A DNA stretch of 64,000 nucleotides. It comes from a virus. Lineage: Duplodnaviria > Caudoviricetes. Position 1 is the stretch's first letter. Every line of letters begins with the position of its first letter. The translations under genes and the position numbers were made by a program. Positions 1 to 64,000 of this stretch are shown piece by piece. The stretch lies in the IMG/VR virus record IMGVR_UViG_3300048898_000066, positions 5,325-69,324 of that record. The stretch is one strand, 5' to 3'. The notes under the pieces were generated by a model, which saw only the letters and a list, made by a program, of their open reading frames with translations, had not been told where the DNA came from and searched no databases.

Positions 1-2
1 TC

Positions 3-208
3 TAATATTGCGATCTTACGATCTTGCGACGGTTTTAGGAAAGGTTCTATATACGTAAAGAAATGGTAGTCTTTATATAGAAACTCTTTAGACTCCAGTA
101 AGATCGCAAGATCGCAATATTACCGTGTTAAGCCCACCAACGGCGGGACTTTCAATCTTACGAGGCGACTTTAGTAGCGCGGCAAGATCGTAAAGCTCGC
201 AATATTAG
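3..208. repeat. Nested inverted repeats / iteron-like AATATTGCGATCTT motif cluster
   Basis: 3-25 taatattgcgatcttacgatctt pairs with 100-122 (22/23); inner IR ttctatata 45-53 / tatatagaa 74-82; third degenerate copy 182-208. Confidence 0.85.
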
Positions 209-288
209 GCGAACACAACTCCTATTACGCGGCAAACACGCTCCGATTTATACTTGGCCCGTTCACAATTCTGTCCGATACCGATATA

Positions 289-1821
289 ATGGCTACAGCA
301 CGCGAAATAGATGAAAACGGTTACCTCACCGTTCGCGGCAATCCTATTTCGTCTTTCGGCGTATTTGATTATTCCGCAGGACAATTAGGGCTGGAAGGCG
401 ACCCGATGCGGATCGTCAAAGTGTTCCGTCCGGAATCGGCGGTGAATAATCAGGCTACGATGGACTCGTTTAAGAATGTTCCTCTGATCATCAAGCACGC
501 GATGCTGTCAGGATTTGAGGATGACGATGAAGACGGTGTCGTGGCTCCGGAGGCAAAGGGCATTGACGGCGTTCTGACCGGGAACGTGTACTATGAGGCA
601 CCTTGGATGCGCGGCGACATAAAGGTGTTCTCTCGCAAGGCGCAGAAGGCTTTGAAGCTCGGGCTGAAAGACCTTTCACTGGGCTATGATTGCCGCTTCT
701 ACTACAAGCCTGGCACATTTGAAGGCCAAGACTATGAGTACGTTCAGGACAACCTGATCGGAAACCACATTGCGATGGTGCCCGAAGGCCGGGTATCTGG
801 CGCAGCAGTTCTCGATGCCAAAATCATCGGCTCCAAAGCCTTTGTTTTCGACGGAGAGGGCGAGAACAGCGGTTATGTTCGCATGACTGTCGAAGAAGTG
901 ATTTTTAACACCAACGAGGAAAATATGGCTACTAAAGCAAAAACTGCCGCTCAGCCCGTTCGCCGCAAGGCGATGGACAATGCGGTTCAGCAGCTGCTTG
1001 GCCTGATTCCTGCGCTGAAAACTTTCCTTGAACAGGAGGCCACCGAGCCTGCTCATCAAGAGGGCGGCGCGGGAGAAGGACAAGCAGAACAGGCTGGCGT
1101 CGCAGGCAACGCTGGCGAACAGGGCAACAGCGCGGCCGCAGCGCAGGCTACTGGCGAAAACGAAGGCGGCGATGCAGGCTTTGGCGCGGAGGGCGGTGAA
1201 AGTGCCGGGGCAGAACCCGACCTGAACTCCCTCATCACCGAAGTCGAAGCATGCTTGGCCAAGCTGAAGGCCGCAGCAGGTGGCGGCGCAGCACAGGACG
1301 ACATGAATGAAGGACAATCTGGCCAGGAAGCCACCGCCACCGCAGAGGACTCTGTTGAAGGCCTCCAAGAAGAGTCGCATAACGCGACGGTCCCGACCGG
1401 CGACGAAGCCAACGGTTCGACCCCTGTCGATGACAACAACGGCAAAGCGTCGGCAGGACCGGCAGGCGGCATTAACGCGAAAGCAGGCGACTCTTCGCTG
1501 CGTGCTTTCTACGCTGATTCTGCTGCTAAGACTCGCATCTACGACGGGCTTTCTGAAGTTGTTGGAGCCTTCAATTGTGCAGCTATGGACGCACGTGAAG
1601 TTGCTGCTTACGGCGTGAAGAAGCTGGGTCTGAAAAACGTGCCCGCTGGCTCCGAAATCAATGCCGTGGAACTGTACCTGCAAGGTCGTGCTGCTGCCGC
1701 TGCGAACATCGCTAAAGATGTGCAACGCACCTCCGTGGGCGACTCGAAAGTTGGCTACAACGCTCCGCAACGCGGAACCGGTGACGCGAGCCTGGACACC
1801 TACATCAAGGCCTGCTCCTAA
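289..1821 (+). CDS. Prohead protease/scaffold (DUF2213-like)
   Basis: 510 aa; IDENGYL..NPIS, LSLGY.C and GNHIA.V..GR motifs; acidic Ala/Gly/Glu-rich C-terminal half; first gene of the head module. Confidence 0.85.
   Translation: MATAREIDENGYLTVRGNPISSFGVFDYSAGQLGLEGDPMRIVKVFRPESAVNNQATMDSFKNVPLIIKHAMLSGFEDDDEDGVVAPEAKGIDGVLTGNVYYEAPWMRGDIKVFSRKAQKALKLGLKDLSLGYDCRFYYKPGTFEGQDYEYVQDNLIGNHIAMVPEGRVSGAAVLDAKIIGSKAFVFDGEGENSGYVRMTVEEVIFNTNEENMATKAKTAAQPVRRKAMDNAVQQLLGLIPALKTFLEQEATEPAHQEGGAGEGQAEQAGVAGNAGEQGNSAAAAQATGENEGGDAGFGAEGGESAGAEPDLNSLITEVEACLAKLKAAAGGGAAQDDMNEGQSGQEATATAEDSVEGLQEESHNATVPTGDEANGSTPVDDNNGKASAGPAGGINAKAGDSSLRAFYADSAAKTRIYDGLSEVVGAFNCAAMDAREVAAYGVKKLGLKNVPAGSEINAVELYLQGRAAAAANIAKDVQRTSVGDSKVGYNAPQRGTGDASLDTYIKACS
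925..1821 (+). CDS. Putative nested in-frame scaffolding protein (internal start)
   Basis: gagga SD just upstream of ATG 925 (codon 213), directly after the protease domain. Confidence 0.55.
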   Translation: MATKAKTAAQPVRRKAMDNAVQQLLGLIPALKTFLEQEATEPAHQEGGAGEGQAEQAGVAGNAGEQGNSAAAAQATGENEGGDAGFGAEGGESAGAEPDLNSLITEVEACLAKLKAAAGGGAAQDDMNEGQSGQEATATAEDSVEGLQEESHNATVPTGDEANGSTPVDDNNGKASAGPAGGINAKAGDSSLRAFYADSAAKTRIYDGLSEVVGAFNCAAMDAREVAAYGVKKLGLKNVPAGSEINAVELYLQGRAAAAANIAKDVQRTSVGDSKVGYNAPQRGTGDASLDTYIKACS

Positions 1822-1851
1822 TCGAGCATCCGCAAATCAAGGAGAAATAAA

Positions 1852-2451
1852 ATGTTCCAAAAAGTCGTGAATCGCAGCTACACCGAAGGCTTTCCAGGCC
1901 AGATGACCTTTGGCGGTCCATACCGTGCCAAGCCAGGTCGCATCTCGTCCGCCTCCGGCAACACCATCGGTCTGGTATTCGGCGTAAGCGGTGAAGTGCC
2001 CAATGGTGGCTCCACCCAAGCAGTGATGGAACTGCGCGCAGCAGTCGGTGGCACCACCTTCCTCGGTATTCTGGGTCACCCACAACACTACGCTCTGAAC
2101 GGCACAGTATCTGGTGGCCCGCTGGCGCCATCCATTGACCTGCCGCAATGGTCCGAAGGTGAGTTCTTTGATATGGTCACCGGCATGTGCGTGGCCATCT
2201 ACAATGAAACCACTTCGACCAAGGCCGTTGCTTATGGTGACTCGCTGGCATACTGCACCACTGCAACCACTGCTCTGCAGAATCCGCAATCGGTTCCAGT
2301 CGGCGGCATCATCTCCGTCCCTGCCGGTGGATCGGTCCCTGCTGGCTTCCAAGCAATTCCGAATTCGAAAGTGCGCAATCCAATCTCGCTGGCTGCTTCT
2401 GCAGCTGGCGCGCCGGTTGCAGGCCTGACCAACATCCAGCTGACCAACTAA
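1852..2451 (+). CDS. Head decoration/cement protein
   Basis: 199 aa; aaggag SD; FQK.VN...GFPG N-terminus; lies between protease and capsid. Confidence 0.75.
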   Translation: MFQKVVNRSYTEGFPGQMTFGGPYRAKPGRISSASGNTIGLVFGVSGEVPNGGSTQAVMELRAAVGGTTFLGILGHPQHYALNGTVSGGPLAPSIDLPQWSEGEFFDMVTGMCVAIYNETTSTKAVAYGDSLAYCTTATTALQNPQSVPVGGIISVPAGGSVPAGFQAIPNSKVRNPISLAASAAGAPVAGLTNIQLTN

Positions 2452-2487
2452 TCGTTGGCAGGCTATCAGTAATTTAAGGAGAAAAAT

Positions 2488-3639
2488 ATGCAACCGAGCG
2501 TAACCCGTTCCAGCCTCAAAGGCCGAAGCATGAAGCCGTTCGATATGGGCTCTGCAGCCCTGACCGGACAGGCTGTGCAAGCCTTGGCAAATATCGGCCT
2601 GATCTTTGATCATTCCGTTGTTCAAGAGCAAATCCAAGCCCTGGCACGCGCAGGCGCCTTCAATCCAGAGCCGACCGCACGCGGCGCGATGGACTCGGCA
2701 TTCACCGCACCGGTCACCACTGCGTCCATTCCGACCCCGCTGCAATTCCTGCAGCAATGGCTGCCAGGCTTCGTCAAAGTGATGACCGCCGCGCGCAAGA
2801 TTGACGACATTCTGGGCGTGAAAACCGTCGGCTCCTGGCGCGATCAAGAGATCGTCCAGGGTATCGTTGAACCTGCTGGCGTTGCTGGCGAATACGGTGA
2901 CTTCACCGACATCCCGTTCACCAACTGGAACACCAACTTTGAACGTCGCACCATCATCCGTGGTGAAGCCGGCATCCAAGTTGGTATGCTGGAAGAGGAG
3001 CGTGCGTCGGCGATGCGTCTGAACAGCGCTGAAACCAAGCGCCAGCAGGCTGCTGTGTCCCTGGAAATCCTGCGCAATGCAGTTGGCTTCTATGGCTACG
3101 ATGCAGGCAACAACCGCACCTTTGGCCTGCTGAATGACCCCAACCTGCTGCCTTACATCACCTCGGTGACTGGCACCGGCTGGATCGGTGCATCGTTCCA
3201 GGCCATCTGCAACGACATCCGAATTGCTGTTCGCACCCTGCGTCTGCAGTCTCAAGACCAAGTCGACCCTGAAAAGGTTGATCTGACTCTGGTGCTGCCA
3301 ACCGGCAAGGTTGATCTGCTGACCACCGTGACCGACTTCGGCATCTCGGTGCGCGACTGGCTGACCCAGACCTATCCGAAAATCCGCGTGGTATCCGCAC
3401 CGGAATTCGGCGGCGCAAACGGTACTGACGATGTGTTCTATCTGTTCGCAGATGACATTGACTCGGCAATCGACGGCTCCAGCGACGGCGGCGAAGTCTT
3501 CGCCCAGCTGGTGCAGACCAAGTTCCAAACTGTAGGTGTGGAGAAGCGTGCCAAGACCTACATCGAGGACTACACCAACGGCACCGCTGGTGTACTGTGC
3601 AAACGCCCTTGGGCAGTTGTGCGCGTGACCGGTATCTAA
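2488..3639 (+). CDS. Major capsid protein (DUF2184-like, HK97 fold)
   Basis: 383 aa; strong SD aaggag; GEYGD, GLLNDPN and C-terminal GV..KRP.AV motifs; biased codon usage. Confidence 0.9.
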
Positions 3640-3656
3640 TCGGTTGCAAGTAGTAC

Positions 3657-3687
3657 CGGCCCCGGAATCTCTCCGGGGCCGTATAAC
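3657..3687 (+). promoter_or_regulatory. 10-bp GC hairpin after capsid gene followed by TATAAC
   Basis: cggccccgga-atctc-tccggggccg then tataac; no U-tract. Confidence 0.5.
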
Positions 3688-3741
3688 CGATCTGCTTTGG
3701 CTGTAGGGGCCACGGTGGACGTAATAACTAGGACTACAATT

Positions 3742-4194
3742 ATGAGCAAATATGTATACATCGTCTCCGCGATGACCGATTCCATCTCGTACTGCTTTTA
3801 CGCAGACCCTGTGAACGAGAAGGACACCCCAGCACTGCGCGAGAAAATCACCATTCGCGGCGGTCGCGGCCTACCGAGCCAACGAAGCGGATTCGGCGAG
3901 CAGTCGCACGACGTTCAAGGTATGCCGCTGTGGACTGCTGACGGAATTGTCACTCGCATCACAGAAGAGCAATATTCCCGACTGAAAGAACACCCATTGG
4001 CAAAGCGACACCTCGCAGCCAAGCGCCTGACCATGGTCAGCGAGGATGTCACAGGCAATCACAAGAAAGTGCGCCAGATTACGCGCGATATGGAAGGTCC
4101 AGACGGCCACTCGCTGCTGAACAAGTCCACTGTGAAACAGCGCATCAACAAAAACATCAAGGTTGCAGAAGACAACGACGCTAACCGCGTCTAA
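3742..4194 (+). CDS. Hypothetical head-module protein
   Basis: agga SD before ATG 3742; position between capsid and connector genes. Confidence 0.7.
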   Translation: MSKYVYIVSAMTDSISYCFYADPVNEKDTPALREKITIRGGRGLPSQRSGFGEQSHDVQGMPLWTADGIVTRITEEQYSRLKEHPLAKRHLAAKRLTMVSEDVTGNHKKVRQITRDMEGPDGHSLLNKSTVKQRINKNIKVAEDNDANRV

Positions 4195-4207
4195 GCAAGG
4201 AGTTGAG

Positions 4208-4660
4208 ATGGACTATGATGACGCACTTTTCAGGGCGCAGTATCCGGAATTTTCTGATACGGTGAAGTACCCTGAGCAAATGATCCATATGTTTTGGGAC
4301 GTTGCAATTCAGTTCATCTCAGACACCGACAATCCTTGCAGCATGCTGCAAGGTGGAGCGCGCCGTTATGCATTGAATGCTCTGACGGCGCACTTGATGA
4401 TCCTTTCCTCGCAGGCCTCACAAGGGCCAGCAGGAGCAGGCCAATCACAAGGCGGGTATGAAACTGGCGCAACGATTGGTGACGTAAGCGTAAGCCGCAT
4501 GGCGCCTCCCGTAAAGAACGGATGGCAATTTTGGCTCTCCCAGACACCATATGGTCAACAGCTGTGGGCTATGCTGTCGCTCAAGGCCGTTGGCGGCTGG
4601 TCCGTTGGTGGCTTGCCAGAACGCACTGGCTTCCGTAAGATCGGCGGGGTGTTCATTTGA
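4208..4660 (+). CDS. Head-tail connector (DUF4054-like)
   Basis: FRAQYPEF, G.VSVS and T.YGQ..W motifs; ggag SD. Confidence 0.8.
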   Translation: MDYDDALFRAQYPEFSDTVKYPEQMIHMFWDVAIQFISDTDNPCSMLQGGARRYALNALTAHLMILSSQASQGPAGAGQSQGGYETGATIGDVSVSRMAPPVKNGWQFWLSQTPYGQQLWAMLSLKAVGGWSVGGLPERTGFRKIGGVFI

Positions 4661-5046
4661 TCCCCGGCTCCAACCTCCTGCAGCAGGCAGGACGGCTAAT
4701 CAGATTTTCGAAAATCGACTATTATGTGTTCGATAGTAGGACTCTGAACATGGCCCGACAGTGGGTGAGCGCTTTCACTCATCTTCCTGATGTATATGCA
4801 TCAGTGCAGGCCGTTCAGCGCGACTCGTATCAACAGTACGGGCTTGATCTGCAAAAGAACTACGTCAAAGTATATGCCGCCATGAACATCATCGACCTTG
4901 AGCGCGACTCGTCTGGTGATCGGTTCATCTACAACGGCAGGCTGTTTCAGCTGGAGAGCAAATACACGTGGTGGAATGAGGATGGATGGGACAAGTGTAT
5001 CGCCGTTGAAATCGGCAAGCCAGTAAATGGAGGTCCAGGTGCGTGA
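4657..5046 (+). CDS. Head closure/neck protein
   Basis: 129 aa; overlaps the previous stop; SVQAV, D.FIYNG motifs; synteny. Confidence 0.65.
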   Translation: MIPGSNLLQQAGRLIRFSKIDYYVFDSRTLNMARQWVSAFTHLPDVYASVQAVQRDSYQQYGLDLQKNYVKVYAAMNIIDLERDSSGDRFIYNGRLFQLESKYTWWNEDGWDKCIAVEIGKPVNGGPGA

Positions 5047-5602
5047 TTTGGAACTTATCGACCTGCTGGCCACCAAACTGGAGCAGGCCAGCGCAGCAGC
5101 CGGATGGAACTACGCAGTCATTCAGACCAGTGGGCCTACGCAACAGGGCATTCCTGATGCACCCATCATCATGTTCCAGAAGCTTTTTGACGAGCCGCGC
5201 GGCTGGCCGAAAAGCACAAGCGTTTATGAACCCGTTGCAGATCAGTTCACCACAAAATCGCTACAGGAATATCAAACGACGTTTCAAATCAGCGCACTAG
5301 TAATTCAAGTCCCAGACGACCTGACTCTTCCGACTGCATCTGACGTGGCAAACTACATGTACAATGCCCTGCACAGCCGCTCGACCGTCAGCGCGTTCAT
5401 GAAAGTCGGAGTCAACGTCATGCGCGCTCCGCAAATCGGCAACGCATATTTCGAAGATGACCGCTCGCGCTTTGAAGCACGACCATCTTTTGATATCATT
5501 CTCACGCATAGTCGCGAGGTCGGCCAGATCACCCCAGCAGTCCACGTGGTAGAAGGAGAGGAGCACGCCGGATTTGTTGGAAAAGGCACGTTCCCGGTGT
5601 AA
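5027..5602 (+). CDS. Tail terminator/neck protein
   Basis: 191 aa; TTFQISAL and FE.RPSFD motifs; synteny. Confidence 0.65.
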   Translation: MEVQVRDLELIDLLATKLEQASAAAGWNYAVIQTSGPTQQGIPDAPIIMFQKLFDEPRGWPKSTSVYEPVADQFTTKSLQEYQTTFQISALVIQVPDDLTLPTASDVANYMYNALHSRSTVSAFMKVGVNVMRAPQIGNAYFEDDRSRFEARPSFDIILTHSREVGQITPAVHVVEGEEHAGFVGKGTFPV

Positions 5603-5604
5603 TC

Positions 5605-6060
5605 ATGGCAGGATCAAAGATGCTGGCGCGGCACATAAATGCGCTGAAGGCAATGAAGGGCAAAAAGGTCGAATCAGGATGGTTTGAGACTGACAGATAC
5701 CCTTCTGGCCGCTCTGTCGCCGCCAATGCACGTGTCCAAGAGTTCGGAGCGATCATTAAGCGCGGAGACACGATAATAACGATTCCGGCACGACCGTTCA
5801 TGCGCCTAGCGTGGTCGCAGTTCAGCCAGAAGCGCCACGAGATACAGGCCAAAGTGGCCTATAAAATGGTGAACGAGAGTTTGACCCCTAATGAGGTATT
5901 GGGATTAATCGGCCTCGCTCTTGAAGCGGAGATCACACGATCCATAAAGAATGGAAACTGGGAGCCGAATGCACCTTCAACCGTGCGAAATAAGGGCTTT
6001 AACAGGCCTCTTGTCCACTCCTCACTTATGGGACAGTCCGTTAGCAGCAAAGTTTCTTAA
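5605..6060 (+). CDS. Tail completion protein (HK97 gp10-like)
   Basis: EFGA..IPARPFMR and PNAPST...KG..RPL motifs. Confidence 0.75.
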   Translation: MAGSKMLARHINALKAMKGKKVESGWFETDRYPSGRSVAANARVQEFGAIIKRGDTIITIPARPFMRLAWSQFSQKRHEIQAKVAYKMVNESLTPNEVLGLIGLALEAEITRSIKNGNWEPNAPSTVRNKGFNRPLVHSSLMGQSVSSKVS

Positions 6061-6075
6061 CCAATAGGATATATC

Positions 6076-7596
6076 ATGATTAACCAAAAACGTTATGTCA
6101 ACATCGTGTCCGGTGTAGGCGCTGGCGTGAACGTTGGCGCTCGTCAACTCATCCTGCGCATCATGACACAGAATCCGGCCCTGTCGCCGGGCATCGTAGC
6201 AGAGTTTCCAAATGCAGATTCCGTTGGTAACTTCTTCACCATGCAATCGGAAGAGTACAAGCGCGCTCTGGCATACTTCTCCTTCATCAGCAAGAGCGTC
6301 AAATCGCCGCAACTCATCAGTTTTGCGCGATGGATCAGCACTGCAATTGCTCCCATGGTTGTTGGCGATGCACTGCCGAAGAAGCTGGCAGACTTCACGC
6401 CAATCAGCGCAGGGACTCTGGATATCAAGATTGGTGCAGCAGCGCCGATCAACATCCCGGCAATCAACCTGAGCACCGCAGTCAGCCTGACCGATGTTGC
6501 ATCCAAAGTTCAAACGGCCATCCGCCTGAATGTTGCACCTCAGCTTGCCAATGCAACGGTAACCTACAACACGAACACCAATCAGTTCGTTTTTACTGGC
6601 TCCGTGACCGGTTCCGGAACCATCATCTTCGTTCCTGGTGCAGCAAATGACATCTCCGGTATGCTCGGCCTCAGCACCGCAGGCTCCGTGCAAGCTGACG
6701 GCCAGGCCGCAGATACCGCAGCGCAAGCCGTCGCAAAAAGCGCGGACATCAGCAACAACTTCGGTTCGTTCGTATTTGCCACTCCATCGACCGCTCTGAC
6801 CAACCAGAACATTGTTGACATCGCGGCATGGAACCACGGCCAGAACAACATGTACATCTATTCGCTGGCCGCTCTGATGGCTGACGCTGCTGCTCTGTCG
6901 CCTCTGCTGATCGGCTATAGCGGTTGCTCGCTGAACATCAAGTCCACCGTCACCCCTGACGACTTCGTTGAGCAGTCGCCTTGCGAGATCCTTGCAGCGA
7001 CCGATTACAACTCGGTCAACGCCACGCAGAACTACATGTACTATCAGTTCGGCGCTCGCCACTCGACCGTCAACACCGATACGCTGGCCGACCAGATGGA
7101 TGCCCTGCGAGCCAACTACATCGGAACGACTCAGTCAGCAGGCCAGAACCTGTCGTTTTACCAGCGCGGCCTGCTGATGGGCGATGGAACCGCTGCTGTC
7201 GATACCAACACTTATGCCAATGAAATTTGGCTGAAGTCGGATATTGCCGCTGGAATCCTGACCATGTTCCTGGCATTGCCTGCCGTGCCTGCTGATGATG
7301 AAGGTCGCGCAATCGTTCTTGGCGTTCTGCAAAAGTCCATCAACAAGGGCAAGGACAATGGCACCATTTCGTCCGGCAAGGCAATCGACAATATCAAGCA
7401 GCAGTACATCACTCGCCTGTCCGGTGATCCGCTGGCTTGGCGCCAAGTACAAAACATCGGCTTCTGGGTTAATGTGTCGTTCTCGTCCTACGTGAACAGC
7501 AATACCCATCTGGTCGAATGGAAGGCGAGCTACACGTTGATCTACAGCAAAGACGATCAAATCCGCTTCGTTGAAGGCCAGGATATCATGATCTAA
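6076..7596 (+). CDS. Contractile tail sheath (DUF3383-like)
   Basis: 506 aa; YVNIVSGVGA start, YANEIWLK and Y.LIYSKDD.IRFVEG end. Confidence 0.85.
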   Translation: MINQKRYVNIVSGVGAGVNVGARQLILRIMTQNPALSPGIVAEFPNADSVGNFFTMQSEEYKRALAYFSFISKSVKSPQLISFARWISTAIAPMVVGDALPKKLADFTPISAGTLDIKIGAAAPINIPAINLSTAVSLTDVASKVQTAIRLNVAPQLANATVTYNTNTNQFVFTGSVTGSGTIIFVPGAANDISGMLGLSTAGSVQADGQAADTAAQAVAKSADISNNFGSFVFATPSTALTNQNIVDIAAWNHGQNNMYIYSLAALMADAAALSPLLIGYSGCSLNIKSTVTPDDFVEQSPCEILAATDYNSVNATQNYMYYQFGARHSTVNTDTLADQMDALRANYIGTTQSAGQNLSFYQRGLLMGDGTAAVDTNTYANEIWLKSDIAAGILTMFLALPAVPADDEGRAIVLGVLQKSINKGKDNGTISSGKAIDNIKQQYITRLSGDPLAWRQVQNIGFWVNVSFSSYVNSNTHLVEWKASYTLIYSKDDQIRFVEGQDIMI

Positions 7597-7602
7597 TCCT
7601 GC

Positions 7603-7651
7603 TCGCGGCGATACACAGGACTATCTCTGAGTATCGCCGCGACGGTACAAT
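7603..7651 (+). promoter_or_regulatory. 12-bp hairpin followed by TACAAT upstream of tail tube gene
   Basis: tcgcggcgatac 7603-7614 / gtatcgccgcga 7631-7642; tacaat 7646-7651; gaaagga SD follows. Confidence 0.55.
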
Positions 7652-7672
7652 TACCAACGAAAGGACATTAAC

Positions 7673-8131
7673 ATGGAAAACATTTCCGGCTTTGGCTTGC
7701 TGGCAAATCTGACAGCCTCCCGAACCTTCCCAAACGGCTTCCAAATCAGCAAATTTGCTGACGACACCGACCCACTGGATGCGCCTGATCTGGAAGTTGC
7801 TGAGACGGCATTTGGCCTGAACGGCGATATGGTCACATGGACGCGACCAACTGGCATCGAAATCACCGTTTCGGTTCTGCCGAACAGTGATGAAGAGGCA
7901 AATCTTGCCGCTCTGGTTGAAGCCAACCGCGTTGCCAAGAAGAAGCCAGGCGCGCGTGACGTCATCAACATCGTCCTTGCCTACCCGAACGGCGATACCG
8001 CCACCTGCTCCACCGGCGTGGTAGTTACCGGTCCTGTGATCCAGGCAGTGGCAAGCACCGGTCGCATGAAGACTCGCCAGTTCAAGTTCCGATTTGAACA
8101 AGTGTCCCGTCAGAAAAATCCGGTGGTATAA
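7673..8131 (+). CDS. Tail tube protein
   Basis: 152 aa after sheath; ISGFG, FADD.DPLD and GR.KT..F.F.F motifs. Confidence 0.8.
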   Translation: MENISGFGLLANLTASRTFPNGFQISKFADDTDPLDAPDLEVAETAFGLNGDMVTWTRPTGIEITVSVLPNSDEEANLAALVEANRVAKKKPGARDVINIVLAYPNGDTATCSTGVVVTGPVIQAVASTGRMKTRQFKFRFEQVSRQKNPVV

Positions 8132-8451
8132 TGCTGCAAATCCCTATTTCCGCCGTGCCCAACCAAGCCCTTTCATTTAATGCTGATGGGGCATATTGGC
8201 AACTCCACATCTTTCAAGCAATTGAGTCGATGTGCGTTGACGTACGGCGGAATGGGGTGGACATCATTACAGGAGTTCGCGCGGCAGTAGGCGATCCGGT
8301 TATGCCATATCCGCACATGTACCAGCCTCTGTATGGAAATTTCGTTTTCGACGGTGACGTTGACTGGACGACGTTCGGGGCAGAGTGCAGATTGTTCTAT
8401 ATGAGCGCGGATGAGTTCAAACAGTATCAAGCACTTGTAGCGGCGGAATAA
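8131..8451 (+). CDS. Baseplate-associated small protein
   Basis: 106 aa; IP...PNQ...F start typical of baseplate plug-like proteins; coupled to neighbours. Confidence 0.55.
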   Translation: MLQIPISAVPNQALSFNADGAYWQLHIFQAIESMCVDVRRNGVDIITGVRAAVGDPVMPYPHMYQPLYGNFVFDGDVDWTTFGAECRLFYMSADEFKQYQALVAAE

Positions 8452-8801
8452 TGGCAACTGCAACCCTCCAGATGAACGATGAGAACGACCTGTTTCTTCC
8501 TGACGGTCGCAATCTCGTCGTTTTGAATGGCGCACCTGCGTGTTTGCAGGATATCCTTTCAAAGACTCGTATGAGACTTGGCGAGGATATTTACAACGTC
8601 AAAAATGGCGTCGATTATCTCGGCACAATTTTCACGCCGCAGCCGAATGATGGCGCGGCGCGTAAATCTCTGATCGACAACATCAAGGCAAGCCCTGACG
8701 TGTTGAGCGTTGACCAACTCAACGTCACGATACGTCAGGATGTGTTCAACTATGAAGCACAGGTCGTGACCATATACGGCCTGGAAACCTTAAGAGGATA
8801 A
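8451..8801 (+). CDS. Baseplate wedge/sheath initiator (gp25-like)
   Basis: 116 aa; GE..YN...GVDY motif and ..V.TIYG end. Confidence 0.65.
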   Translation: MATATLQMNDENDLFLPDGRNLVVLNGAPACLQDILSKTRMRLGEDIYNVKNGVDYLGTIFTPQPNDGAARKSLIDNIKASPDVLSVDQLNVTIRQDVFNYEAQVVTIYGLETLRG

Positions 8802-8802
8802 C

Positions 8803-9072
8803 ATGAGTGAAAATACCATCTTCCAATTCGCGCACGGCGTTCTGGTGTGCAACGGCAAGCAACTGAACCAGGCCTCCGAAAAGCGCGACCTGTCCATTGA
8901 CGAGATGCCTGCCAACCCGATGGCCGGTAATGTCGTAGAAATCAGCGCCGACGAAGGCAAGGACGAATCCGGTGAGGCCAAATCGGACGCTCCGGACACC
9001 AACAAGCCAGCCGCAACCACCGAAGAAGCGCCAAAGGTCGATGTCAAGACCGCCGCGCCTGCTAAGAAGTAA
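8803..9072 (+). CDS. Hypothetical protein with acidic low-complexity tail
   Basis: 89 aa; agga SD; phage-like codon usage. Confidence 0.65.
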   Translation: MSENTIFQFAHGVLVCNGKQLNQASEKRDLSIDEMPANPMAGNVVEISADEGKDESGEAKSDAPDTNKPAATTEEAPKVDVKTAAPAKK

Positions 9073-9093
9073 TTAACGACTTTACATCCAGAT

Positions 9094-9591
9094 ATGATTA
9101 ACATCGGAGCCCACGGACTCAGCATTCAGCTGATCGCACTTCAGTCGTTCCCTATGGGGTTCTCGCTAAGTCAGTTTGCCGATGATGTTAATCCTCTGGA
9201 TGTAAAGGACACAGAGCCTTTCGGATATGAATTGCTCTATGACGGTGAGATGTTCGCTTTTGACAAGGCCAACGTCATAGAGTTGTCCATTTCAGTCATT
9301 GCAGGAAGCGATGATGACATCAACCTCAAGATTCTTCTCCAGTCCAGAAAGGGAGGGGCGAGGATTGCTCCAATCCCTGATGCTGTGACTCTGGTGATTA
9401 GCTATCCAACTGGCACGGTTATGCTGACTAAAGGCACAATTCTGGCCGGTCCACTGGCAGATACCGTCCTTGCTGACGGGCGCAAGAAAGGTAACACATA
9501 CAGATTCGCATTCAGCGCATTTGCAGGCGCGCAGACCCGCCGCGAGTTGATTGGTACCATCACCCAAAACGTCGTTAATGTTCTGCGATGA
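9094..9591 (+). CDS. Second tail-tube-like protein (tube initiator)
   Basis: GFSLSQFADDVNPLD and GR.KG..Y.FAF match the 7673 gene. Confidence 0.7.
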   Translation: MINIGAHGLSIQLIALQSFPMGFSLSQFADDVNPLDVKDTEPFGYELLYDGEMFAFDKANVIELSISVIAGSDDDINLKILLQSRKGGARIAPIPDAVTLVISYPTGTVMLTKGTILAGPLADTVLADGRKKGNTYRFAFSAFAGAQTRRELIGTITQNVVNVLR

Positions 9592-10112
9592 ACCCTATCT
9601 CGTCAATATTCTCATCGCCAGTTATGAGCATCACGAACAAGACGAAAGGCCTTTCGGTTCTTATTCCTATGCGCATCCTGAAAACTTCTTTGAGGTTTCA
9701 GTCAAAGGCCGCGCGCCATATGATGGAGACTGGATCAAGCGTAGTTGATCAGCGCGTACTGATGCCGATTGGCATCGAGATAGAGATGATTGCACCAAGT
9801 GACGATTCGCTGTTGCAGGCAAACGAAGCATTCCTGGATCGCTCGTCCATGTTCACGATTCAAACTCGCGGCATCATCATCGATGACATGCGGGTCGATT
9901 ACGAAGGACTGGACCAGAACGCAAAGAACATATCGTCCACGCCGATGAAGTACTCATTCACACAACTGCTTTACCAAGGCCAGAATAACGCTATCGCGGC
10001 ACAGTCTGGTGATGCGTCCATGATTGACCGTGGTCTGTCCGTGATTAACCGGGCTACGGAAACGGTTGACGGAGTCTTCAACAAAATCAACAATATCACT
10101 TCGGTATTCTGA
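9588..10112 (+). CDS. Baseplate/tube initiator (Dit-like)
   Basis: 174 aa; ETGS.VVD..V..P..I motif. Confidence 0.55.
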   Translation: MNPISSIFSSPVMSITNKTKGLSVLIPMRILKTSLRFQSKAARHMMETGSSVVDQRVLMPIGIEIEMIAPSDDSLLQANEAFLDRSSMFTIQTRGIIIDDMRVDYEGLDQNAKNISSTPMKYSFTQLLYQGQNNAIAAQSGDASMIDRGLSVINRATETVDGVFNKINNITSVF

Positions 10113-10681
10113 TGCCAAATTCAATTCTATCATCCGTATTGAACACTCTGCAATTCAGAGTATATGACGAGCGAAACGGATCGCAAATTTGGAAGAGCAT
10201 CGGCATCCTGGATGTGCAGTACGATGCCGAATCTGCCAATTCGCAGAAGCCAATTTCAAACATTCAGTTTTCTGAAGGCGCGACGTACGACAAACTTCAG
10301 AGTTCAGACATTGAAGACAGCAAAATCATCCGGCCCAGCTTCATCAAAATCATTGGAATGGTGCCAGACATCACCACGACAGAGGCCATTCTGTCTGCGT
10401 GGAATAACGTATTCCTTACATTCACAGTGATGTCCAGGAGCGTAATAGCAGAAGGCATGACCGTAACCAACGTAACAATCGAGCAGACGCCGGAATGGAT
10501 AAGCGCAGACAGAATCACCATAGAAATGGAGCAAGTTGCGCTGCCATCCTTTTCCGGATATCGCCCGAAGCAAGCTGCCGACAGGTCGCCAATCGGTCTT
10601 AGGATACAAACACCAACGTCTGTGGCGGACACAATAACGACCATCTATAATCGCGTGAAATCTTTCACCGGAGTCTTCTAA
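10112..10681 (+). CDS. Baseplate/tube initiator (Dit-like), paralog-like
   Basis: 189 aa; similar layout to the preceding gene (D.KII.P..I; I..EQ). Confidence 0.5.
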   Translation: MPNSILSSVLNTLQFRVYDERNGSQIWKSIGILDVQYDAESANSQKPISNIQFSEGATYDKLQSSDIEDSKIIRPSFIKIIGMVPDITTTEAILSAWNNVFLTFTVMSRSVIAEGMTVTNVTIEQTPEWISADRITIEMEQVALPSFSGYRPKQAADRSPIGLRIQTPTSVADTITTIYNRVKSFTGVF

Positions 10682-10682
10682 A

Positions 10683-11111
10683 ATGATTGAAATTACTACC
10701 AGCACAGGCCAACGTAAAATCCATCTCGGCCACTTCGCGGCGTTGGACGGATGGGATATTCAACACCGCTTCCTGGCGTTCGCTGCGTCCAACGACAAAG
10801 TTGAGAGGCGCACTTATGTTATGGAGGTGCTTTCTTACGCTCGCGTCGAAATTCAAGGCGCATCAGACCACATCCCGTTGACTACCGCCGCGCTGATCAA
10901 CAACCACCTGGAATCGTGGAAAAATATCGAGGCCGTGTTCAATGGAATCTTGCTGAAGAACGGCATCGACCCTGAGACTCATGCCACCAAGACTCGATTC
11001 TGGGCTGATGCCGGTGAAGAGATGGCAATGGCGTTCATCGCGGCGTGCTCTTCCCTCATCAAACCTGCAATGGAATTCGCAGAAGAACAATACGGAAACA
11101 AACAAGGCTAA
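10683..11111 (+). CDS. Tail assembly chaperone
   Basis: 142 aa directly before the tape measure gene. Confidence 0.5.
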   Translation: MIEITTSTGQRKIHLGHFAALDGWDIQHRFLAFAASNDKVERRTYVMEVLSYARVEIQGASDHIPLTTAALINNHLESWKNIEAVFNGILLKNGIDPETHATKTRFWADAGEEMAMAFIAACSSLIKPAMEFAEEQYGNKQG

Positions 11112-11120
11112 GGAATTGCC

Positions 11121-13541
11121 ATGGCGGATGATCTGGAAAAGTTCGTCCTCCAGTATGAGGTTGATGTCAAAGACACATCACGAAGACTGGAGGAGTTGAA
11201 CGAGAAAATTGATAAGACCAACAAGGCCCAGAAAGAAGGTCGTGTAAAGGACGCAGCCGACGCCAAGAAAGCAGAGAAGGAAAAGCAAGATCTGCAGAAG
11301 CGAGAGACCAAGGCTCAAGAGGCCGCTCTCGCAAAGCAGGAGAAGGATCGAAAGGCCAACCAAAAGCGCGAGTCCGACGATGCCAAGAAGGTTGAGAAGG
11401 AAAAGAAAGACGCACAGGCCCGCAAGGAAAAGGAGCAGGAAGTCGCTGCCAAGAAGGCCAAGAAGGCCGCTGAGACGACTTCTGAAGGTGCTAAGACACT
11501 CGCCAACGACGCTGCAGACGAGCTAGCCCGCCTCGTGCCTGGCGTTGACAAGGTAACGGCCTCCGTCACCAGTATGGGCTCGGCTTTCGGCGTAGCAGGC
11601 GCTGCCATTGCAGTACTGGCTGCCGGCATCACATCCGTGATGAACCTCAAAGAGCAGTACGATAAGCAACGTCAAACAGGCATGGACGTTGGCGTGTCTG
11701 CACCTCGCATCGAAGAGTACCAACGCAAATTCCAGAAATACGGAGAAGGGCGCGTATCCAGGGACCAGACCATTGAGAACGTCAGGAAGATTAACGACGT
11801 TCGCGCGGCAGCTTATAAAGATCCGACTAGGATGGGCGAACAGGCTCGCATTATGCGACTGATCGGTATCAACGTCGGCAACCTAGGTGAGAAGCCTATT
11901 GGAATGAACGAGTTGATGGGCAAACTTGGTCAGAAATTCGCTGGAGGAACGGAAGCGCAGGCACAGGCAATTGGCGCTCAATTCGGACTCAGTCAAGACT
12001 TCACCAGCGCGCTTCGCAAGATGGGCGGTTCTGTCGGTCAAGTCACAGAAACGAGCGAAGACGAACTCAGAAACAAGCAACAGACCAATAAGAACCTTGA
12101 CAAGTTCAACGAATCCCTCGCAAGGATGAATGAGGAGTTCCTGAAGGCAAGCAACGTCATCGCAGAGAAGCTTCTGCCATACCTGACCAAAATAGTTGAC
12201 TTTGGAGCGAAAGTTGCCAAGTTTGTCCCGGCAGCAGCTGAAGAGTCCGAGAAAGCCATTGCAGAACCACTTGGAATCCTCAAATCAGCAGCAGCACTAG
12301 GCGGCGCAATTGGCGACAAGATCAACGGGACAAAAGACACTCTGTTTGAAGCATACCAGAAACGTCGCGGCACTGGCGAGTACAGCAAAGAAGCGATTGC
12401 GCGACGTGCAGAACTGGAAAGGAAGAAAGAGGAAGAGAAGAAAGACACCGGTGTAGTTAATAGCGCCAATCAGATTGTGGAAGATGCCGATAAGAACAAC
12501 AAAACTAACAACGAGAGCGTCAACGAATTTGGCTTGATCGTTAACATGTTTGCTGGTGCCGTATCGTCGTTTGCCAATGCTGTGGACGAGAAACAGGCAT
12601 GGGCCGCGTGGGCGGGCGAGGTCGGAAAGGCCGCTGGCCTTCGTACGCCGGAAGCTCCAGGAACCGTGCCAGGCGTGGCCACTTCCAACGTTGTGAACGA
12701 GTCGAAAGGATTGTCATATAACTCTCCAACCAAGTTTGATCCATTCTTTGACGAGGCTGCGAAACGATTCAACATTTCGACAAGTCTTTTGAAGCGTGTT
12801 GCAAACGTCGAATCCAAGTTTGACCCTAATGCGGTCAGCAAAGTGGGCGCGAAAGGGCTTATGCAGGTGACGCCGGAGAACTCCATAAGGCTGAAGGTGG
12901 CAAATCCGTTTGACCCGCGATCCAACATCATGGCAGGCGCGGAAATACTGTCAGAGAATCTTAAACGCTCTAAAGGTGACGTTGTCACGGCTCTTCGAAT
13001 GTATCACGGTGGCCTTGACCGAAGCGCATGGGGTGCAAAGACCATGGCCTACTCTGACAAAGTGCTGAATCAAGGAGAGGTGTCCAATCGCGGCGAGTCT
13101 AAAGCCAACATTAACCTTGCGGCGGTTCAAGCAAACATTGCCCAGAGGCTTGGGGTTCCTGTTCGTCAGATTCAGATGGGAGGAATCACCAAAGGGGATG
13201 TAACATGGACGGCCAACCAGAAGGAAGCGGAACTGCAGAACAAAATCATCGACTTGAACCGTCAGAAGATGACTGCAAATCTTCCAAAAACTGAGTATGA
13301 TCGAATCGCCCGTGAGACTCTGGAAACGCAAAGTGGCCTGGAGACACTGCGCAAGTATCGCGGCGATGCAGAATCCAAGGCCAAAGAAGGCGAGCGCCGA
13401 ATCACAGTTGGCCAGATTCCTGTTGTGGTGAATGTAACCGCTTCTGGCTCTGTAGAAGATGTCCAAAAAGGAATCAGAGAAAACGTTATGAAAGGCGTTC
13501 AGGACGGACTCAATGCAATCAACGACGGAAAGAAACTGTAA
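11121..13541 (+). CDS. Tape measure protein with lytic transglycosylase (SLT) domain
   Basis: 806 aa helical; VES.FDPNAVS..GA.GLMQV, NI.AG and A...YHGG SLT motifs; K/E/A-rich N-terminal segment. Confidence 0.85.
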   Translation: MADDLEKFVLQYEVDVKDTSRRLEELNEKIDKTNKAQKEGRVKDAADAKKAEKEKQDLQKRETKAQEAALAKQEKDRKANQKRESDDAKKVEKEKKDAQARKEKEQEVAAKKAKKAAETTSEGAKTLANDAADELARLVPGVDKVTASVTSMGSAFGVAGAAIAVLAAGITSVMNLKEQYDKQRQTGMDVGVSAPRIEEYQRKFQKYGEGRVSRDQTIENVRKINDVRAAAYKDPTRMGEQARIMRLIGINVGNLGEKPIGMNELMGKLGQKFAGGTEAQAQAIGAQFGLSQDFTSALRKMGGSVGQVTETSEDELRNKQQTNKNLDKFNESLARMNEEFLKASNVIAEKLLPYLTKIVDFGAKVAKFVPAAAEESEKAIAEPLGILKSAAALGGAIGDKINGTKDTLFEAYQKRRGTGEYSKEAIARRAELERKKEEEKKDTGVVNSANQIVEDADKNNKTNNESVNEFGLIVNMFAGAVSSFANAVDEKQAWAAWAGEVGKAAGLRTPEAPGTVPGVATSNVVNESKGLSYNSPTKFDPFFDEAAKRFNISTSLLKRVANVESKFDPNAVSKVGAKGLMQVTPENSIRLKVANPFDPRSNIMAGAEILSENLKRSKGDVVTALRMYHGGLDRSAWGAKTMAYSDKVLNQGEVSNRGESKANINLAAVQANIAQRLGVPVRQIQMGGITKGDVTWTANQKEAELQNKIIDLNRQKMTANLPKTEYDRIARETLETQSGLETLRKYRGDAESKAKEGERRITVGQIPVVVNVTASGSVEDVQKGIRENVMKGVQDGLNAINDGKKL

Positions 13542-14419
13542 TGCTTAAAAGGCGAGTACTACGCGCTACGCTAGGGATGCCGAATGGTGACGTTGTTCTG
13601 GACCAGTCGCTTGACCTGCGATTTAACATTCGCAAGGCAGCGCTGGCACTTCAGAACAGGGCTTCTGTGACCGTTTTCGGCATGTCCCAGCCTTTGCGAG
13701 AGCAGCTGCTATCTCAGTTCACAGCATGGAACAAGCGTCAAGTAGAAGTCGGAATGCTTGAGCGCAAATGGATTGAAGTTAAGCTTGAGGCGGGATACTT
13801 GGATGCTGATGGCGTGGAAATCTCCGCTGTCGTTTTCAAGGGCCAGGTGGTGCTGGTCAACCTTGTATCGGCACCACCTGACATCGGCATAACGATTCAA
13901 TGCTACACTCGTCAGGTGGACAAGACGACGTTCGTCAGCGACCCTGCGCCAGTGACGACGACTCTGGCAGAGTATGTGAAATGGGCGGCAGGTCAAATGG
14001 GACTTGGCGATCACTATTTGTGCCAGACATCGTACAACGATCAAGTCATCGAGAATCCGTCGTCTGGCGCTCTTATCATCGCGGCGTTGACTGTTGACAT
14101 TCAAAACGCACGCCGCCCTGATGTGGCGGCATTTGTTGATGATGACTTCCTTTACGTCAAGGATAGGGATAAAATCATCAATCTTTCAGAGATGGCCTTT
14201 GTCACAGAATTCGTTGGCATCCCGTCATGGACTGAATGGGGAATCGAGTTTGAAGCGATGTTTGATACGTCAATCAGATTGGCGCATGGAGTTGATGTAA
14301 AATCTCAACTCAATCCGTCCATTGACGGTCAGTACGTCTTGGTGTCGATTGAGTATGATCTTTCCAGTCGCGACACTCCGTTCTATGTAAAGGCACAAGG
14401 CGCGCCGCCTTCTCAATAA
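13541..14419 (+). CDS. Baseplate hub protein
   Basis: 292 aa after TMP; synteny and two-domain hub pattern. Confidence 0.65.
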   Translation: MLKRRVLRATLGMPNGDVVLDQSLDLRFNIRKAALALQNRASVTVFGMSQPLREQLLSQFTAWNKRQVEVGMLERKWIEVKLEAGYLDADGVEISAVVFKGQVVLVNLVSAPPDIGITIQCYTRQVDKTTFVSDPAPVTTTLAEYVKWAAGQMGLGDHYLCQTSYNDQVIENPSSGALIIAALTVDIQNARRPDVAAFVDDDFLYVKDRDKIINLSEMAFVTEFVGIPSWTEWGIEFEAMFDTSIRLAHGVDVKSQLNPSIDGQYVLVSIEYDLSSRDTPFYVKAQGAPPSQ

Positions 14420-14420
14420 C

Positions 14421-14930
14421 ATGATCAAGACAAAAGAATTTGAAGCATTCGGGCGACAATACCGCACCACGCAGTTCCCTGCCGTTCGCGCACTTGAAAT
14501 AATGGAGATGAAAGTTCAGCACCCTGTCTGCGTTTTGGAGAGGACCGAAGTCAAACAGAACGGCGTTTGGACTGCTTTAAACAGCGCAGAAGCAATAAAC
14601 GAACTTGTGTTTGACGACGCGGCCATAATTGCACCTAGACTGGCGCTCAACGGCATTTTGAGTCTTGTAGGAGACTACAGTTTCGGTTTCCTCCGTGAAT
14701 GGCGCGGCGCGAAGGTTCCGACGCGATTCACAAGTGGCGCGCAATCCATAGAGTCCAAAAACATTGATCCTACAATTGGCACTTTGACGACTGAGGGCAT
14801 GGCAACGATGAAGGAGCTTGAAGAGTACTACACTCTTGAAGACGCATTCAAAATGTTTGATGCCCTTGTCGTGAAAGGAATTAATGCCGCGCTGAGCCAG
14901 GAAGCTGCTGCAGATAAGGCCAAGGGCTAA
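14421..14930 (+). CDS. Tail assembly chaperone-like protein
   Basis: 169 aa; T..EL...YTLED...M motif. Confidence 0.5.
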   Translation: MIKTKEFEAFGRQYRTTQFPAVRALEIMEMKVQHPVCVLERTEVKQNGVWTALNSAEAINELVFDDAAIIAPRLALNGILSLVGDYSFGFLREWRGAKVPTRFTSGAQSIESKNIDPTIGTLTTEGMATMKELEEYYTLEDAFKMFDALVVKGINAALSQEAAADKAKG

Positions 14931-14967
14931 CACCGTACAAGCCATCCGTGTTCGATATAATCGACGG

Positions 14968-15726
14968 ATGGCTAACCAAACCCAACTGCCCCTCTTAGAC
15001 GCACTTCCCGGCAATCGACAAGCCGGGGTGGCAGGCCTCATCACAGAGGCACTGCGCAAGTTCGCTGTTGACGATGATAATATGATTCCGGCAAAGGTCG
15101 TGAACTTTGACCGAGAGAAAAATCTTGTCACCGTTCAACCGTTAATTATGTGGGTTGGCATGGATGACAAGAATTATTCCAGAAAGCAAATTGCCAATCT
15201 GAACTGCATCTCTTTAGGTGGCGGCGGATTCCACATAAGCTTCCCTTTGAATGAAGGCGATCTTGGCTGGATCATGGCCGCTGACCGCGATATTGCACTG
15301 TTCAAGTCGTCACTTGCCGAATCTGCACCAAATACTCACCGAGTGCACAGCTTCTCTGATGCCCTGTTCATTCCTGACGTATTCAGACAATACACTATCA
15401 ATTCAAGCGAAACAGCCGCGATGGTTATTCAGTCAACGGATGCTGCGACTAGAATTGCAATTTTCCCTGATCAAATTCACATCACCGCTCCTGCCATTTT
15501 GAAGGTGACGACTCCAACGGCTGAGTTTTCGGCTGACGTTCACGTCAAGGGAAACTTGCTGGTTGACCACAACTCGGTTACGACAGGCGCAACAACAGCC
15601 AACGGCGGGTTCACGGCAGCAGCTGGGCAAGCCTGCACGCTGCCGGCAACCACGACCGTGAATGGCAAGGCAGTCAACGGCCACGTTCACACCGACCCTC
15701 AAGGCGGTAGCACAGGACCATTCTAA
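14968..15726 (+). CDS. Baseplate central spike (gp138/gpV-like)
   Basis: VTVQPL, P...GD.G, DRDI and HSFSDA motifs; C-terminal HxH metal site (GHVHTD). Confidence 0.85.
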   Translation: MANQTQLPLLDALPGNRQAGVAGLITEALRKFAVDDDNMIPAKVVNFDREKNLVTVQPLIMWVGMDDKNYSRKQIANLNCISLGGGGFHISFPLNEGDLGWIMAADRDIALFKSSLAESAPNTHRVHSFSDALFIPDVFRQYTINSSETAAMVIQSTDAATRIAIFPDQIHITAPAILKVTTPTAEFSADVHVKGNLLVDHNSVTTGATTANGGFTAAAGQACTLPATTTVNGKAVNGHVHTDPQGGSTGPF

Positions 15727-17003
15727 TGACACAGTACAACTACATCATCGACTCGGGCACCATCGTTCCAGATTCAGCAGGCGTTATCACTGATGTTCAG
15801 AACGAGTATAAACAGGCTCTTGGTCAGAATATTAATACGGACGCAGCAACTCCGCAAGGTGCGTTGATGACTGGCGAAACGCTGGCACGCACCAGCGTTC
15901 TGAAAAATAATGCAGAGGTCGCTAACCAGATCAACCCTAACTTGGCGCGCGGCACTTTCCTGGATGCTGTGTGTGCTCTGCTCGGTATTGAGCGTGGCCA
16001 GAACCAATCGACCGCCGCGACTGGCATTCGAATCACTGGTAATCCATCTACCGTCATCAATGCAGGCTCCCGCGTTCAGACGTCGAATGGCGACATTTTC
16101 CTGCTGGCTGATGCCGTAACCATTCCTGTTGGCGGCGTAGTGAATAACGCCATCCTAGTCTCTCAGAGCTATGGCCCAATTCCGCTGCCTTATGAAACGT
16201 TGACGATTCTTGATGGCACCATCGGCTGGGGCACTTGCCAAGTGGTCGTGTCGCAGTCTCTGGTTGTTCTCGGATCCACTGCCATGGCAGATAACAAGCT
16301 GAGAAATTTCCGCAACCAGCGCCTGGCAACGCAAGGCATCGGCAGCAGCGCCGCCGTGACAGCAAACATTCTTGGCGTAGCAAACGTTACATCCTGCCAG
16401 GTGATCGAGAACAACACCGGAGCTACAGGCACGGTGAACGGCGTTGCATTCAGCCTTCCAAATGCTCTTTGGGTCTGCGTCGCTGGCACGCCGAACAAGG
16501 ACGATTTGGCCATGGCAATGTATGAAGCGCACCAAGGCGGTTGCCCTTGGGATTACGGCCAAACGGTCGGCGCTGTCGTTCCAGGGACACCTGTCGATGC
16601 GCCGAATGGCCATCAGGTAGTTGATCCTATCTCTCTGCAGCCGTATCGAGTCAAGTGGACCGCGCCTATCGACTATGATGGTTATGTCCACATCGAGGTC
16701 CACCAGCAAAATACTGTTGCCGATCCTGAATCTGCGGTGCGCAACGCCATATTGGATTACGCCACCGGACAGATGGATGGTGAACTTGGCCTCGTCGTCG
16801 GTGCGAATCTGTCAGCGTTCGAAATTGCAGGCGCGGTGGCGCGGCAAATTCCTGGCATGTACATCAAGACCTGCCAAGTAGCTCGCGTTCCGAAAGGTAA
16901 CACTGCACCGATTTATCCTGCTGGATTCTCTTACGAGGTGATCTCTGCGCCGTTTGACCTCGTTTCGCTGCTGTCTGGCAACATCCAAGTGGTGATTGTA
17001 TGA
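15726..17003 (+). CDS. Baseplate wedge protein (J-like)
   Basis: 425 aa; TPQG.L, NP..A.G..LD and GVANVTSC.V.EN motifs. Confidence 0.8.
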   Translation: MTQYNYIIDSGTIVPDSAGVITDVQNEYKQALGQNINTDAATPQGALMTGETLARTSVLKNNAEVANQINPNLARGTFLDAVCALLGIERGQNQSTAATGIRITGNPSTVINAGSRVQTSNGDIFLLADAVTIPVGGVVNNAILVSQSYGPIPLPYETLTILDGTIGWGTCQVVVSQSLVVLGSTAMADNKLRNFRNQRLATQGIGSSAAVTANILGVANVTSCQVIENNTGATGTVNGVAFSLPNALWVCVAGTPNKDDLAMAMYEAHQGGCPWDYGQTVGAVVPGTPVDAPNGHQVVDPISLQPYRVKWTAPIDYDGYVHIEVHQQNTVADPESAVRNAILDYATGQMDGELGLVVGANLSAFEIAGAVARQIPGMYIKTCQVARVPKGNTAPIYPAGFSYEVISAPFDLVSLLSGNIQVVIV

Positions 17004-17674
17004 CGATGCAAGTTTGGAATGGCGATATTGAGCAGGCACTTAAGTGGATGCATAGCAACGCGCCTAACATCCAATCTCTGATCATGCAGAAGAAGGCATG
17101 GTATGCAAAATATCAAGATCAATTCTGGGCTGACTGGCAGGCGAACGTATTCAACCTTGATACGGCCAACAACTTTGGATTGATGATTTGGTGCATCATC
17201 CTTGGAGTTCCTTCGCAACTGTTTGGCCTGTATCCTCCAGATCGCGCATTCGCGTACGGAGAATTCCGTCAGAACTTCGTCGGCAGCACCGGGCCAAACC
17301 CATCTCCGGGCGGCAACTTCTACGGCGGCGGCGAGTTCACCCTGTTGACGGCAAAGGAAATTCGCTGGGCACTGAAGTTGCGCTATTCCATGTTGGTCGG
17401 TAACGCACGGTTGATGTACATCAACCGGATGCTTAACTGGATCTTCAACGACGGACTGCCATGGGACATAGCAGGCGGCAAGTATGTTTACGTCACAGAT
17501 GTTACTGGTGATGCAGGACAGATCAAACCGCCGCCAGGCTCTGCTTTCCAGCTGGTATATCACTGTGGCCCTAACATGGGTTTTTCAGCCCAGTTCATCA
17601 ACCTGCTTAATGCGACTCAGTACGGAATCTTGCCGCAAGCAGCAGGAAGCAAAACAACCGTAATTCAGGACTAA
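17000..17674 (+). CDS. Baseplate wedge protein (DUF2612/gpI-like)
   Basis: FNLDTA..FGL.IW..ILG motif; between J-like and fibre genes. Confidence 0.75.
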   Translation: MTMQVWNGDIEQALKWMHSNAPNIQSLIMQKKAWYAKYQDQFWADWQANVFNLDTANNFGLMIWCIILGVPSQLFGLYPPDRAFAYGEFRQNFVGSTGPNPSPGGNFYGGGEFTLLTAKEIRWALKLRYSMLVGNARLMYINRMLNWIFNDGLPWDIAGGKYVYVTDVTGDAGQIKPPPGSAFQLVYHCGPNMGFSAQFINLLNATQYGILPQAAGSKTTVIQD

Positions 17675-17676
17675 AT

Positions 17677-20600
17677 ATGAGCCAGGATCTTATCAAACTC
17701 CCATTCGCCAACGCAGGCGATAAGGCCACGCCTCCGCAGACCAGCCCGACTGGCTTCGCCAACTTCCAAGACGGATACACGCAAGACTATGAAATCAGTC
17801 TTGCATCCGGGAACCCGCAGGCCAAGGCTGTTGAGCGTCAAATCCAGAACTACCTTTTCAACCAGCTTACAGAAATTGGCAAGGCGTGGCAGCGCGCAGC
17901 AATTCCTCCTTGGTTCTCCACAATGTCCACGCAAGGTGGCTATCAAAAGAATGCGTTTGTCCTTCGCCAACAGCCTGATCTCAGCTGGAAGCCTTATCGC
18001 TCCTTGGTGGACGCCAATGTATCCGACCCTATCAGCACGCCTGCGCAATGGGAATACGTATCTTCTTCCAGCGAGATTACCGCGCTGGTGCCTATGCCGT
18101 CTGGTGCAGGCAACGCGACGCAAGAGTTGATCTCTGCAGCCATCGACTTCAACTCCAAAACGACTTCTGGCACATTTGTCATTGCTGACTCGGCAGTTTT
18201 CGCGGCATCCACAAACGCGCCGCCGATGGTTGACGTAGCATCCCAAGTCGGTATGCTTGAGGTGAAATATCTGCTCGACCCGACGAATGGCCGCGTGATT
18301 CAACGCTGGACATCCTCTTCTGGTCGTGTAGCGATCCGATTCAAAACGAACGGAGTGTGGGATGCATGGTTTAGCATGGCAAAGGCCGGTGCGAACTATG
18401 ACCTGAACTCAATCAACTCGGTTAATTCGGTCACGTTCACAAACTCCAATCCGAGAATCAAGGCCGACCTGTCGAATGGGACTCTGGCAAATCGCTTGCT
18501 CCTCCAATCGTCCACGCTGAACGGATTCTCTTCTCTCGGCATAATCCCGAACGGTACTTCTGCAAGGTCTGGCTTCTCGGCTGCTGGTTCACAAGATCCG
18601 GACAATGCAAGTCTTGCCGGGTTTGAGATGGATACTAGTGGCACCAACATCATTTCCACGAAGTCCGGCACAGGAACGTACCTTCCTATCAATTTCTATG
18701 CAGGCGGCGCTCAGCGCGCCACTATTGCCACTGATGGAACGGCATCATTCTCTGTATCAGGCACTCAGCGCGCTCAAATAAATAGCAGCGGTGTGGCCGT
18801 CACAGGCAATGTATCTGCCACACAAGACGTTCAAGCAAGCGGAGTCGTTCGCGCTGGCGGAACACAAGATTATTCTGGATATGCATCAAGGGTTGTCATT
18901 GATTATACTGGGGAAGGCTCCAGGTATGGCATCTCCATGAAGCCAGCAACATCCGTTGCCACGACAATTGCCATTGAATTCCTGAAATCGACATCCACAA
19001 ACGCCGTTCCTGTCGATATGTGCGGGATTGACCATCTTGCCAGTGACGCAGGCATGTATTTGCGCGGGCCGTGGTCGGTGAACAACTTGTCATTCTCTGG
19101 TGTTGCAAGGATCAAGGGAGACTTCTCAAACGCCACAATCCCTAATAGAACGTTCTTCCAAAGTTCAACGTTGAATGGAGTCACTTATGTTGGCGCCATG
19201 CCAAATGGAACGGCAACAGACTCGGCATTCTATTGCCTGAATTCTTCAGACCCTAATAATGCAAGCTTCTTTTCACTTCAACTTAATAGCACAGAGGCGG
19301 TGTTGGGCACTAGCTCGACTGGCTCTGGAACTCTTAAGCCTATCAAGTTAAAGATGGGGACGGCAACCTATATGCAGGTTGACCCTTCTGGAAACGTTGG
19401 AATTGGCGTTCCACTTGGCTCTGGCAACGGATATGCTGGCGATGTAACATCCGCATCTAACGCAACTTTCCGTCTGTATGATACAGTTGACGGCGTCACA
19501 AAACTCACCAACAATTACTCAAACGGATATATCCAGATGAGTGCCAATGCCCAAATTGCTGCTTTCAACAGCGGATCAGCAAATGGCCCGTATTGCGCAT
19601 TCAAGATTAACGGCGCTTCTCCATTTGCATATATCGGGTCAGGCATTCAACTGATTAGCGGCGCATCAGCAGCCGACATCGCACTGCGCTCAGAAACCGG
19701 TAAAGTGATCCTCGGAACTAATGGAGGCACAAACACCGCGCTATTGGCATCGAATGGTTGTTTTGGCGTCGGCATCAACGGCCCTGTCGAAAAACTTCAC
19801 CTTTCAGGCACTGGCACGACTTCTGCACGAATCGACTCCACCAATGGAGGAATGACTCAACTGCGCATGATCAGCCTCACGAACTATGCATGGGACTTGC
19901 AAGCGGATACATCGTGGAGGCTAGTAAAAGACGGATCAGAGATTCTTCGTGCAGACAACAGCGGAAGAGTTGGCATTGCCACAAACAACCCGTCTGCACA
20001 ATTAGAGGTCAATGGTCTGGTTAAATTCACCACGCAAAGCCAGTTTGACAATAGCACATATGGCGCTACTACGGCATTTGTTCAGCGCGCACTGGGCAAC
20101 TATCAGACATTCTACTCCGTCGCAAACGGAGCAACCATTCCAGGCGCAAATGCCGGCAGCATGGTTGGCTCGTCATCGCCATCAGACACAAATCACCAAC
20201 TGCCTCTGCTATCTTCTGTTTCCACAGGGGCGGCGATAACATATCGAAATGCAAACGTCGGCCCGGTAACAATCGCCAGAAGCGGTTCAGATCTGATTGA
20301 TGTGAACGGGACAACTGGCACGGCCATTTCTGTGCCAGTTGGCTCTTGGGTGATGTTCGTCAAGGCATCTGCCACTCTCTGGGTGGCGGTTGGCGGCGCA
20401 ACGCTAGGCTCCGACGCACAGTTCCAATCGAGCAAAGCAACCAACGGATATCAAAAGCTGCCAGGCGGCCTGATCATTCAATGGGGCCAGGCAACAAGCT
20501 CTAGCTCGGGCGATGTGTCGGTTACCCTTCCTATTGCATTCCCGAATGGGATGCTTAACCTTCAAATCACTCCAGCAACAAGCGGCAGCGGAGCTATGGC

Positions 20601-20703
20601 AGGCTACAATTCCACCTCTTCTCTTCAGTTCGCATTCTCTTGCTGGTCGGCAGTTTCAACAAGGGTTGCCGCTACCGTGTCTTGGGTTGCCATCGGATAC
20701 TAA
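17677..20703 (+). CDS. Tail fibre protein
   Basis: 1008 aa; PFA..GD anchor N-terminus; G/S/T/N-rich shaft with an internal repeat; GYQKLPGGLIIQWG C-terminal domain. Confidence 0.9.
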   Translation: MSQDLIKLPFANAGDKATPPQTSPTGFANFQDGYTQDYEISLASGNPQAKAVERQIQNYLFNQLTEIGKAWQRAAIPPWFSTMSTQGGYQKNAFVLRQQPDLSWKPYRSLVDANVSDPISTPAQWEYVSSSSEITALVPMPSGAGNATQELISAAIDFNSKTTSGTFVIADSAVFAASTNAPPMVDVASQVGMLEVKYLLDPTNGRVIQRWTSSSGRVAIRFKTNGVWDAWFSMAKAGANYDLNSINSVNSVTFTNSNPRIKADLSNGTLANRLLLQSSTLNGFSSLGIIPNGTSARSGFSAAGSQDPDNASLAGFEMDTSGTNIISTKSGTGTYLPINFYAGGAQRATIATDGTASFSVSGTQRAQINSSGVAVTGNVSATQDVQASGVVRAGGTQDYSGYASRVVIDYTGEGSRYGISMKPATSVATTIAIEFLKSTSTNAVPVDMCGIDHLASDAGMYLRGPWSVNNLSFSGVARIKGDFSNATIPNRTFFQSSTLNGVTYVGAMPNGTATDSAFYCLNSSDPNNASFFSLQLNSTEAVLGTSSTGSGTLKPIKLKMGTATYMQVDPSGNVGIGVPLGSGNGYAGDVTSASNATFRLYDTVDGVTKLTNNYSNGYIQMSANAQIAAFNSGSANGPYCAFKINGASPFAYIGSGIQLISGASAADIALRSETGKVILGTNGGTNTALLASNGCFGVGINGPVEKLHLSGTGTTSARIDSTNGGMTQLRMISLTNYAWDLQADTSWRLVKDGSEILRADNSGRVGIATNNPSAQLEVNGLVKFTTQSQFDNSTYGATTAFVQRALGNYQTFYSVANGATIPGANAGSMVGSSSPSDTNHQLPLLSSVSTGAAITYRNANVGPVTIARSGSDLIDVNGTTGTAISVPVGSWVMFVKASATLWVAVGGATLGSDAQFQSSKATNGYQKLPGGLIIQWGQATSSSSGDVSVTLPIAFPNGMLNLQITPATSGSGAMAGYNSTSSLQFAFSCWSAVSTRVAATVSWVAIGY

Positions 20704-20711
20704 GGATCAAT

Positions 20712-21179
20712 ATGTACTACTCAAAAACAAATAACGGATTTTATGACGAGTCAATCGGTGCAGTTCCAGTTGATGCCGTTGAAATCTCTCCAAGGCTGCA
20801 TTCTGAACTTCTCGATGCCCAAAGCAAAGGGAAGGTAATCACTTCTGATGGAGAAGGATATCCAATCGCCGTTGATCGCGAACCAGAGCCTTTCCAGATT
20901 CTGGTAGAGCAGCAACTTTCCGTGTTCAGGGAGGCCCGCTCTGTGGCTCTGGATCGTCTTAGCGGTATTGCAGGTCGCGCCTACAGGGCGGGCAATACGG
21001 CGCTGGCCGACGCTGCGGATGGTGCTGCAGACTATCTGCTGGCGATCCCATCTTCGCCGTCCGTCGTGGCCGCTAAGGATGCGGAATCGCTCAAGGAAGC
21101 CATCAAACTCCACCGTGAAACTCTCGTCAATTCGTTGCCGGACGAGTTACTTGGAGTGTTTAAAGGAGTTGCCCTGTGA
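20712..21179 (+). CDS. Tail fibre assembly chaperone
   Basis: YYS...GFY...VP.DAVEI and G..I..D..GYP motifs; aagga SD before ATG 20712. Confidence 0.8.
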   Translation: MYYSKTNNGFYDESIGAVPVDAVEISPRLHSELLDAQSKGKVITSDGEGYPIAVDREPEPFQILVEQQLSVFREARSVALDRLSGIAGRAYRAGNTALADAADGAADYLLAIPSSPSVVAAKDAESLKEAIKLHRETLVNSLPDELLGVFKGVAL

Positions 21180-21625
21180 TGGACAAGCGATTGACAGAAC
21201 ACTTTACGCTGGGCGAGCTAGTCGCTTCCGACCTGGCCGCGCGCAACGGAATCGACAATTCTCCGTCGCCAGCGATTGAAGAGAATCTGAAGCGTGTGGC
21301 CAACACTCTGGAGGCTGTTAGAACCATTTACAACAAGCCTTTGACTATCTCCAGCGGGTATCGCTGCCCTGAAGTCAACAAGCTTGCAGGCGGCTCTGAC
21401 ACAAGCGCTCACATGGAAGGGCTGGCGGCGGATATCAACGTTCCAGGGGTGACGCCTTATGAGTTAGGCAAGGCAATTCTGGCGTCCGGAATTCCGTTTG
21501 ACCAGATGATCTTTGAATACGACTCGTGGGTTCACATTGCCATTCCTGCATACGGTAACAAGCCGCGAATGGACGTGAGAACGAAGCGAAAAGGAACGCC
21601 ATACTTAAGTGGATGGCTGAAGTAG
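21176..21625 (+). CDS. Endolysin, peptidase M15A (Zn D-Ala-D-Ala-type)
   Basis: LTEHFTL.E, ISSGYRC, S.H..G.AAD and WVHI motifs. Confidence 0.9.
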   Translation: MMDKRLTEHFTLGELVASDLAARNGIDNSPSPAIEENLKRVANTLEAVRTIYNKPLTISSGYRCPEVNKLAGGSDTSAHMEGLAADINVPGVTPYELGKAILASGIPFDQMIFEYDSWVHIAIPAYGNKPRMDVRTKRKGTPYLSGWLK

Positions 21626-21628
21626 AAG

Positions 21629-21648
21629 ACAGGCCCGATTGGGCCTGT
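21629..21648. terminator. Hairpin between convergent genes
   Basis: acaggccc-gatt-gggcctgt. Confidence 0.6.
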
Positions 21649-21650
21649 TG

Positions 21651-21875
21651 TCACTTAGACTGAGGAGATTGTACAGATACTGCCGGAGCACTTTGGATAG
21701 GGGCGTCTGGCGCATCCTTTGCGTACTGTGCCCCGGCAGTGATAGCGCCCATCAAGATGGCCCGCAGAGCGTGGCCTCTGACAGTTTCGCCGACCAGCTG
21801 CAGCATTAGATTGGCAACGATGTCAATGCGTTCTTTTGCTACTGGTTTGAAGACTTTGTTCAGGTAGTTTTTCAT
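21651..21875 (-). CDS. Hypothetical protein
   Basis: 74 aa; coupled to the upstream gene. Confidence 0.55.
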   Translation of the reverse strand: MKNYLNKVFKPVAKERIDIVANLMLQLVGETVRGHALRAILMGAITAGAQYAKDAPDAPIQSAPAVSVQSPQSK

Positions 21876-22390
21876 TTTATTGCCTTTGCATCTTTAAAGA
21901 AGTTTCCGCTGACAGAGTTGAACTTGAACACGGTCGAATCACCGTTGCACAGTCGGACACGAATTACGACTTTCTTTGATGATGAGAGCAAGCCAATCAA
22001 AGTTGCGGCGTCTGTATCGGTGATTATGCCTTTATCTGGATAGTTGGTGAAACGGGCCACCATCCTACCGACGAACACGCCGCCATCATTCAGTTCTGCA
22101 CGAACCTCGATGCTTTGAGCAGTCCCTAAGTAAGGGATAAACACCGTGCTTGCAGCATACGGAAGGGCAAGGCCAACATACCCCAAGGCACCTTCTTCTT
22201 GAACGACGCTGATTCCTTGGCCGTCAGACGACGTAAACATGTAGAGGCGATTGGCCTTCTTGCCGGTGATCTCGTCGGTAGTAGTGCGCTTGTAGTTTCC
22301 TGGGGCGATCTGCGCCTTTGCGTCGGCAAAGTTGGCCATAATCAGAATGGCGAGCAACGCCGATATCAACAATTTAATTGGATTGTTCAT
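21872..22390 (-). CDS. Putative periplasmic/exported protein
   Basis: Signal peptide NNPIKLLISALLAILIMANFADA; gagga SD. Confidence 0.7.
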   Translation of the reverse strand: MNNPIKLLISALLAILIMANFADAKAQIAPGNYKRTTTDEITGKKANRLYMFTSSDGQGISVVQEEGALGYVGLALPYAASTVFIPYLGTAQSIEVRAELNDGGVFVGRMVARFTNYPDKGIITDTDAATLIGLLSSSKKVVIRVRLCNGDSTVFKFNSVSGNFFKDAKAIK

Positions 22391-22742
22391 CTTCATACTC
22401 CTCGTCGTCGTTAGCGGCATCTGCTACGTTGCCGCGAAGTTCAATGCCCTTTTGCATCGGCTCCTTACTCCAGCCGTCCTTAACCATATCGCCGCGCAGT
22501 ACGTCATTTCGAATCATGGATATGGCCACCCGAAGTACAAGCCACACCCAAAGCCACCAATCCGGCCCTACCGTCGCCATAGAGATTAACAGAGCCATCA
22601 AGTCTGCTGCCATAACCTTCCACACGAAAGCCCAATGACTGCGAATCACTGATGGCACAGGACCGAAGAACAGTGTTGTCCAGCTGAACCCTGTCGGGAT
22701 CGTCCGGTTGGCCCCATTCCTGCTAAGCGTTATCGTTTTCAT
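22374..22742 (-). CDS. Inner-membrane protein (DUF2628-like)
   Basis: GFSWTTLFFG motif, two hydrophobic segments, acidic tail; TATAAT upstream (22749-22754). Confidence 0.65.
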   Translation of the reverse strand: MKTITLSRNGANRTIPTGFSWTTLFFGPVPSVIRSHWAFVWKVMAADLMALLISMATVGPDWWLWVWLVLRVAISMIRNDVLRGDMVKDGWSKEPMQKGIELRGNVADAANDDEEYEDEQSN

Positions 22743-22925
22743 GTACGAATTATACGGTCAAAATGAGTCAAATTTGTGTACGATTCTGATATAAATATTC
22801 TGAGAGAACAGGCCCAAATTAGCCTCCTTGCGTACACTTATAAGGAATTTCCTTGTGGGCCAGCGCCCGTGCAGAAAATCGAAAACGCCTTAAATTGTGT
22901 TCGAAAAGAGGCTAAATTTGGCCTA

Positions 22926-23846
22926 TTAGCTCATATCGCTCGGAGAGCGGATGCCCTTAAATACGCCTTGTCGCGGCGCTTCCAGAGAACCGTGACCGAA
23001 GTATTTGTATGCGCCAATCTTGCCTTTATAGTCGCTTTCGAAGTTTTCGAATGCAGCCTTCTTATCTTCGTGCGTCAATGAGCCGGCAGACACCTTGAAC
23101 TTTGTCGGCCACTTGTCAGATTGGATCCAGAACGCACCGACCATACCGGACGGAATAAGGTTTTCTTTCAATGACTGGCGCTTTGTTCGCCCCAGTTCAT
23201 CTTTGAATGCTTCGTTCTCGTTGATCATCTGCTCTTCAAAGCCGACGATAACACCCTCTTCATGAACGAGTCGCTTCACCTTCAAGAGAGTATTCTCCTT
23301 GTAGGTTGCTCGACCGTACTTGTACAGGCCGCAAGGATCGCGCAACATAATGCCTTCATATCCGTCCTCTATGGCGATGTCTTCGAACTCGTCCAGATCC
23401 TCCTTGTTCAGCCAGGAGTGCTTTACCAGCTGGATACGGTCTTGCAATTCTGGAAACGCAATCCAGAGTTGCTGGATACGGTTCGCGGCACGGTGTGTGC
23501 GGTCTTTGAACATGTCCTTTGGAAAGGTTCGGTCATCAAAGATATACCACACCGCCTTTGGATCTCCGTCTTTGCGCTTCAGCGGCCCCTGCGAATTGTT
23601 GAACACATTAGGGTCGTTTGGCTCGCCCACTACCAGTTCGCCATCCAGCCCGTCGAATTCCGGGCGAGAGAAAAATGCCTGGGTGGCTTCGTTTGCCATA
23701 GGTTTGCCGGAGCGAGTGTAGGCGCTGCCTTGCTGATTGAGCATTCTGAATCCGTCGATTTTTGCCGATCCCATTTTAGGGAACGAGCAGTTGTCGATAT
23801 CGAATTCGTCATTCGGCGCTAGCATAGGCTTGTCGATTGTTGTCAT
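22926..23846 (-). CDS. lig: ATP-dependent DNA ligase
   Basis: K-I-D-G-F-R (KxDGxR), LDGEL, EGIMLR and LLKVK motifs. Confidence 0.9.
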   Translation of the reverse strand: MTTIDKPMLAPNDEFDIDNCSFPKMGSAKIDGFRMLNQQGSAYTRSGKPMANEATQAFFSRPEFDGLDGELVVGEPNDPNVFNNSQGPLKRKDGDPKAVWYIFDDRTFPKDMFKDRTHRAANRIQQLWIAFPELQDRIQLVKHSWLNKEDLDEFEDIAIEDGYEGIMLRDPCGLYKYGRATYKENTLLKVKRLVHEEGVIVGFEEQMINENEAFKDELGRTKRQSLKENLIPSGMVGAFWIQSDKWPTKFKVSAGSLTHEDKKAAFENFESDYKGKIGAYKYFGHGSLEAPRQGVFKGIRSPSDMS

Positions 23847-23872
23847 ATTCTTTCCTTTCTGAGTGTAAAAAT

Positions 23873-23896
23873 AAACCCGCCACTAGGACGGGTTTA
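23873..23896 (-). terminator. Intrinsic terminator followed by TACACT -10 for the ligase gene
   Basis: aaacccg...cgggttt plus T-run on the - strand. Confidence 0.6.
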
Positions 23897-23912
23897 AGTT
23901 GGTGAATCTATT

Positions 23913-24155
23913 CTACCTGATGATGCGACCATTGTCTGTCGCAGCGCCCATCATTGCCGAACGGGTGGCTGCGGCTCGCTCTGCTGCCGCGACGGTGGCG
24001 AAAACGTCCATTGCGCGAACCGTGGTGTCGTTGAACGTCGGAGCGAACTTGACGATGCCGTCGCCGCCAAAGCCGATGTCAGTTACAGCGGTCGCGGCGA
24101 TGACCTTATGGTGCTGGTTGACATAAAAGCAATTTGCGCCTTTGCGGATTGCCAT
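23913..24155 (-). CDS. Hypothetical protein
   Basis: 80 aa; in the operon. Confidence 0.6.
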   Translation of the reverse strand: MAIRKGANCFYVNQHHKVIAATAVTDIGFGGDGIVKFAPTFNDTTVRAMDVFATVAAAERAAATRSAMMGAATDNGRIIR

Positions 24156-24158
24156 GGC

Positions 24159-24716
24159 TTAGCCCTCCAGACCGAGTGCAGCTACTGCACCGGCGTAAGC
24201 AGGATCGTCGGATTTGATGAATGCACCGTTGTACATTACGCCTAGTCGGTCTTTGATCTCGTCGTAAGCGTATTCAAGGCATGCTGCCATTTCCAGAGCA
24301 TACAGGTCGCAGATATTCTGGAGGAAGTGCAAAAACGCAGACAGATTCGTCTGGAAAGTGCCAACTTGGCCTTTCAGCACGTTGTCGGCCATGCAACCGA
24401 GAACTGATGCGCAGCACAGGGAGTTCTTTTGTGCCGAGCCGGATGGCGTTTCACCCATCATGTTTGCCACTTGCAGGCACAGGCCGAAGTCCACGCCCAG
24501 TTGCGCGGATACGATGATCTGTGTCACTAGCGTATCGCCAATGCCATCAACGATAAGGTCACGGTCTTCGTTGATGATGGCCTGCGCCAGTTCACCAAAT
24601 TCGGAGACGGTCTTCAGGGTTTGCGATTTCGGGTCGGAACCCTTGATCAGGTTGCGGGCTTCAGCCCACGCAACGACCATATTTGCCGTTCGCAGCAAGC
24701 GCTCTTTATCAATCAT
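24159..24716 (-). CDS. MazG-like nucleotide pyrophosphohydrolase
   Basis: K..SE.GEL, DGIGD and AY.EIKDR.G motifs. Confidence 0.8.
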   Translation of the reverse strand: MIDKERLLRTANMVVAWAEARNLIKGSDPKSQTLKTVSEFGELAQAIINEDRDLIVDGIGDTLVTQIIVSAQLGVDFGLCLQVANMMGETPSGSAQKNSLCCASVLGCMADNVLKGQVGTFQTNLSAFLHFLQNICDLYALEMAACLEYAYDEIKDRLGVMYNGAFIKSDDPAYAGAVAALGLEG

Positions 24717-25024
24717 TTAATTACTCCATTCACTCGTAGGGTTTTTAGGCAGTCAGAAGTGGCTTTTCGATTCCTCTTCTCCACCGACAGCGATGATACC
24801 GCGTCCATGGCCCACTCGTACTGCTGGGCGACGTACACTCTCAGAGACTCGGCATCCTGTTTTTCAGGTGCATCTGGATAGCGAGGCAGAGGTTTGCCTG
24901 GCGCATCCTCGTTACACGCCACCGTTGGTGCGGCTGATGGCGTCGTTGATCGCGTCGGAACCGTTGCGCAGGCCGATAGCAACAGCATCGCGCACATGAT
25001 CAACATCAGCTTTGTTTTGTTCAT
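24713..25024 (-). CDS. o-spanin (Rz1-like lipoprotein)
   Basis: Lipobox LLLSAC, Pro-rich linker, extra Cys; gaaagga SD; overlaps the i-spanin. Confidence 0.75.
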   Translation of the reverse strand: MNKTKLMLIMCAMLLLSACATVPTRSTTPSAAPTVACNEDAPGKPLPRYPDAPEKQDAESLRVYVAQQYEWAMDAVSSLSVEKRNRKATSDCLKTLRVNGVIK

Positions 25025-25253
25025 CACTTTCCTTTCTCGCGGCATTGGCTTGGTCCACCGCTTCGTTATGAGCCTTGGCCGATGCATCGGCGTCGTGTTC
25101 GGATCGCTCAACAACCTTCTCCAGTCCGTTGAGTGCATCGTCCATTGCATCGCTCTCTGCTTTGTCCTTACCACTACGGTATGCCCAGATGGCAATGATG
25201 GCCGTGCCGATTGCCGCGAGAACGGCCAGAATTTTATCTTTCAAACTTAACAT
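24912..25253 (-). CDS. i-spanin (Rz-like)
   Basis: N-terminal TM ILAVLAAIGTAIIAIW, then helical periplasmic region. Confidence 0.75.
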   Translation of the reverse strand: MLSLKDKILAVLAAIGTAIIAIWAYRSGKDKAESDAMDDALNGLEKVVERSEHDADASAKAHNEAVDQANAARKESDEQNKADVDHVRDAVAIGLRNGSDAINDAISRTNGGV

Positions 25254-25270
25254 CACACCCTCCTTAAGAG

Positions 25271-25296
25271 AAAGCCCGATCTTTCAACCGGGCTTT
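25271..25296. terminator. Bidirectional-type terminator hairpin
   Basis: aaagcccg...cgggcttt. Confidence 0.6.
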
Positions 25297-25303
25297 TGCC
25301 TAA

Positions 25304-26185
25304 TTAGAAGCCGTCAGCTTCTTTAGGTTTGTCGCTTGCACCAGGACCGTCCGAGGTCGGAGCCTTGGAGTAGTCGGCCTTGACCGCGCCGCTGGACACG
25401 CTGGTGTAGAATGCTTTGGCTTCTTCGAACAGGTCTTTTTCGGTGACCAGGCCGTTCAGAGTGAAGACGATGCCAGACCAGCTGCCGGAGTCGTTCTGCT
25501 GACCGATGGTGGTGACGCGCACCTTGTTCAGGAACATCGGCGGCGTGCGCTTGCCGTTTGGCGTGTCAATTTTCTTCTGTTGCAAGGCGGTCATCAGCAT
25601 CTTCGACGGCTTGATTTGGGACGATGCCAGGGACAGAATGGCGCTGCCGGTTTCGCCGGATGCCGGGTCGATGGTGATGACGTAGTGTGCGCGCGTATCG
25701 GCGAAGTAGTCGGTTTTCTTGTCATCAACTGCCGAGCCGTCTTCCGGGGTCTTGTAGTAGACGCCATCCTTGACGGTAATCTGGCCGTGTTCGATCATCT
25801 GTTCAACCACTTCCGGCGTGAACTCGCCCTTGAAGCCGCCGCCTGCATCGCGCTGGCCCCACAGAATGAAGGAGCGCTTGTAGTAGCACGGCACAATGTC
25901 AAAGCCTTCTTTGCCGTCGAACAGGCGATTGGTGACGGTATTCAGGATCATCCCGGCCTTTGCGCCCTTGATGTACTGCGCGTTGTCTTCGTCCACTTTC
26001 GGGGACATCTTCTGCAGGATTTGCAGGAATGGAATGGCGAAGGAGTCTTTGTCTGCGCCTTCGAAGCCTGCGCCGCCGAAGTCTTCTGCCGACAGGAACG
26101 ACAGCGCTTGATCATTGACTACAGCCACGGAGGAGGTTGCTGCAACTGCTACTTCGGTCGATGCTGCTTTTTCGGTTTTTGCCAT
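25304..26185 (-). CDS. Putative ssDNA-binding/annealing protein
   Basis: 293 aa; IPFL.ILQ..SP motif; acidic C-terminus ending F; replication module; highly expressed codon bias. Confidence 0.55.
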   Translation of the reverse strand: MAKTEKAASTEVAVAATSSVAVVNDQALSFLSAEDFGGAGFEGADKDSFAIPFLQILQKMSPKVDEDNAQYIKGAKAGMILNTVTNRLFDGKEGFDIVPCYYKRSFILWGQRDAGGGFKGEFTPEVVEQMIEHGQITVKDGVYYKTPEDGSAVDDKKTDYFADTRAHYVITIDPASGETGSAILSLASSQIKPSKMLMTALQQKKIDTPNGKRTPPMFLNKVRVTTIGQQNDSGSWSGIVFTLNGLVTEKDLFEEAKAFYTSVSSGAVKADYSKAPTSDGPGASDKPKEADGF

Positions 26186-26216
26186 GGTATGTTTCCTTTA
26201 TGGTTTGTGTTGCTGA

Positions 26217-26885
26217 TTAAAAGTTGTAGCTTACTTGCGGCTTGAACTGAATTGCTTCTGGTGCTGCCGACGAAGTGATTTTACTAGACTTCTTCGCAGC
26301 CCCTTTCGGAGCAGTGATCTTTGTTTTCTTGAACTCATACACGCCGAAGATGGACACAGGAATTGCATCGCCTGCTTCCATGCGCTCTTTCACGAACGAT
26401 TTCAGCGTTGCGGCATGCACGCCTTCGTCAATGGAGGCTTCAAAACCAGCCTCACGAAGTTTACTCAGAGCCTCTTCCGCCTTGGACAGTTCGCCGCGAC
26501 CGAATTCTGCCAGCACCTTGGTTTTGATGATGCCGTCAAAGTTGTGTTCACGGAGCCAGCGGTGCGCTGAAGGTTTGTTCTCTGCGGTGATGGAGGCCTT
26601 GAGGTCGTTCTTGACTTCCAATTTGTAGCCGTCTTCCATGGTGAACGATTCCATGGCAAGTTCAGCCATGATGTCTGGAATGGTGCGCATGGAGATTCGG
26701 TCAAACGCAGCTTGTACTTCGGCCAGTGCAACCGTCTTCTCGTTCACCTCTGCTTCCAACTCTTGCATTTTGCGCGCCTGATCGCGGAGACGTTCCAATG
26801 TGGCAACCGGCGCTACTTGCGGCGGAAGATCGTCAAAGGCGGTGAGCGGGTCAAATCCGCGCTCAGAATTGTCGTGCTCACTCAT
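26217..26885 (-). CDS. Conserved replication-module protein
   Basis: 222 aa coiled coil plus WLRE....IIK and VH..TLK.FVKE motifs. Confidence 0.65.
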   Translation of the reverse strand: MSEHDNSERGFDPLTAFDDLPPQVAPVATLERLRDQARKMQELEAEVNEKTVALAEVQAAFDRISMRTIPDIMAELAMESFTMEDGYKLEVKNDLKASITAENKPSAHRWLREHNFDGIIKTKVLAEFGRGELSKAEEALSKLREAGFEASIDEGVHAATLKSFVKERMEAGDAIPVSIFGVYEFKKTKITAPKGAAKKSSKITSSAAPEAIQFKPQVSYNF

Positions 26886-27214
26886 GGATTAACCTCGATG
26901 CTGTTGTACATTTTCAGAACCCGATCCCACTTCAGGAAGCTGACTTTTTGTTGACGGCGGAAGATGATGCCAGCGCACATGGCGATGACAGTAGGGTCAC
27001 CAACAGCCAGAAAATGATCGTCCGGACCAAAGTCGGACAGGGCCTTGCGAATCTTCGGTGCCAGGAACGCCAGGAACTGAACGTTATCGGACTTCTCCAG
27101 GATCGGTGTCAGTTGGCCGAAGTGTGCTGCCGCGCTGAAGTCAAAGACAGGAGTCATTCGACCTGTCGCTTGATCATAGCGCTCTACTAATTGAGGGATG
27201 AAAACTCTTCCCAT
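26882..27214 (-). CDS. Conserved hypothetical protein
   Basis: 110 aa; D..L..GDP and LKWDR....Y motifs; gaaaggag SD. Confidence 0.7.
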   Translation of the reverse strand: MGRVFIPQLVERYDQATGRMTPVFDFSAAAHFGQLTPILEKSDNVQFLAFLAPKIRKALSDFGPDDHFLAVGDPTVIAMCAGIIFRRQQKVSFLKWDRVLKMYNSIEVNP

Positions 27215-27242
27215 ATTCTCTCCTTTCTAAGGTTGATTCTAT

Positions 27243-27404
27243 GCCGGTTACTTATCCGGCGCTCCGTCAAGCAGCCCCTATTGGGTTTCATCCGATGTCC
27301 CGTAGCCGTCGCCCACGGTTAGATGCAGTTATTTGCGTCGTTCACCTGCACCAACTAAAGGCCATTTACTGATTAACGCTTCGGCCTTTGAGGAACCTCG
27401 ATTA
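27243..27404 (-). ncRNA. Candidate structured small RNA/leader
   Basis: ORF-free; TATAAT at the 5' side (27399-27404); about five consecutive hairpins. Confidence 0.35.
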
Positions 27405-27417
27405 TAACGCCTTTGCG

Positions 27418-28887
27418 TCACGTTGGCTTTACACCGTCGATCACATAATCTGCCAGCGCAGACTTAACAGACAGTGAACGTTGGATTTCTTCGTCCAGCG
27501 TATCTTCTGCAATCAAGTCTATGTACAGGACGTTGTTCTTGGTGCCGATGCGGTGGCAACGATCTTCCGACTGTTTGCGCAACTCGTTATCGTAACTGCA
27601 CGAATAGTATAGTGCCGTTTCCGCTGCGGTCAAAGTGATGCCAATACCGGCAGCTGCGGCATGACCGATGAAGACGTCCAATTTACCGGCCTGGAAGTCA
27701 TCAATTATTCGTTCGCGCTCTTCTGTCTTTGTCGCACCGTAGTAAAGTGCCGAACGAAAACCTGCCTCGTCAAGGGCAGTCTTGATCTGGAGCAGTTCTT
27801 GCTCAAACATGGCCCAAACGATGAATTGCCCATCAATATCCTGAATTGCCTCCTTGAAAGCATCCATGCGAGGATTCTCTTTCGGGTCAACCAGTCGCGG
27901 CTCGCCTTCGACATTGATGAACCCGGATGTTACCTGCTTCATCTTCGAACGAGCCGCGATGGCCTGCAGAGACAGTGATGTGGTATCGTCACGGTATTCA
28001 TAATCCTCTTTGAGCTTCTCGTACACACGACGTTGCTCTGGCGTCAATTCGAAATAGACCTGCTTGTATACCTTCTCAGGCAAGTCCAGGCAGTCTTTTT
28101 TCGTAACGCGGTACGAATGCGGAGCGAGCATAGCAGAAAGCTTGTCCATGTTCTTCCACATTGGAATTCCGTTCTCGTCCCTCTTGATCACCTGTGGCAC
28201 GCCGCGAACCTTACCGCCCAACTTTCGCATGATCGCCTGCATCTGTGGGTCGTCCGGCTTGAGCAACACAGCATACTCGGCCATGAATGCCCGATACGAT
28301 GTCGTGCCAAGCAACCCTTCCTTGAGGCAATCGAATTGGCTGTAGAGGTCGGTGGCACCTTTAGTCAAAGGTGTGCCGGACAAGATGCGACGAGCCAGCG
28401 CCTGTCTCGCGGCTTTGATTACGTGCTTGGTTCGTTTGGCATCTGGATTCTTGATTCGCGTTGATTCATCCACAACGAACATGACCTTGAATGTGTTGAT
28501 GAATCGGGCAACTTCTTCTCGCGTCGATTCATAGTTCATCGCCTCAATGTTAACACATAACACGCGCAAGACTGGCTTGCTGGAAGGCTTGTACAGCGCT
28601 TCCAGCCCGGCCAGCGCTTTCTTGGTCTTAGGAGTGCCGCGCCAAACGTAGCCGACAGAGTCTACTTCCAGGTGTGTCGGAATCTCGCGCAAAACCCAAT
28701 TAGAATGAACGCCGTTTGGTGCAATGACCAAGAGCGCGTCAATCTTCCCTCCAATGAAACACCGCTCAGCATCAGCCAGCGTCAGCCAAGTTTTCCCCGT
28801 TCCCTGTTCCATCAGGAACGCAAAATTGCGCTTTCCTTCGCTTCGTGCCAGGCCGATAATTTGGTGCTGCATAGGGGATGTCTTCAT
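27418..28887 (-). CDS. SNF2/SF2 family DNA helicase
   Basis: GTGKT, VDEST, LSGTP, LTAA and QSEDRCHRIG motifs. Confidence 0.9.
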   Translation of the reverse strand: MKTSPMQHQIIGLARSEGKRNFAFLMEQGTGKTWLTLADAERCFIGGKIDALLVIAPNGVHSNWVLREIPTHLEVDSVGYVWRGTPKTKKALAGLEALYKPSSKPVLRVLCVNIEAMNYESTREEVARFINTFKVMFVVDESTRIKNPDAKRTKHVIKAARQALARRILSGTPLTKGATDLYSQFDCLKEGLLGTTSYRAFMAEYAVLLKPDDPQMQAIMRKLGGKVRGVPQVIKRDENGIPMWKNMDKLSAMLAPHSYRVTKKDCLDLPEKVYKQVYFELTPEQRRVYEKLKEDYEYRDDTTSLSLQAIAARSKMKQVTSGFINVEGEPRLVDPKENPRMDAFKEAIQDIDGQFIVWAMFEQELLQIKTALDEAGFRSALYYGATKTEERERIIDDFQAGKLDVFIGHAAAAGIGITLTAAETALYYSCSYDNELRKQSEDRCHRIGTKNNVLYIDLIAEDTLDEEIQRSLSVKSALADYVIDGVKPT

Positions 28888-29293
28888 ATTTCAATTGCTC
28901 CAGGTAGTTGATGATGTCTTTTACTGTTCCGTGAACTATGCACTTCTCGTTGATGTATGCCTTGCGAATTTCTGCTACTTCTGTTGTCGGGTCAAACAAC
29001 CACCAGAATTCGCCACAACGCAGACCTACAAAGCCATGTCCACCCCAGCTGATTTTCTCGCGCAGGAACGGCAACTGGCCTTTCTCAAATGCTCCTTTCA
29101 ACACTTTCGTATCGCCGCGAACAGGCAGCGCATCCAACGCCTTCAGTTCAAGCCATATGTCTATTCCGTTGTGGCCTTGAACCACAAAATCAGACATGCC
29201 GCTGCCGTTCTGGTTTTCGATGCGCTTGCAATTCAAGGTGCCTTGAGACTTTTCCATCAGCACCTTGTAAGCGCGTTGCTCTTTTAGCGCCAT
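28772..29293 (-). CDS. VRR-NUC/PD-(D/E)xK nuclease
   Basis: RIEN..G.GMSD and WLELK motifs; 3' end overlaps the helicase by 116 nt. Confidence 0.7.
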   Translation of the reverse strand: MALKEQRAYKVLMEKSQGTLNCKRIENQNGSGMSDFVVQGHNGIDIWLELKALDALPVRGDTKVLKGAFEKGQLPFLREKISWGGHGFVGLRCGEFWWLFDPTTEVAEIRKAYINEKCIVHGTVKDIINYLEQLKYEDIPYAAPNYRPGTKRRKAQFCVPDGTGNGENLADAG

Positions 29294-29484
29294 GCAACCA
29301 CCACTTGTTTGCGGATATGGACGGCCTGAACGGCATATGCCACCGACACCGTAATCACGATGCACCCTACTGCCAATGCACAGATCCACAAAGGATGGCG
29401 ACTGCGACTAATCAGGATATTCCCGACTGTCAAAACGATGGCTACAATACAGACCATCAACAAGGCATAAATTGCGATTTGCAT
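29284..29484 (-). CDS. Small two-TM membrane protein (holin candidate)
   Basis: 66 aa; two hydrophobic helices and a basic C-terminus; coupled to the Pol stop. Confidence 0.5.
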   Translation of the reverse strand: MQIAIYALLMVCIVAIVLTVGNILISRSRHPLWICALAVGCIVITVSVAYAVQAVHIRKQVVVAWR

Positions 29485-32399
29485 TACTCTTCCTCCTCTT
29501 CAGGTTGATCTTCTTTTGGTTCAATAGGCGTATCCAATCGCTTTATGTTTTTGACAATGAACATGTCAATGTCCTTAAGCTTCCAGCCTTTGATAAGGAA
29601 CCACGACCCCATCGGCGCTGTCTCTGCGATAGGCTTGCCCAAGGTTGGGAACTTGTCCGGACGAACACGGAATCGCATGGGAGAATCTGTCGAATCGTCC
29701 ACCATCATCAGGTCAACGAACTGGGTGAGGCCTTTCTTAATCTCGCCACCTCGCTTCTTGATCCTGATGGCCTCATTCTCGTCGGCCAAAACCTTTTTGA
29801 CCAACTTGCCGATTACAAGGCCGTCATCCTTGTCCTTGACCTCCTTCATCCCGACAATTCGATTGCCGGACGTTACACCAGCCAGTCGTGGGTCGTCATA
29901 GAAATGGCCCCACTTTGTGTGAGCTTCCGCCAAGTCGGAGTACTTCACTTCGGCATTCGCCAACGACGCTGCGGCCTTATCAAACTTCGCACGCAACTTC
30001 GGATCAGCATCACGATTGGCGCGCATCTCGATGAATTTCGCAGCTTTCACCGGGCCATAACCCTTTGCATTCATGATGCCACCGATCAGACGGCCATCGG
30101 CCACTTTCCAGTTCATATCGCTGAACTCAGGGTCAATCGGCGTATAGCCTACCCCTTCTTTTGCCATCTCGCGCAAGATTGCAATGACCTGTTCATCATC
30201 TTTCGCAGCACGAAGACAGGCCGCAGCAAAGTGGAGAGGATGGTAACGCTTCAGCCACAACGTCCAGTAAGTCACGACGGCATAGCTGACGGAGTGCGAC
30301 TTGTTGAAGCCCCACGAACCAAACGTGACCATTTCATTCCAAATCTTCTTGGCTTGATCTTCTGGCACGCCTTGTGACGTTGCACCTGCCACGAAGTCTG
30401 CGCCCATTTGGTTGAAGTACTCTTCGCCCTTACGACCCGACATGGCCTTACGAACTGCAGAAGTCTTCACCCAGTCAAACAGGCCAATTTCCTTGACCAC
30501 GGACATGATCTGTTCCTGATACAGGAAAACGCCGTAAGTGTTCCGTAGGTACTTCTCCAGCTGGGGCACGTCGTAGCTAACTGGCTCCGACCCCTTGGCG
30601 CGTGCGATGTACTTTTGGGCCATACCGGAAGCTAGTGGGCCAGGTCGCGCCAGCGCCGTTAGGTTGTCGATTTTACTGAACGAGTCAACGTGCACGGAGC
30701 GAGTAACAGATCGCACGGCATCACCTTCAAACTGGAAGATGCCAGATACTTTGTCTTGATTGAGGATGTCTAGCACAGACTGATCATCAAGCGCCAGAGA
30801 ATACAACTGGTCTGCAGTCACAACGCCGGAGTCCTCGATGATGCCAAGAGTGCGAAGACCAAGAGCGTCAATCTTGAGCAGATTCAGATATTCGCTGTCC
30901 GGCTTGTCAATTTGCGCCACGCCTTCTTCATTCACTGTGCAGTAGTCGGTCACTTCGTCATTACAGACGAGAATTCCCGCCGCGTGAACACCTGTGTGAC
31001 TCGGGTGAATCTCCAGGTCTGACATGCACGCTGCGGCATCCGGATATTTCTCACGAAAATCCTGTCCAGGTGCTGTCTGCTCAAACGTATCATTCAAGCC
31101 TTTGCCGTAACGCGCGTCACCGGACGAATATTCAATCAAAGCATTCTTGACACTGGAAGTTTCACCGAACGAAATGTTAAACTTCTTGCCGACTTGTGCC
31201 ATGACGGAGTTGGCCTTGAGCGTGTTGATATTCCCCAGCTTTGCGACGTTATCTGCGCCGTACTTCTCTTTCAGGTAGTCAAATACCATATAGCGCTTGG
31301 TATCTGCAAAGTCGATGTCGATGTCCGGCAAGTCGGCTCGGCTGATGTCGATGAATCGTTGGAACAGGAGGTCGTGTGGCAGAGGGTCCACCTCAGTTAT
31401 TTCAAGGAGGTAACATACCAGAGAACCAGCCGCAGAGCCTCGCGCAGGGCCCACAAGCATGTGGCGCTTAGCAAAGCGAACAAGGTCAGCCACAACAAGG
31501 AAATAACTATCAAACGACTTGTTTTGAATCTGGCGTACCTCTTCCAAGAGCCGTTCTTCGTATTCATTTGTCCACTCCTTGATATGGCCGCGTGCAAGTC
31601 GGCTGGCCTGCCCTTCGCGGCAGAGGGCTACCATGTCTCCTTCCAGGTGAATGATCGGAGCCTTCTTGAGCGAGATGCCCTGCAGCTGGCGCGCGAGAGC
31701 GTGGGTGTTATCCACGGCCTGATTGAACATTTTACGCGGCATCACCAGTCGCAGCTGTGACCAGATTTCTGCTTCAGAGGCAAGATGGCGAACGCCGACA
31801 GAGTCACGGACTTCCCAAGCATAAGCGAAGTCTTCATGCTTCTTGTCTGGAACGTCGTTGTAGTTGGTGATGACCATCGGCAGACCGTGTTTGATGGCAA
31901 ACTGGTAGTTCTCGTAAGCCAGCGTCAGCGAGGATGGATTGATGTCCACCAACAGATCGTCCATCTCTTGTCGCGATACATATTCCTCCATTCGGTGCGA
32001 TGCGCCGCCGACAAATTTCAGGCACCCTTCCAGAGACAGAAACTCCTCGGCAGTCAGGCCGCGATTACGTACAGATTTTGACGTGGCATGGTACATCTTG
32101 ACGGTATCCAGCCCGATAATCCATGCTTTTGGTTTGAACTTGGCATCTGGATGTGCCATCGATCCGGAATCGCCAAAAGTGTCATCGCTGAATAATATCG
32201 GAATCTCCATTCCAAACCCGGCTTGAATCTCTGCCTTCTTTGCGGCCTGTTCGAAACGCACGTGACCCCAAGTGGCAGAGTCAACGATGCACGCCGTAGT
32301 AGCGCCGATCTCTTTCAGGCGATCAAACACCTCAGGCATACGGCCATATCCTTCTCGGAACGAATACCCTGTGCGCACCCGCAGTTGTGGTAAAGTCAT
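29484..32399 (-). CDS. dnaE: DNA polymerase III alpha subunit (family C)
   Basis: 971 aa; GPARGSAAGSLV, RADLPDIDIDF, HAAG, KIDALGL, YQEQIM and WGFNKSH motifs; degenerate PHP N-terminus. Confidence 0.95.
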   Translation of the reverse strand: MTLPQLRVRTGYSFREGYGRMPEVFDRLKEIGATTACIVDSATWGHVRFEQAAKKAEIQAGFGMEIPILFSDDTFGDSGSMAHPDAKFKPKAWIIGLDTVKMYHATSKSVRNRGLTAEEFLSLEGCLKFVGGASHRMEEYVSRQEMDDLLVDINPSSLTLAYENYQFAIKHGLPMVITNYNDVPDKKHEDFAYAWEVRDSVGVRHLASEAEIWSQLRLVMPRKMFNQAVDNTHALARQLQGISLKKAPIIHLEGDMVALCREGQASRLARGHIKEWTNEYEERLLEEVRQIQNKSFDSYFLVVADLVRFAKRHMLVGPARGSAAGSLVCYLLEITEVDPLPHDLLFQRFIDISRADLPDIDIDFADTKRYMVFDYLKEKYGADNVAKLGNINTLKANSVMAQVGKKFNISFGETSSVKNALIEYSSGDARYGKGLNDTFEQTAPGQDFREKYPDAAACMSDLEIHPSHTGVHAAGILVCNDEVTDYCTVNEEGVAQIDKPDSEYLNLLKIDALGLRTLGIIEDSGVVTADQLYSLALDDQSVLDILNQDKVSGIFQFEGDAVRSVTRSVHVDSFSKIDNLTALARPGPLASGMAQKYIARAKGSEPVSYDVPQLEKYLRNTYGVFLYQEQIMSVVKEIGLFDWVKTSAVRKAMSGRKGEEYFNQMGADFVAGATSQGVPEDQAKKIWNEMVTFGSWGFNKSHSVSYAVVTYWTLWLKRYHPLHFAAACLRAAKDDEQVIAILREMAKEGVGYTPIDPEFSDMNWKVADGRLIGGIMNAKGYGPVKAAKFIEMRANRDADPKLRAKFDKAAASLANAEVKYSDLAEAHTKWGHFYDDPRLAGVTSGNRIVGMKEVKDKDDGLVIGKLVKKVLADENEAIRIKKRGGEIKKGLTQFVDLMMVDDSTDSPMRFRVRPDKFPTLGKPIAETAPMGSWFLIKGWKLKDIDMFIVKNIKRLDTPIEPKEDQPEEEEE

Positions 32400-32620
32400 T
32401 GCAACTCCATTTCATAAAGCTCCCAAGAACGTTCGTCAGCGTCAGAAGCAATGATCACTTTGCCATTCCCAGCTGCAAGACACTCGGCAGTTTCGACTTC
32501 CATGTTGGTTGACTCAATAAGAGTCTTGTAGCCAGGTTTTTTGGCAAAGACGCAAGCTACTTCACGGTCTATCCAATCACCCTCATCATCGCAACTTTGA
32601 AGAACCCATACAGTCTTCAT
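32396..32620 (-). CDS. Hypothetical protein
   Basis: 74 aa acidic; ggag SD; overlaps both neighbours. Confidence 0.6.
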   Translation of the reverse strand: MKTVWVLQSCDDEGDWIDREVACVFAKKPGYKTLIESTNMEVETAECLAAGNGKVIIASDADERSWELYEMELQ

Positions 32621-33168
32621 ACACACTCCTTTCCAATATTGTAAACACCCATCACCTTGGCCATTTCATGCATTAGTCGAACGTCGTCCAATGCCCTGTG
32701 TTTCTGGATGTAAGGCTGGCCGGTTATCCGCTCGTACAGTTCAATCAGTCGCATGCGGCGACCGAAGCGGTGAAATGTTTGCTCTACTGTACAGATTTGA
32801 ATCTCTGGAAAGTTGACGTCTTTCAGCGTCAGGCCGATACGCTCCAGATCCCACTGCAACATCGACTTATCGAATGACAGGCTGTGGGCGATACATGCTT
32901 GAGCGCGACCGAAGAAGTCTGCCAGTTGCGGCACGAATTCTTCAAATGGAGGTTTCGTCTCCAGATCGGCGTTTGTCAGACCTGTGATCTCTGTGATGAT
33001 TGGCTCGATTGCGACGCCTGGATTGCAGATGAATTCAAGCGTGTGAAGAACACCATCTCCGTCTGTGATCATGCCGCCGAATTCGATGATGCGAGGTTGT
33101 TTATTGCGCGAAACTAGGCGATGCGCAGGAAGCCCGGTAGTTTCGGTGTCGTATGGTGCAAATAACAT
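32617..33168 (-). CDS. DEDDh 3'-5' exonuclease (epsilon-like)
   Basis: DTETTG, AHSLSFD and HRALDD motifs. Confidence 0.9.
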   Translation of the reverse strand: MLFAPYDTETTGLPAHRLVSRNKQPRIIEFGGMITDGDGVLHTLEFICNPGVAIEPIITEITGLTNADLETKPPFEEFVPQLADFFGRAQACIAHSLSFDKSMLQWDLERIGLTLKDVNFPEIQICTVEQTFHRFGRRMRLIELYERITGQPYIQKHRALDDVRLMHEMAKVMGVYNIGKECV

Positions 33169-33217
33169 TAAGCCACCTTTCTTGATTGCATTTCTATTCT
33201 TTGAATTCTATGTGACA

Positions 33218-33583
33218 AGGGCCGGAAAAACGTCAGGTTCATCCGGCCCTCGGGCTAGGTACGAACAACAGAATTGCCATATCCTGCTGCGGATGATGGT
33301 ACAGGCTGCTTGGAATCATCACTCTCCACTTTACCGCGTGCCTGCTTGCGTCTGATTCTATCTAGGCTTTCGAATCAGCAACTCTCTAATTCCCTGTCTG
33401 ACTAGTATGACTGGGTGCGCCCGCGAGTTTAATCGTTTGGTGTATCCAGCGTCACCTCCCGGCTGTCTGGATCGTTTAAGAGTGCACCGCGCTACACTCG
33501 CCTCACGCGGCCCGTCGAACTGTATCAGACGCCGTTGAAATTAAGGCGACAGTTCGACGGGCCAAGGCCGTAAAAGAACTATA
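33218..33583 (-). ncRNA. Candidate ~350-nt structured ncRNA
   Basis: 420-nt gap with no long ORF; TATAGT at the 5' side; 15-bp perfect stem 33509-33523/33549-33563; further stems ctgattc/gaatcag and agggccgga/tccggccct. Confidence 0.45.
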
Positions 33584-33588
33584 GCCGA

Positions 33589-34167
33589 TTACTTGCGCCC
33601 ACGAGTGGACTTGCGCTTAACACGGTCTGCCTTGATCTGTGCAGGGCGCGCTGGCGAGGCGTCAAACGGGGTGCCGTCCATGTTCAAGCGCACAATAAAC
33701 TTCAGGTCAACGCCGATAATGTCCACGGTATCAAAGATGACGTAGTTGTAACGGCGCTCGTCCTTGATGAAAGGATTTGTGTGCGCTTGCGTGATGACTT
33801 CTTGAGCAACAGAGATGCCTTCGCGGTTGAAGTATGCGCGGAAGTCGGCCAGTTCTTCAGCAGAGCAGTGCATGCCCAAGTGGGACACAGTATTCTCCGG
33901 ACGACGACGCAGCCAGTTGTTGCCATCGACGTATTTCAACACTTCCAGTTCCAGCGACTTGCCTGCTGGGTCGTTTCCATTCCCGGATTGATAGTTGAAC
34001 TGGAGGAGTGCGCTGTTGCAACCTTCGACGCCGAATACTTTGCCGCCAGCAACAACATTGTCCTTGAACCAGTCCGTCAGGCCCAGGTCGGACAGCAGCT
34101 TGATTGCGCGGTCGGTGTTCTTTGGTGCGATTGCGATTTGCTCGATGCGGAATTGCAGTTTATTCAT
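33589..34167 (-). CDS. VOC/glyoxalase-superfamily protein (epimerase-like)
   Basis: IEQIAIA, LELEVL, SHLGMH and DLKFI beta-strand pattern of paired VOC modules. Confidence 0.7.
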   Translation of the reverse strand: MNKLQFRIEQIAIAPKNTDRAIKLLSDLGLTDWFKDNVVAGGKVFGVEGCNSALLQFNYQSGNGNDPAGKSLELEVLKYVDGNNWLRRRPENTVSHLGMHCSAEELADFRAYFNREGISVAQEVITQAHTNPFIKDERRYNYVIFDTVDIIGVDLKFIVRLNMDGTPFDASPARPAQIKADRVKRKSTRGRK

Positions 34168-34183
34168 TATTTCTCCTTGTTGA

Positions 34184-34876
34184 TTATTTACCGAACGGGA
34201 TGTCGGTGCCAGACATGTATTTTACCGGGCCGTCGCCGTCTGGGCCGATCAGATGGCCGATGAACTCTGCCAGCGCGTATGGGTCGGATTCCAGGCCGTG
34301 CATCAGGGCCTTCTTCTGGTATTCGGCGGCGTACTCCGGAGTCCAGCCGCGAACTTTGCAGACATTCGCTTCGATTTGCTTGGACATCTGCGTGCCGGCC
34401 AGCTTGTTCGGAGAGATGGACAGGACGGTGATGCCGTGTTTGTTGGTCAGTTCGTGTGCCATCTGCTTGGTTGCCATCAGCGCAGCAGCCTTGCTCATGT
34501 TGTAGGCCAGGCTGGAAGTCATCGGAATCGTTGCGGCGTTGCTGACGATGTTGATGACTACACCGCGATTTCGCTTCAAAGCTGGCAAGCAGGCCTGAGT
34601 CATATAGACAGGGCCGAAAGCGTTCACCAGCATGACCTTGGACAGGGATTCGTGCGTAACTTCTTCAAACCACTCGTTGTGATTGATACCGGCACAGTTG
34701 ATCAGGACGTCAACGTCAACGTCTTTCAGCCATTCTGCCGGTTGCGATACATCGTTTCCGTTTTCGATATCGTATCCGAACACATTGTGACCAAGACCTT
34801 CGTTCAGAATGTCCGCGATCATTTCGCCAAGGCCGTTGCTGGAGCCGGTCACGATGATGTTAAGTTGCTTTCCCAT
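34184..34876 (-). CDS. Short-chain dehydrogenase/reductase (SDR)
   Basis: TGSSNGLG, LINCAG, VN..G, NIVS and Y.MSK catalytic motif. Confidence 0.9.
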   Translation of the reverse strand: MGKQLNIIVTGSSNGLGEMIADILNEGLGHNVFGYDIENGNDVSQPAEWLKDVDVDVLINCAGINHNEWFEEVTHESLSKVMLVNAFGPVYMTQACLPALKRNRGVVINIVSNAATIPMTSSLAYNMSKAAALMATKQMAHELTNKHGITVLSISPNKLAGTQMSKQIEANVCKVRGWTPEYAAEYQKKALMHGLESDPYALAEFIGHLIGPDGDGPVKYMSGTDIPFGK

Positions 34877-34908
34877 TTATTCCCTTTCAGTTATTGTTAC
34901 GTTTTTGA

Positions 34909-35886
34909 TTATACCGGCTCTTTATGGATTTGGATGTTGTGCTTTTCTGTCAATCGCTCAACGAATCCGCCGTAAATGGAGCCGTCGTGAATCGAGTCCT
35001 TGTGTTTCAATCCAGAGTTGACGAATCGTGTCAATTTGACGATGTTCAGTTCGAAGAGGTGCCACATCTCAAAGTCTGCCGCAGTCTTAAGCGTTACGCC
35101 GTTGGGGAACATCACCGCCAGCATATCTGCAACCTTAGATGCGTTATAACCGTAGTCTGCGGAACGGCTCCGGAGCGTAGCCGACATCTGATCGAAAATC
35201 CCGGCGATTTCCGCCAGTTCCGGCGAGGCAGAGGCCGTCGCTGCAGGCATTGAATCCTCCTTACTGTGTCCGTTTAGAGCCGGTTTAACAGGTCTTCCGA
35301 TGTCAGTCAACATCAGGTCGCCTTCGCGGAAAATTCGCGGTGATGCGCCGGAATGGTAGCAATAAACGCCAGATTTCACGTTGGAGCGATAGCAAGTCAA
35401 CCCTTTTGCTGCATAAGCACTCAGAACATCAATTCTGTCATCATATGCCGCGACCACTTCAACGTCATTCCCTTCACCAATCAACTTTTCAATGTAAGAA
35501 GACAGCAGATCAATCTTCAGATCCGGAGAAGTCTGAAAGTCGCCATTAGGTCGCATCCATGTCTCTGCGCGAATTGGCTCTTTCAAGTTCGCTACGCCTT
35601 CTTTCCCCAGCCACACCTCCGTCTGCTGGCGGTATTTAACCGGCCTGGCAGTCAGGAACAACACACGAAAGTCGCACCCGCGATAACGCGTAATAAGACC
35701 TTGCAACGCCAAAAAGCCCGATGGAATAGGAGGGTCGCTTGGCGCTAGTTCATTGTAGGCATCATACGCCTCGTGCGGCGTGTTGCCGTCCTTCTCTGGT
35801 AGCAGGTGCAAACGATGCCTATCATCCGACAGACAGCCATCAATATCGAATACGGCAAGTTTGATTAGGTTCTTTTTCTGTTCCAC
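34909..35886 (-). CDS. HAD phosphatase fused to all-alpha nucleotide-pyrophosphatase-like domain
   Basis: FDIDG, LTAR, MRP..D and YDDR motifs; C-terminal R..DYG / KLTR / DS.HD..IY; GTG start after the thyX stop. Confidence 0.75.
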   Translation of the reverse strand: MEQKKNLIKLAVFDIDGCLSDDRHRLHLLPEKDGNTPHEAYDAYNELAPSDPPIPSGFLALQGLITRYRGCDFRVLFLTARPVKYRQQTEVWLGKEGVANLKEPIRAETWMRPNGDFQTSPDLKIDLLSSYIEKLIGEGNDVEVVAAYDDRIDVLSAYAAKGLTCYRSNVKSGVYCYHSGASPRIFREGDLMLTDIGRPVKPALNGHSKEDSMPAATASASPELAEIAGIFDQMSATLRSRSADYGYNASKVADMLAVMFPNGVTLKTAADFEMWHLFELNIVKLTRFVNSGLKHKDSIHDGSIYGGFVERLTEKHNIQIHKEPV

Positions 35887-35887
35887 G

Positions 35888-36721
35888 TTACATACTCTTT
35901 CCGCCAGAGGCAACAGGGTTGGCTTGCGCAATCTCTTCACGCGACCAGAACTTCACGCGAACTTCCTTTTTGAGTTGCGCCAAGTCCATGCGCGGATCGT
36001 AGTGAGGGCATTGGAAGCCGATATTGGCAGCCGTCGAATTAAACATGGCATCGGCCATATTCTTGAACACCTTGCCATCAGAATCCTTCGGAGCGCCGCC
36101 CCAACGAGGAAACGCGCAGGTGCCTGTCGCAACGCAATGAACCTCCAGCAACGGCGCGGCCCATGGATAGATATCCAGAACCAGCTTGCGCATGGCACGG
36201 AACACTTCCTGGTATTCGCCCTGAGTACGTGCGCACAGGCGAAGCTTCGCCATATCAGACAGCGTGCGCAGGTTGAACTTCGCGTCGATGACGGTGGCCA
36301 TATTCGAAGGGATGACTGCCCGCGCATCCTGGAGTTGAGCGCCTGCTGCGATAAGCTTCTTGTAGTGGGCGTTTGCGTCCGCCACGCCGTCCTGGAACAG
36401 ATTGAACAGTTCACCGCCTTCTTCAAAGTTCTCTGGCGTTATTACTTCGCCGACCTCAAGAGCGCGGCTGGTTTCCTGCTGGTACGCACCGGTGCGCGTG
36501 CGAACGAATTGATGGGTGAAATTTTTGCTGACGCCTTCGATGTGAAAGATGAAGTCCACAAACTCAAACGGGGACTTGATCGTATCCAGCATATACTGGA
36601 AGTGATCATACAACTCTTCATTTGACATCTCTTCCGGCGACTTGCCGCGCATGCGCGTTGTCTTGGTTCCTACAAGCAACTCCAGCGCGTTCTGGGTGTA
36701 TGACTTAAGTACAACTTTCAT
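35888..36721 (-). CDS. thyX: ThyX-family flavoenzyme with non-canonical motifs
   Basis: SPFEF, HQFVRTR.....ETSR, AR.V.P and N.R......LR....Q.E motifs. Confidence 0.85.
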   Translation of the reverse strand: MKVVLKSYTQNALELLVGTKTTRMRGKSPEEMSNEELYDHFQYMLDTIKSPFEFVDFIFHIEGVSKNFTHQFVRTRTGAYQQETSRALEVGEVITPENFEEGGELFNLFQDGVADANAHYKKLIAAGAQLQDARAVIPSNMATVIDAKFNLRTLSDMAKLRLCARTQGEYQEVFRAMRKLVLDIYPWAAPLLEVHCVATGTCAFPRWGGAPKDSDGKVFKNMADAMFNSTAANIGFQCPHYDPRMDLAQLKKEVRVKFWSREEIAQANPVASGGKSM

Positions 36722-36972
36722 TTAACGTCCCTTTCGTGTCTATAGAACCATTCCGGTGAATCGTAGTTCACGCCTCTGCGAAAATGCTCTTCAAGTCGCA
36801 TGACGACACAGCCGATTTCGGTCGGGTTCAGCTTTGTCGATACACCCAGTATTTCGCACTCTCGTACTTCAATCTGGTGGATCCTTGATGGGTTGATGCC
36901 GTACTCATCGGCCAGTTCAATGACCGTCTTTCCGTGAGCCCGCTCAAGAAGTATCTTGGTGTTTCTTCTCAT
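36718..36972 (-). CDS. Small HTH DNA-binding protein (sigma70 region-4-like)
   Basis: GKTVIELADEYGINPSRIHQI helix-turn-helix pattern; own TATAAT and SD. Confidence 0.6.
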   Translation of the reverse strand: MRRNTKILLERAHGKTVIELADEYGINPSRIHQIEVRECEILGVSTKLNPTEIGCVVMRLEEHFRRGVNYDSPEWFYRHERDVK

Positions 36973-37035
36973 TCTATTCTTTCTAGTTGTTAGGCGAGAA
37001 GATTATAACTCAATACCTACTCGCCTAACTGTTCA

Positions 37036-37578
37036 TCAGAAGTTGCCAGGTGCCACTTGGAAGCAGTTCACGCCGTTCCTTCTCCACATCGCGACAACCT
37101 TATCACGGTCGTCGAACACCGCAACCAACCTGGCACGATCTTCCGGCGGCAGAAGGCCCAGCCAACGCATCTTCAATACGTCGTCATGTGTGAAGTCGTC
37201 GGCCTTGCGCATCTGCAGTTCGTAGTCAACGCCGATGTGATTATCCAGCCAGTCCAATGTCTTGCCTGCGACCTCGTCAGAACGGCCTGACCAGATACGA
37301 ATTTCGCAGCCTTGTGAACGTAACATCGTCAAAGTGCGAATGACAGGCCAGTTAGGTTCATCCTTGTCGCAAGCGGCATAGAAGGCTTTCCAGTCCGGTT
37401 TGAATTTCTGATCAAGACCGGTATAGCCACAGTCAAGACAGGCCGGGTCAGCGCTGCCGACATGTCCTTCACCGCCGCAAGTAGAGCAAGGCGGGCGCTC
37501 AACGAAGTGACGACGGTGGTCAATCAATGCAAGCGTGCCATCCAGATCAAAGATGTAAAGTGGACTCTTATTGGCCAT
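37036..37578 (-). CDS. HAD phosphatase (PNK 3'-phosphatase-like)
   Basis: FDLDGT, WSGR, MR...D...D..LK and FDDR..VV.MW...G..C.QV motifs; CxxC..CxxC insert. Confidence 0.85.
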   Translation of the reverse strand: MANKSPLYIFDLDGTLALIDHRRHFVERPPCSTCGGEGHVGSADPACLDCGYTGLDQKFKPDWKAFYAACDKDEPNWPVIRTLTMLRSQGCEIRIWSGRSDEVAGKTLDWLDNHIGVDYELQMRKADDFTHDDVLKMRWLGLLPPEDRARLVAVFDDRDKVVAMWRRNGVNCFQVAPGNF

Positions 37579-37762
37579 CGAATTCTCCGCTAAGAGTGGC
37601 CTTCAGAGCGTTGAAGGACTCAGCAATGAACACTTCTGCGCCGCCGAACAGAATCAACTTGCAACCGTTCTGCAGAGGCTTGATGCCCATAATTGCGTCT
37701 GGGCGGATGTGGATGGGTGCGCTGGCTTGGGCGCGTTCGGTCAACTCGATAAATTGTCGCAT
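37568..37762 (-). CDS. Hypothetical protein
   Basis: 64 aa; aggag SD. Confidence 0.6.
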   Translation of the reverse strand: MRQFIELTERAQASAPIHIRPDAIMGIKPLQNGCKLILFGGAEVFIAESFNALKATLSGEFDGQ

Positions 37763-37775
37763 TCACTTCTCCTTG

Positions 37776-38780
37776 TTAAAATGGGATGTCGTCATCAAAC
37801 TTCGTCGTTTGTGTTGCGTGGTAGTGCAGAGCGCCGTAGTCACCGGCCTTGATCAGTTTGTCGATGACCTTGATGTCGTCTACTACGTCATCAAGCAGAA
37901 TGTTTTTCCAAGTGGCGAAACGGCCCAGGGAATATACGCCATAGTCACGCGTCAACGAATAGATCGCGGCACGGCGCAGGTTCTCTGGCATATCCACGAT
38001 CTTGCCGTACTTCTGGTCAACCGTCTCAATGAATGTCAGAGATCGCTTGCTTATGCCAAACGATTCGCACACCACGAAGTCCAGTTCACTTTCGATCAGA
38101 CTCAACATGTACTTGTCGGCTTCGCTGTAGCCGTCGATGGACTCGACAATCATCACATCGCCGGTGATAGATGCACGGAATACGCGCAGGTCAGGCTCTG
38201 GGTAGTAGATGGTCTGGTACACGTTAGTGCCTGGCGGCAACTGGTATCTGTCAACACGAATTGCCGCGCGGTCGGATTTGGCGCTGAGTTGCGCTTCCAG
38301 GTCCAGACTCGTGGCCGTAGCGATCACGTGCAGCGGCGCTGTGTTGATGTGCACTACATCGTCTTTGTATTGAATTTTTGGGATGTAATTGATCGGCGAG
38401 TTGTATGCAATTCGCGCACGGTGGCGATCTACCAACTGCGCGTGAAAGTCGTCCGGGGCGACGTAGCGGGTGACGGGCTCCAAATTCCAGATGCTGCGTC
38501 CACGGAGTCCGTTGGATACTTTCTGGCTGTACTGGTTTGCCATTCGGATATCGCAGGATGTGTGCAGGCGCTTGTCAGAGTGCGTCCAGATGCCCTTGTG
38601 CACCTTAACGTCTTTGAATGGGATGCCGGTGAGTTCTGACACGTTTCTGGTGCGGAAGCGGAGGAGTGCCTTGTGCTGGCTGACCTCTGAACCTGCCTCG
38701 TAAATGAATGCATCTTTGAAATGGCACGCCGCGATAAGGCCAGCAAGTCCTGCGCCGATGATGATTTGTGTTTTGCTCAT
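37776..38780 (-). CDS. FAD-dependent oxidoreductase (Glf/UDP-galactopyranose mutase-like)
   Basis: IIGAGLAG Rossmann motif; C-terminal YSLGRFATW...LDD. Confidence 0.75.
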   Translation of the reverse strand: MSKTQIIIGAGLAGLIAACHFKDAFIYEAGSEVSQHKALLRFRTRNVSELTGIPFKDVKVHKGIWTHSDKRLHTSCDIRMANQYSQKVSNGLRGRSIWNLEPVTRYVAPDDFHAQLVDRHRARIAYNSPINYIPKIQYKDDVVHINTAPLHVIATATSLDLEAQLSAKSDRAAIRVDRYQLPPGTNVYQTIYYPEPDLRVFRASITGDVMIVESIDGYSEADKYMLSLIESELDFVVCESFGISKRSLTFIETVDQKYGKIVDMPENLRRAAIYSLTRDYGVYSLGRFATWKNILLDDVVDDIKVIDKLIKAGDYGALHYHATQTTKFDDDIPF

Positions 38781-38817
38781 TGATACCTTTCTTTACATTC
38801 TATATGGTCGTTAAAAA

Positions 38818-38844
38818 GCCCAGGTAATCTTACGACTCCTGGGC
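38818..38844 (-). terminator. Intrinsic terminator, followed by TAGAAT (38797-38802)
   Basis: gcccagg...cctgggc plus TTTTT on the - strand. Confidence 0.65.
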
Positions 38845-38907
38845 CTAGGTGGTTGGTGTTAAATTTACGGAATTCGACGGTCCACCACCTTTGCTGCACT
38901 TTACAGA

Positions 38908-39699
38908 TTAGGCTTCTGCAGCCGGTTCAGGTTGCGGATCGGATTCCACGGTGTGGAATTCCAGGTGACCCATTTCTTCCAGCTTGCTCAGGTAGCTGCG
39001 GATGGACGCGCCATACAGCATGCCTTTGCACTGAGTGCCGATGTAGTCGATTTCGACTTGTTCGCCGACAGGGCAGTTTTCCTTGATCCATGCCAGCACA
39101 CGGCCACGGGTCGAAGTTTCTTGTGGCGAGGACAGGCCATGGCCGTTGTACGAGATGTGGGTGGCCTTGGCACGGCGTGCGCCATCGGTCTTGTTGGCAG
39201 CTTTGCGGTCGGCAATGGCCTTGGCGCGTTCAGCGGCCTGATCCTTGCGGGCTTGCTTCTGAGCTTCGACTTCAGCGGCCTTCTGGGCTTTGGCAGCTTC
39301 CTTGGCAGCTTCACGTTCAGCTTTAGCGGCTTCCTTGGCCTTCGCGCCTTCAGCCTTTTTCAGTTCGGCTTCAGCTTGGCGTTTTTCTGCGCGTTCAGCA
39401 GCAGCCTTTTCTTTTTCGGCCTGGCGCTCAGCAGCCTTTTGCTCGCGCTCGGCTTCCTTCAGCTTATTCTCTTCTTCACGCTTGGCTTCGCGCTCTTTGG
39501 CGGCGGCTTCACGCTTTTCTTGCTTGGCGCGGTTTTCTTCTTCGCGCTTGGCTTCTTTTTCCTTGTTTGCGGCTTCTTTCTTTGCCAGTTTTTCTGCGTC
39601 GGCAGCAGCCTTCTTCTCGGCCTTTACACGAGCGGCTTCGGCCTTGGCTGCAGCTTTTTCTTCGGTGGTCTGGGTGTTCTCTTTGGTGTTCTGATCCAT
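38908..39699 (-). CDS. K/A/E-rich protein with C-terminal winged-helix-like domain
   Basis: 263 aa; about 170 aa low-complexity helix; strong SD aaggag; TTGAAC-16-GATAAT upstream. Confidence 0.75.
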   Translation of the reverse strand: MDQNTKENTQTTEEKAAAKAEAARVKAEKKAAADAEKLAKKEAANKEKEAKREEENRAKQEKREAAAKEREAKREEENKLKEAEREQKAAERQAEKEKAAAERAEKRQAEAELKKAEGAKAKEAAKAEREAAKEAAKAQKAAEVEAQKQARKDQAAERAKAIADRKAANKTDGARRAKATHISYNGHGLSSPQETSTRGRVLAWIKENCPVGEQVEIDYIGTQCKGMLYGASIRSYLSKLEEMGHLEFHTVESDPQPEPAAEA

Positions 39700-39803
39700 G
39701 GTAAATCTCCTTTAGGTTAATTGCTGAAATAAGCAGTTGGTGAAAGGATTATCGCTTTAAACCGTGAGAGTTCAAAGCGATAATCATGAACACTGACGTC
39801 AAG

Positions 39804-40232
39804 TTAGATTCTTGGCTTTGTCGGATTAAACGGCAGCCAACTAATCCAGATAATTCCGATCCACACATCAAGACGCACATCGCGACTGGTCATCTTAAAT
39901 CCAATCGCCCGGTAGAAGGAATCGCCGCACGATCTCCAGCCTATTGGATACTTAGGCTCGTACTTGGCCAGATGTTCAACCATGGCCTTGTCGGCGGCCC
40001 ATCTCTTATTGTCGTTGCGCCATGACATGTGGCTTTGTGATTCTTGCCACGGAAAGCAACCCAATGTGACATTCAAGAAACGGAAGAATGTCAGTGACCT
40101 GTCATCGCGGCGCTTAACGATCCATCCCCATCCATGGCTGTGGTGCACAACGTACAACACTGTCGCAACCGTCACCGAAAAGATCACCATGAAGCAGCCA
40201 AGCACAAACCATAATAACAAATCCACGATCAC
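39804..40232 (-). CDS. Hypothetical membrane-anchored protein
   Basis: GTG start overlapping the helicase stop; N-terminal TM. Confidence 0.5.
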   Translation of the reverse strand: MIVDLLLWFVLGCFMVIFSVTVATVLYVVHHSHGWGWIVKRRDDRSLTFFRFLNVTLGCFPWQESQSHMSWRNDNKRWAADKAMVEHLAKYEPKYPIGWRSCGDSFYRAIGFKMTSRDVRLDVWIGIIWISWLPFNPTKPRI

Positions 40233-41404
40233 TTCTCCCTGTACATAAGCAAATTGGTGATGGCGCGGGTGATTCCGGTATAGGCCAACTGAGCATACGG
40301 AACGCCGCGCATGAACTCGTCCATCATCAAGACTCGCTCCCACTCCGACCCCTGCGAAGAGTGAATTGTCAGGCAATACCCAAAGTCCCACGCGCCAATG
40401 GCCTTCATCGCCTCCTTACGCACCTCTTCGAACTGTGCGCCTTCGTAGAAGCAAATCGGATTGAACTTGGCCCGACGTTCTTTCATGTACGTCAACGATT
40501 TGAACCGGATGTACTGAACGCCGTCCTGATCGTTCTCATCTTTCTCATAATCAGGAACATCGTCAAATCCGAGGACAATCACCTGCTCGCCGTTCATGAT
40601 TCCATGTTCGTGCTGATTGAAACGACAAACCAGTTTCTCGCCAATCTGCGGCATCATATCTGTATGACCAAGCAAACGGCGGGCGCGCTTGTTCAAGGCG
40701 ATGCGGGTGTTGTGATAGGATGACAGCATCACGGCATCTTCGCCGCAATACGACACAATCTCTTCATCGGAAGGGGTGCCAGGGCGGATTTGCACGTCAT
40801 CGTACTCGCGGAACGGCAGAGAGCTACCGCCACGGACGAACATCGAAGCGCGAACGATGTTGCCTGCGTTGCGTTCGATGTCGGTCAGGGTGAAATCTGC
40901 ATTGGCCTCGTTGAATACCTGCGCGGCCTTGACAGGCGGCACCTGCCCATAATCGCCCAACGCAAGGATTGGAATGCCATGGCGCTCAACAGCTTCGAAG
41001 TCATATTGACCAACCATGGACGATTCATCCATGACAACGAGCACAGGCGTGTAATCAAGCGCGCCCTTGCCTACGAAGATAGGTTCACCTTCCTCATTCT
41101 CGCCGCGAACGTTGTACACGAACTGGTGAAGAGTCCTCGCGGTCGGGCAACCCTTCTGGCGCAGACGGCTTGCGGCCTTCCCGGTTGGGGCGATGAATTC
41201 GACGCGGAAGTTGCTGCCTCCTGAACACTTATCAGCGATGTAGCGGGCCACGGTTGTCTTGCCCGTACCGGCGAACCCGGAAAGACGGAAGACCTGTTTA
41301 TTGTGCCTTCCGTCTTTCCATCCCTTGAACCATTCAATGGCGAGTTTGACCGCCTGTTTCTGCTGGTCGTTGAATTGATCGTAGGAGATTTGTGGCGCTG
41401 TCAT
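40229..41404 (-). CDS. SF1B ATP-dependent helicase (Dda/RecD-like)
   Basis: GFAGTGKT, APTGKAA, DESSM, GDYGQ, TIHSSQGSE and YTGITRA motifs. Confidence 0.9.
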   Translation of the reverse strand: MTAPQISYDQFNDQQKQAVKLAIEWFKGWKDGRHNKQVFRLSGFAGTGKTTVARYIADKCSGGSNFRVEFIAPTGKAASRLRQKGCPTARTLHQFVYNVRGENEEGEPIFVGKGALDYTPVLVVMDESSMVGQYDFEAVERHGIPILALGDYGQVPPVKAAQVFNEANADFTLTDIERNAGNIVRASMFVRGGSSLPFREYDDVQIRPGTPSDEEIVSYCGEDAVMLSSYHNTRIALNKRARRLLGHTDMMPQIGEKLVCRFNQHEHGIMNGEQVIVLGFDDVPDYEKDENDQDGVQYIRFKSLTYMKERRAKFNPICFYEGAQFEEVRKEAMKAIGAWDFGYCLTIHSSQGSEWERVLMMDEFMRGVPYAQLAYTGITRAITNLLMYREK

Positions 41405-41619
41405 ACGGTCACCGTCAACTTGATGCTGTGCTCTTTTGCGTGGCAGTTAATTGCCGTGATCATCTCCGCTGCGCACGACCTGATCACACCGACTTCTGGC
41501 GCGGCAGTATGCGCCTTGTGGACGACGCTAAGAAGTGCGTTGAGCGATGCCTCGCACTCAACGGTAATGATCATCGGCACAAATTCCTTCTTGCCATCTT
41601 CATATTTCAAATATGCCAT
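41401..41619 (-). CDS. Hypothetical protein
   Basis: 72 aa; gaaagga SD. Confidence 0.6.
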   Translation of the reverse strand: MAYLKYEDGKKEFVPMIITVECEASLNALLSVVHKAHTAAPEVGVIRSCAAEMITAINCHAKEHSIKLTVTV

Positions 41620-41760
41620 ATTCTTTCCTTTCTGTTAGTTGGTCCAGTTTGGCCCGTTGGGTGAGAGTATAATCGGTATTGGTGACGTAAGGTTCGGCCA
41701 CTTCGGCCACACAGCTGAAGCTATACTATCGAAGTTGAACAACCAAATAGAAAGAAGAGA

Positions 41761-42039
41761 ATGATCAATAAAGATGAGTTACTACGGAAGGCGCTGGAAA
41801 AGCAATATCCAATTCCGGATAGTCCACACACTTCTGTTGTTCAAAACAACGCCGATAAGCGCATAGCATTTCAAGAAGGTTATGAAACAGCAGTGGCTGA
41901 TGAGGCCATTCACCACCTCGCACAACTACAGTTCAGTCCAGAGCCTGGCGTTTGGCGCGCCTGCACGGCCAGTATGTATGATAAAGCGCCAGAGTACGGA
42001 TACAAACGGCGAGTGATAAAAGTAATCAGCGAGGATTAA
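41761..42039 (+). CDS. Hypothetical protein
   Basis: 92 aa; TATACT upstream. Confidence 0.6.
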   Translation: MINKDELLRKALEKQYPIPDSPHTSVVQNNADKRIAFQEGYETAVADEAIHHLAQLQFSPEPGVWRACTASMYDKAPEYGYKRRVIKVISED

Positions 42040-42204
42040 ATGATTGACAATTCAGTCCCAAAAAAATATCTCGCAACTTGCACAAAGTGCTGGAGATACT
42101 TCTACTACATCGATAGGCCTCTTGAAGAGCGAACCGGAATAATCTGCCCATGGCCCGATTGTAAATACGACCCATCTAAGCCTACTATCGAGGCCAATAA
42201 ATGA
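42040..42204 (+). CDS. Small Cys4 zinc-finger protein (below the ORF-track cutoff)
   Basis: MIDNSVPKKYLATCTKCWRYFYYIDRPLEERTGIICPWPDCKYDPSKPTIEANK; gagga SD; ATGA overlap with the primase. Confidence 0.6.
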   Translation: MIDNSVPKKYLATCTKCWRYFYYIDRPLEERTGIICPWPDCKYDPSKPTIEANK

Positions 42205-43319
42205 CACCAAAACAACGAATGGATGCCGCGCAAGAATTCCTGCGAGAACTCGGCAAAGGATTGCCTGAAGATGAACGCGTGATGGCTGGTTATGCTTCCG
42301 AAGCTACCGTGCAAACGGATGAGAATGGGAAGAAGCTCAACGCAGGTTTCTGGCCAGTCCCTTACAAAGATGGCAAGTACATTCCTGAGCGCGATAACTG
42401 TTACGTCTGCATCAGCGCATCAATTAAGACGCCGAACCCTAAGACAGGCGAGCTTCGTTACTGGCGCGGTGAAGCGTCGTTCGGTCACGGCCTGGCATTG
42501 ATGGTTGACGACATCGGAACGGGCAAAGGCTCCAAGGGGAAGCTTACTTTGGAAGAGGTCGCGGCAGTACTCAACCCGACTGCTATTGTGGAGACGTCGC
42601 CTAACAACTACCAGTTCTTTTACTTCATGAAAGAGCCTGTGGCCGACATGATTGAGTTCAAGGCATTCCTCACATCGTTCGTCGGCTCCGTCCTCAAGAA
42701 CGGCGGCGACCACACAATTAAGGATGTGGCTCGATACGGTCGCATGCCAATCGGAGTGAACAACAAGCGCACATCGCCTAATGGCCCGTTCAAGTATGCA
42801 GACGAGGTCGGTAAGCCTTTCCAGGTTCGCTTGCATAGCGCCGACTACTCGCGCCGGTACACGATGAAGGAGATTGCAGACGCCTTCGGCTTTAAGATCG
42901 TTATTCCAGTCAAGCGTAGCGTGTCCATTGAGAGCCGTTCGGAGTATGCAATGGATGCTCTGTGGCTGAAGATGGCTGAGAAGATAACAGACAAGGCACA
43001 GATGGGCGAAGGATCTAACGGCACTGTTGTGATGAATATGTCAGGCAAGTATCGCATCCGTTGCCCTTGGGGTGACGGTCACAGCAACGGCGATCCGTAC
43101 GGCGCGTATTTCCGTGGACCAATTCCCGGTGCAGACGTTGAATTTGTTTTCGGGTGCGGCCATGACACTTGTCGCAAGACGTTCAAAAGAAACTGGGGCG
43201 TGTTTGTTGATGAGATGATTATGCCAGGCATCATCTCCGATCTTGAAGAGGCCGCGCAGAAGTTCACCGAGGTTGGCTGGCACCCTAGTGCACCAATGTC
43301 CATTTGGAGGAGATTGTAA
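42201..43319 (+). CDS. Primase (RepB/AEP-type)
   Basis: LMVDDIG, ETSPNNYQ and R.GR.P.G.N.K motifs; C-terminal CPW..H....GH..C. Confidence 0.8.
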   Translation: MTPKQRMDAAQEFLRELGKGLPEDERVMAGYASEATVQTDENGKKLNAGFWPVPYKDGKYIPERDNCYVCISASIKTPNPKTGELRYWRGEASFGHGLALMVDDIGTGKGSKGKLTLEEVAAVLNPTAIVETSPNNYQFFYFMKEPVADMIEFKAFLTSFVGSVLKNGGDHTIKDVARYGRMPIGVNNKRTSPNGPFKYADEVGKPFQVRLHSADYSRRYTMKEIADAFGFKIVIPVKRSVSIESRSEYAMDALWLKMAEKITDKAQMGEGSNGTVVMNMSGKYRIRCPWGDGHSNGDPYGAYFRGPIPGADVEFVFGCGHDTCRKTFKRNWGVFVDEMIMPGIISDLEEAAQKFTEVGWHPSAPMSIWRRL

Positions 43320-43594
43320 TGCCGAATGAGCCGTCAGACTTCTATGAGGTCGGTCGTGAGTATTACTGGCTGGCGCGTGACCTGAGGACGCCTACTGGAG
43401 TGATGGTCATCGTGACAGGGCATGTCGATATGGTTGTTGATCCTCGCAACGGAATGTCAATCTGGGCCCAGCCTACCAATCTGAAAGGAAACTATGAAGA
43501 TGGAACGTTCACTGTTTGGGCTCCCAAAGGAACTCTGGTTCCAGTCGAACGTCCGTCAGGCGAAGCGAAAATATTTTCAGAATTTATGAAATAG
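43319..43594 (+). CDS. Hypothetical protein
   Basis: ggag SD; overlaps the primase stop. Confidence 0.6.
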   Translation: MPNEPSDFYEVGREYYWLARDLRTPTGVMVIVTGHVDMVVDPRNGMSIWAQPTNLKGNYEDGTFTVWAPKGTLVPVERPSGEAKIFSEFMK

Positions 43595-43597
43595 TTC

Positions 43598-43625
43598 TTG
43601 CTATAAGTCAAAAATGGCGTATAAT
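43598..43625 (+). promoter_or_regulatory. Sigma70 early promoter
   Basis: TTGCTA-16-TATAAT with AT-rich UP element. Confidence 0.75.
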
Positions 43626-43676
43626 GATCTACATGGACGCAGCGATTGGCGCGGCGAGAATGAAAGGGATAGCAAA

Positions 43677-43928
43677 ATGAACAACGCGATGAACAAAATT
43701 GACCGTCAAGTGGAAGCCAACCACAACCGCCGCATGGCCAACGAAGCCCGCCTGCTGGACCGTCAACAAGACGCCTGGGACCGGTCCTATGACGCAGCAG
43801 AAGCGATGCTGGGCAAGCTGATCCGCGATGGCAAGGAAGTGTTCTATGTGATGCCAGTAGGCGGCAAGTACCGCGAAGGCAACCGCGCCGACCTGATCGC
43901 CTTCCTGATCCGCAACCACTACGCCTAA
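43677..43928 (+). CDS. Early hypothetical protein
   Basis: gaaaggga SD; first gene after the promoter. Confidence 0.7.
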   Translation: MNNAMNKIDRQVEANHNRRMANEARLLDRQQDAWDRSYDAAEAMLGKLIRDGKEVFYVMPVGGKYREGNRADLIAFLIRNHYA

Positions 43929-43971
43929 CAACCCCGCGCCCTTCGGGGCGCATCATCGAAAGGGCAAGGAA

Positions 43972-44175
43972 ATGAAAACCGGAAAGCAAGTAGTCGAAGC
44001 GATCATGGGTAGCGCTGTGGAAATGAGCCTGGACATCGTAAAGGAGGCTTTGGAAGATAAAGCGCTGTTGGCCGTGTTCGGGGTTACTGAATCCGACCAA
44101 GAGGCAGTTGAGGAAGCTCACGAGCGCATTTGCACCATGATGCGAGCAGGTACGGTTACTATCCGCGCCGCCTAA
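43972..44175 (+). CDS. Early hypothetical protein
   Basis: 67 aa between repeats 1 and 2. Confidence 0.7.
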   Translation: MKTGKQVVEAIMGSAVEMSLDIVKEALEDKALLAVFGVTESDQEAVEEAHERICTMMRAGTVTIRAA

Positions 44176-44219
44176 CAACCCCCGCGCCCTTCTGGGCGCA
44201 TCATCGAAAGGACAAGGAA

Positions 44220-44402
44220 ATGGAAGCCAATAACACTCAAGAATTCGCGGACAAGATGACTGCTGTTGTAATGGGCTGCCGCGCAGCTGATATCAAACAG
44301 GTTGCCCACATGACAGGAGCAACTGAAGCTGCGGCATGGGAAGCCATTCAAAAGTATGGTTGCAAATGGATTGCAATCGACAGCTTGCGCAAGGTCAACT
44401 AA
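44220..44402 (+). CDS. Early hypothetical protein
   Basis: 60 aa between repeats 2 and 3. Confidence 0.7.
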   Translation: MEANNTQEFADKMTAVVMGCRAADIKQVAHMTGATEAAAWEAIQKYGCKWIAIDSLRKVN

Positions 44403-44440
44403 TACCGCCCTTCGGGCGTACCATCGAAAAGGATAAGGAA

Positions 44441-44626
44441 ATGAGCAAAGCAAAACAGGCGTACGACGCCCTTGGAAACGAGATTTTCGCGGCAACCATC
44501 GAAACGCTGCGGAAAGATGACGCGAACATCGTAACCGATGATGGCAACGGCACCATCGAATGCAAATTTGAGGACGGCTCTGTTTTGGCCTTCAGTAACG
44601 GATTCGCATTTGTGAGTGGCGCTTAA
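44441..44626 (+). CDS. Early acidic hypothetical protein
   Basis: 61 aa after repeat 3. Confidence 0.7.
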   Translation: MSKAKQAYDALGNEIFAATIETLRKDDANIVTDDGNGTIECKFEDGSVLAFSNGFAFVSGA

Positions 44627-44668
44627 CAATGCGTGCTGAACTATCGACTGTCCAGTAGGAGAAGCCAA

Positions 44669-45280
44669 TTGAAAGCCAAACACATTCAAAAGCTTGTTGG
44701 TGACCTGCGTGAATACGCCAGCCACCCAGGCTACAGTCACAGCTACTACGTCGACACGATGCGCCAAGCTGCTGACGTTCTTGCCGAGCGGGCTGCATCT
44801 CCAGCAGAGAGCGTGCAGAGCAAAGAGTTGTGGAGTATTTTTGCTGAATACATGAGAGCGCACCGGGAAGGCCCTAGGGAGCGCCTTAACGCTGCTGCTG
44901 ATCAAATCGATACGTGGGTTGACACCATCAACGCCAATATCGCCGTCCACGCCGAAGGCCGACGCCGCGCCATGGAAGAACTGGCGAAAGAGAAGGAGCG
45001 GGCGGAAGAATTGCAAGCGCGTCTTGATGCTGCGCTGTCAGGAAAGCTTGCACATGCCGCCGATGTAGGCCAGGGGCAATGCAGCAAGGTGCACGCTAAG
45101 GTGGAGGAATTTGGCTTCAACACGCAAGACTGCCGTCTGGTCATCACCGAGCGATACGGGAAACAAGAACTGCGGATGCACCACGAAGATGCACGGTTCA
45201 TTGTCGAAGCGATTGCCCACGCCAAACGCATCACCTCCAATTCCATCGCTCAGGATGGGCAGAAGTCGGAGGATGCATGA
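44669..45280 (+). CDS. Hypothetical coiled-coil protein
   Basis: aggag SD, TTG start. Confidence 0.6.
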   Translation: MKAKHIQKLVGDLREYASHPGYSHSYYVDTMRQAADVLAERAASPAESVQSKELWSIFAEYMRAHREGPRERLNAAADQIDTWVDTINANIAVHAEGRRRAMEELAKEKERAEELQARLDAALSGKLAHAADVGQGQCSKVHAKVEEFGFNTQDCRLVITERYGKQELRMHHEDARFIVEAIAHAKRITSNSIAQDGQKSEDA

Positions 45281-45585
45281 GCAGCAACCAACGAAAGGAA
45301 ATTCTGAAGTGGTTTTGGCTTAGTTTTTGTGACATTGAAGCTCCGAAAGGTCAGCAGTTTCTTGGTGTCGTCATTCTTCAGGCCGACTGTGCAATGAATG
45401 CTGTCACGCTTTCGCATACAAATCACATTAACCCTGGTGGTGAAGTGCAGATTGTAGAGCTTTATGACGAATTTGCCACTAATATTCCAGAAGTGATGCG
45501 ATACCGCTTGCTGACGCGCCATGAAGTTGAGACCATCGGCAAGCTCAAAGACCCGAAAGTCCTCATCGGCGAGATCATCGCCTAA
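45277..45585 (+). CDS. Hypothetical protein
   Basis: WLSF..FLGV and INPGGEV motifs. Confidence 0.65.
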   Translation: MSSNQRKEILKWFWLSFCDIEAPKGQQFLGVVILQADCAMNAVTLSHTNHINPGGEVQIVELYDEFATNIPEVMRYRLLTRHEVETIGKLKDPKVLIGEIIA

Positions 45586-45624
45586 GTAATACTTACTAAC
45601 GTAACTCAAGAAGGAGTTCAATCA

Positions 45625-45852
45625 ATGCAAGTCCAGCTGACCAAAATCAACACCATCGTTTTCCTGTCTGGCGAGAAGGGTCGGGAGCGCTTTGACGCCA
45701 TCGAAGTTCCACCTACAGTAGGAGACTGGAAGCCTATGGCTCGTCCGAACTACTATGACCAGCAGGCCGGTTTCACGCACTTCCGCTATTTGAAGAAAGT
45801 CGTTGCTCTGGGCGGCTTGCCCATCTCGTTCGAAGTGCGGGAGGCGAAATAA
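45625..45852 (+). CDS. Hypothetical protein
   Basis: aaggag SD. Confidence 0.65.
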   Translation: MQVQLTKINTIVFLSGEKGRERFDAIEVPPTVGDWKPMARPNYYDQQAGFTHFRYLKKVVALGGLPISFEVREAK

Positions 45853-46262
45853 TGGGCTGCGACATCCATCTGAGCGTCGAGAAGAAACAGGCTGACGGAT
45901 CGTACGAACAAGTTGATTTGGAGTTGTCATACTTCGACAACCGCAACTATGACTTCTTCGGATGGCTCGCCAACGTTCGCAACTACTGCGGCGTGATGGA
46001 TCCAATTGCCGCGCATCGTGGCATTCCTGAGAACTCGCCTGCTTTCGAAATGGTCAAGCGCAGCTACTATTATCACAGCGGATCGTGGGTGAGCGTTAAT
46101 GAATTGTTGACGGTATGCTACGAGGACACTTTCGTTTATTCACGCGGCGCAAAGCCAGAACGCATCACTTACCGTGAACTGCTCGGTGAGGATTATTTCA
46201 AGGACTTGGAGGCAATGCGCAAGTCTAGCGTTGATAGAGTCGTGTTCTGGTTCGATTGCTAA
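45852..46262 (+). CDS. Conserved phage hypothetical protein
   Basis: MGCDIH, RNY..F..LA.VR and R.VFWFD motifs. Confidence 0.7.
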   Translation: MGCDIHLSVEKKQADGSYEQVDLELSYFDNRNYDFFGWLANVRNYCGVMDPIAAHRGIPENSPAFEMVKRSYYYHSGSWVSVNELLTVCYEDTFVYSRGAKPERITYRELLGEDYFKDLEAMRKSSVDRVVFWFDC

Positions 46263-46272
46263 GGAGAATTAA

Positions 46273-46521
46273 ATGAGTGCAAATAAAGGGTTCGTCTTTG
46301 AAGCGCTGACCGTTGACTTGATTCGCAATGGGTCTATCGCTTATGTCCTTAAGCCCGGTGCAATCGTTCAGAGAGTAAAGGTTGTTGGCTTTCGCATTTA
46401 CGCTAACGAACGTGATAATCACCCCTACATCGAGTATGAGATCAAGGACTCGGCAGGTGCAACAGAACTCGTTTCTGCCACGCACATTTACAACAACCCA
46501 TCAACCGCATTTGGAGTTTAA
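46273..46521 (+). CDS. Hypothetical protein
   Basis: aaggag SD. Confidence 0.65.
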   Translation: MSANKGFVFEALTVDLIRNGSIAYVLKPGAIVQRVKVVGFRIYANERDNHPYIEYEIKDSAGATELVSATHIYNNPSTAFGV

Positions 46522-46523
46522 TC

Positions 46524-46820
46524 ATGGCTAAAGTAGTGCGGAAATACGCCATTGACGTATCGAGCATCCAAGAGATCAAGATGCCGAAGGATTCTCAAGT
46601 TCTGACTGCACAAATGCAAGGAGGCACGCTCCAGTTATGGGCACTTGTCGACCCGGATGAAGCCGCGTTCTGTCAGTCCCAATACCGTCGAATTATTGTC
46701 GTCGGCACCGGGCATACGATTCTGCAAGACAGCGGATTGAACTATGTCGCCACCGTCCAGATTCCGACCGAAGCAATGGGACCTCTTGTATTTCATGTAT
46801 TTGATGGAGGTGTGTTTTGA
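46524..46820 (+). CDS. Conserved phage hypothetical protein
   Basis: P....L..Q.Q....LWA.VD, GTGH and VFHVF motifs. Confidence 0.7.
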   Translation: MAKVVRKYAIDVSSIQEIKMPKDSQVLTAQMQGGTLQLWALVDPDEAAFCQSQYRRIIVVGTGHTILQDSGLNYVATVQIPTEAMGPLVFHVFDGGVF

Positions 46821-47002
46821 TCACCTTCAAGCCAAGACAGGGGTGGGTCACCGTACTTAAGAACGGCAACCCAATCGGAGAGATAATTCCATCAGCATGC
46901 ATCTCTGGCGGCTGGTACTACTGCCCATTCAAGACTGGTGAAAGCATCGGCCCGGTAATGCGCTCGCCGCAAGAAGTTCAACAATCATTGAAAGGACTGT
47001 AA
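46817..47002 (+). CDS. Hypothetical protein (paralog pair, copy 1)
   Basis: ggagg SD; resembles the next gene. Confidence 0.6.
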   Translation: MITFKPRQGWVTVLKNGNPIGEIIPSACISGGWYYCPFKTGESIGPVMRSPQEVQQSLKGL

Positions 47003-47191
47003 ATGAGTAAAGATAAAATCACGTTTGAAGACGGGCCAAACCTGACCAAGGTGTTTCTGAACGGATGGCTGATCGGCATCGTGACGCTGTTCCCCAGCGA
47101 TGGTCTCTGGCACTATAAACCGAATGGAGGCGAATTCAGTCAAAAATTCGGAAGTCGCAATGCCGCGAAAATTTCCTTGGGAGGGTCGTGA
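47003..47191 (+). CDS. Hypothetical protein (paralog pair, copy 2)
   Basis: ITF......V..NG..IG.....G.W.Y.P shared with the previous gene. Confidence 0.6.
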   Translation: MSKDKITFEDGPNLTKVFLNGWLIGIVTLFPSDGLWHYKPNGGEFSQKFGSRNAAKISLGGS

Positions 47192-47192
47192 C

Positions 47193-47528
47193 GTGGCCGA
47201 AAAGAATCTGTTCAAGGTTTGGGAAGTTACTCGTCGCAAAGACACTCTTGACGTAATCGGCACGGCGCTGATGTTCGAAGACGAGAGCAGGCTGGTTGCC
47301 GAAAAGTACATTGAAGGCTGTAATGCCTCTCCTTCCACACGGAACAGCGCGTTGCTTAAGACGCTTGAGATGTCATATCCTGGACAGCATTATCTGCTTG
47401 AGAAAGGATATGCTTATTACGATGTAGCCCACGCGCTCAACGTCGCAAAGGTGGCCCTGTCTCAAGCAGAAGGACGCATCAACCAACTGGAACGAATCCT
47501 CATTAAAGAAGGGATTATTACGAAATGA
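47193..47528 (+). CDS. Hypothetical protein
   Basis: ggaggg SD, GTG start. Confidence 0.55.
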   Translation: MAEKNLFKVWEVTRRKDTLDVIGTALMFEDESRLVAEKYIEGCNASPSTRNSALLKTLEMSYPGQHYLLEKGYAYYDVAHALNVAKVALSQAEGRINQLERILIKEGIITK

Positions 47529-47824
47529 TTGATCTGACTTACATCAACACAACGTTGTCTGCTCACCGCATTAAGTTGCATGAACTTGAATCCAGGGTTC
47601 GTGCTTATCAACGCATCTCAGAGAAGGTGGATGAGTTGGGCAATCACATTATTGACCGATACGTTGGATCTCCAGATGCAAGTGTGATTGCGAACATTTG
47701 TGACGAGTTAGTCCAGATCAGCGGAGATGTTGCTCACTCGGCATTGAACGCTCACATGAAAAAGGTGGAGAGCGAAATTAAGGAACTGGCCAAGGGGCTT
47801 GGCATTGACCTGAAGGATAAATAA
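47525..47824 (+). CDS. Hypothetical coiled-coil protein
   Basis: 99 aa; coupled. Confidence 0.6.
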   Translation: MIDLTYINTTLSAHRIKLHELESRVRAYQRISEKVDELGNHIIDRYVGSPDASVIANICDELVQISGDVAHSALNAHMKKVESEIKELAKGLGIDLKDK

Positions 47825-48561
47825 TGAAACTGGAAGATATCAAGACGCACGACGAACGAATGGAAGGGCTGGAGCCTTTCGATTCTGTGCACCGCAACGA
47901 GTACGAGAAAGAAATTCACGAACTGCGCGTACTAGCCAACTATCTGCAAGGATATAAGGATGCCGCGCCATCCGTTCACAATCACCACTACACATACGCG
48001 ATGAAGATTCCGAAAGGGTATCACTTCTCCCAGGTCGGCGACGTTGTGACGATTGATCAAATTCGCGAAGAGCCTGTTGCAGGGGAGCCTTCTCAAGCAG
48101 ACATTGATTATGAAAATAGCACCAAACTGAATGCAGAGAATATGCTCAAGGTGCAGGCAGCACTTGGAATTACCGACAATGGTTGGGTTGCTGTCGATGT
48201 AGTGCTGATGAAGCTGGATGCGTTAAAGAAGGCGGCAAAGGTCGGCACGGACTACATGCGCATGCAGGCTGATATGGCCGAGCATTATACCAAGTCGATG
48301 AAGATCAGCAATATCATTAACCAAATTAATCCGAATCCTGTAGCGACAACCGGTGAGATGATGGATATGTTAATGAACATTCCGGATGGCGGCAACTCCG
48401 TCAATGAATGTGACAAGGTGCAGATCACTTCCATCGGCTTGCCAGACCATTCAGCAAAGTTAACCGTCACCAACAATGATCCAAATTGCTCGTCTCTGAT
48501 GATTAACAAATCAAACAAGGACGACGGTGCCCGCGACCCGGTGCTTCACCACCCAGTATAA
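47824..48561 (+). CDS. Hypothetical protein
   Basis: 245 aa; coupled. Confidence 0.65.
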   Translation: MKLEDIKTHDERMEGLEPFDSVHRNEYEKEIHELRVLANYLQGYKDAAPSVHNHHYTYAMKIPKGYHFSQVGDVVTIDQIREEPVAGEPSQADIDYENSTKLNAENMLKVQAALGITDNGWVAVDVVLMKLDALKKAAKVGTDYMRMQADMAEHYTKSMKISNIINQINPNPVATTGEMMDMLMNIPDGGNSVNECDKVQITSIGLPDHSAKLTVTNNDPNCSSLMINKSNKDDGARDPVLHHPV

Positions 48562-48721
48562 TCACCTTGCATCGAAAATGGCACAGTAGTAAGGACGGTC
48601 CGATGGTGAACTAATCGCCATCGGACCGTAGTAGTAGAATCGACTTCCCACAACCCAACAGACCAGTAACCCAGCACAGCGATTGGGACGGTCTGGTCTG
48701 TTACAGACTAAGGAATCCAAT

Positions 48722-49264
48722 ATGGACTCACGTGTAGCATATTTGAACATCTGGCAAGTTCTTGCTGATGCCGCCCTCTCCACCGCCCCCGAAGCTGTTC
48801 GCAACGTCGCCCACAAACGAATCCCATCCCTGGAAGAATGCTCGGCCCCTCTCCGAGTTCACGTGGCCCGCAATTCCGTAGCATACGGTAACGCTGATAT
48901 CTCCCATATCACTTGGGAATTTGAAGCCATACAAGGTATGTTCTTCTCCTGCGCCACATTCGACGGCACAGGCCCATACGGAGTGGGAGCTAACAAATTC
49001 GCCATGCCCGGACAGAAAATTAACATGGCCCAGAAAGCATTGGTTCTGTTGACGTTAATGGAATTCGCCATGACGGACTGGGCAGATGGCACAGGTACGC
49101 CACACGTGGAGGGTAACTTCGAAAAACTGAAGGCCAAGATCCAGCAGGACTACGATGGCGGCGTGTCCGACCTGTCGCTCAACTATGACCAAATGTGCCG
49201 TGTTTCCCGGAACATCATCGCAGGCCACCTCAACGGCGGCAAGGTGATCAGCCGCGCGTCCTAA
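48722..49264 (+). CDS. Hypothetical protein upstream of the helicase
   Basis: aagga SD; hairpin plus TAGAAT upstream. Confidence 0.7.
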   Translation: MDSRVAYLNIWQVLADAALSTAPEAVRNVAHKRIPSLEECSAPLRVHVARNSVAYGNADISHITWEFEAIQGMFFSCATFDGTGPYGVGANKFAMPGQKINMAQKALVLLTLMEFAMTDWADGTGTPHVEGNFEKLKAKIQQDYDGGVSDLSLNYDQMCRVSRNIIAGHLNGGKVISRAS

Positions 49265-49316
49265 TAAACGTACTGCGCGCTGTACTTAGTTAAATCGGTT
49301 TATAGTTGAGGGATAA

Positions 49317-51080
49317 ATGGCAAACGAGGATAAGAGTAATGAGCAAGGAACAAACACTACAAATGGTGCTGTCGGCGTTGGCACTGTCGGCAATCGTCCT
49401 GCTGGCGGGACTGGTGCTTTGGTTGACGATTCTGTCGTGGATGCATCAGGTGAAACAGATCAAGAGTTCGATGACGAAGATGCGCCATTCGAACTCAAAG
49501 ATGCCGGCTTCGGCGAAGATTACCAAGAAGCTCAGATAACGACTGAGAAAGCTGTATTGCGATTGGCCGATGCGGCCGCGAAAGGGGAAGAGGCTATAGC
49601 CCAGGCCCGACTGGAGCCAGATCTGGTCAAGAGGATCAAGGCCATTCGTCAAGTAGGCGGTCTGGACTTTCCGGAGGTGAAGACTGTTAACACTGGCGGG
49701 ATGCAGGTGACGAGGCCGATCACGTCGGACATGAACGTGTACACTGCGCTGGATGCGTTATTCGGCAGCGAGTTGCCTATGCGCCCTCACTTCGATACTT
49801 TCCGTGGACGTACCGTTGGACATAACGGCTTGCCTGTTGATGGCGATTTTCCGATGAGGGATATTCTCTCGGCCATGTCAGCTGTCCAGCTGGAAGGCAT
49901 AGGCATCGACAATCTGCGCAAGACTTATCGCAACTGGGTCGGCGAGAAGAAGATGAACGACTTGACTTATAAGTTTGAGTCTTCTATTCCAGAGTGGGAT
50001 GGCGAAAAACGTTTGACGACTTATCTTGTCGATATAATCAAGTGCCATGCGACAGTGTTAAATGGAAAGTTCAGCAAGTACTTTTGGCTGTCTCTTTACA
50101 ACCGCATCATAAAGCCTGGCTGCTTTGCGCCTATGGTTCTGTCTCTGTTCGGCACTCAGGGTTGCGGCAAATCTTATCTGTCAAAGTTGATCTGTGAAGA
50201 GTTGCTTGGCCCAGGGGCGAATGCTGTTGAGCTTGACCTTGCCGCGATTGGCTCCGGGCAATTCATTAGGCAGATTACTGGTGCATCCGTCATCGCCAAC
50301 ATCGGCGAGATGGCTGGTTTCACCAAGGGCGACGTCAACAAGATCAAGGCCTTCATCACCAAAGACACAGACTCGCTTGACTGGAAGTACGAGGCCCACC
50401 GTCAACAGGCGAGACAATGGGTTATCGTGATGGACGGCAACAAGTACGAGGGGTTGCAACGAGATGACTCGGGCAACCGGCGCTTCTATCCAATGTTCTG
50501 CGGCCAGCTGAAGGATAAGAACGGCCAGCCTGACTGGGCAGACGACTTCTCCATAGATTACACAGGGTTCAGCGAGAGCTTCTGGCAGCTGATGGCCGAG
50601 TGTCGTGCTTGGATGGCCTCGCGAAAAGAGGAAGGTTACAAGACGTTCGTTGATGAAGTGATTAAAGACGTTAAGGAGTTCTCCGAATATGAGATGAAGT
50701 CGGATCGCGGCACCATTCGTGACGATGTATTGGATATGTACTTGCCGACAGTGCTGTTGAACGCGCCTAAGGTGTGGGTGGACAGCAAGCGCAGGGAGTC
50801 GGGCATCTTCGTTCTTGGTATGGATATCATGGAAGGGTTTGCAAGATACAAGGAGCGCCCTAAAGTAATCGGAAGTCACTTGAAGGCCAAGATCGCCGCG
50901 CTTGGTGGTGAGGATGATATGTGGAAGAATAAGCGTGGTTATTACTTCAAGGGCTATTCTTCTATTGATGACATGCATGATCGTCTTCTTGGTAAAGGAC
51001 ACTATGCCGGGGAGGATGCTGAAGACTCTGTTTCTTCCGAGTTTGTGGGCGTCGTTCATGACGATAACGGCGGGTTCTAA
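49317..51080 (+). CDS. VirE/VapE-like SF3-type replicative helicase
   Basis: P.WDG..RL, G.QGCGKS Walker A, IGEMAG Walker B and DDSGNRRF motifs. Confidence 0.85.
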   Translation: MANEDKSNEQGTNTTNGAVGVGTVGNRPAGGTGALVDDSVVDASGETDQEFDDEDAPFELKDAGFGEDYQEAQITTEKAVLRLADAAAKGEEAIAQARLEPDLVKRIKAIRQVGGLDFPEVKTVNTGGMQVTRPITSDMNVYTALDALFGSELPMRPHFDTFRGRTVGHNGLPVDGDFPMRDILSAMSAVQLEGIGIDNLRKTYRNWVGEKKMNDLTYKFESSIPEWDGEKRLTTYLVDIIKCHATVLNGKFSKYFWLSLYNRIIKPGCFAPMVLSLFGTQGCGKSYLSKLICEELLGPGANAVELDLAAIGSGQFIRQITGASVIANIGEMAGFTKGDVNKIKAFITKDTDSLDWKYEAHRQQARQWVIVMDGNKYEGLQRDDSGNRRFYPMFCGQLKDKNGQPDWADDFSIDYTGFSESFWQLMAECRAWMASRKEEGYKTFVDEVIKDVKEFSEYEMKSDRGTIRDDVLDMYLPTVLLNAPKVWVDSKRRESGIFVLGMDIMEGFARYKERPKVIGSHLKAKIAALGGEDDMWKNKRGYYFKGYSSIDDMHDRLLGKGHYAGEDAEDSVSSEFVGVVHDDNGGF

Positions 51081-51113
51081 CGCAATGTAGTAATGAAGCA
51101 ATGTCGCAAGATG

Positions 51114-51160
51114 TAAGGCCCGAGCCCAAAATGTGTTCGGGCCTTATTCAATTTTATTTT
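51114..51160 (+). terminator. Probable intrinsic terminator
   Basis: taaggcccga...tcgggcctta followed by T-rich run. Confidence 0.55.
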
Positions 51161-51172
51161 ATGGAGCACAAA

Positions 51173-51601
51173 ATGAAAGATATATGCAAATGTTGCGGCC
51201 AGACCATTAAGAAAGATAGGAAAGAGACTGTCAATGCCGCCGAAATATTAATCCCTGTTTCAAAGCTTTGGGTAAATGGCAAAAGAAGGCCAGTAGGAAT
51301 ATTCATTAAATCTTCAGACCTGCGATTGAATTTGATGGTGAACAAGGGAAATCCACTGATCGTGGACCGTAAATTGAAGTCCGAAATTGCCGATCTTGGT
51401 GGCGTTTCATCCATGGTGGCTAATGATCGTGGATATTATTCACAGGATATTCATCAGTTGATGAGTTCCAATGCGCTTTGCAAGAAAGGTACAAGGCCGA
51501 GAAGCTTGATTTCTGATACAAATTATACAAACTTTGCTTGCGGACTTTGTAATTTTCCTAGGGGTGAGCCAATTTTTCGTACTAGCTCGCAATGTTTCTA
51601 A
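51173..51601 (+). CDS. Stand-alone paralog of the helicase C-terminal domain
   Basis: 24/57 ungapped identities to the helicase C-terminus; ggag SD; N-terminal CKCC. Confidence 0.65.
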   Translation: MKDICKCCGQTIKKDRKETVNAAEILIPVSKLWVNGKRRPVGIFIKSSDLRLNLMVNKGNPLIVDRKLKSEIADLGGVSSMVANDRGYYSQDIHQLMSSNALCKKGTRPRSLISDTNYTNFACGLCNFPRGEPIFRTSSQCF

Positions 51602-51639
51602 GTCCTTGTTTATTAAGGATAAATACACATTTTTTTGCC

Positions 51640-51847
51640 AATATTGCGATCTTGCAGCGATTTTCCACGCCGCCAGAGTCGAGGGTGCGCGTAGTGTGCG
51701 GGCGTAAAGTATTTATTTATATTTCTATTCGTAAGATAGCAATATTAAGGGTTTAAGTATGATTTAATCTTTAATAATCAAGGACTTAGACAACATTGCG
51801 GCTTGCCAATTTCCGTGCGTAATGTTACTCGCGGCCTAGCAATGTTA
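51640..51847. repeat. AT-rich origin-like region with inverted AATATTGC(G/T)ATCTT repeats
   Basis: aatattgcgatcttgc 51640-51655; gtaagatagcaatatta 51731-51747; degenerate pair 51791-51847. Confidence 0.7.
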
Positions 51848-52010
51848 CGCTAAGTTCTTGATTTCAAACGTTTAATCTTCTTGCGACCAGCGACGATCTG
51901 TTTAGCTCACCCCACCGAAATTGTTTTACAGTTCGCGGCAGGACTTCTCACCCGAGATTCATTGCCATCAACAGTCAGAATCGCAAACACAGAGCGCCAA
52001 ACCAGCATCA

Positions 52011-52081
52011 CCGAACACTAATGAATTGAACACGCCACACGAACATCGCACAACGTATAATCGCCCGAACACTAATGAATT
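52011..52081 (+). repeat. 17-bp direct repeat flanking TATAAT upstream of terS
   Basis: ccgaacactaatgaatt at 52011 and 52065; tataat 52056-52061. Confidence 0.75.
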
Positions 52082-52102
52082 AAGCACCACTCAAATACCA
52101 CC

Positions 52103-52615
52103 ATGAGCACATACACCAAAGTCCCAGCATCACAATTCGGCAGCATCGAATTCGCGGAACTCAACAAGGAGTATTTCGCAGAGTACATCCAATACCGTCT
52201 GCACGGATACCATCCTCAAGTTGCGTTCCGTCGCACATTCGGTGACGAACAACTGCAACGTGACGGCCACCTCAAAGTTGAAGAGATTGAACACAACCCG
52301 TACGTGCGCCAGAAACTCGCGGCATTGCTCAAGGCAGTAAACATCGCAGAATTGTGGGATGAAAAGATCGCCGTCCATGAACTCATCAATCTGGCGCGCA
52401 ACGTGTTTGCCAAAGACAACACTCGCCTCGGTGCGATCAAGGAGTTGAACATTCTCTGCGGCATCACCGTCACAGATGAGAAGGGCAACACCAAGCGCGG
52501 CATGAGCCTGGATGAGTTCTACAAGACCCACGGCATCAGCGCCGACAAGGCAGAAGCCGGTCGCCCGGATAACGCGAACTTCGGAAGCGAAGGCGCGCCA
52601 CCTACGACACATTAA
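52103..52615 (+). CDS. Probable terminase small subunit
   Basis: N-terminal HTH-like region; R.GAIKEL..L.G motif; disordered tail. Confidence 0.6.
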   Translation: MSTYTKVPASQFGSIEFAELNKEYFAEYIQYRLHGYHPQVAFRRTFGDEQLQRDGHLKVEEIEHNPYVRQKLAALLKAVNIAELWDEKIAVHELINLARNVFAKDNTRLGAIKELNILCGITVTDEKGNTKRGMSLDEFYKTHGISADKAEAGRPDNANFGSEGAPPTTH

Positions 52616-52753
52616 GCGGTGAACGGTTCAACGATCTGGTCGCAGGGTGATGCGATATACCAGATTGGTTGTCGAAGCCTTAGAACACCAGCATCGAAGA
52701 TGAATACGAAACAGCCCGGAGGACTCTATCACGAGCGCTCCGGGCTGTTTCGT

Positions 52754-52969
52754 TTACAGGTAGATATCGTAAGTGCGATTACCACCAAGCAGCGAAAATC
52801 GCACGCTGATTGTTGTGACCCCGATTTTCTTTAGACTTTCAACATCTTGAATATTGATGTATTGGTTTCCGTGTAGTCTGAAGTCTTTGCCGTCATTCCA
52901 ATCTTTGAGAAGTTCGGCATCGGTCTTGTACACGCGACCATATGCTGGAAATGCGTTGATTGTGCTCAT
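52754..52969 (-). CDS. Hypothetical protein
   Basis: PAYGR.YK....DW..GKDF motif. Confidence 0.7.
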   Translation of the reverse strand: MSTINAFPAYGRVYKTDAELLKDWNDGKDFRLHGNQYINIQDVESLKKIGVTTISVRFSLLGGNRTYDIYL

Positions 52970-52994
52970 TTGACTCTTCCTTTGAGTTACGGGA

Positions 52995-53162
52995 TTATTT
53001 CACTGGGCGATATTCGTCATATTCCGGGTCGTACCCCTCTTCGCCTTCGACGTTCTCAAAGACTTCCACGAAGTCGGTATCATTTACAACGATGCCGAAA
53101 GCAGCCCAACCTTCGACGGTATCGACGGAGCCGGATTCCAGCTCCATAAAGAATTTAGTCAT
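52995..53162 (-). CDS. Small highly acidic protein (below the ORF-track cutoff)
   Basis: 55 aa MTKFFMELESG...EYDEYRPVK; aaaggag SD. Confidence 0.65.
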   Translation of the reverse strand: MTKFFMELESGSVDTVEGWAAFGIVVNDTDFVEVFENVEGEEGYDPEYDEYRPVK

Positions 53163-53163
53163 T

Positions 53164-53532
53164 TCAAACTCCTTTCAGCCGCAGGAACTGAAGCCACATC
53201 CAGTTCACATGCTCGTTGAGGAACACGCGCCCTTCTTTGCCTTCGTGATAACGGAACGTCATTGCACCGTCATTGATGCCGAGTGCTTGCATCCGAATTT
53301 CGAATTCTTTGTGCAGTTTGAACATTTGCGCCACCGAACGTTCAATGAGCAGCTTCAGTTCTGCGATGTAAGCATCCTGAAACTCGATGGAAGCGCCAAC
53401 GGATTCCACCAGTTCTGCGCGAATAAACTGCTCGTTATCGCAGTTGTCGATCCAGTTGCCGCAGAAGTCCAGCCGAGCCGCTTCACGGCCTTGATCTGCG
53501 GTGGCGTACAACGGGTCTTGTTCGTAGGTCAT
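53164..53532 (-). CDS. Early hypothetical protein
   Basis: aggag SD; first gene after the promoter. Confidence 0.7.
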   Translation of the reverse strand: MTYEQDPLYATADQGREAARLDFCGNWIDNCDNEQFIRAELVESVGASIEFQDAYIAELKLLIERSVAQMFKLHKEFEIRMQALGINDGAMTFRYHEGKEGRVFLNEHVNWMWLQFLRLKGV

Positions 53533-53568
53533 TTCAAACTCTCCTGAGTTACGTTAGTTGATGTAGAG

Positions 53569-53597
53569 ATAATACTCCCAGAAGTGGGAGTCGTCAA
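53569..53597 (-). promoter_or_regulatory. Sigma70 early promoter with palindromic spacer
   Basis: TTGACG-17-TATTAT; spacer contains ctccca-cttc-tgggag. Confidence 0.75.
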
Positions 53598-53827
53598 CAA
53601 TTATTTCACAGTTGCGTAAATACGACGAAGCCCGGACATCTTCTCAGATTATCCGGGCTTCGTTTGCCAGGTCGCGGCATGTCACTCAAATAATACGCCT
53701 TGATAGATCCTCAACCAAGTTATGTCACTTGACTTGCAAGCAGGGCACATCGCCCAATTGCCAACACCGATTGCGTACTTGGTGCCGACCCAATCGCATC
53801 GCAGGCATCGGTACACAGGTTTGAATG

Positions 53828-54052
53828 TCACTTAAAATCCTGCTTGCTCAGTCGCACAGGCTTAACGGCAACACCAGCCCAATGGAGCGCGTGCAGCACC
53901 AGAGCCACATCACACTCCTTGATGATAAAGGCGCGGTGGTGAGTTTCTGTGTCAGTTCCGTTCGCTGTGACCAAATGAGCGTGACCTTGCGTAAGTTCAT
54001 TTACGGCCTGTGCGATGACCCTTCTGTTTGCTTGTGATTTTATCAGACTCAT
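53828..54052 (-). CDS. Hypothetical protein
   Basis: 74 aa. Confidence 0.55.
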   Translation of the reverse strand: MSLIKSQANRRVIAQAVNELTQGHAHLVTANGTDTETHHRAFIIKECDVALVLHALHWAGVAVKPVRLSKQDFK

Positions 54053-54054
54053 AA

Positions 54055-54252
54055 TTATCCAATCCTTACCATCCCACAGCAGTTGCAGCCATAGCTGAGG
54101 TTGTCATCCCACAAATCATTGCTGCCGCACTTATGGCACCGACCTGTGAACGGGCCTGTTGGCTCATTGTTTGGGTTGTTGCAACGCTGTTCGATGGCTT
54201 TGATTCGTTCAGCAGCTTCGCGATGATAGCGATATGGATTGTAGTTGGTCAT
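54055..54252 (-). CDS. Small Zn-ribbon protein
   Basis: CHKC...CNCC. Confidence 0.6.
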   Translation of the reverse strand: MTNYNPYRYHREAAERIKAIEQRCNNPNNEPTGPFTGRCHKCGSNDLWDDNLSYGCNCCGMVRIG

Positions 54253-54410
54253 TATTGCTCTTCCACATTCAAGTTTCGTGTCTGGATGGCAAGAAGCTTA
54301 GCTTCCAACTCAATCGCGCGCCCAAGCACCTCTGCCCACGTTGTACGGCTGATCATAACGCCGCGCTCCAAATCTTCTTTCACTTGCTGCAGGTTGATTT
54401 GTTTGTTCAT
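54252..54410 (-). CDS. Small hypothetical protein (below cutoff)
   Basis: 52 aa MNKQINLQQVKEDLERG...; ggag SD; TAATG overlap. Confidence 0.55.
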   Translation of the reverse strand: MNKQINLQQVKEDLERGVMISRTTWAEVLGRAIELEAKLLAIQTRNLNVEEQ

Positions 54411-54652
54411 TTCTTTTCTCCAATATAAATTGTCGTCCCACGATGCATCGGGCCTTCATCGCTGTATGGTCCGATGCATGAGATGCGCAGTTCACCATCA
54501 TTGTGGTCCAGAGCCCACTCAATGGACGCGTCACTCACGCCATGCTCGTACAGCGCGGCGTGCCATCCGCAACTTTTGCACTCTCCATTTCGCGCGAACT
54601 CTGATTCTAGCCGTTCACGCGCAGAGTCAATCTGTTCTTGAGTTGCCATCAT
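54407..54652 (-). CDS. Hypothetical Cys/His protein
   Basis: C.SCGWH...C....HRG. Confidence 0.6.
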   Translation of the reverse strand: MMATQEQIDSARERLESEFARNGECKSCGWHAALYEHGVSDASIEWALDHNDGELRISCIGPYSDEGPMHRGTTIYIGEKK

Positions 54653-54895
54653 TCACTCCTTTGGTTGAACGTGCTTGGCAAGAGCTGATGCCAGATCTTC
54701 AATGAACTCTTCAAAGTCAGAGAACCCAACGCGCTCTCTGACTTCCTTGAGGAGTGCCATCACATCAGAATCGCCAGAGCCGGTCTTGAACTCCAGATCG
54801 AGATTCAACATGACCTGCGACAAGTCGCACTGCTCTTCATCGACGTACAGTTCTTCAGCTAGCAATTCGATATCAATGTTGTGGTCTGACATCAC
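54653..54895 (-). CDS. Acidic hypothetical protein
   Basis: 80 aa; about 21 D/E versus 6 K/R. Confidence 0.6.
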   Translation of the reverse strand: MMSDHNIDIELLAEELYVDEEQCDLSQVMLNLDLEFKTGSGDSDVMALLKEVRERVGFSDFEEFIEDLASALAKHVQPKE

Positions 54896-55152
54896 TTATC
54901 GCCTTTCCTCGGATAGTAGTTCTTGCACAGTCGTTCACGTGCACCGTGCAGGTCATCGGCACCAGACCACCACAGCATCGCGGCCTGCTCGGAGTTCTCT
55001 TTGGTCTGTTCGACTGTCACTGGTCGCTCTTGAGTTCTAATTATATGCTCAATCTTGCCCTCTGCTGCGTTCAGCTTAATGGCAACGATGATGGAAAGGC
55101 CGAGGTGAATGATGATTGCAATCAGAACGATTTTAAGTCTGTTCTCGTTCAT
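54892..55152 (-). CDS. Membrane-anchored hypothetical protein
   Basis: N-terminal TM. Confidence 0.6.
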   Translation of the reverse strand: MNENRLKIVLIAIIIHLGLSIIVAIKLNAAEGKIEHIIRTQERPVTVEQTKENSEQAAMLWWSGADDLHGARERLCKNYYPRKGDK

Positions 55153-55409
55153 CTTGGCTCCTCAGTCAATCCGCGCCAGTCACTGTTCTGATAGGCCGAT
55201 GTATAGTTCATTCGGCTTGCGCGATCAATTGCATGTTGAGGGCTGTATGGATTTGCAGGAATTACGCCGCTCATCCACGCTTTGCCATTCCAATACGAAA
55301 AGATGCGAACGTTTTGTGGCGTGCAATGTTTCTGCATACGTTCATAGACGCCGGGACGACCTGGCACCGTCTGCTCTCCGTTGAACCATGCAGTCAGTAC
55401 TGGCTTCAT
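55149..55409 (-). CDS. Hypothetical protein (tandem paralog A)
   Basis: WFNG..P..PGVYER, FSYW.G..W and DWRGL..EP motifs. Confidence 0.7.
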   Translation of the reverse strand: MKPVLTAWFNGEQTVPGRPGVYERMQKHCTPQNVRIFSYWNGKAWMSGVIPANPYSPQHAIDRASRMNYTSAYQNSDWRGLTEEPR

Positions 55410-55675
55410 TTCGGCTCCTTACTCAGGCCGCGCCAGTCGCGATCTTGCCAAGTAGATTTCATTTGTTGGCGCGACGCATTGTCGATGCAGGCTTGAATCG
55501 ATTCACAAATAGATGTGTTACCCTGCGCCTTCCACTCCCTGCCATCCCAATATGAGAATACGCGCAGATTTGGATCATATTTAGGCCTGCGTTCATACAC
55601 GCCAGGAATGGCAGGGACGCGCGTCTTGCCGTTGAACCACGGCGTAGTTTCTTTGACAGAGATGCCCATGATCAT
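55406..55675 (-). CDS. Hypothetical protein (tandem paralog B)
   Basis: Same motifs as paralog A. Confidence 0.7.
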   Translation of the reverse strand: MIMGISVKETTPWFNGKTRVPAIPGVYERRPKYDPNLRVFSYWDGREWKAQGNTSICESIQACIDNASRQQMKSTWQDRDWRGLSKEPK

Positions 55676-55839
55676 TTCGCCGGTTGATCAACACGGTACA
55701 TTGCGCACACGAACGACCAGTTGTGGCAGATGATGCCGACTTCGCGTGCAATGATTTTCTGCTTCAGACTCGGAGGAGTCATTCGCGCGTTGACTGCGCC
55801 GCCGATGTTGATCTTTTTGATTTGCGAACGTTTGGTCAT
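55672..55839 (-). CDS. Small basic hypothetical protein
   Basis: aaggag SD. Confidence 0.55.
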   Translation of the reverse strand: MTKRSQIKKINIGGAVNARMTPPSLKQKIIAREVGIICHNWSFVCAMYRVDQPAK

Positions 55840-55902
55840 TTGATTCTCCTTGTTGATTAAGTGAAGAGATGATAACCGAATATCACCTCTCAAATATGAA
55901 CG

Positions 55903-57000
55903 TTACTTCTGTTTGCGTGATTGGATGAACTGATGCGCTGCATGATCATTCAGCAACGTGATGAACTTCTGACGGTGCGACGAGTCGCCGATGCAACAAT
56001 ATTTCTTGATGGATAACATGGCAGACTTGCGCGCCTCTTCTGGCAACGATTCAGCCCAGTAGACCATGTCATATGCGTCGTTGTAAGCCAGATGGGCGTC
56101 CGGATTCAGACCGGAGCCGTCACGACCTGCGTGATGTACGGCAGCGTGCGCACCCTTGATCGCGGCATCCAAATGTTCAACGTAGAATGGTTGGCGATGG
56201 GCGTAAACAGCGCTTTCAACAAGCTTCTTGTGCCTGTCGTTCATGTTGTCGATGGCAGTGCTCCAGGCATAGTCCATGTTCTCGCTCAGTTCTTTGCTTA
56301 TGCGGTCAATTTCAACGAGAGATTCTACCGATGGCGACAACTGAATGTCGATTGGACCGAGCAGCTTGTTGATCGGCACGTTTGCAGTTTTGCTGAAGGC
56401 CTTGATTGCGTCCATAGTTGCTCGCCCGATGTCCATGCGCTTGGCTTCTTCTGCAAACCCTTCAACCGTGCCGAAGAATTGATGCTCCTTCGTATCGACA
56501 TTGCGAGCAGGATCAATGTTGACCTTGGCGCGCAATGTGTTGTCGGAATCCTTCGTGACGCTCAAAATCTTCCCGATTGGCTGCCCGTCCTTGAACAAAG
56601 AAGTGCCGAAGTGAACCGACGACAATGGGCCTGGCTTAATATTCACGAAGTCGCTGACTTTGATCGTGCCGATTTCGTTGATGGAGCAGTCCTTCACCTT
56701 GTCTGCGAATTCCTGGCCTGTGATTCCTTGCGACTTATGCGTGTGAGTCAGGCAATCAATCGGATCGCGAAAGCTGGCTCGATTCTCCTCTTCGCCCTGA
56801 CGCCATCCCATATCCCAACTGCGATGCAACATGGACAAGATAGCGTCCAATGGAACGCCGGAATCGGTGTGCGATGAGTGATATGGATTCTTTCTAGGCT
56901 GACCGTCCCAAAAGGCCGCATAGCCTTTCGCCTTGGCTTGATAATCAATGTTGAATGCACGCTGTCGCGGCCAGTTCTCGTTGCTATTAAAGTCCATCAT
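55903..57000 (-). CDS. Hypothetical protein with N-terminal Rmf-like motif
   Basis: GY.AFWDGQPR.NPY...W..GW..G. Confidence 0.6.
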   Translation of the reverse strand: MMDFNSNENWPRQRAFNIDYQAKAKGYAAFWDGQPRKNPYHSSHTDSGVPLDAILSMLHRSWDMGWRQGEEENRASFRDPIDCLTHTHKSQGITGQEFADKVKDCSINEIGTIKVSDFVNIKPGPLSSVHFGTSLFKDGQPIGKILSVTKDSDNTLRAKVNIDPARNVDTKEHQFFGTVEGFAEEAKRMDIGRATMDAIKAFSKTANVPINKLLGPIDIQLSPSVESLVEIDRISKELSENMDYAWSTAIDNMNDRHKKLVESAVYAHRQPFYVEHLDAAIKGAHAAVHHAGRDGSGLNPDAHLAYNDAYDMVYWAESLPEEARKSAMLSIKKYCCIGDSSHRQKFITLLNDHAAHQFIQSRKQK

Positions 57001-57184
57001 AGTGTTTGTATTCCTTTCCTTTGATTTTACACATGAGCCATTTGCCAGACTCCCAGATTATAACTGCTGTGAAAGCCAGAACTGCTCCGATGAAGTGAAC
57101 AGCAAGCAACGCAGCGCCTGCCGCGATGGACCCAAGAGCGAGCAACCCGATGAACTGAAAGCAGGCGATGATTTGACCTATCAC
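56987..57184 (-). CDS. Small membrane protein
   Basis: Long hydrophobic stretch and basic tail; GTGA overlap. Confidence 0.5.
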   Translation of the reverse strand: MIGQIIACFQFIGLLALGSIAAGAALLAVHFIGAVLAFTAVIIWESGKWLMCKIKGKEYKHYDGL

Positions 57185-57516
57185 TCCGGCACCCGATTCC
57201 ATTTAGCAGCATGCCCGAAGTGCTCGAAAGAGCGATCAACCGGAACAGACCAATAGCCGTGCTCGGGAAACTTGACGATCCGCCCAGTGCAACGCTCTAT
57301 GATGTGCAAGCCGTCAGCAGGCGTGGCATATTGCTCCAGTTCAGGCGGCATCACCTCTGGATCGCCTTCGAACGCAGCAACTTTCTTGTACACGCCACGA
57401 ACGGATGATCCGGACAGTTCAATCCCGCACTTGCACCGGAGAACACAGCACGAGAATGACACCCAGGTCCATGGCTGCTCACTGCCGCAATGTTTGCATG
57501 GATGTACGATGCTCAT
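57181..57516 (-). CDS. Zn-finger protein (Lar-like N-terminus)
   Basis: HPCKHCG...LRCKCG; gaggag SD. Confidence 0.55.
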   Translation of the reverse strand: MSIVHPCKHCGSEQPWTWVSFSCCVLRCKCGIELSGSSVRGVYKKVAAFEGDPEVMPPELEQYATPADGLHIIERCTGRIVKFPEHGYWSVPVDRSFEHFGHAAKWNRVPE

Positions 57517-57953
57517 TTGCAACTCCTCTTTGCCATGTTCAAAATAGCCATGATCAACACGCCAAATGGCGTAAAGAACAAGCTTACAATGCACGAAGCA
57601 ATCATTGCAACTATGAGGAAGAAACTGAACACCAAGAACAGCATCTCAATCAAGATTATGGCCAAAAGATTATCGCGTACGCCTCCGTGCAGACCCATAC
57701 TCAACAAGTCTTTGACTGCCATGTAAGTGACGTTGACCTCGTCCCTCCAGCAACCCCATACAGCGCGGCAATAAGCCCAGAGCCGCGCTATTACGACATA
57801 AATAAATGTGGCCAAAACGGCGCACGTGAGGCGTAGTCCGTACTCAACGGCCCGTAGAGCGTTGGTAAGGACGGTCGTTACACCGATGTAGGCGAGAAGG
57901 ATGCATGCCGCTGCAGCGAAGCAAGCGATAGAGAAGAAATGGAGCGCGTTCAT
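57513..57953 (-). CDS. Multi-pass membrane protein
   Basis: Three to four hydrophobic helices. Confidence 0.6.
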   Translation of the reverse strand: MNALHFFSIACFAAAACILLAYIGVTTVLTNALRAVEYGLRLTCAVLATFIYVVIARLWAYCRAVWGCWRDEVNVTYMAVKDLLSMGLHGGVRDNLLAIILIEMLFLVFSFFLIVAMIASCIVSLFFTPFGVLIMAILNMAKRSCK

Positions 57954-58304
57954 TTAGATTCCTTTGTCGATGGAGATTGGTCCGTGCACGGTGCCGTTTG
58001 TGATTCTGCCAAACGGAAGTTCGAATTTCATCTTGCCTTCATTCTGCAAGAATTCACGCACGACATTCTGGGCAAATGACTTTCCTTGATCTCGCGGAAT
58101 GTATCGAATGTCACCATTCTCATTGCGCAAAGCCAACAAAGATTTCATGATTGAAATCTTCATATTGCATCGTGCGATTTCAATCAGATGTTCACGCAGC
58201 AGCTTGTCGTTAGGATGCTCTTCAAACACTGTCGATTGCAGGTGGCGACGTTTGTAGGTGGAGAAGGCCGAGCGGATGGCCCAGGCCATTGGTTTGAGTT
58301 TCAT
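57954..58304 (-). CDS. Hypothetical protein
   Basis: aagga SD. Confidence 0.6.
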   Translation of the reverse strand: MKLKPMAWAIRSAFSTYKRRHLQSTVFEEHPNDKLLREHLIEIARCNMKISIMKSLLALRNENGDIRYIPRDQGKSFAQNVVREFLQNEGKMKFELPFGRITNGTVHGPISIDKGI

Positions 58305-58313
58305 GTAAATCCT

Positions 58314-58679
58314 TTAGAGTCGCGATAGTCGGTTGTCACTCGCCCTGCGAAGCTTGCCGGTGTGGCGCAAGTACATGACTTGCAATTCGGCCTTCACCCA
58401 GTTATTGTAATGGTGTTGGGTACCTTCCGCATCAAACCAATGCGATGCAGAAGGTACAGGAGATCCAGGCCACTTCTTGCACTTCCAATTGCCATTCTCT
58501 TTCCAGATGTGTGGCTTGTCGTTTCGGTCGCGCAGATTGGACTCATGTTTAAGAACAGGAATTGTGCCACTGCGACAGTTCCTGTGCATTGGCGAAGGTT
58601 TGGCGTGCAACTTATATGACTCAGATCGCGATTTTGGCACGATCAGGCCGATGAGCCATTTAATTGTTCTGCTTATCAC
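58314..58679 (-). CDS. Hypothetical protein
   Basis: 121 aa; coupled. Confidence 0.55.
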   Translation of the reverse strand: MISRTIKWLIGLIVPKSRSESYKLHAKPSPMHRNCRSGTIPVLKHESNLRDRNDKPHIWKENGNWKCKKWPGSPVPSASHWFDAEGTQHHYNNWVKAELQVMYLRHTGKLRRASDNRLSRL

Positions 58680-58885
58680 TCTCTATCCTCTTTTATGTAC
58701 TCGTGGACTTGGCGGATGGCAAGGTGAATTGCCGACTTCTTAACGCAAGTCTTTGCTGCGTGGTGCTGCTTAAGACTCTTTAGTACGGAATGGCCCTCAC
58801 CAACGATGAATAGTCGTTCTCGCCCGAGTTCGAATGATACCTTGTAATGGCCCTTTTCGATGCGACTGACGGTGACGTTTAGCAT
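58676..58885 (-). CDS. Hypothetical protein
   Basis: 69 aa; coupled. Confidence 0.55.
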   Translation of the reverse strand: MLNVTVSRIEKGHYKVSFELGRERLFIVGEGHSVLKSLKQHHAAKTCVKKSAIHLAIRQVHEYIKEDRE

Positions 58886-59076
58886 TTTGTCGCCAACTCG
58901 CGCAGCTTCATGGAGATAGTCAGAACCTTGCTTCGCAGAGCTTTGTGCTCATCAGAATGTGCCTGTGTCGAAATTCCAGCGCGCTCACGATTGATTTGTT
59001 TGAGGTTCTCGTCCAGTTCGTAGCAACGCAGAGCCTTTTGGATCAATTCCAGTTCTTCATTGGTCAGGTTATTCAT
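58879..59076 (-). CDS. Hypothetical helical protein
   Basis: coupled. Confidence 0.55.
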   Translation of the reverse strand: MNNLTNEELELIQKALRCYELDENLKQINRERAGISTQAHSDEHKALRSKVLTISMKLRELATKC

Positions 59077-59272
59077 CGGCATTATCCAATTCCATCAGTG
59101 CGTTGAGCTTTCTGAGCTCCAAAGAAGCTCGGTTTAGCTGGTTGATCATGCTTTGCAGCGCCGTACGATCCAACTCTTTCAAATCGCCGTTGACCATGCT
59201 GAACTGACCCATTACTGCGCAGATGGCCTCACGAGCCTCGCGAGAGTGTCGATTCTTCAAAAGATTGCTCAT
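59069..59272 (-). CDS. Hypothetical helical protein
   Basis: 67 aa; ggagg SD. Confidence 0.55.
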   Translation of the reverse strand: MSNLLKNRHSREAREAICAVMGQFSMVNGDLKELDRTALQSMINQLNRASLELRKLNALMELDNADE

Positions 59273-59430
59273 ACGGCCTCCATCAACTGGATTCGGATTT
59301 CGCGGGCCGCGCTCTGACGGTTATACTGCGCCGACTTCACGGCGTTGCGACGTTTAACGGTGTCCTCTCCGCGCACGCGAATCGGGCTTACAATACGGCC
59401 TACCTTGATGGTGAATTGCAGATTCTTCAT
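59269..59430 (-). CDS. Small basic protein (below cutoff)
   Basis: 53 aa MKNLQFTIKVGR...QLMEAV; ggag SD; ATGA overlap. Confidence 0.55.
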   Translation of the reverse strand: MKNLQFTIKVGRIVSPIRVRGEDTVKRRNAVKSAQYNRQSAAREIRIQLMEAV

Positions 59431-59516
59431 TTGGGCTCCATTGGGAAAGTGGATGGTTGGAAGCGGGAGAAGTCAGGGCCGGTCGGAGAGGTTGAAGCCT
59501 CCACCGGCCCTTTCTT

Positions 59517-60260
59517 TTACTTCTTTACTTCTTCGCCTTCTGCCGGGACCACTTCCGGTTTGGAGATTTCGCGCAGTTCGAAGTGGTAGTACTTGCCGCC
59601 CATTTCGAAAGTGTTGGTGCCCTCTGCCTTGAGTGCCATACGGAAGCGAATGTGCTTGGAGTCTGGCAGACGGAAGAAGCGAAATGCGTCACGAGTCGAT
59701 TTGAACTCTTTAGCATCAGCCGTTTGGTGGAATTCCTTGTCTTCGCTGACGGTGACCGCTACGCCGTGGCGAGTCAGGCGCGCAGCCATCACCTCCGGAT
59801 TTGCCCAGGAAGCCGCCACGCCAGCGCTGTTCGATGCGCGACCGGTATAGACTGGCTCAGGCTTGGCCTCTTCTTCCGTGTGGATTTTGCCATCCTGGAC
59901 CTTTACTCCCTTGCCGTTGCCGTTTTCGTGGGCTTCTTTTTGCTCTTTGGTCATTCCGAAGAGCGCATTGAATACTCCACGAGCGTTCGCATCGGCCTTT
60001 TCGGTGGCCTCCTTGATTTCTGCCTTGGCTGCGGCCTCTGCGGCCTTAACTGCTGCCTGAGCCTCTGGATTCAGAGCCTTCAGTTCATCTTCCGAATATT
60101 CTGGAAGATCCATCTTTTTGCCGAGTTCCACGCAACGACGAATCGCTGTTGCACGGTCGGAAAACTTCTTGATCTGGTCGTCGTCATTGACGTTTGCATT
60201 ATAGAAAGCAACCAGATCGGCGGTTTTTTCAATTGCGCGGATTTGAGCGATGGATTTCAT
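59517..60260 (-). CDS. Strongly expressed early protein of unknown function
   Basis: 247 aa; SNSAGVAASW and LP.SKHIRFR motifs; two tandem sigma70 promoters. Confidence 0.75.
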   Translation of the reverse strand: MKSIAQIRAIEKTADLVAFYNANVNDDDQIKKFSDRATAIRRCVELGKKMDLPEYSEDELKALNPEAQAAVKAAEAAAKAEIKEATEKADANARGVFNALFGMTKEQKEAHENGNGKGVKVQDGKIHTEEEAKPEPVYTGRASNSAGVAASWANPEVMAARLTRHGVAVTVSEDKEFHQTADAKEFKSTRDAFRFFRLPDSKHIRFRMALKAEGTNTFEMGGKYYHFELREISKPEVVPAEGEEVKK

Positions 60261-60315
60261 GGTAAATTCTCTTCTTTCTAGTTGGTGGATCCGGGATTCG
60301 GATGCCGTAGTTAAC

Positions 60316-60343
60316 ATTATACTACACTTTTGACGAAAGTCAA
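60316..60343 (-). promoter_or_regulatory. Sigma70 early promoter
   Basis: TTGACT-16-TATAAT with UP element; overlapping tttgac-gaaa-gtcaaa palindrome. Confidence 0.75.
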
Positions 60344-60397
60344 ATTTATTTTGATTTTCGTATCTTTCGCGCCTCGTTTCGTTCAGCACATGTAAGA

Positions 60398-60426
60398 ATT
60401 ATGACACAAATCTGAACGAAAGGCAA
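60398..60426 (-). promoter_or_regulatory. Second tandem sigma70 promoter
   Basis: TTGCCT-17-CATAAT. Confidence 0.6.
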
Positions 60427-60449
60427 TCACTTAAATTAGAGGATTGACT

Positions 60450-60698
60450 CTAAATTTCCGAAGCGTACGGGCCTCTGTACATGTCGGACGGTTTGTAGGC
60501 GTTCGGGTCATCAGGATTGCCATAATCAATGACGTTCACAAAGTCCTCCTTGGCGAAAGGGTGCCATCCGTGGGCGAGATAGCCAAGCTGGATGTCGTCA
60601 AACTGAGCAAGCCATCCGTCATCAACTTTCTTTAGGAGCGCAGTTTTAAAGCGAAGGTGATCAAACGCTCCGTTGTACAGTCCTTTGATATCGCTCAT
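60450..60698 (-). CDS. Hypothetical protein
   Basis: W.AQFD......GWHPF...DF motif. Confidence 0.65.
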   Translation of the reverse strand: MSDIKGLYNGAFDHLRFKTALLKKVDDGWLAQFDDIQLGYLAHGWHPFAKEDFVNVIDYGNPDDPNAYKPSDMYRGPYASEI

Positions 60699-61075
60699 TG
60701 CTTAGCCTCCACATCTACCACAGAATCTCCAAAGTGAAGCATCACTACGGCGCGGCAGACGGCTTCACGCGCATTATCGCCTTCAACGCTCCACCATTGA
60801 GCATTCTTCGCATTGAATATGCTGCACATGACCGGGCCGATGAAGCCGTCATGGTCGATGGTGACGCGATACTTGTCTAGAATCCTGCCGCACATATCCC
60901 AGTCAATTGTATATCTCATCGCTTGAGGTGCCATAACCTCCGGAGTCCACACGCACATGAAGTCATCCGTACGAGGAACAGGGCGAATTTCCAACTCGGC
61001 AGCGCCTGCTCCTTGAGAGCGAGCCACCCAATAGTCCAACCATGCTCCTTTGAGTTCACTTACTTTCATGCTCAT
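60695..61075 (-). CDS. Phage ABA-sandwich/DUF2591-like protein
   Basis: L.G..LDYWVA, Y..DW...G.I and A.CRA.V motifs. Confidence 0.65.
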   Translation of the reverse strand: MSMKVSELKGAWLDYWVARSQGAGAAELEIRPVPRTDDFMCVWTPEVMAPQAMRYTIDWDMCGRILDKYRVTIDHDGFIGPVMCSIFNAKNAQWWSVEGDNAREAVCRAVVMLHFGDSVVDVEAKQ

Positions 61076-61081
61076 TACTCC

Positions 61082-61702
61082 TTACCAGATGGTGATGCGT
61101 TTATTGTCGCGATCATCGCGTAAGCGGGCGATATCTCGGTTGAGGCGGTCGGTTACGTCGTCGTTATTAGAGAGCGTAAGACACTCCTTCAGGTGTTCTA
61201 TCTTGTCCTCTTGCCAGGCCGCGTGCGCCTCTTCCGGGGTACGGAATACGCCAAGGTGCAGCGCCTTACCAGTCAACAGAGAACGGCCTTGGGCGACGTA
61301 TGACTTGAAGCCGCGCTTGGCTTCACGACTTGATAGCGTGACGCCATGAGGCATTCCATCGTACACTTTTGGGCGGCGGCGAAGGGCGCGACGAATGGCC
61401 GGATGGACCATAACGCAAGTATCTGGCGAGTAAAGTACATTGCCCGCTTCCTTGATGGACTTATGCAGTTCATACTCTCGCCAATTAGGTTGTGCATGGA
61501 GCCATTCGATGAACGCGGAAAAGCTGTACCAGCGCGGATCAAGCGTGGACTTCTCTTCGCGCCTGCGGGCGATTGATCCGAAACAATTGTTCATGACGTG
61601 CATCCAGCGCGCATATTCATCTTTGATTAATCGCGTCGGCAGTGAACTGTCATTGACGCCAACACCGTAAATTGTTGCGCGCGGCTTGCCAATTTTGCTC
61701 AT
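61082..61702 (-). CDS. HNH-type homing-endonuclease-like protein with AP2-like tail, possibly degenerate
   Basis: GVGVND, RW.SF..F..W, GN.LYSP.TC..V and LG.F.T.EEA..AW motifs. Confidence 0.65.
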   Translation of the reverse strand: MSKIGKPRATIYGVGVNDSSLPTRLIKDEYARWMHVMNNCFGSIARRREEKSTLDPRWYSFSAFIEWLHAQPNWREYELHKSIKEAGNVLYSPDTCVMVHPAIRRALRRRPKVYDGMPHGVTLSSREAKRGFKSYVAQGRSLLTGKALHLGVFRTPEEAHAAWQEDKIEHLKECLTLSNNDDVTDRLNRDIARLRDDRDNKRITIW

Positions 61703-61772
61703 GTCTTCTTTCCGTTCTGTTTGTGAATGAAAGAGTATAGCTTCAATAAATTAATTAACAAGTGAACGACAC

Positions 61773-63182
61773 ATGTTTGAACTGAACCCTGCTCTAAAAG
61801 ATTTCTGGATGACATCTGCTCGGTACAAAGCGCTGTACGGAGGTCGCGCAAGCTCAAAGTCACATGACGCTGCTGGATTCTCCGTTTTCCTGACTCGCAT
61901 CATGAAGTTGAAGATTCTGTGCGCTCGTCAATTTCAGAACAAAATTGAAGAGTCTGTGTACACTCTGATCAAAAACAAGATTGAGGCTGGCGGATTCGAA
62001 AAAGAGTACGAATTCACTAAATCGTCAATTTTGCACAAGCGCACAGGCTCCGAATACATCTTCTACGGCATTGCTCGAAACCTGAACGAGATCAAATCGA
62101 CTGAAGGCGTTGATATTCTCTGGTTGGAAGAGGCGCAGTACCTGACAGAGGCGCACTGGGACGTGATTGAACCGACGATTCGCAAAGAAGGATCGCAAAT
62201 TTGGCTGATTTGGAATCCTGATGAGCTCATGGACTTCATCTATCAGAGATTCGTCGTATCGCCGCCGCCTGATTGTGCATCTCGGCACATCAACTGGAAC
62301 GAGAACCCGTACCTGTCCGCCACGATGCTGAAGATCATCCACGCGGCGTACAAGGAAGATAAGAAGAAGGCAGAGCACATCTATGGCGGCATTCCGAAAA
62401 CAGGCGGTGACAAATCCGTCATCAACCTCGCCTTCATCCTCGCGTCCATAGACGCGCACCTTAAGATTCCAGGCTGGCCTGTTGACGGCAAACGCCGGAT
62501 CGGCTTTGACGTTGCTGATGACGGTGATGACAAAAACGCAACTACCGTGGCTTATGGCAATATCATCATGGAGGTTGAAGAGTGGGAAGGTCTTGAAGAC
62601 GAACTTATCAAGTCAACAAAACGAGTGTACAATCTTGCCGTCAAACACGGTGCAGAAGTAACGTATGACTCCATTGGCGTTGGAGCGTCTGTTGGATCTA
62701 AGATCAAGGAAATGAACGACGACAACGAGGAAGAGGCCAAGAAGAATGATTTGAAGCAATGGTCAAAAGTGACGTATGACGGATTCAACGCAGGCGGCAA
62801 GGTCGATAACCCGGATGATGTCTTCATGCGACTGCCACACGCTAAGATTCTGAACAGCGAACATTTCAGCAATATCAAAGCGCAGTGGTGGTATGACGTA
62901 TCAGAGCGATTCCGCAAGACATATGAGGTGATTACGGAGGGGGCAAAGCATCCTGTGGATGAGCTCATCTCCATTAACAGCGCCACCATCCCGCTGAAGT
63001 TGAGGAATCAGTTGTGCCAGGAACTTGCCGCGCCCCGCAAGGATGTGGATGGACTTGGCAAATTCAAAGTTGAGAGCAAAAAGGATATGCGTGAGAAGCG
63101 TAAGATCAAGTCACCGAACATCGCAGACTCGGTGATCATGGCCGTCCATCGTCCGAAGCGCAAAAAGGCCACCTTCTTCTAA
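61773..63182 (+). CDS. terL: Terminase large subunit
   Basis: GGRASSKS Walker A, WLEEA Walker B, PTIRK, FDVADDG.D and SPNIADS motifs. Confidence 0.95.
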   Translation: MFELNPALKDFWMTSARYKALYGGRASSKSHDAAGFSVFLTRIMKLKILCARQFQNKIEESVYTLIKNKIEAGGFEKEYEFTKSSILHKRTGSEYIFYGIARNLNEIKSTEGVDILWLEEAQYLTEAHWDVIEPTIRKEGSQIWLIWNPDELMDFIYQRFVVSPPPDCASRHINWNENPYLSATMLKIIHAAYKEDKKKAEHIYGGIPKTGGDKSVINLAFILASIDAHLKIPGWPVDGKRRIGFDVADDGDDKNATTVAYGNIIMEVEEWEGLEDELIKSTKRVYNLAVKHGAEVTYDSIGVGASVGSKIKEMNDDNEEEAKKNDLKQWSKVTYDGFNAGGKVDNPDDVFMRLPHAKILNSEHFSNIKAQWWYDVSERFRKTYEVITEGAKHPVDELISINSATIPLKLRNQLCQELAAPRKDVDGLGKFKVESKKDMREKRKIKSPNIADSVIMAVHRPKRKKATFF

Positions 63183-63556
63183 GCAACGGTGACTGTGATT
63201 GTGATGCTGCCCAATCGCTCTGCGCTGGCACTGAATGCGTGACGGATCAGTTGGCCGAACCGCAGCAGTTCATGGAGACGCTCCGTTGGCATTAGAGGCG
63301 GATTCTCCATGATCTTCAATGCAATATCCAGTTGGCGCGAAGTGGCAGTGATGCACGGGTCGAAGTCGCATTGATTACCTGCCTTGATGGCGTTGTTCCA
63401 TCCGAAAATAAAGCCTCCAACCTTTCCAGCGACGATGCACTCCGGACTGTAGTGCATCGAGCAGCACAGCATCAGAGAATCAACCAGAGTTTCGGTGATG
63501 TCCAATTTGTATGATGGAATTGCGCGAATTTCGATGTTCACATTAGCCTCCTTCAA
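63179..63556 (-). CDS. Hypothetical protein
   Basis: 125 aa; convergent with terL. Confidence 0.5.
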   Translation of the reverse strand: MKEANVNIEIRAIPSYKLDITETLVDSLMLCCSMHYSPECIVAGKVGGFIFGWNNAIKAGNQCDFDPCITATSRQLDIALKIMENPPLMPTERLHELLRFGQLIRHAFSASAERLGSITITVTVA

Positions 63557-64000
63557 AATTTATACTTCACCATGACCATGTGAACCGACGACCATACCGC
63601 GCCATAAGTATCATGATCCAGAATGCGATCTTGGTTATAGAAATATTGGTATGAGATAGTCAGATTCTTGCGACCAACTGACACACCATAGAATCGCCCG
63701 ACTGCCCAACGATCCTCATTCCGCACACTAATCGTCTGTGGCGCGGCATCTGGAGCAGGTCGCCAATCGTACACATTCACTTTCCAAGTCGATTTGTGGA
63801 TGTACGGGCCTGCGCTTACGCCAATGCGCCAATCGCCTGCTGCATAGAACGGCTCGACAGCGAGAATCAGCCCTTGGTCATGGCCGCCACCAACGAAGTT
63901 TGCCAGAGGCCAGCACTTGCCGTTGCAACGTTTCTCTTGAGTATTGTAATTCTCGTCGGAAGGGGTGGCATAACTCTGCGTATTGACCATGCCCAGCCAC
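63553..64000 (-). CDS. Outer-membrane beta-barrel protein, 5'-truncated by the window edge
   Basis: Alternating amphipathic strands; C-terminal beta-signal VMVKYKF; frame open to base 64000. Confidence 0.65.
   Translation of the reverse strand, partial: WLGMVNTQSYATPSDENYNTQEKRCNGKCWPLANFVGGGHDQGLILAVEPFYAAGDWRIGVSAGPYIHKSTWKVNVYDWRPAPDAAPQTISVRNEDRWAVGRFYGVSVGRKNLTISYQYFYNQDRILDHDTYGAVWSSVHMVMVKYKF

Follow-up and report, generated by a model that had tools for sequence, protein, structure and literature searches.

Hypermodified thymidines have been described for the phages PhiW-14, SP10, ViI, M6 and PaMx11 (Lee et al. 2018, 2021, PMC8989533). Their pathways start from a thymidylate-synthase homologue, employ tailoring enzymes including flavoenzymes, modify T only in part and protect the DNA from nucleases. 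All known pathways of this kind begin with such a homologue or with TET/JBP, flavoenzymes act on the side chain, and in M6 and PaMx11 flavin-dependent enzymes and kinases work on thymidine side chains that are already part of the DNA (PMC8989533). The side chains of these phages are derived from amino acids, and the enzymes include a ThyA-type dUMP hydroxymethylase, a 5-hmU DNA kinase and aGPT-Pplase amino-acid transferases. A sugar is present in the arabinosyl-5-hydroxycytosine of RB69 and DLP3 (Lee et al. 2026, PMC13326640). There a flavin-bound, ThyA-type thymidylate-synthase homologue acts on dCMP and gives an unusual C5-substituted pyrimidine mononucleotide, a HAD phosphatase handles a sugar phosphate, explicit sugar-nucleotide synthesis genes and glycosyltransferases are present, and the final DNA is sugar-decorated.

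Closest to the locus described here are the Pbunavirus phages F8 and 14-1, therapeutic Pseudomonas phages related to our phage. Their DNA carries a sugar- or polyol-derived thymidine hypermodification to which no genes were assigned (Yee et al. 2025 preprint, PMC12191111). New nucleosides derived from thymidine were measured at 362 and 390 Da, the side chains of F8 and 14-1 differ, about a quarter of T is modified in F8, in the TG context, and according to the authors both phages lack known modification genes (PMC12191111). Further, Wifceviruses were found to resist nearly all restriction systems tested by no known mechanism. In Wifcevirus Bas98, for example, there are about 36 EcoRI sites (if the column order is as we inferred it), yet of the restriction systems tested only EcoP1 acts against it.

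The operon and its position

The locus lies in a 64,000-nt stretch of DNA (the window) from an uncultured, PB1-like phage. An earlier note, made from the sequence alone, had proposed six co-oriented enzyme genes directly upstream of a phage-encoded Pol III alpha and exonuclease, with a MazG-like enzyme in the same arm. The ORF list and motif and profile searches located all six genes on the minus strand at 33589-38780, and the three other genes where the note had placed them (Table 1).

Table 1. Features of the block and of the same arm of the window
Feature	Position	Strand	Evidence	Remark
FAD-binding protein (FADp), 334 aa	37776..38780	-	GxGxxG, phrog_4828	first gene of block; core trio
Stand-alone HAD phosphatase, PNKP type	37036..37578	-	Pfam HAD_PNKP E 1e-27, phrog_415	
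84-aa ORF inside block	36718..36972	-	ORF list	stop overlaps ThyX start
Variant ThyX (Thy1/ThyX, non-canonical)	35888..36721	-	Pfam Thy1 E 1.3e-29	core trio
HAD_PNKP + DUF6378 fusion	34909..35940	-	phrog_4889 E 8e-47, Pfam HAD_PNKP E 1.1e-5	core trio
Classical SDR	34184..34876	-	adh_short E 1.2e-28	lineage-specific add-on
VOC-fold protein	33589..34167	-	Glyoxalase_4 E 9.6e-5, 23.1 bits	add-on
Structured intergenic region, 420 nt	33169..33588	-	RNA fold	closes operon
DnaQ-like 3'-5' exonuclease	32617..33168	-	Pfam RNase_T E 3.6e-21, phrog_192	
Phage DnaE (Pol III alpha)	29484..32399	-	DNA_pol3_alpha E 2.7e-64, phrog_405 E 6e-258	
MazG-like nucleotide pyrophosphohydrolase	24159..24716	-	phrog_1992 E 2e-49; Pfam MazG E 1.3e-3, below cut-off	
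ATP-dependent DNA ligase	22926-23846			same arm

The small ORF within the block has no PHROG match, and in Pfam only a sub-threshold match to Sigma70_r4 (E 0.003). The intergenic region contains a long perfect hairpin after the VOC stop codon and a second hairpin ahead of dnaQ. Its predicted RNA fold has -149.8 kcal/mol (z -3.8 versus shuffles) and no Rfam match, and at the equivalent position in phage Mansfield a terminator is annotated. The MazG-like gene is kept in PB1, F8, 14-1 and Mansfield; that it belongs to the pathway is something we only infer.

As noted earlier, no glycosyltransferase was recognised: there was no Pfam match to one among the 40 ORFs scanned. In the same ORFs neither 5-HMUDK nor aGPT-Pplase, families known from thymidine hypermodification, was found, and because none of the three was detected, no other candidate pathway is visible. 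Likewise, a ThyA-type dUMP hydroxymethylase was not found and sugar-nucleotide synthesis genes were not recognised among these ORFs. In contrast to the amino-acid-based systems, this phage has a thymidylate-synthase homologue of the ThyX type, and a sugar-derived side chain would be expected.

Enzymes of the block

The ThyX protein is a variant, in agreement with the earlier note. It matches Pfam Thy1 with 103.8 bits, above the Pfam threshold, but with 74.4 bits it stays below the cut-off of 87.9 bits of the NCBIfam thyX equivalog; its profile match to solved ThyX structures is weak (E 6e-10), and a ThyA family match was not found. In comparison to canonical ThyX (PF02511 / TIGR02170; T. maritima, M. 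tuberculosis), the Thy1 domain, the dUMP-binding arginines and the C-terminal N..R..LR..Q.E region are kept. However, the signature reads RTRTGAYQQETSRA where the canonical one is RHRxxSxxxxSxRY, with RHR changed to RTR and the motif Ser and Tyr each changed to Ala, and SPFEF replaces the HxxPFEH box, with loss of its His. The residues missing are, we presume, the equivalents of His53, His79 and Tyr91 in T. maritima numbering. The signature differs at four of seven positions, is invariant across 42 homologues and is identical in PB1, F8 and 14-1. The variant also has an added C-terminal tail, in which three of the four invariant cysteines (Cys163, 196, 202 and 238) are located; the remaining one belongs to the core. 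A variant-motif ThyX with a Cys-rich tail is encoded by the actinophages Onyinye and Rooney as well, both of which lack FADp and DUF6378. Therefore the variant alone is not diagnostic of the pathway, and it may simply be an unusual thymidylate synthase.

FADp has the motif GAGLAG at residues 9-14 and matches phrog_4828 with E 2e-102, while Pfam (including GLF and NAD_binding_8) and NCBIfam searches gave no match. Among its 2068 homologues, mostly from contigs of 60-75 kb, none has a Pfam domain; 13 Arg/Lys residues are invariant or nearly so. Its AF2 model (pLDDT 83.6) resembles UDP-galactopyranose mutase (UGM; Z 17.7), protoporphyrinogen oxidase (PPO; Z 16.6), and MAO and LAAO (Z ~15) in structural searches (Foldseek, VIA), and its atlas neighbours are Amino_oxidase families. 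The best match, T. cruzi UGM (299 residues, rmsd 4.1), shares the two-domain FAD fold, but sequence identity to UGM is 12-15%, FADp is about 100-150 residues shorter, and PPO and the amine oxidases match practically equally well. Thus, the earlier description as Glf-like applies to the fold and not to Glf itself: FADp is an FAD-binding member of the amine-oxidase/PPO/UGM fold class. UGM and ThyX both work via flavin-N5 iminium adducts.

The stand-alone HAD has DLDGT at residue 11 and a CxxC..CxxC insert (CSTC at 31, CLDC at 47). It has no counterpart at the equivalent position in Mansfield or PB1 and is an accessory paralogue. The fusion protein probably starts at the GTG at 35886, just past the ThyX stop codon and preceded by the SD-like sequence GGAAAGAG. 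Its HAD motifs are DIDGC at 32, TAR at 97 and DDR at 167, and HKDSIHD is found at 313. The helical domain, which the earlier note had called pyrophosphatase-like, turned out to be DUF6378 (detected in 8 of 9 aligned domains), a confident 4-helix bundle (AF2 pLDDT 91.1) for which neither structure nor profile comparison showed a significant relation to MazG or dUTPase. Relatives have the HAD and DUF6378 domains either as separate proteins or joined in one. In PHROG both HADs are annotated as relatives of 'polynucleotide kinase', and by Pfam and motif check both are devoid of a kinase domain.

The SDR (TGSSNGLG at 10, matching TGxxxGxG; NCAG at 60; YNMSK at 125, matching YxxxK) is a classical SDR of the FabG / acetoin / polyol-reductase type, with generic classical SDRs as nearest solved structures (E 1e-14). 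The VOC protein scores below the Pfam cut-off of 27 bits for Glyoxalase_4, but several of its 569 homologues have PF13669; Gln10, Glu73, Glu75, His96, His100 and His129 are invariant, and a sequence search found no solved relative. It belongs to a phage-specific clade of the glyoxalase fold.

Distribution of the core trio and of SDR and VOC

In 50,697 phage records FADp (362 records), full-length variant ThyX (349) and DUF6378 (363) have nearly exactly matching organism tallies. Their hosts are Pbunavirus-like myoviruses and Rhizobium jumbo phages, where the trio stands beside dUTPase and RNR, among ordinary dNTP-supply genes. The gene order of the block is repeated in isolates and metagenomic contigs at 35-65% protein identity; the arrangement goes far beyond chance. 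The linkage of DnaE to the module is found in Pbunavirus-like phages and in Krampusvirus, and these comparisons support the view that the block functions as a conserved unit linked to the phage DnaE/DnaQ.

The co-occurrence of the six genes, proposed earlier as a check, was found for this trio and not for the whole set. SDR and VOC strictly co-occur, with matching organism tallies, in 51 records from Wifcevirus and from phages of Serratia and Xanthomonas (no SDR in Pseudomonas phages), and VOC is additionally present in 4 Microbacterium phages, 55 records in total. In the Microbacterium siphovirus RikSengupta, SDR, VOC, DUF6378, an NT5C-like HAD phosphatase and an FAD oxidoreductase adjoin DnaE. 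This block lacks ThyX and its FAD protein is only tentatively related, but genes nearby encode a GT2 glycosyltransferase and a ThyX that carries the same variant motif.

F8 and 14-1 belong to the same supergroup as the window phage and share with it FADp, the variant ThyX, HAD-DUF6378, DnaQ/DnaE, MazG and the gene order. SDR and VOC are absent from Pbunavirus, including F8, 14-1 and PB1, phages that have the modification or the core genes. Since these lack both, the basic side chain must arise without SDR and VOC, contrary to the idea that it is made by mutase, SDR and VOC steps; SDR and VOC are tailoring rather than core steps.

Possible functions of the block

We see about even chances that the block is a deoxypyrimidine-modification operon, in which the core makes a sugar- or polyol-bearing thymidine, SDR, VOC and the second HAD tailor it, and protection from restriction results. 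The earlier proposal of a sugar-derived, C5-substituted pyrimidine is plausible but unproven: the sugar- or polyol-like side chains reported for F8 and 14-1, which have the core genes, match this guess. Its second part, incorporation in place of T before replication, did not hold up as well. Since the modification in F8 reaches no more than about one T in four, and only in the TG context, simple wholesale replacement is disfavoured and a selectivity step at the DNA level is implied.

In such a pathway the variant ThyX would hold the dUMP phosphate by its kept arginines and activate C5 via flavin-N5 chemistry, and, lacking the three residues named above, would not just end the reaction by transferring a hydride to give dTMP. 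FADp, of a fold class that includes the flavin-N5 iminium enzyme UGM, may then supply or couple the sugar-derived unit. Either an exocyclic methylene could be captured by a sugar hydroxyl, for which the mass arithmetic fits 362 and 390 Da, or an aldose phosphate could serve for reductive C5-alkylation, which fits 362 Da. HAD/DUF6378 would strip the phosphate from a sugar-phosphate side chain or clear competing dTMP, the polyol could be oxidised or reduced by the SDR and isomerised by the VOC protein, and the linked DnaE/DnaQ would cope with the altered nucleotide. The TG specificity in F8 would need a further step at the DNA level, not assignable to any gene of the window.

It is rather unlikely that the block serves ordinary nucleotide supply, with the variant ThyX as a genuine divergent dTMP synthase, FADp as a redox partner re-reducing its FAD, HAD/DUF6378 and MazG as nucleotidases or pool sanitisers, SDR and VOC as unrelated auxiliary metabolic genes, and the Pbunavirus modification made by other, unrecognised genes. 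The Thy1 score and the kept arginines, the same variant next to DnaE in actinophages without FADp or DUF6378, the dUTPase and RNR beside the Rhizobium trio, and the NAD(P)H binding by eukaryotic UGMs among the fold matches of FADp are in line with it. However, it does not explain the single phyletic pattern of FADp, DUF6378 and the ThyX subclade, or why two unrelated phage lineages have SDR and VOC inserted in this very operon; it leaves the experimentally shown hypermodification without a candidate gene, and a thymidylate synthase needs no phosphatase.

Action on DNA after replication would account for the TG-specific, roughly 25% modification in F8 and has a precedent in the flavin-dependent enzymes and kinases of M6 and PaMx11. 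FADp would oxidise or activate the thymine methyl or 5-hmU in the TG context, a sugar phosphate would be added, and the PNKP-type HAD, whose family has a T4 member acting on polynucleotides, would dephosphorylate on DNA, the variant ThyX supplying only dTMP or 5-hmdUMP. The basic residues of FADp also suit it. We regard it as improbable: neither a DNA-binding domain in the block proteins nor a transferase was detected, mononucleotides are the substrates of ThyX-fold enzymes and of NT5C-like HADs such as that of RikSengupta, and the close association with a dedicated polymerase fits a change at the pool level. Somewhat less probable still is a small-molecule or nucleic-acid-repair role apart from base modification, such as end-healing by a PNKP-like 3'-phosphatase with the same-arm ligase, or making or destroying an anti-defence metabolite, although PHROG relates both HADs to polynucleotide kinase and small carbonyl compounds are usual substrates of SDR and VOC proteins; the missing kinase domains and the strict association, in phages of different lineages, with FADp and a ThyX homologue speak against it.

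For the modification operon speaks further that SDR and VOC, which strictly co-occur, lie inside it and are confined to lineages including the restriction-resistant Wifcevirus. It is also favoured by the matching tallies of the trio and its recurrence in Rhizobium jumbo phages, by the RikSengupta block, by the invariant changes in the ThyX signature and by the precedents of the known thymidine and arabinosyl-5-hydroxycytosine pathways. Against it are the lack of a recognised DNA-binding or base-flipping domain in the block proteins, though the F8 pattern points to a DNA-level writer, the ordinary surroundings of the Rhizobium trio, and the similarity of FADp to UGM, which is no better than that to PPO or amine oxidases. 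The palindrome-avoidance signature was not specific when GC content was controlled. In addition, F8 and 14-1 differ in their side chains despite the same gene content in the arm, the only notable divergence being in HAD-DUF6378 (81% identity).

The window phage adds SDR, VOC and the second HAD to the genes of F8, 14-1 and PB1, and its final base is thus probably a different one. The gene set is the best candidate, still unproven, for the sugar-bearing thymine measured in the related therapeutic Pseudomonas phages.

A leftward gene block next to dnaQ and dnaE

The virus record has a length of 69.3 kb and is rated complete; the window covers 64 kb of it. The block of six co-oriented enzyme genes described in the earlier note is real and represents a leftward operon, the products of which were assigned to families on the basis of motifs and profiles (see the table below). 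It is followed by a spacer, dnaQ and then dnaE, and the same arm also holds a MazG-like gene, an ATP-dependent ligase gene and helicase genes. In the spacer, a long perfect hairpin is located directly past the VOC stop codon and a second hairpin precedes dnaQ. An Rfam scan of window positions 27000-42000, the spacer included, matched no family. The spacer probably combines a terminator and a leader, and it possibly encodes a separate RNA.

Genes of the operon and the adjoining spacer (window positions)
Feature	Position	Strand	Remarks
FAD protein, 334 aa	37776-38780	-	GAGLAG dinucleotide motif; phrog_4828; no Pfam or NCBIfam family
HAD_PNKP phosphatase, 180 aa	37036-37578	-	CxxC..CxxC insert
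84-aa ORF	36718-36972	-	
Thy1/ThyX homologue, 277 aa	35888-36721	-	
HAD_PNKP phosphatase with C-terminal helical domain (fusion)	34909-35940	-	likely start GTG at 35886, directly past the ThyX stop
Classical SDR, 230 aa	34184-34876	-	full cofactor and catalytic motif set
VOC-fold protein, 192 aa	33589-34167	-	Pfam score sub-threshold
ORF-free structured spacer, 420 nt, between the VOC gene and dnaQ	33169-33588		z -3.8

Upstream of the FAD protein gene, window 38908-39699 codes for a protein of 263 aa (phrog_4765), in which about 170 residues are Lys/Ala/Glu-rich and of low complexity (a KAE-rich coiled coil). Its small globular C-terminal domain is, by eye, a putative winged helix, and conservation among relatives is confined to the C-terminal part.

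A megablast search with the block against phage records gave zero matches, and at the nucleotide level the window has no close match in phage isolates. At the protein level (26-65% identity), the order FAD protein-ThyX-HAD-DUF6378-(SDR-VOC)-DnaQ-DnaE is conserved in Wifcevirus Mansfield, Aeromonas phage Gekk3-15, the Pbunavirus relatives PB1, F8 and 14-1, and a dozen IMG/VR contigs. Searches of 50,697 phage records matched the FAD protein in 362 (349 near full length), the variant ThyX of the operon (ThyX*) in 349 at full length, and DUF6378, the helical domain of the HAD fusion, in 363. By organism these tallies are nearly alike (Pseudomonas 291-292, Escherichia 27, Serratia 9, Rhizobium 8-10, Xanthomonas 6). 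These three form the core trio. The SDR and VOC genes were found in 51 and 55 records, respectively. By organism tally the 55 are the same 51 plus four Microbacterium phages; no Pseudomonas phage is among them, and several metagenomic relatives lack both genes. The SDR and VOC genes are an add-on to the core trio.

Related gene sets exist in more distant phages. The strongest genomic sign that these families act together is their recurrence in an unrelated lineage, the siphovirus RikSengupta (Microbacterium phage, Krampusvirus; OQ995427). Beside DnaE it encodes an FAD-Rossmann oxidoreductase (hhalign probability to the FAD-protein family 45%), an NT5C-like HAD phosphatase, an SDR, a VOC protein and a DUF6378 protein (E 6e-33; L023:3800-7115). 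A few kb off there are a GT2 glycosyltransferase and a 459-aa ThyX-domain fusion with the variant motif (L024:1366-2745). The DNA of RikSengupta may be modified, too. The trio is also present in Rhizobium jumbo phages. In one of them, RHph_TM2_3B (MN988523, 206 kb; L025:5811-12473), the FAD protein is 36% identical and is accompanied by an exonuclease, the variant ThyX and a HAD-DUF6378 fusion, with dUTPase and ribonucleotide reductase genes directly after them.

Properties of the encoded enzymes

The FAD protein was compared to solved structures using an AlphaFold model (pLDDT 83.6) for which 45 homologues served as input. The best match was T. cruzi UGM (UGM Z 17.7 and 17.5), followed by PPO (Z 16.6, 16.5 and 16.4) and by amine, L-amino-acid and aromatic hydroxylase flavoenzymes (MAO, LAAO and PHBH-type; about 15). 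Structural matches that differ by less than 1 Z unit are treated as ties, and for this model the UGM, PPO and amine-oxidase-type matches are effectively tied; its atlas neighbours are Amino_oxidase families. At the sequence level, the protein showed no GLF (PF03275) or NAD_binding_8 membership and no Pfam or NCBIfam match at E <= 0.01, and its profile aligned to PDB sequences only in the N-terminal FAD dinucleotide-binding motif (E 0.25). The designation Glf-like, used in the earlier note, applies to the fold only, and PPO and amine oxidases fit the fold about equally well.

ThyX* belongs to Pfam Thy1 (PF02511; residues 30-187, 103.8 bits at a cut-off of 24.8), a domain which it shares with canonical ThyX, and no ThyA family matched it. 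However, its score for the NCBIfam equivalog TIGR02170 (74.4 bits) lies under the curated cut-off of 87.9, and the match to solved ThyX structures is weak. Instead of the canonical signature RHRxxSxxxxSxRY it contains RTRTGAYQQETSRA, in which four of the seven signature positions are altered, and instead of HxxPFEH it contains IKSPFEF, which lacks the His of this box. ThyX* keeps the arginines by which canonical ThyX holds dUMP. The altered signature, the IKSPFEF change and Cys163, Cys196, Cys202 and Cys238 are invariant in 42 homologues, and PB1, F8 and 14-1 share the signature. One of the cysteines is in the core (RLCARTQGEYQ) and three are in the C-terminal tail (C-x5-C-x-F-x-x-W ... C). 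This four-Cys pattern, which also occurs in actinophage ThyX-like proteins (L026:3719-4651; L027:3776-4822), points to a putative Zn or Fe-S site that is absent from canonical ThyX. The actinophages Onyinye and Rooney harbor a ThyX-like protein with the same motif type and a Cys-rich tail adjoining DnaE, but neither the FAD protein nor DUF6378, and therefore the variant ThyX clade is wider than the module. The ThyX of Gekk3-15 retains RHR (ERHRHGSFAERTMRA), so the signature is not uniform within the group.

Both HAD proteins have HAD_PNKP domains: the 180-aa protein with the nucleophile motif DLDGT (E 1e-27), and the fusion with the motifs DIDGC, TAR and DDR (E 1.1e-5). Since a kinase domain is absent from both, they are phosphatases only and not true PNKP. 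The helical domain of the fusion, assigned by Pfam to DUF6378, was modeled as a confident four-helix bundle (pLDDT 91), in which conservation falls on HxDSxHD, K..R and Y, not on ExxE. In an hhalign comparison with the MazG of the same phage the probability was 0.5%, Foldseek gave no match at E <= 0.001, and the best VIA matches (Z up to 6.9) were to generic helical bundles. Thus, the view that this domain is pyrophosphatase-like could not be supported. DUF6378 is recurrently fused to, or the neighbor of, a HAD_PNKP phosphatase, which indicates that the two domains work together. The literature searched on DUF6378 and DUF1599 yielded nothing informative. In Gekk3-15 the HAD-DUF6378 protein (L003:10757-12190) reaches 477 aa, its two domains being set apart by about 150 additional residues.

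The SDR (adh_short, E 1.2e-28) harbors TGSSNGLG at residue 10, NCAG at 60, IVSNAA at 110 and YNMSK at 125, corresponding to the cofactor, NNAG-type and catalytic motifs of classical SDRs. The VOC protein reached 23.1 bits at a Pfam cut-off of 27, and PF13669 is present in some homologues. Its invariant Gln, Glu and His would be compatible with a metal site; neither its single sequence nor its profile matched PDB sequences.

A candidate role in thymidine modification

In F8 and 14-1, about one quarter of T, in TG context, is replaced by novel nucleosides derived from thymidine, with a mass of 362 Da in F8 ('erythrose/threose sugar alcohol derivative') and of 390 Da in 14-1 ('circularized aldopentose derivative'); the authors emphasize that both phages lack the genes customarily used for predicting hypermodification (Yee et al. 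2025, PMC12191111). The characterised thymidine hypermodifications all start from a thymidylate-synthase homologue or TET/JBP, and the side chain is then processed by tailoring enzymes, flavoenzymes among them (PMC8989533); the arabinosyl-5hoC pathway relies on a TS homologue that binds flavin and on a HAD phosphatase (PMC13326640). In a Pfam scan restricted to 40 ORFs of the window, we found no ThyA-type dUMP hydroxymethylase, 5-hmU DNA kinase or aGPT-Pplase/amino-acid:DNA transferase, and, as already stated in the earlier note, no glycosyltransferase.

We consider the chances about even that the block is a phage thymidine-modification operon. It would be a hypermodification pathway with an enzyme set unlike the known ones, and by analogy with the characterised thymidine hypermodifications and the arabinosyl-5hoC pathway its steps could be as follows. 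ThyX* would activate C5 of dUMP without plain methylene reduction, the FAD protein would provide or couple a sugar-derived unit, HAD/DUF6378 would strip a side-chain phosphate or clear dTMP, SDR and VOC would re-tailor the polyol in this lineage, and the linked DnaE/DnaQ would cope with the altered nucleotide. By our own mass arithmetic, 362 corresponds to 5-hmdU plus tetritol minus H2O or to dU reductively alkylated at C5 by an aldopentose, and 390 to 5-hmdU plus pentose minus H2O; masses on their own cannot choose between the routes. It is tempting to speculate that ThyX* and the UGM-class FAD protein form a 'sugar-thymidylate synthase', in which flavin-N5 iminium chemistry would attach a chain of sugar origin to C5 of dUMP (by trapping of the exocyclic methylene or aldose-phosphate reductive alkylation) before HAD/DUF6378 removes the phosphate. 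This would be the source of the Pbunavirus 362/390 Da nucleosides, and SDR and VOC, here and in Wifcevirus, would lead to a further, undescribed thymidine derivative and to near-complete restriction resistance; in this specific form the proposal is improbable. A gene-by-gene comparison of F8 and 14-1 revealed the same gene content, the most divergent large protein being HAD-DUF6378 (81% identity), which is not decisive for the side-chain difference.

The earlier note had proposed that a C5-substituted dUMP is made and incorporated in place of T. This interpretation is partly supported. TG specificity calls for an extra step at the DNA level, and our search for a DNA-level writer, which took in the 263-aa protein and the Pam3-like proteins described below, revealed no gene for it; a purely pre-replicative model is weakest at this point. 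Of the T in this genome, 30.6% is in TG context. Between the helicase and MazG genes (window 25304-26885) there are two conserved genes for Pam3 gp34-like (PF23977, E 6e-84) and Pam3 gp33-like (DUF7307, E 5e-40) proteins, which are also present in PB1, F8 and 14-1; the encoded proteins are possible candidates for the DNA-level step. Alternatively, but with low probability, the block could act wholly on DNA, or it could have an end-healing or small-molecule function. Ordinary dTMP supply by an odd ThyX with a redox partner, in line with the ThyX-like genes of actinophages and the dUTPase/ribonucleotide reductase neighborhood in Rhizobium phages, we regard as rather unlikely.

Restriction data bear on the modification reading. 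F8 DNA is cut by EcoRI (PMC12191111), whereas the Wifcevirus Bas98 resisted all tested restriction systems except EcoP1, with about 36 EcoRI and 93 EcoCFT_II sites (Humolli et al.; table column order inferred). On this basis the SDR/VOC-bearing lineage appears to be more broadly protected; restriction-digest data for Wifcevirus isolates were not found in the literature searched. Avoidance of 6-bp palindromes was also considered as a sign of TG protection. For those containing TG/CA, the observed/expected ratio was 0.97 in this phage, 0.96 in F8 and 0.99 in Mansfield vs 0.72 in lambda and 0.59 in phiKMV, the only two controls. However, the TT/AA and TA classes act alike, and in a GC-controlled regression the TG term was positive in the controls, too. 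Since the effect is unspecific once base composition is controlled, it was not counted as evidence. In the whole genome, some 6-bp palindromes are nearly missing: CCGCGG (0 observed vs 22.7 expected), CGATCG (0 vs 14.7), CGGCCG (2 vs 24.5), GTCGAC (3 vs 18.4) and ATCGAT (6 vs 26.5); GAATTC (35 vs 35.2) and every TG/CA-containing palindrome are at expectation.

Importance for Pbunaviruses and Wifceviruses

Pbunaviruses belong to the phages most often chosen for Pseudomonas therapy, and Wifceviruses are candidates for the biocontrol of E. coli. Which host defences these phages escape (restriction systems) and which they trigger (END nucleases) depends on their DNA modification. The Pbunavirus modification was first found in 2025, and the literature searched contains no later paper giving its genes. 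With a candidate set of four to seven genes now defined, the question is directly testable in available isolates. If true, a ThyX-based, sugar-type route would join the known thymidine hypermodification systems, which are ThyA-based and amino-acid-type (Lee et al. 2018/2021). Further, three families currently without a function (phrog_4828, DUF6378 and the phage VOC clade) would gain one, and more chemical diversity would be predicted in the lineages carrying SDR and VOC.

Follow-up and report, generated by a model that had tools for sequence, protein, structure and literature searches.

Does a phage gene that would routinely be annotated as a flavin-dependent thymidylate synthase (ThyX) still make thymidylate when the residues that handle folate have been replaced, or has it been recruited to another reaction? 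We addressed this question for an ORF of an uncultured tailed phage (Caudoviricetes; IMG/VR record IMGVR_UViG_3300048898_000066), using a 64,000-nucleotide window that spans positions 5,325 to 69,324 of that record. A first-pass annotation, made from the sequence alone, had noted that the ORF carries substituted ThyX signature residues, and had proposed that the FAD/dUMP scaffold is retained but the folate pocket remodelled, consistent with transfer of a group other than the methylene of CH2-THF. As detailed below, the substitutions proved to be real. The interpretation is supported in part, since the retained scaffold and the altered folate side both hold, while the transfer of a different group is only made plausible by genomic context and by the measured sugar-like thymidine hypermodification of related Pbunaviruses.

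The ThyX-like gene carries an altered active-site signature

The ORF encodes a 277-residue protein that matches the Pfam Thy1 family (PF02511) at 103.8 bits, well above the cut-off of 24.8, and its AlphaFold2 (AF2) model most closely resembles T. maritima ThyX (TM0449; EC 2.1.1.148) in the PDB (Table 1). To determine which functional residues are retained, we used HMMER alignments to T. maritima ThyX chains. These mapped His53 to Ile48, His59 to Phe54, Arg74 to His70, His79 to Thr75, Ser83 to Ala79, Asn85 to Gln81, Glu86 to Gln82, Ser88 to Thr84 and Tyr91 to Ala87, whereas Glu58 (Glu53 in the phage protein), Gln75 (Gln71), Arg78 (Arg74), Arg80 (Arg76), Arg90 (Arg86), Arg147 (Arg134), Asn163 (Asn150), Arg165 (Arg152), Arg174 (Arg161), Gln180 (Gln167) and Glu182 (Glu169) are kept. 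The motif RHR-x7-S-x-R-Y is replaced by RTRTGAYQQETSRA, in which the defining RHR-x7-S reads RTR-x7-T, and HxxPFEH is replaced by IKSPFEF. The protein scored 74.4 bits against the NCBIfam thyX equivalog TIGR02170, below its cut-off of 87.9 bits, although the close homologues P0002 and P0020 pass it.

The first-pass annotation was correct that the C-terminal motif is intact, but its true spacing is N-x-R-x7-LR-x5-Q-x-E, one residue longer in each gap than had been written and the same as in T. maritima. Two further points of that annotation required correction: the replacement of Ser88 by Thr is conservative, and Arg90, which it had listed with Ser88 and Tyr91 as lining the dUMP/methylene site, is retained. 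It also missed that Asn85 is lost, that a C-terminal extension of about 80 residues adds four invariant cysteines, and that the whole pattern belongs to a clade rather than to this gene alone.

Table 1. Features of the ThyX-like locus, with window coordinates and supporting evidence.
Position (strand)	Feature	Supporting evidence
35888..36721 (-)	ThyX-like flavoenzyme gene, 277 aa	Pfam Thy1 PF02511 E 1.3e-29; TIGR02170 below cut-off; AF2 pLDDT 93.7; Foldseek top hits T. maritima ThyX, TM 0.76-0.78 normalised to the target over 199 alignment columns
36461..36502 (-)	Altered motif RTRTGAYQQETSRA, residues 74-87	Translation and HMMER mapping; invariant in PB1 and Burkholderia phage WTB
36560..36580 (-)	IKSPFEF, residues 48-54	Translation and HMMER mapping; folate-stacking His53 is Ile
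36008..36274 (-)	Intact N-x-R...LR...Q-x-E motif (residues 150-169), then C-terminal extension with C163, C196, C202 and C238	Translation
37776..38780 (-)	UGM-like FAD protein ('FADox'), 334 aa, PB1 gp68 homologue	No Pfam hit; PHROG 4828, unknown function; AF2 pLDDT 89.7
37036..37578 (-)	Stand-alone HAD (PNKP-type) phosphatase, 180 aa	PF25109 HAD_PNKP E 1e-27; present in only some related loci
36718..36972 (-)	84-aa ORF whose TGA overlaps the ThyX-like ATG (ATGA)	Weak Sigma70_r4-like match only, E 0.0029; rarely conserved in related loci
34909..35886 (-)	HAD phosphatase fused to a C-terminal helical domain, PB1 gp59 homologue; likely start GTG 35886, 1 nt after the ThyX-like stop; longest ORF starts at 35940	PHROG 4889 E 8e-47; HAD_PNKP E 1.1e-5, below Pfam's cut-off; downstream of the ThyX-like gene in nearly all loci
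34184..34876 (-)	Short-chain dehydrogenase/reductase (SDR), 230 aa	PF00106 E 1.2e-28; in most related loci, absent from Pbunavirus proper
33589..34167 (-)	VOC/glyoxalase-fold protein, 192 aa	PF13669 E 9.6e-5, below Pfam's cut-off; same distribution as the SDR
29484..33168 (-)	DnaQ-like exonuclease (32617-33168) and Pol III alpha-type polymerase (29484-32399), directly downstream of the cassette	PF00929 E 3.6e-21; PF07733 E 2.7e-64; syntenic with PB1 gp58/gp57

The altered signature is fixed across a clade of viral loci

We next asked whether the substitutions are shared. A nucleotide search of the phage collection with 8 kb around the gene returned nothing, but a protein-level search recovered relatives, and an 18-sequence alignment was then used to collect 80 related viral loci, in PB1-like phages and beyond. 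Thr75 is present in 80/80 of these loci, Ile48 in 79/80 and all four cysteines in 80/80. The altered motif is identical in PB1 and WTB, which are 62-68% identical to the phage protein in a MAFFT alignment, indicating that the new motif is under strong constraint and is not the product of decay. Positions 84 (T/A/S) and 87 (A/V/T) do vary within the clade, so no new catalytic residue has replaced Ser88 or Tyr91 there. In contrast, Gln71, Glu53, Arg74, Arg76, Arg86, Arg134 and Arg161 are invariant or nearly so across the 80 loci and 150 representatives; among the dUMP-binding and activating residues, Arg86, Arg134 and Arg161 are in 80/80 loci and Gln71 in 79/80.

In T. maritima, His53, Tyr91 and Asn85 form one hydrogen-bonded unit that stacks the folate pterin and the reduced flavin (PMC11940539), and the Y91A mutation slows flavin-carbinolamine consumption by more than 100-fold (PMC8316439). 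Further mutant data for His53 and the extended motif are reportedly given by Koehn 2012 (PMC3465422) and Ulmer 2008 (PMC2258874). All three residues of this unit are replaced together across the clade, while canonical-signature relatives keep them. To assess whether such substitutions are common in verified ThyX enzymes, which would have argued against the proposed remodelling, we examined those that could be aligned, T. maritima and T. thermophilus but not the M. tuberculosis, H. pylori or PBCV-1 enzymes, and found the substitutions absent from both, although they are common in a large uncharacterised phage clade.

The four cysteines are more widely distributed than the altered signature, being present in 87/150 representatives, including canonical-signature ones, but in no solved ThyX that we aligned; T. 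maritima has Asp176 at the first position. The canonical-signature 4-Cys relatives (metagenomic, for example P0146 and P0155) share His at the Arg74 position, keep His53, His79, Ser88 and Tyr91, and form a separate clade with 96% support that is the nearest canonical-signature group in the tree. One member lies beside FolD and formate-THF ligase, and no UGM-like partner gene is present in the two loci checked (L084 and L087). Literature searches for a 4-Cys or Fe-S ThyX found nothing relevant, and a Zn or Fe-S centre at these cysteines is conjectural. Inspection of longer homologues for domain fusions revealed only inteins, a GIY-YIG domain and unassigned N-termini, with no fusion to the partner described below.

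A UGM-like flavoprotein gene accompanies the ThyX-like gene

In 75 of the 80 loci, the ThyX-like gene lies downstream of a gene for a flavoprotein resembling UDP-galactopyranose mutase (UGM), and the 5 exceptions have under 1.6 kb of contig upstream. The stop and start codons overlap or abut in 17 loci. In the phage collection, both genes occur in the same numbers of Pseudomonas (292), Escherichia (27), Serratia (9) and Xanthomonas (6) records, whereas Bacillus, Thermus, Streptomyces and Sulfolobus virus records appear in the ThyX tally but not among the listed organisms of the partner tally. The pair sits in a cassette with the HAD/helical fusion and, in most loci, the SDR and VOC genes, just upstream of the phage polymerase. 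When the helical domain is a separate ORF in relatives it gives only weak hits to DUF6378 (E 0.0077) and DUF1599/Nmad1 (E 0.11), and in this phage it gave no Pfam hit.

The best VIA match to the predicted structure of the partner is T. cruzi UDP-galactopyranose mutase (4dsg_A; Z 21.9 over 303 aa), and the top Foldseek hits are also UGMs, although protoporphyrinogen oxidases come next at Z 19.3, with protoporphyrinogen and amine oxidases following closely at Z 17-19. The only PDB sequences touched by the family profile are UGMs, on blocks that include the A. fumigatus Arg327 region and the C-terminal GRF..WR motif; the blocks sought as UGM criteria, the FAD-binding GxGxxG and the substrate-binding Arg in the YRA(T/S) block, align, but at non-significant E-values of about 0.5. 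The partner is also shorter, at about 300-334 aa against 365-510 aa for UGMs.

To determine whether another gene could supply thymidylate or modify thymine, we searched for ThyA (PF00303) and found no match in the complete 69.3-kb genome or in 29 related records, 23 of them at least 90% complete. The ThyX-like gene is the only thymidylate-synthase-like gene in this genome and in 28 of the 29 records; the remaining record (G020, locus L060) has an extra divergent Thy1 paralogue next to the partner gene. A second thymidylate-synthase-like gene would have argued for a new function. No Tet_JBP (PF12851) match was found in the genome at E <= 1, a search that would not exclude a divergent dioxygenase among the ORFs lacking an assignment. 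No 5-hmdU DNA kinase, aGPT-type pyrophosphorylase or glycosyltransferase family came up among the roughly 50 ORFs scanned, which excluded small ORFs and included many without any Pfam match.

Discussion

Virion DNA of the Pbunaviruses F8 and 14-1 contains sugar-like thymidine derivatives of 362 and 390 Da that replace about a quarter of T, and the authors of that work note that Pbunaviruses carry no known modification genes (Yee et al. 2025 preprint, PMC12191111). F8, 14-1 and PB1 carry the same ThyX-like gene (55-56% identity by tblastn, with the motif invariant), the same partner gene and the same HAD/helical gene in the same order, whereas the phage studied here additionally has the SDR, the VOC protein and a second HAD. 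Our literature searches found no gene assignment for this hypermodification and no flavin-dependent dUMP hydroxymethylase, and a paper on T-dioxygenases (PMC13229309) does not mention Pseudomonas phages or Pbunavirus.

Taken together, we favour, with no more than moderate confidence, the hypothesis that this is a lineage-specific member of the ThyX fold that still binds FAD and a (d)UMP-type nucleotide and activates its C5, but no longer handles the one-carbon donor as canonical ThyX does. In this view it would work with the UGM-like flavoprotein and the neighbouring HAD/helical, SDR and VOC enzymes, which are not needed for dTMP synthesis, to make a C5-substituted deoxyuridylate, either 5-hydroxymethyl-dUMP or a sugar-derived alkyl-dUMP. 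This product would be the precursor of a sugar-like hypermodified thymidine in the phage DNA, made instead of, or in addition to, plain dTMP, and the gene is our best candidate for starting that pathway. Our analysis itself establishes the predicted fold, the retained and lost residues and their fixation across the clade, the strict linkage to the partner gene within a conserved cassette, and the absence of a ThyA or Tet_JBP match within the searches described; the modification of Pbunavirus DNA is taken from the literature. The catalytic activity, the product, the role of the partner and the very presence of modified DNA in this uncultured phage are inferred. Several observations sit uneasily with the hypothesis. 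Everything needed for ordinary dUMP methylation except His53, His79 and Tyr91 is present, and the T. maritima mutants at those positions are slowed rather than shown to be dead. The variation at positions 84 and 87 within the clade means that no new catalytic residue has replaced Ser88 or Tyr91 there. In F8 the modification is confined to TG and covers only about 25% of T, which calls for a sequence-specific step on DNA that a nucleotide-pool enzyme cannot supply, and no such enzyme was found; as about 75% of T stays canonical, the phage also needs plain dTTP. Since F8 and 14-1 lack the SDR and VOC genes, any modification in this phage may differ from theirs, and the modification genes could lie elsewhere in the shared core genome.

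The main alternative, which we consider somewhat less likely but entirely possible, is an ordinary dTMP synthase of a divergent phage subfamily, in which the lost His/Tyr residues are compensated elsewhere and the UGM-like flavoprotein is a dedicated helper, for example a reductase for the ThyX flavin (possibly through a metal centre on the four cysteines) or a supplier of the one-carbon unit, while the phosphatase, SDR and VOC genes are unrelated nucleotide-pool or auxiliary genes. The retained dUMP- and FAD-binding arginines, the scarcity of any second thymidylate-synthase-like gene, the plain T of F8 DNA and the two homologues that pass the TIGR02170 cut-off are in keeping with this view, as are the position in the replication module next to the polymerase, where phage nucleotide-supply genes usually lie, and the inteins in some relatives, which conserved replication-linked enzymes often host. 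However, the query falls below the equivalog cut-off, a natural Ala at Tyr91 together with loss of the whole His53/Tyr91/Asn85 unit would cripple the canonical route as judged by T. maritima kinetics, canonical ThyX needs no protein partner, canonical-signature genes lacked one in the loci and tallies above, and the partner's nearest structures are UGMs, which are not redox reductases. It is unlikely that the enzyme instead acts on thymine or uracil already in DNA, or on dTMP in reverse, with oxidised FAD abstracting a hydride from the thymine methyl group to give the exocyclic methylene, an accepted ThyX intermediate, that a sugar hydroxyl would trap while the partner re-oxidises or supplies the cofactor. 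The TG-specific, partial replacement in F8 points to chemistry on the polymer, no thymine dioxygenase was found in the search above, and Tyr91 of the active-site loop and Arg74 on the 5'-phosphate side are altered; but His at the Arg74 position also occurs in the canonical-signature relatives and is not diagnostic, the ThyX active site lies between subunits of a tetramer and is not known to accept polymers, and no DNA-binding domain is present in the 277 residues. Least likely is a catalytically dead fold kept as a nucleotide- or flavin-binding subunit or regulator: although the RHR-x7-S motif is missing and the equivalog score is low, the conservation of the substrate- and cofactor-binding arginines and the constraint on the altered motif itself are typical of an active site under selection.

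A more speculative and, on present evidence, unlikely possibility is that the ThyX-like enzyme and its partner use flavin-N5 iminium chemistry, which both parent families share, to attach a sugar carbon to C5 of dUMP in place of the folate methylene, so that the sugar's aldehyde carbon would become the 'methyl' carbon of a C-C-linked polyhydroxyalkyl- or C-glycosyl-deoxyuridine. By our own arithmetic, dU + pentose + 2H - H2O gives C14H22N2O9 (362 Da) and dU + hexose - H2O gives C15H22N2O10 (390 Da), equal to the two nucleoside masses reported for F8 and 14-1, but an O-linked reading (5-hmdU plus a tetritol or a pentose) gives the same formulae, so mass alone cannot decide. The HAD phosphatase would then remove the phosphate from a sugar-phosphate donor, and the SDR and VOC enzymes would tailor the chain.

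There is precedent for recruiting a ThyX-fold enzyme from dTMP synthesis into the tailoring of a modified pyrimidine nucleotide in PolB, the UMP/dUMP C5-methylase of polyoxin biosynthesis in Streptomyces (PMC5954106). PolB, however, still methylates, belongs to a cellular antibiotic gene cluster, has no flavoprotein partner that we know of, and matched the canonical-signature relative P0146 (58.6 bits) but not this protein at E 0.01. The proposed role, making a C5-CH2-X handle on dUMP before replication for later tailoring, is that of the ThyA-family dUMP hydroxymethyltransferases that start known thymidine hypermodification pathways in phages M6, ViI, SP10 and PhiW-14 (PMC8989533; Lee et al. 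2018, 2021), which have an unrelated fold and mechanism, with a Cys nucleophile and no flavin.

PB1-like phages are among those most used in therapy against Pseudomonas aeruginosa, and their hypermodified thymidine decides whether END nucleases restrict them, yet no biosynthetic gene has been named. The gene pair described here is conserved across that lineage and well beyond it, in E. coli Wifcevirus, in phages of Xanthomonas, Burkholderia, Serratia, Rhizobium and Vibrio, and in hundreds of uncultured viral contigs, and gives a short list of candidate genes; hundreds of GenBank records call the ThyX-like gene 'thymidylate synthase' without evidence. If our reading holds, this would be the first ThyX-fold enzyme in DNA hypermodification and a flavin-dependent alternative to the ThyA-type hydroxymethylases. 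If it fails, the clade is still a natural experiment showing that ThyX can work without residues now treated as catalytic.

The altered ThyX motifs belong to a conserved phage clade

The 64-kb window belongs to a 69,324-bp IMG/VR virus record that is judged 100% complete. The product of the ThyX-like gene matched Pfam Thy1 (PF02511, E 1.3e-29) and PHROG 85, annotated as 'thymidylate synthase', but fell below the curated cut-off of the NCBI thyX equivalog model TIGR02170 (74.4 against 87.9 bits). An AlphaFold2 model built on 106 homologues was confident (pLDDT 93.7, pTM 0.90), and its best PDB matches were all T. maritima ThyX structures (TM 0.76-0.78 normalised to the target, 199 alignment columns). 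The last 80 or so residues have no counterpart in the solved enzymes. The coordinates of this gene and of the other features described here are collected in the table.

Coordinates of the ThyX-like gene, its neighbours and other features (window positions unless a locus or the genome is named)
Feature	Coordinates	Strand	Product length
ThyX-like gene	35888-36721	-	277 aa
Segment encoding C163, C196, C202 and C238 of the ThyX-like protein	36008-36235	-	
UGM-like flavoprotein gene (PB1 gp68)	37776-38780		334 aa
HAD phosphatase with helical domain (PB1 gp59)	34909-35886		
SDR	34184-34876		
VOC-fold protein	33589-34167		
Extra HAD	37036-37578		
PB1 gp69 homologue	38908-39699	-	263 aa
Weak MazG match	24159-24716	-	185 aa
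Three consecutive genes matching Pam3 gp34, gp33 and gp32 families	25304-27214	-	
Second Thy1 paralogue of a relative (record G020)	L060:4483-5091	+	202 aa
Portal protein with InPase domain (genome bases 1441-3930, outside the window)	L088:1441-3930	+	
SAM-methyltransferase gene in an Ile48 variant locus	L085/L086: 1769-2263 / 3341-3835	+	164 aa

The first-pass annotation had described substituted signature and upstream motifs together with an intact C-terminal motif, and translation of the gene confirmed that these peptides are at the stated places. To map the substitutions, we used HMMER alignments to T. maritima ThyX chains. These showed the changes His53->Ile48, His59->Phe54, Arg74->His70, His79->Thr75, Ser83->Ala79, Asn85->Gln81, Glu86->Gln82, Ser88->Thr84 and Tyr91->Ala87, while Glu58, Gln75, Arg78, Arg80, Arg90, Arg147, Asn163, Arg165, Arg174, Gln180 and Glu182 are kept. 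The residues that hold FAD and dUMP and polarise the uracil are therefore present, whereas those on the other face of the flavin are gone. In T. maritima, His53 stacks the folate pterin and the reduced flavin and is held by hydrogen bonds from Tyr91 and Asn85 (PMC11940539), and the Y91A mutation slows consumption of the flavin carbinolamine more than 100-fold (PMC8316439). All three members of this unit are replaced in the phage protein.

The phage is a relative of Pseudomonas phage PB1, with which it shares the gene order Dda-like helicase, gp69, gp68, small ORFs, ThyX-like gp61, gp59, exonuclease and Pol III alpha. Using tblastn, we found the protein in 426 phage records, including 292 Pseudomonas phages (about 55% identity) and phages of Burkholderia (64%), Xanthomonas and Xylella (62%), Serratia, and E. 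coli Wifcevirus (about 50%). The motif VRTRTGAYQQETSRALE is identical in PB1 and Burkholderia phage WTB. Among 80 related IMG/VR loci at 40-69% identity, Ile48 is present in 79, and Thr75, Arg74, Arg86, Arg134 and Arg161 are present in all 80, while position 84 is T/A/S (34/27/19) and position 87 is A/V/T (40/27/12). An exhaustive search of 1.84 billion representatives returned 2,050 hits, and of the best 150 of these, 90 have Ile at position 48 and 72 have Thr at position 75. Intein-like insertions of about 180-380 aa interrupt the conserved F-T-H-Q block just before the altered ThyX motif in two metagenomic homologues, P0039 and P0045, and P0058 has an N-terminal GIY-YIG domain. One complete 49-kb relative (record G020, locus L060) has a second, divergent Thy1 paralogue that keeps His53, Ser88 and Tyr91 but reads R-I-A in place of RHR; it sits right after the UGM-like gene described below, and the 4-Cys variant lies 5 kb downstream.

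Four cysteines are shared with canonical-signature relatives

C163, which replaces T. maritima Asp176 two residues after the catalytic Arg174, together with C196, C202 and C238, is invariant in all 80 loci, and the four cysteines are present in 87 of the 150 representatives. They define a large ThyX subfamily that also includes representatives with the canonical signature (His53, His79, Ser88, Tyr91), one of which (P0155, at locus L087) lies directly upstream of FolD and formate-THF ligase on a cellular contig. In a tree of 112 full-length representatives, the canonical-His group is one clade (96% support), while the aliphatic-48 proteins include a clade of 81 rows (99%) that holds the query, and a subclade that has lost the cysteines is nested inside it (99%). 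No solved ThyX that we aligned has the cysteines. The simplest reading is that they are an older subfamily trait of real folate-linked ThyX enzymes, perhaps a Zn or Fe-S site that may lie close to the catalytic Arg174 equivalent, and that the loss of the His/Tyr unit came later, in phages.

The ThyX-like gene is linked to a gene for a UGM-like flavoprotein

The product of the gene corresponding to PB1 gp68 has no Pfam match. Using tblastn, we found this gene upstream of the ThyX-like gene in 75 of the 80 loci, and the five exceptions have under 1.6 kb of contig upstream. In 17 loci its stop overlaps or abuts the ThyX-like start by 1-20 nt, and in nine more the gap is 60 nt or less. In the phage collection it occurs in 362 records, with the same counts as the ThyX-like gene for Pseudomonas (292), Escherichia (27), Serratia (9) and Xanthomonas (6), whereas Bacillus, Thermus, Streptomyces and Sulfolobus virus records appear in the ThyX tally but not among the organisms listed for the partner. 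It also accompanies the no-Cys variant (locus L083) and an Ile48 variant that keeps RHR (locus L086), but is absent from the canonical-signature loci L084 and L087.

Its predicted structure (pLDDT 89.7) best matched T. cruzi UDP-galactopyranose mutase (UGM; Z 21.9, rmsd 3.3, 303 residues), with protoporphyrinogen oxidases following at Z 19.3. Foldseek also ranked UGMs first, while the ESM Atlas placed the protein with PPOX/amine-oxidase-type flavoproteins. A family profile touched only UGM sequences in the PDB, at non-significant E-values (about 0.5), although the hits fell on two recognisable blocks, one containing A. fumigatus Arg327 and the other being the C-terminal GRF..WR motif. As membership of the UGM family is unproven, we refer to this protein only as UGM-like herein.

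The gene pair lies in a conserved cassette

Downstream of the ThyX-like gene, almost every locus has a HAD phosphatase with a helical domain, fused or as separate genes, followed by the exonuclease and Pol III alpha. Most loci outside Pbunavirus proper also have an SDR and a VOC-fold protein in between, as is the case here. This phage additionally has an extra HAD and an 84-aa ORF whose TGA overlaps the ThyX-like ATG. The helical domain gave only weak hints of DUF6378 and DUF1599 ('nucleotide modification associated domain 1') in relatives. In an Ile48 variant locus that keeps RHR (L085/L086), a SAM-methyltransferase gene is inserted between the HAD and the helical-domain genes of the cassette.

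Between the Dda-like helicase and the UGM-like gene, PB1-like loci conserve the gp69 homologue, which has a long Lys/Ala/Glu-rich N-terminal half, a compact C-terminal domain and no Pfam hit, and which may bind DNA. The same leftward gene block encodes a protein with a weak MazG match (E 0.0013, below the cut-off), a homologue of which is found about 10 kb from the ThyX-like gene in PB1-type loci. Three consecutive genes match the Pam3 gp34, gp33 and gp32 families (E 5.7e-84, 5.4e-40 and 8.4e-30), and the same trio precedes the UGM-like and ThyX-like pair in the distant locus L083. Elsewhere in the genome, the portal protein (Phage_portal_3, E 9.5e-91) carries a C-terminal inorganic pyrophosphatase (InPase, PF18823) domain (E 6.3e-47).

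A possible role in thymidine hypermodification

A 2025 preprint (PMC12191111) reports that virion DNA of Pbunavirus F8 and 14-1 contains thymidine derivatives of 362 and 390 Da, which replace about a quarter of T, in TG context, and its authors point out that the family carries no known modification genes. Our literature search found no later paper assigning genes. In every known pathway, the carbon attached to C5 of a hypermodified thymidine is installed by a thymidylate-synthase-family enzyme on dUMP (PMC8989533). We found no ThyA in this genome or in 29 related records, no Tet_JBP hit in this genome, and no kinase, pyrophosphorylase or glycosyltransferase family among the ORFs scanned. The ThyX-like gene is the only candidate for this step that came up in these searches; it has lost precisely the folate-side residues and has gained a flavoprotein partner resembling sugar-nucleotide enzymes.

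Our best reading, held with no more than moderate confidence, is that the enzyme alkylates C5 of dUMP through its flavin but releases something other than dTMP, either 5-hydroxymethyl-dUMP or a sugar-derived adduct. The predicted fold, the kept and replaced residues, their conservation across the clade and the linkage to the UGM-like gene rest on our analysis, and the modified DNA of F8 and 14-1 on the preprint, whereas catalysis, its product, the role of the partner and any physical association of the pair are inferred. The first-pass annotation had proposed that the FAD/dUMP scaffold is retained and that the folate pocket is remodelled, consistent with transfer of a group other than the CH2-THF methylene; this interpretation is partly supported, since the first two points agree with the residue mapping while the third remains a hypothesis. 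Against our reading, the TG-specific, 25% replacement needs a sequence-reading enzyme on DNA, which we did not find, 75% of T stays plain, and positions 84 and 87 are variable.

The main rival, which is possible but which we consider less likely, is a true dTMP synthase whose partner supplies electrons or the one-carbon unit. A bolder and unlikely version of our own reading draws on the fact that ThyX and UGM both work through an N5-iminium of reduced flavin, and on our calculation that dU + pentose + 2H - H2O = 362 Da and dU + hexose - H2O = 390 Da; the O-linked 5-hmdU readings give the same formulae. A DNA-level or reverse reaction appears improbable, and a dead fold more so.

In its predicted scaffold and the substrate-binding residues it retains, the protein resembles a ThyX, but it lacks the RHR-x7-S motif and the His53 unit and scores below the equivalog cut-off. 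We therefore regard it as a variant that departs from ThyX in these three features, and not as a ThyX. PolB of polyoxin biosynthesis provides the precedent for a ThyX paralogue with a changed role.
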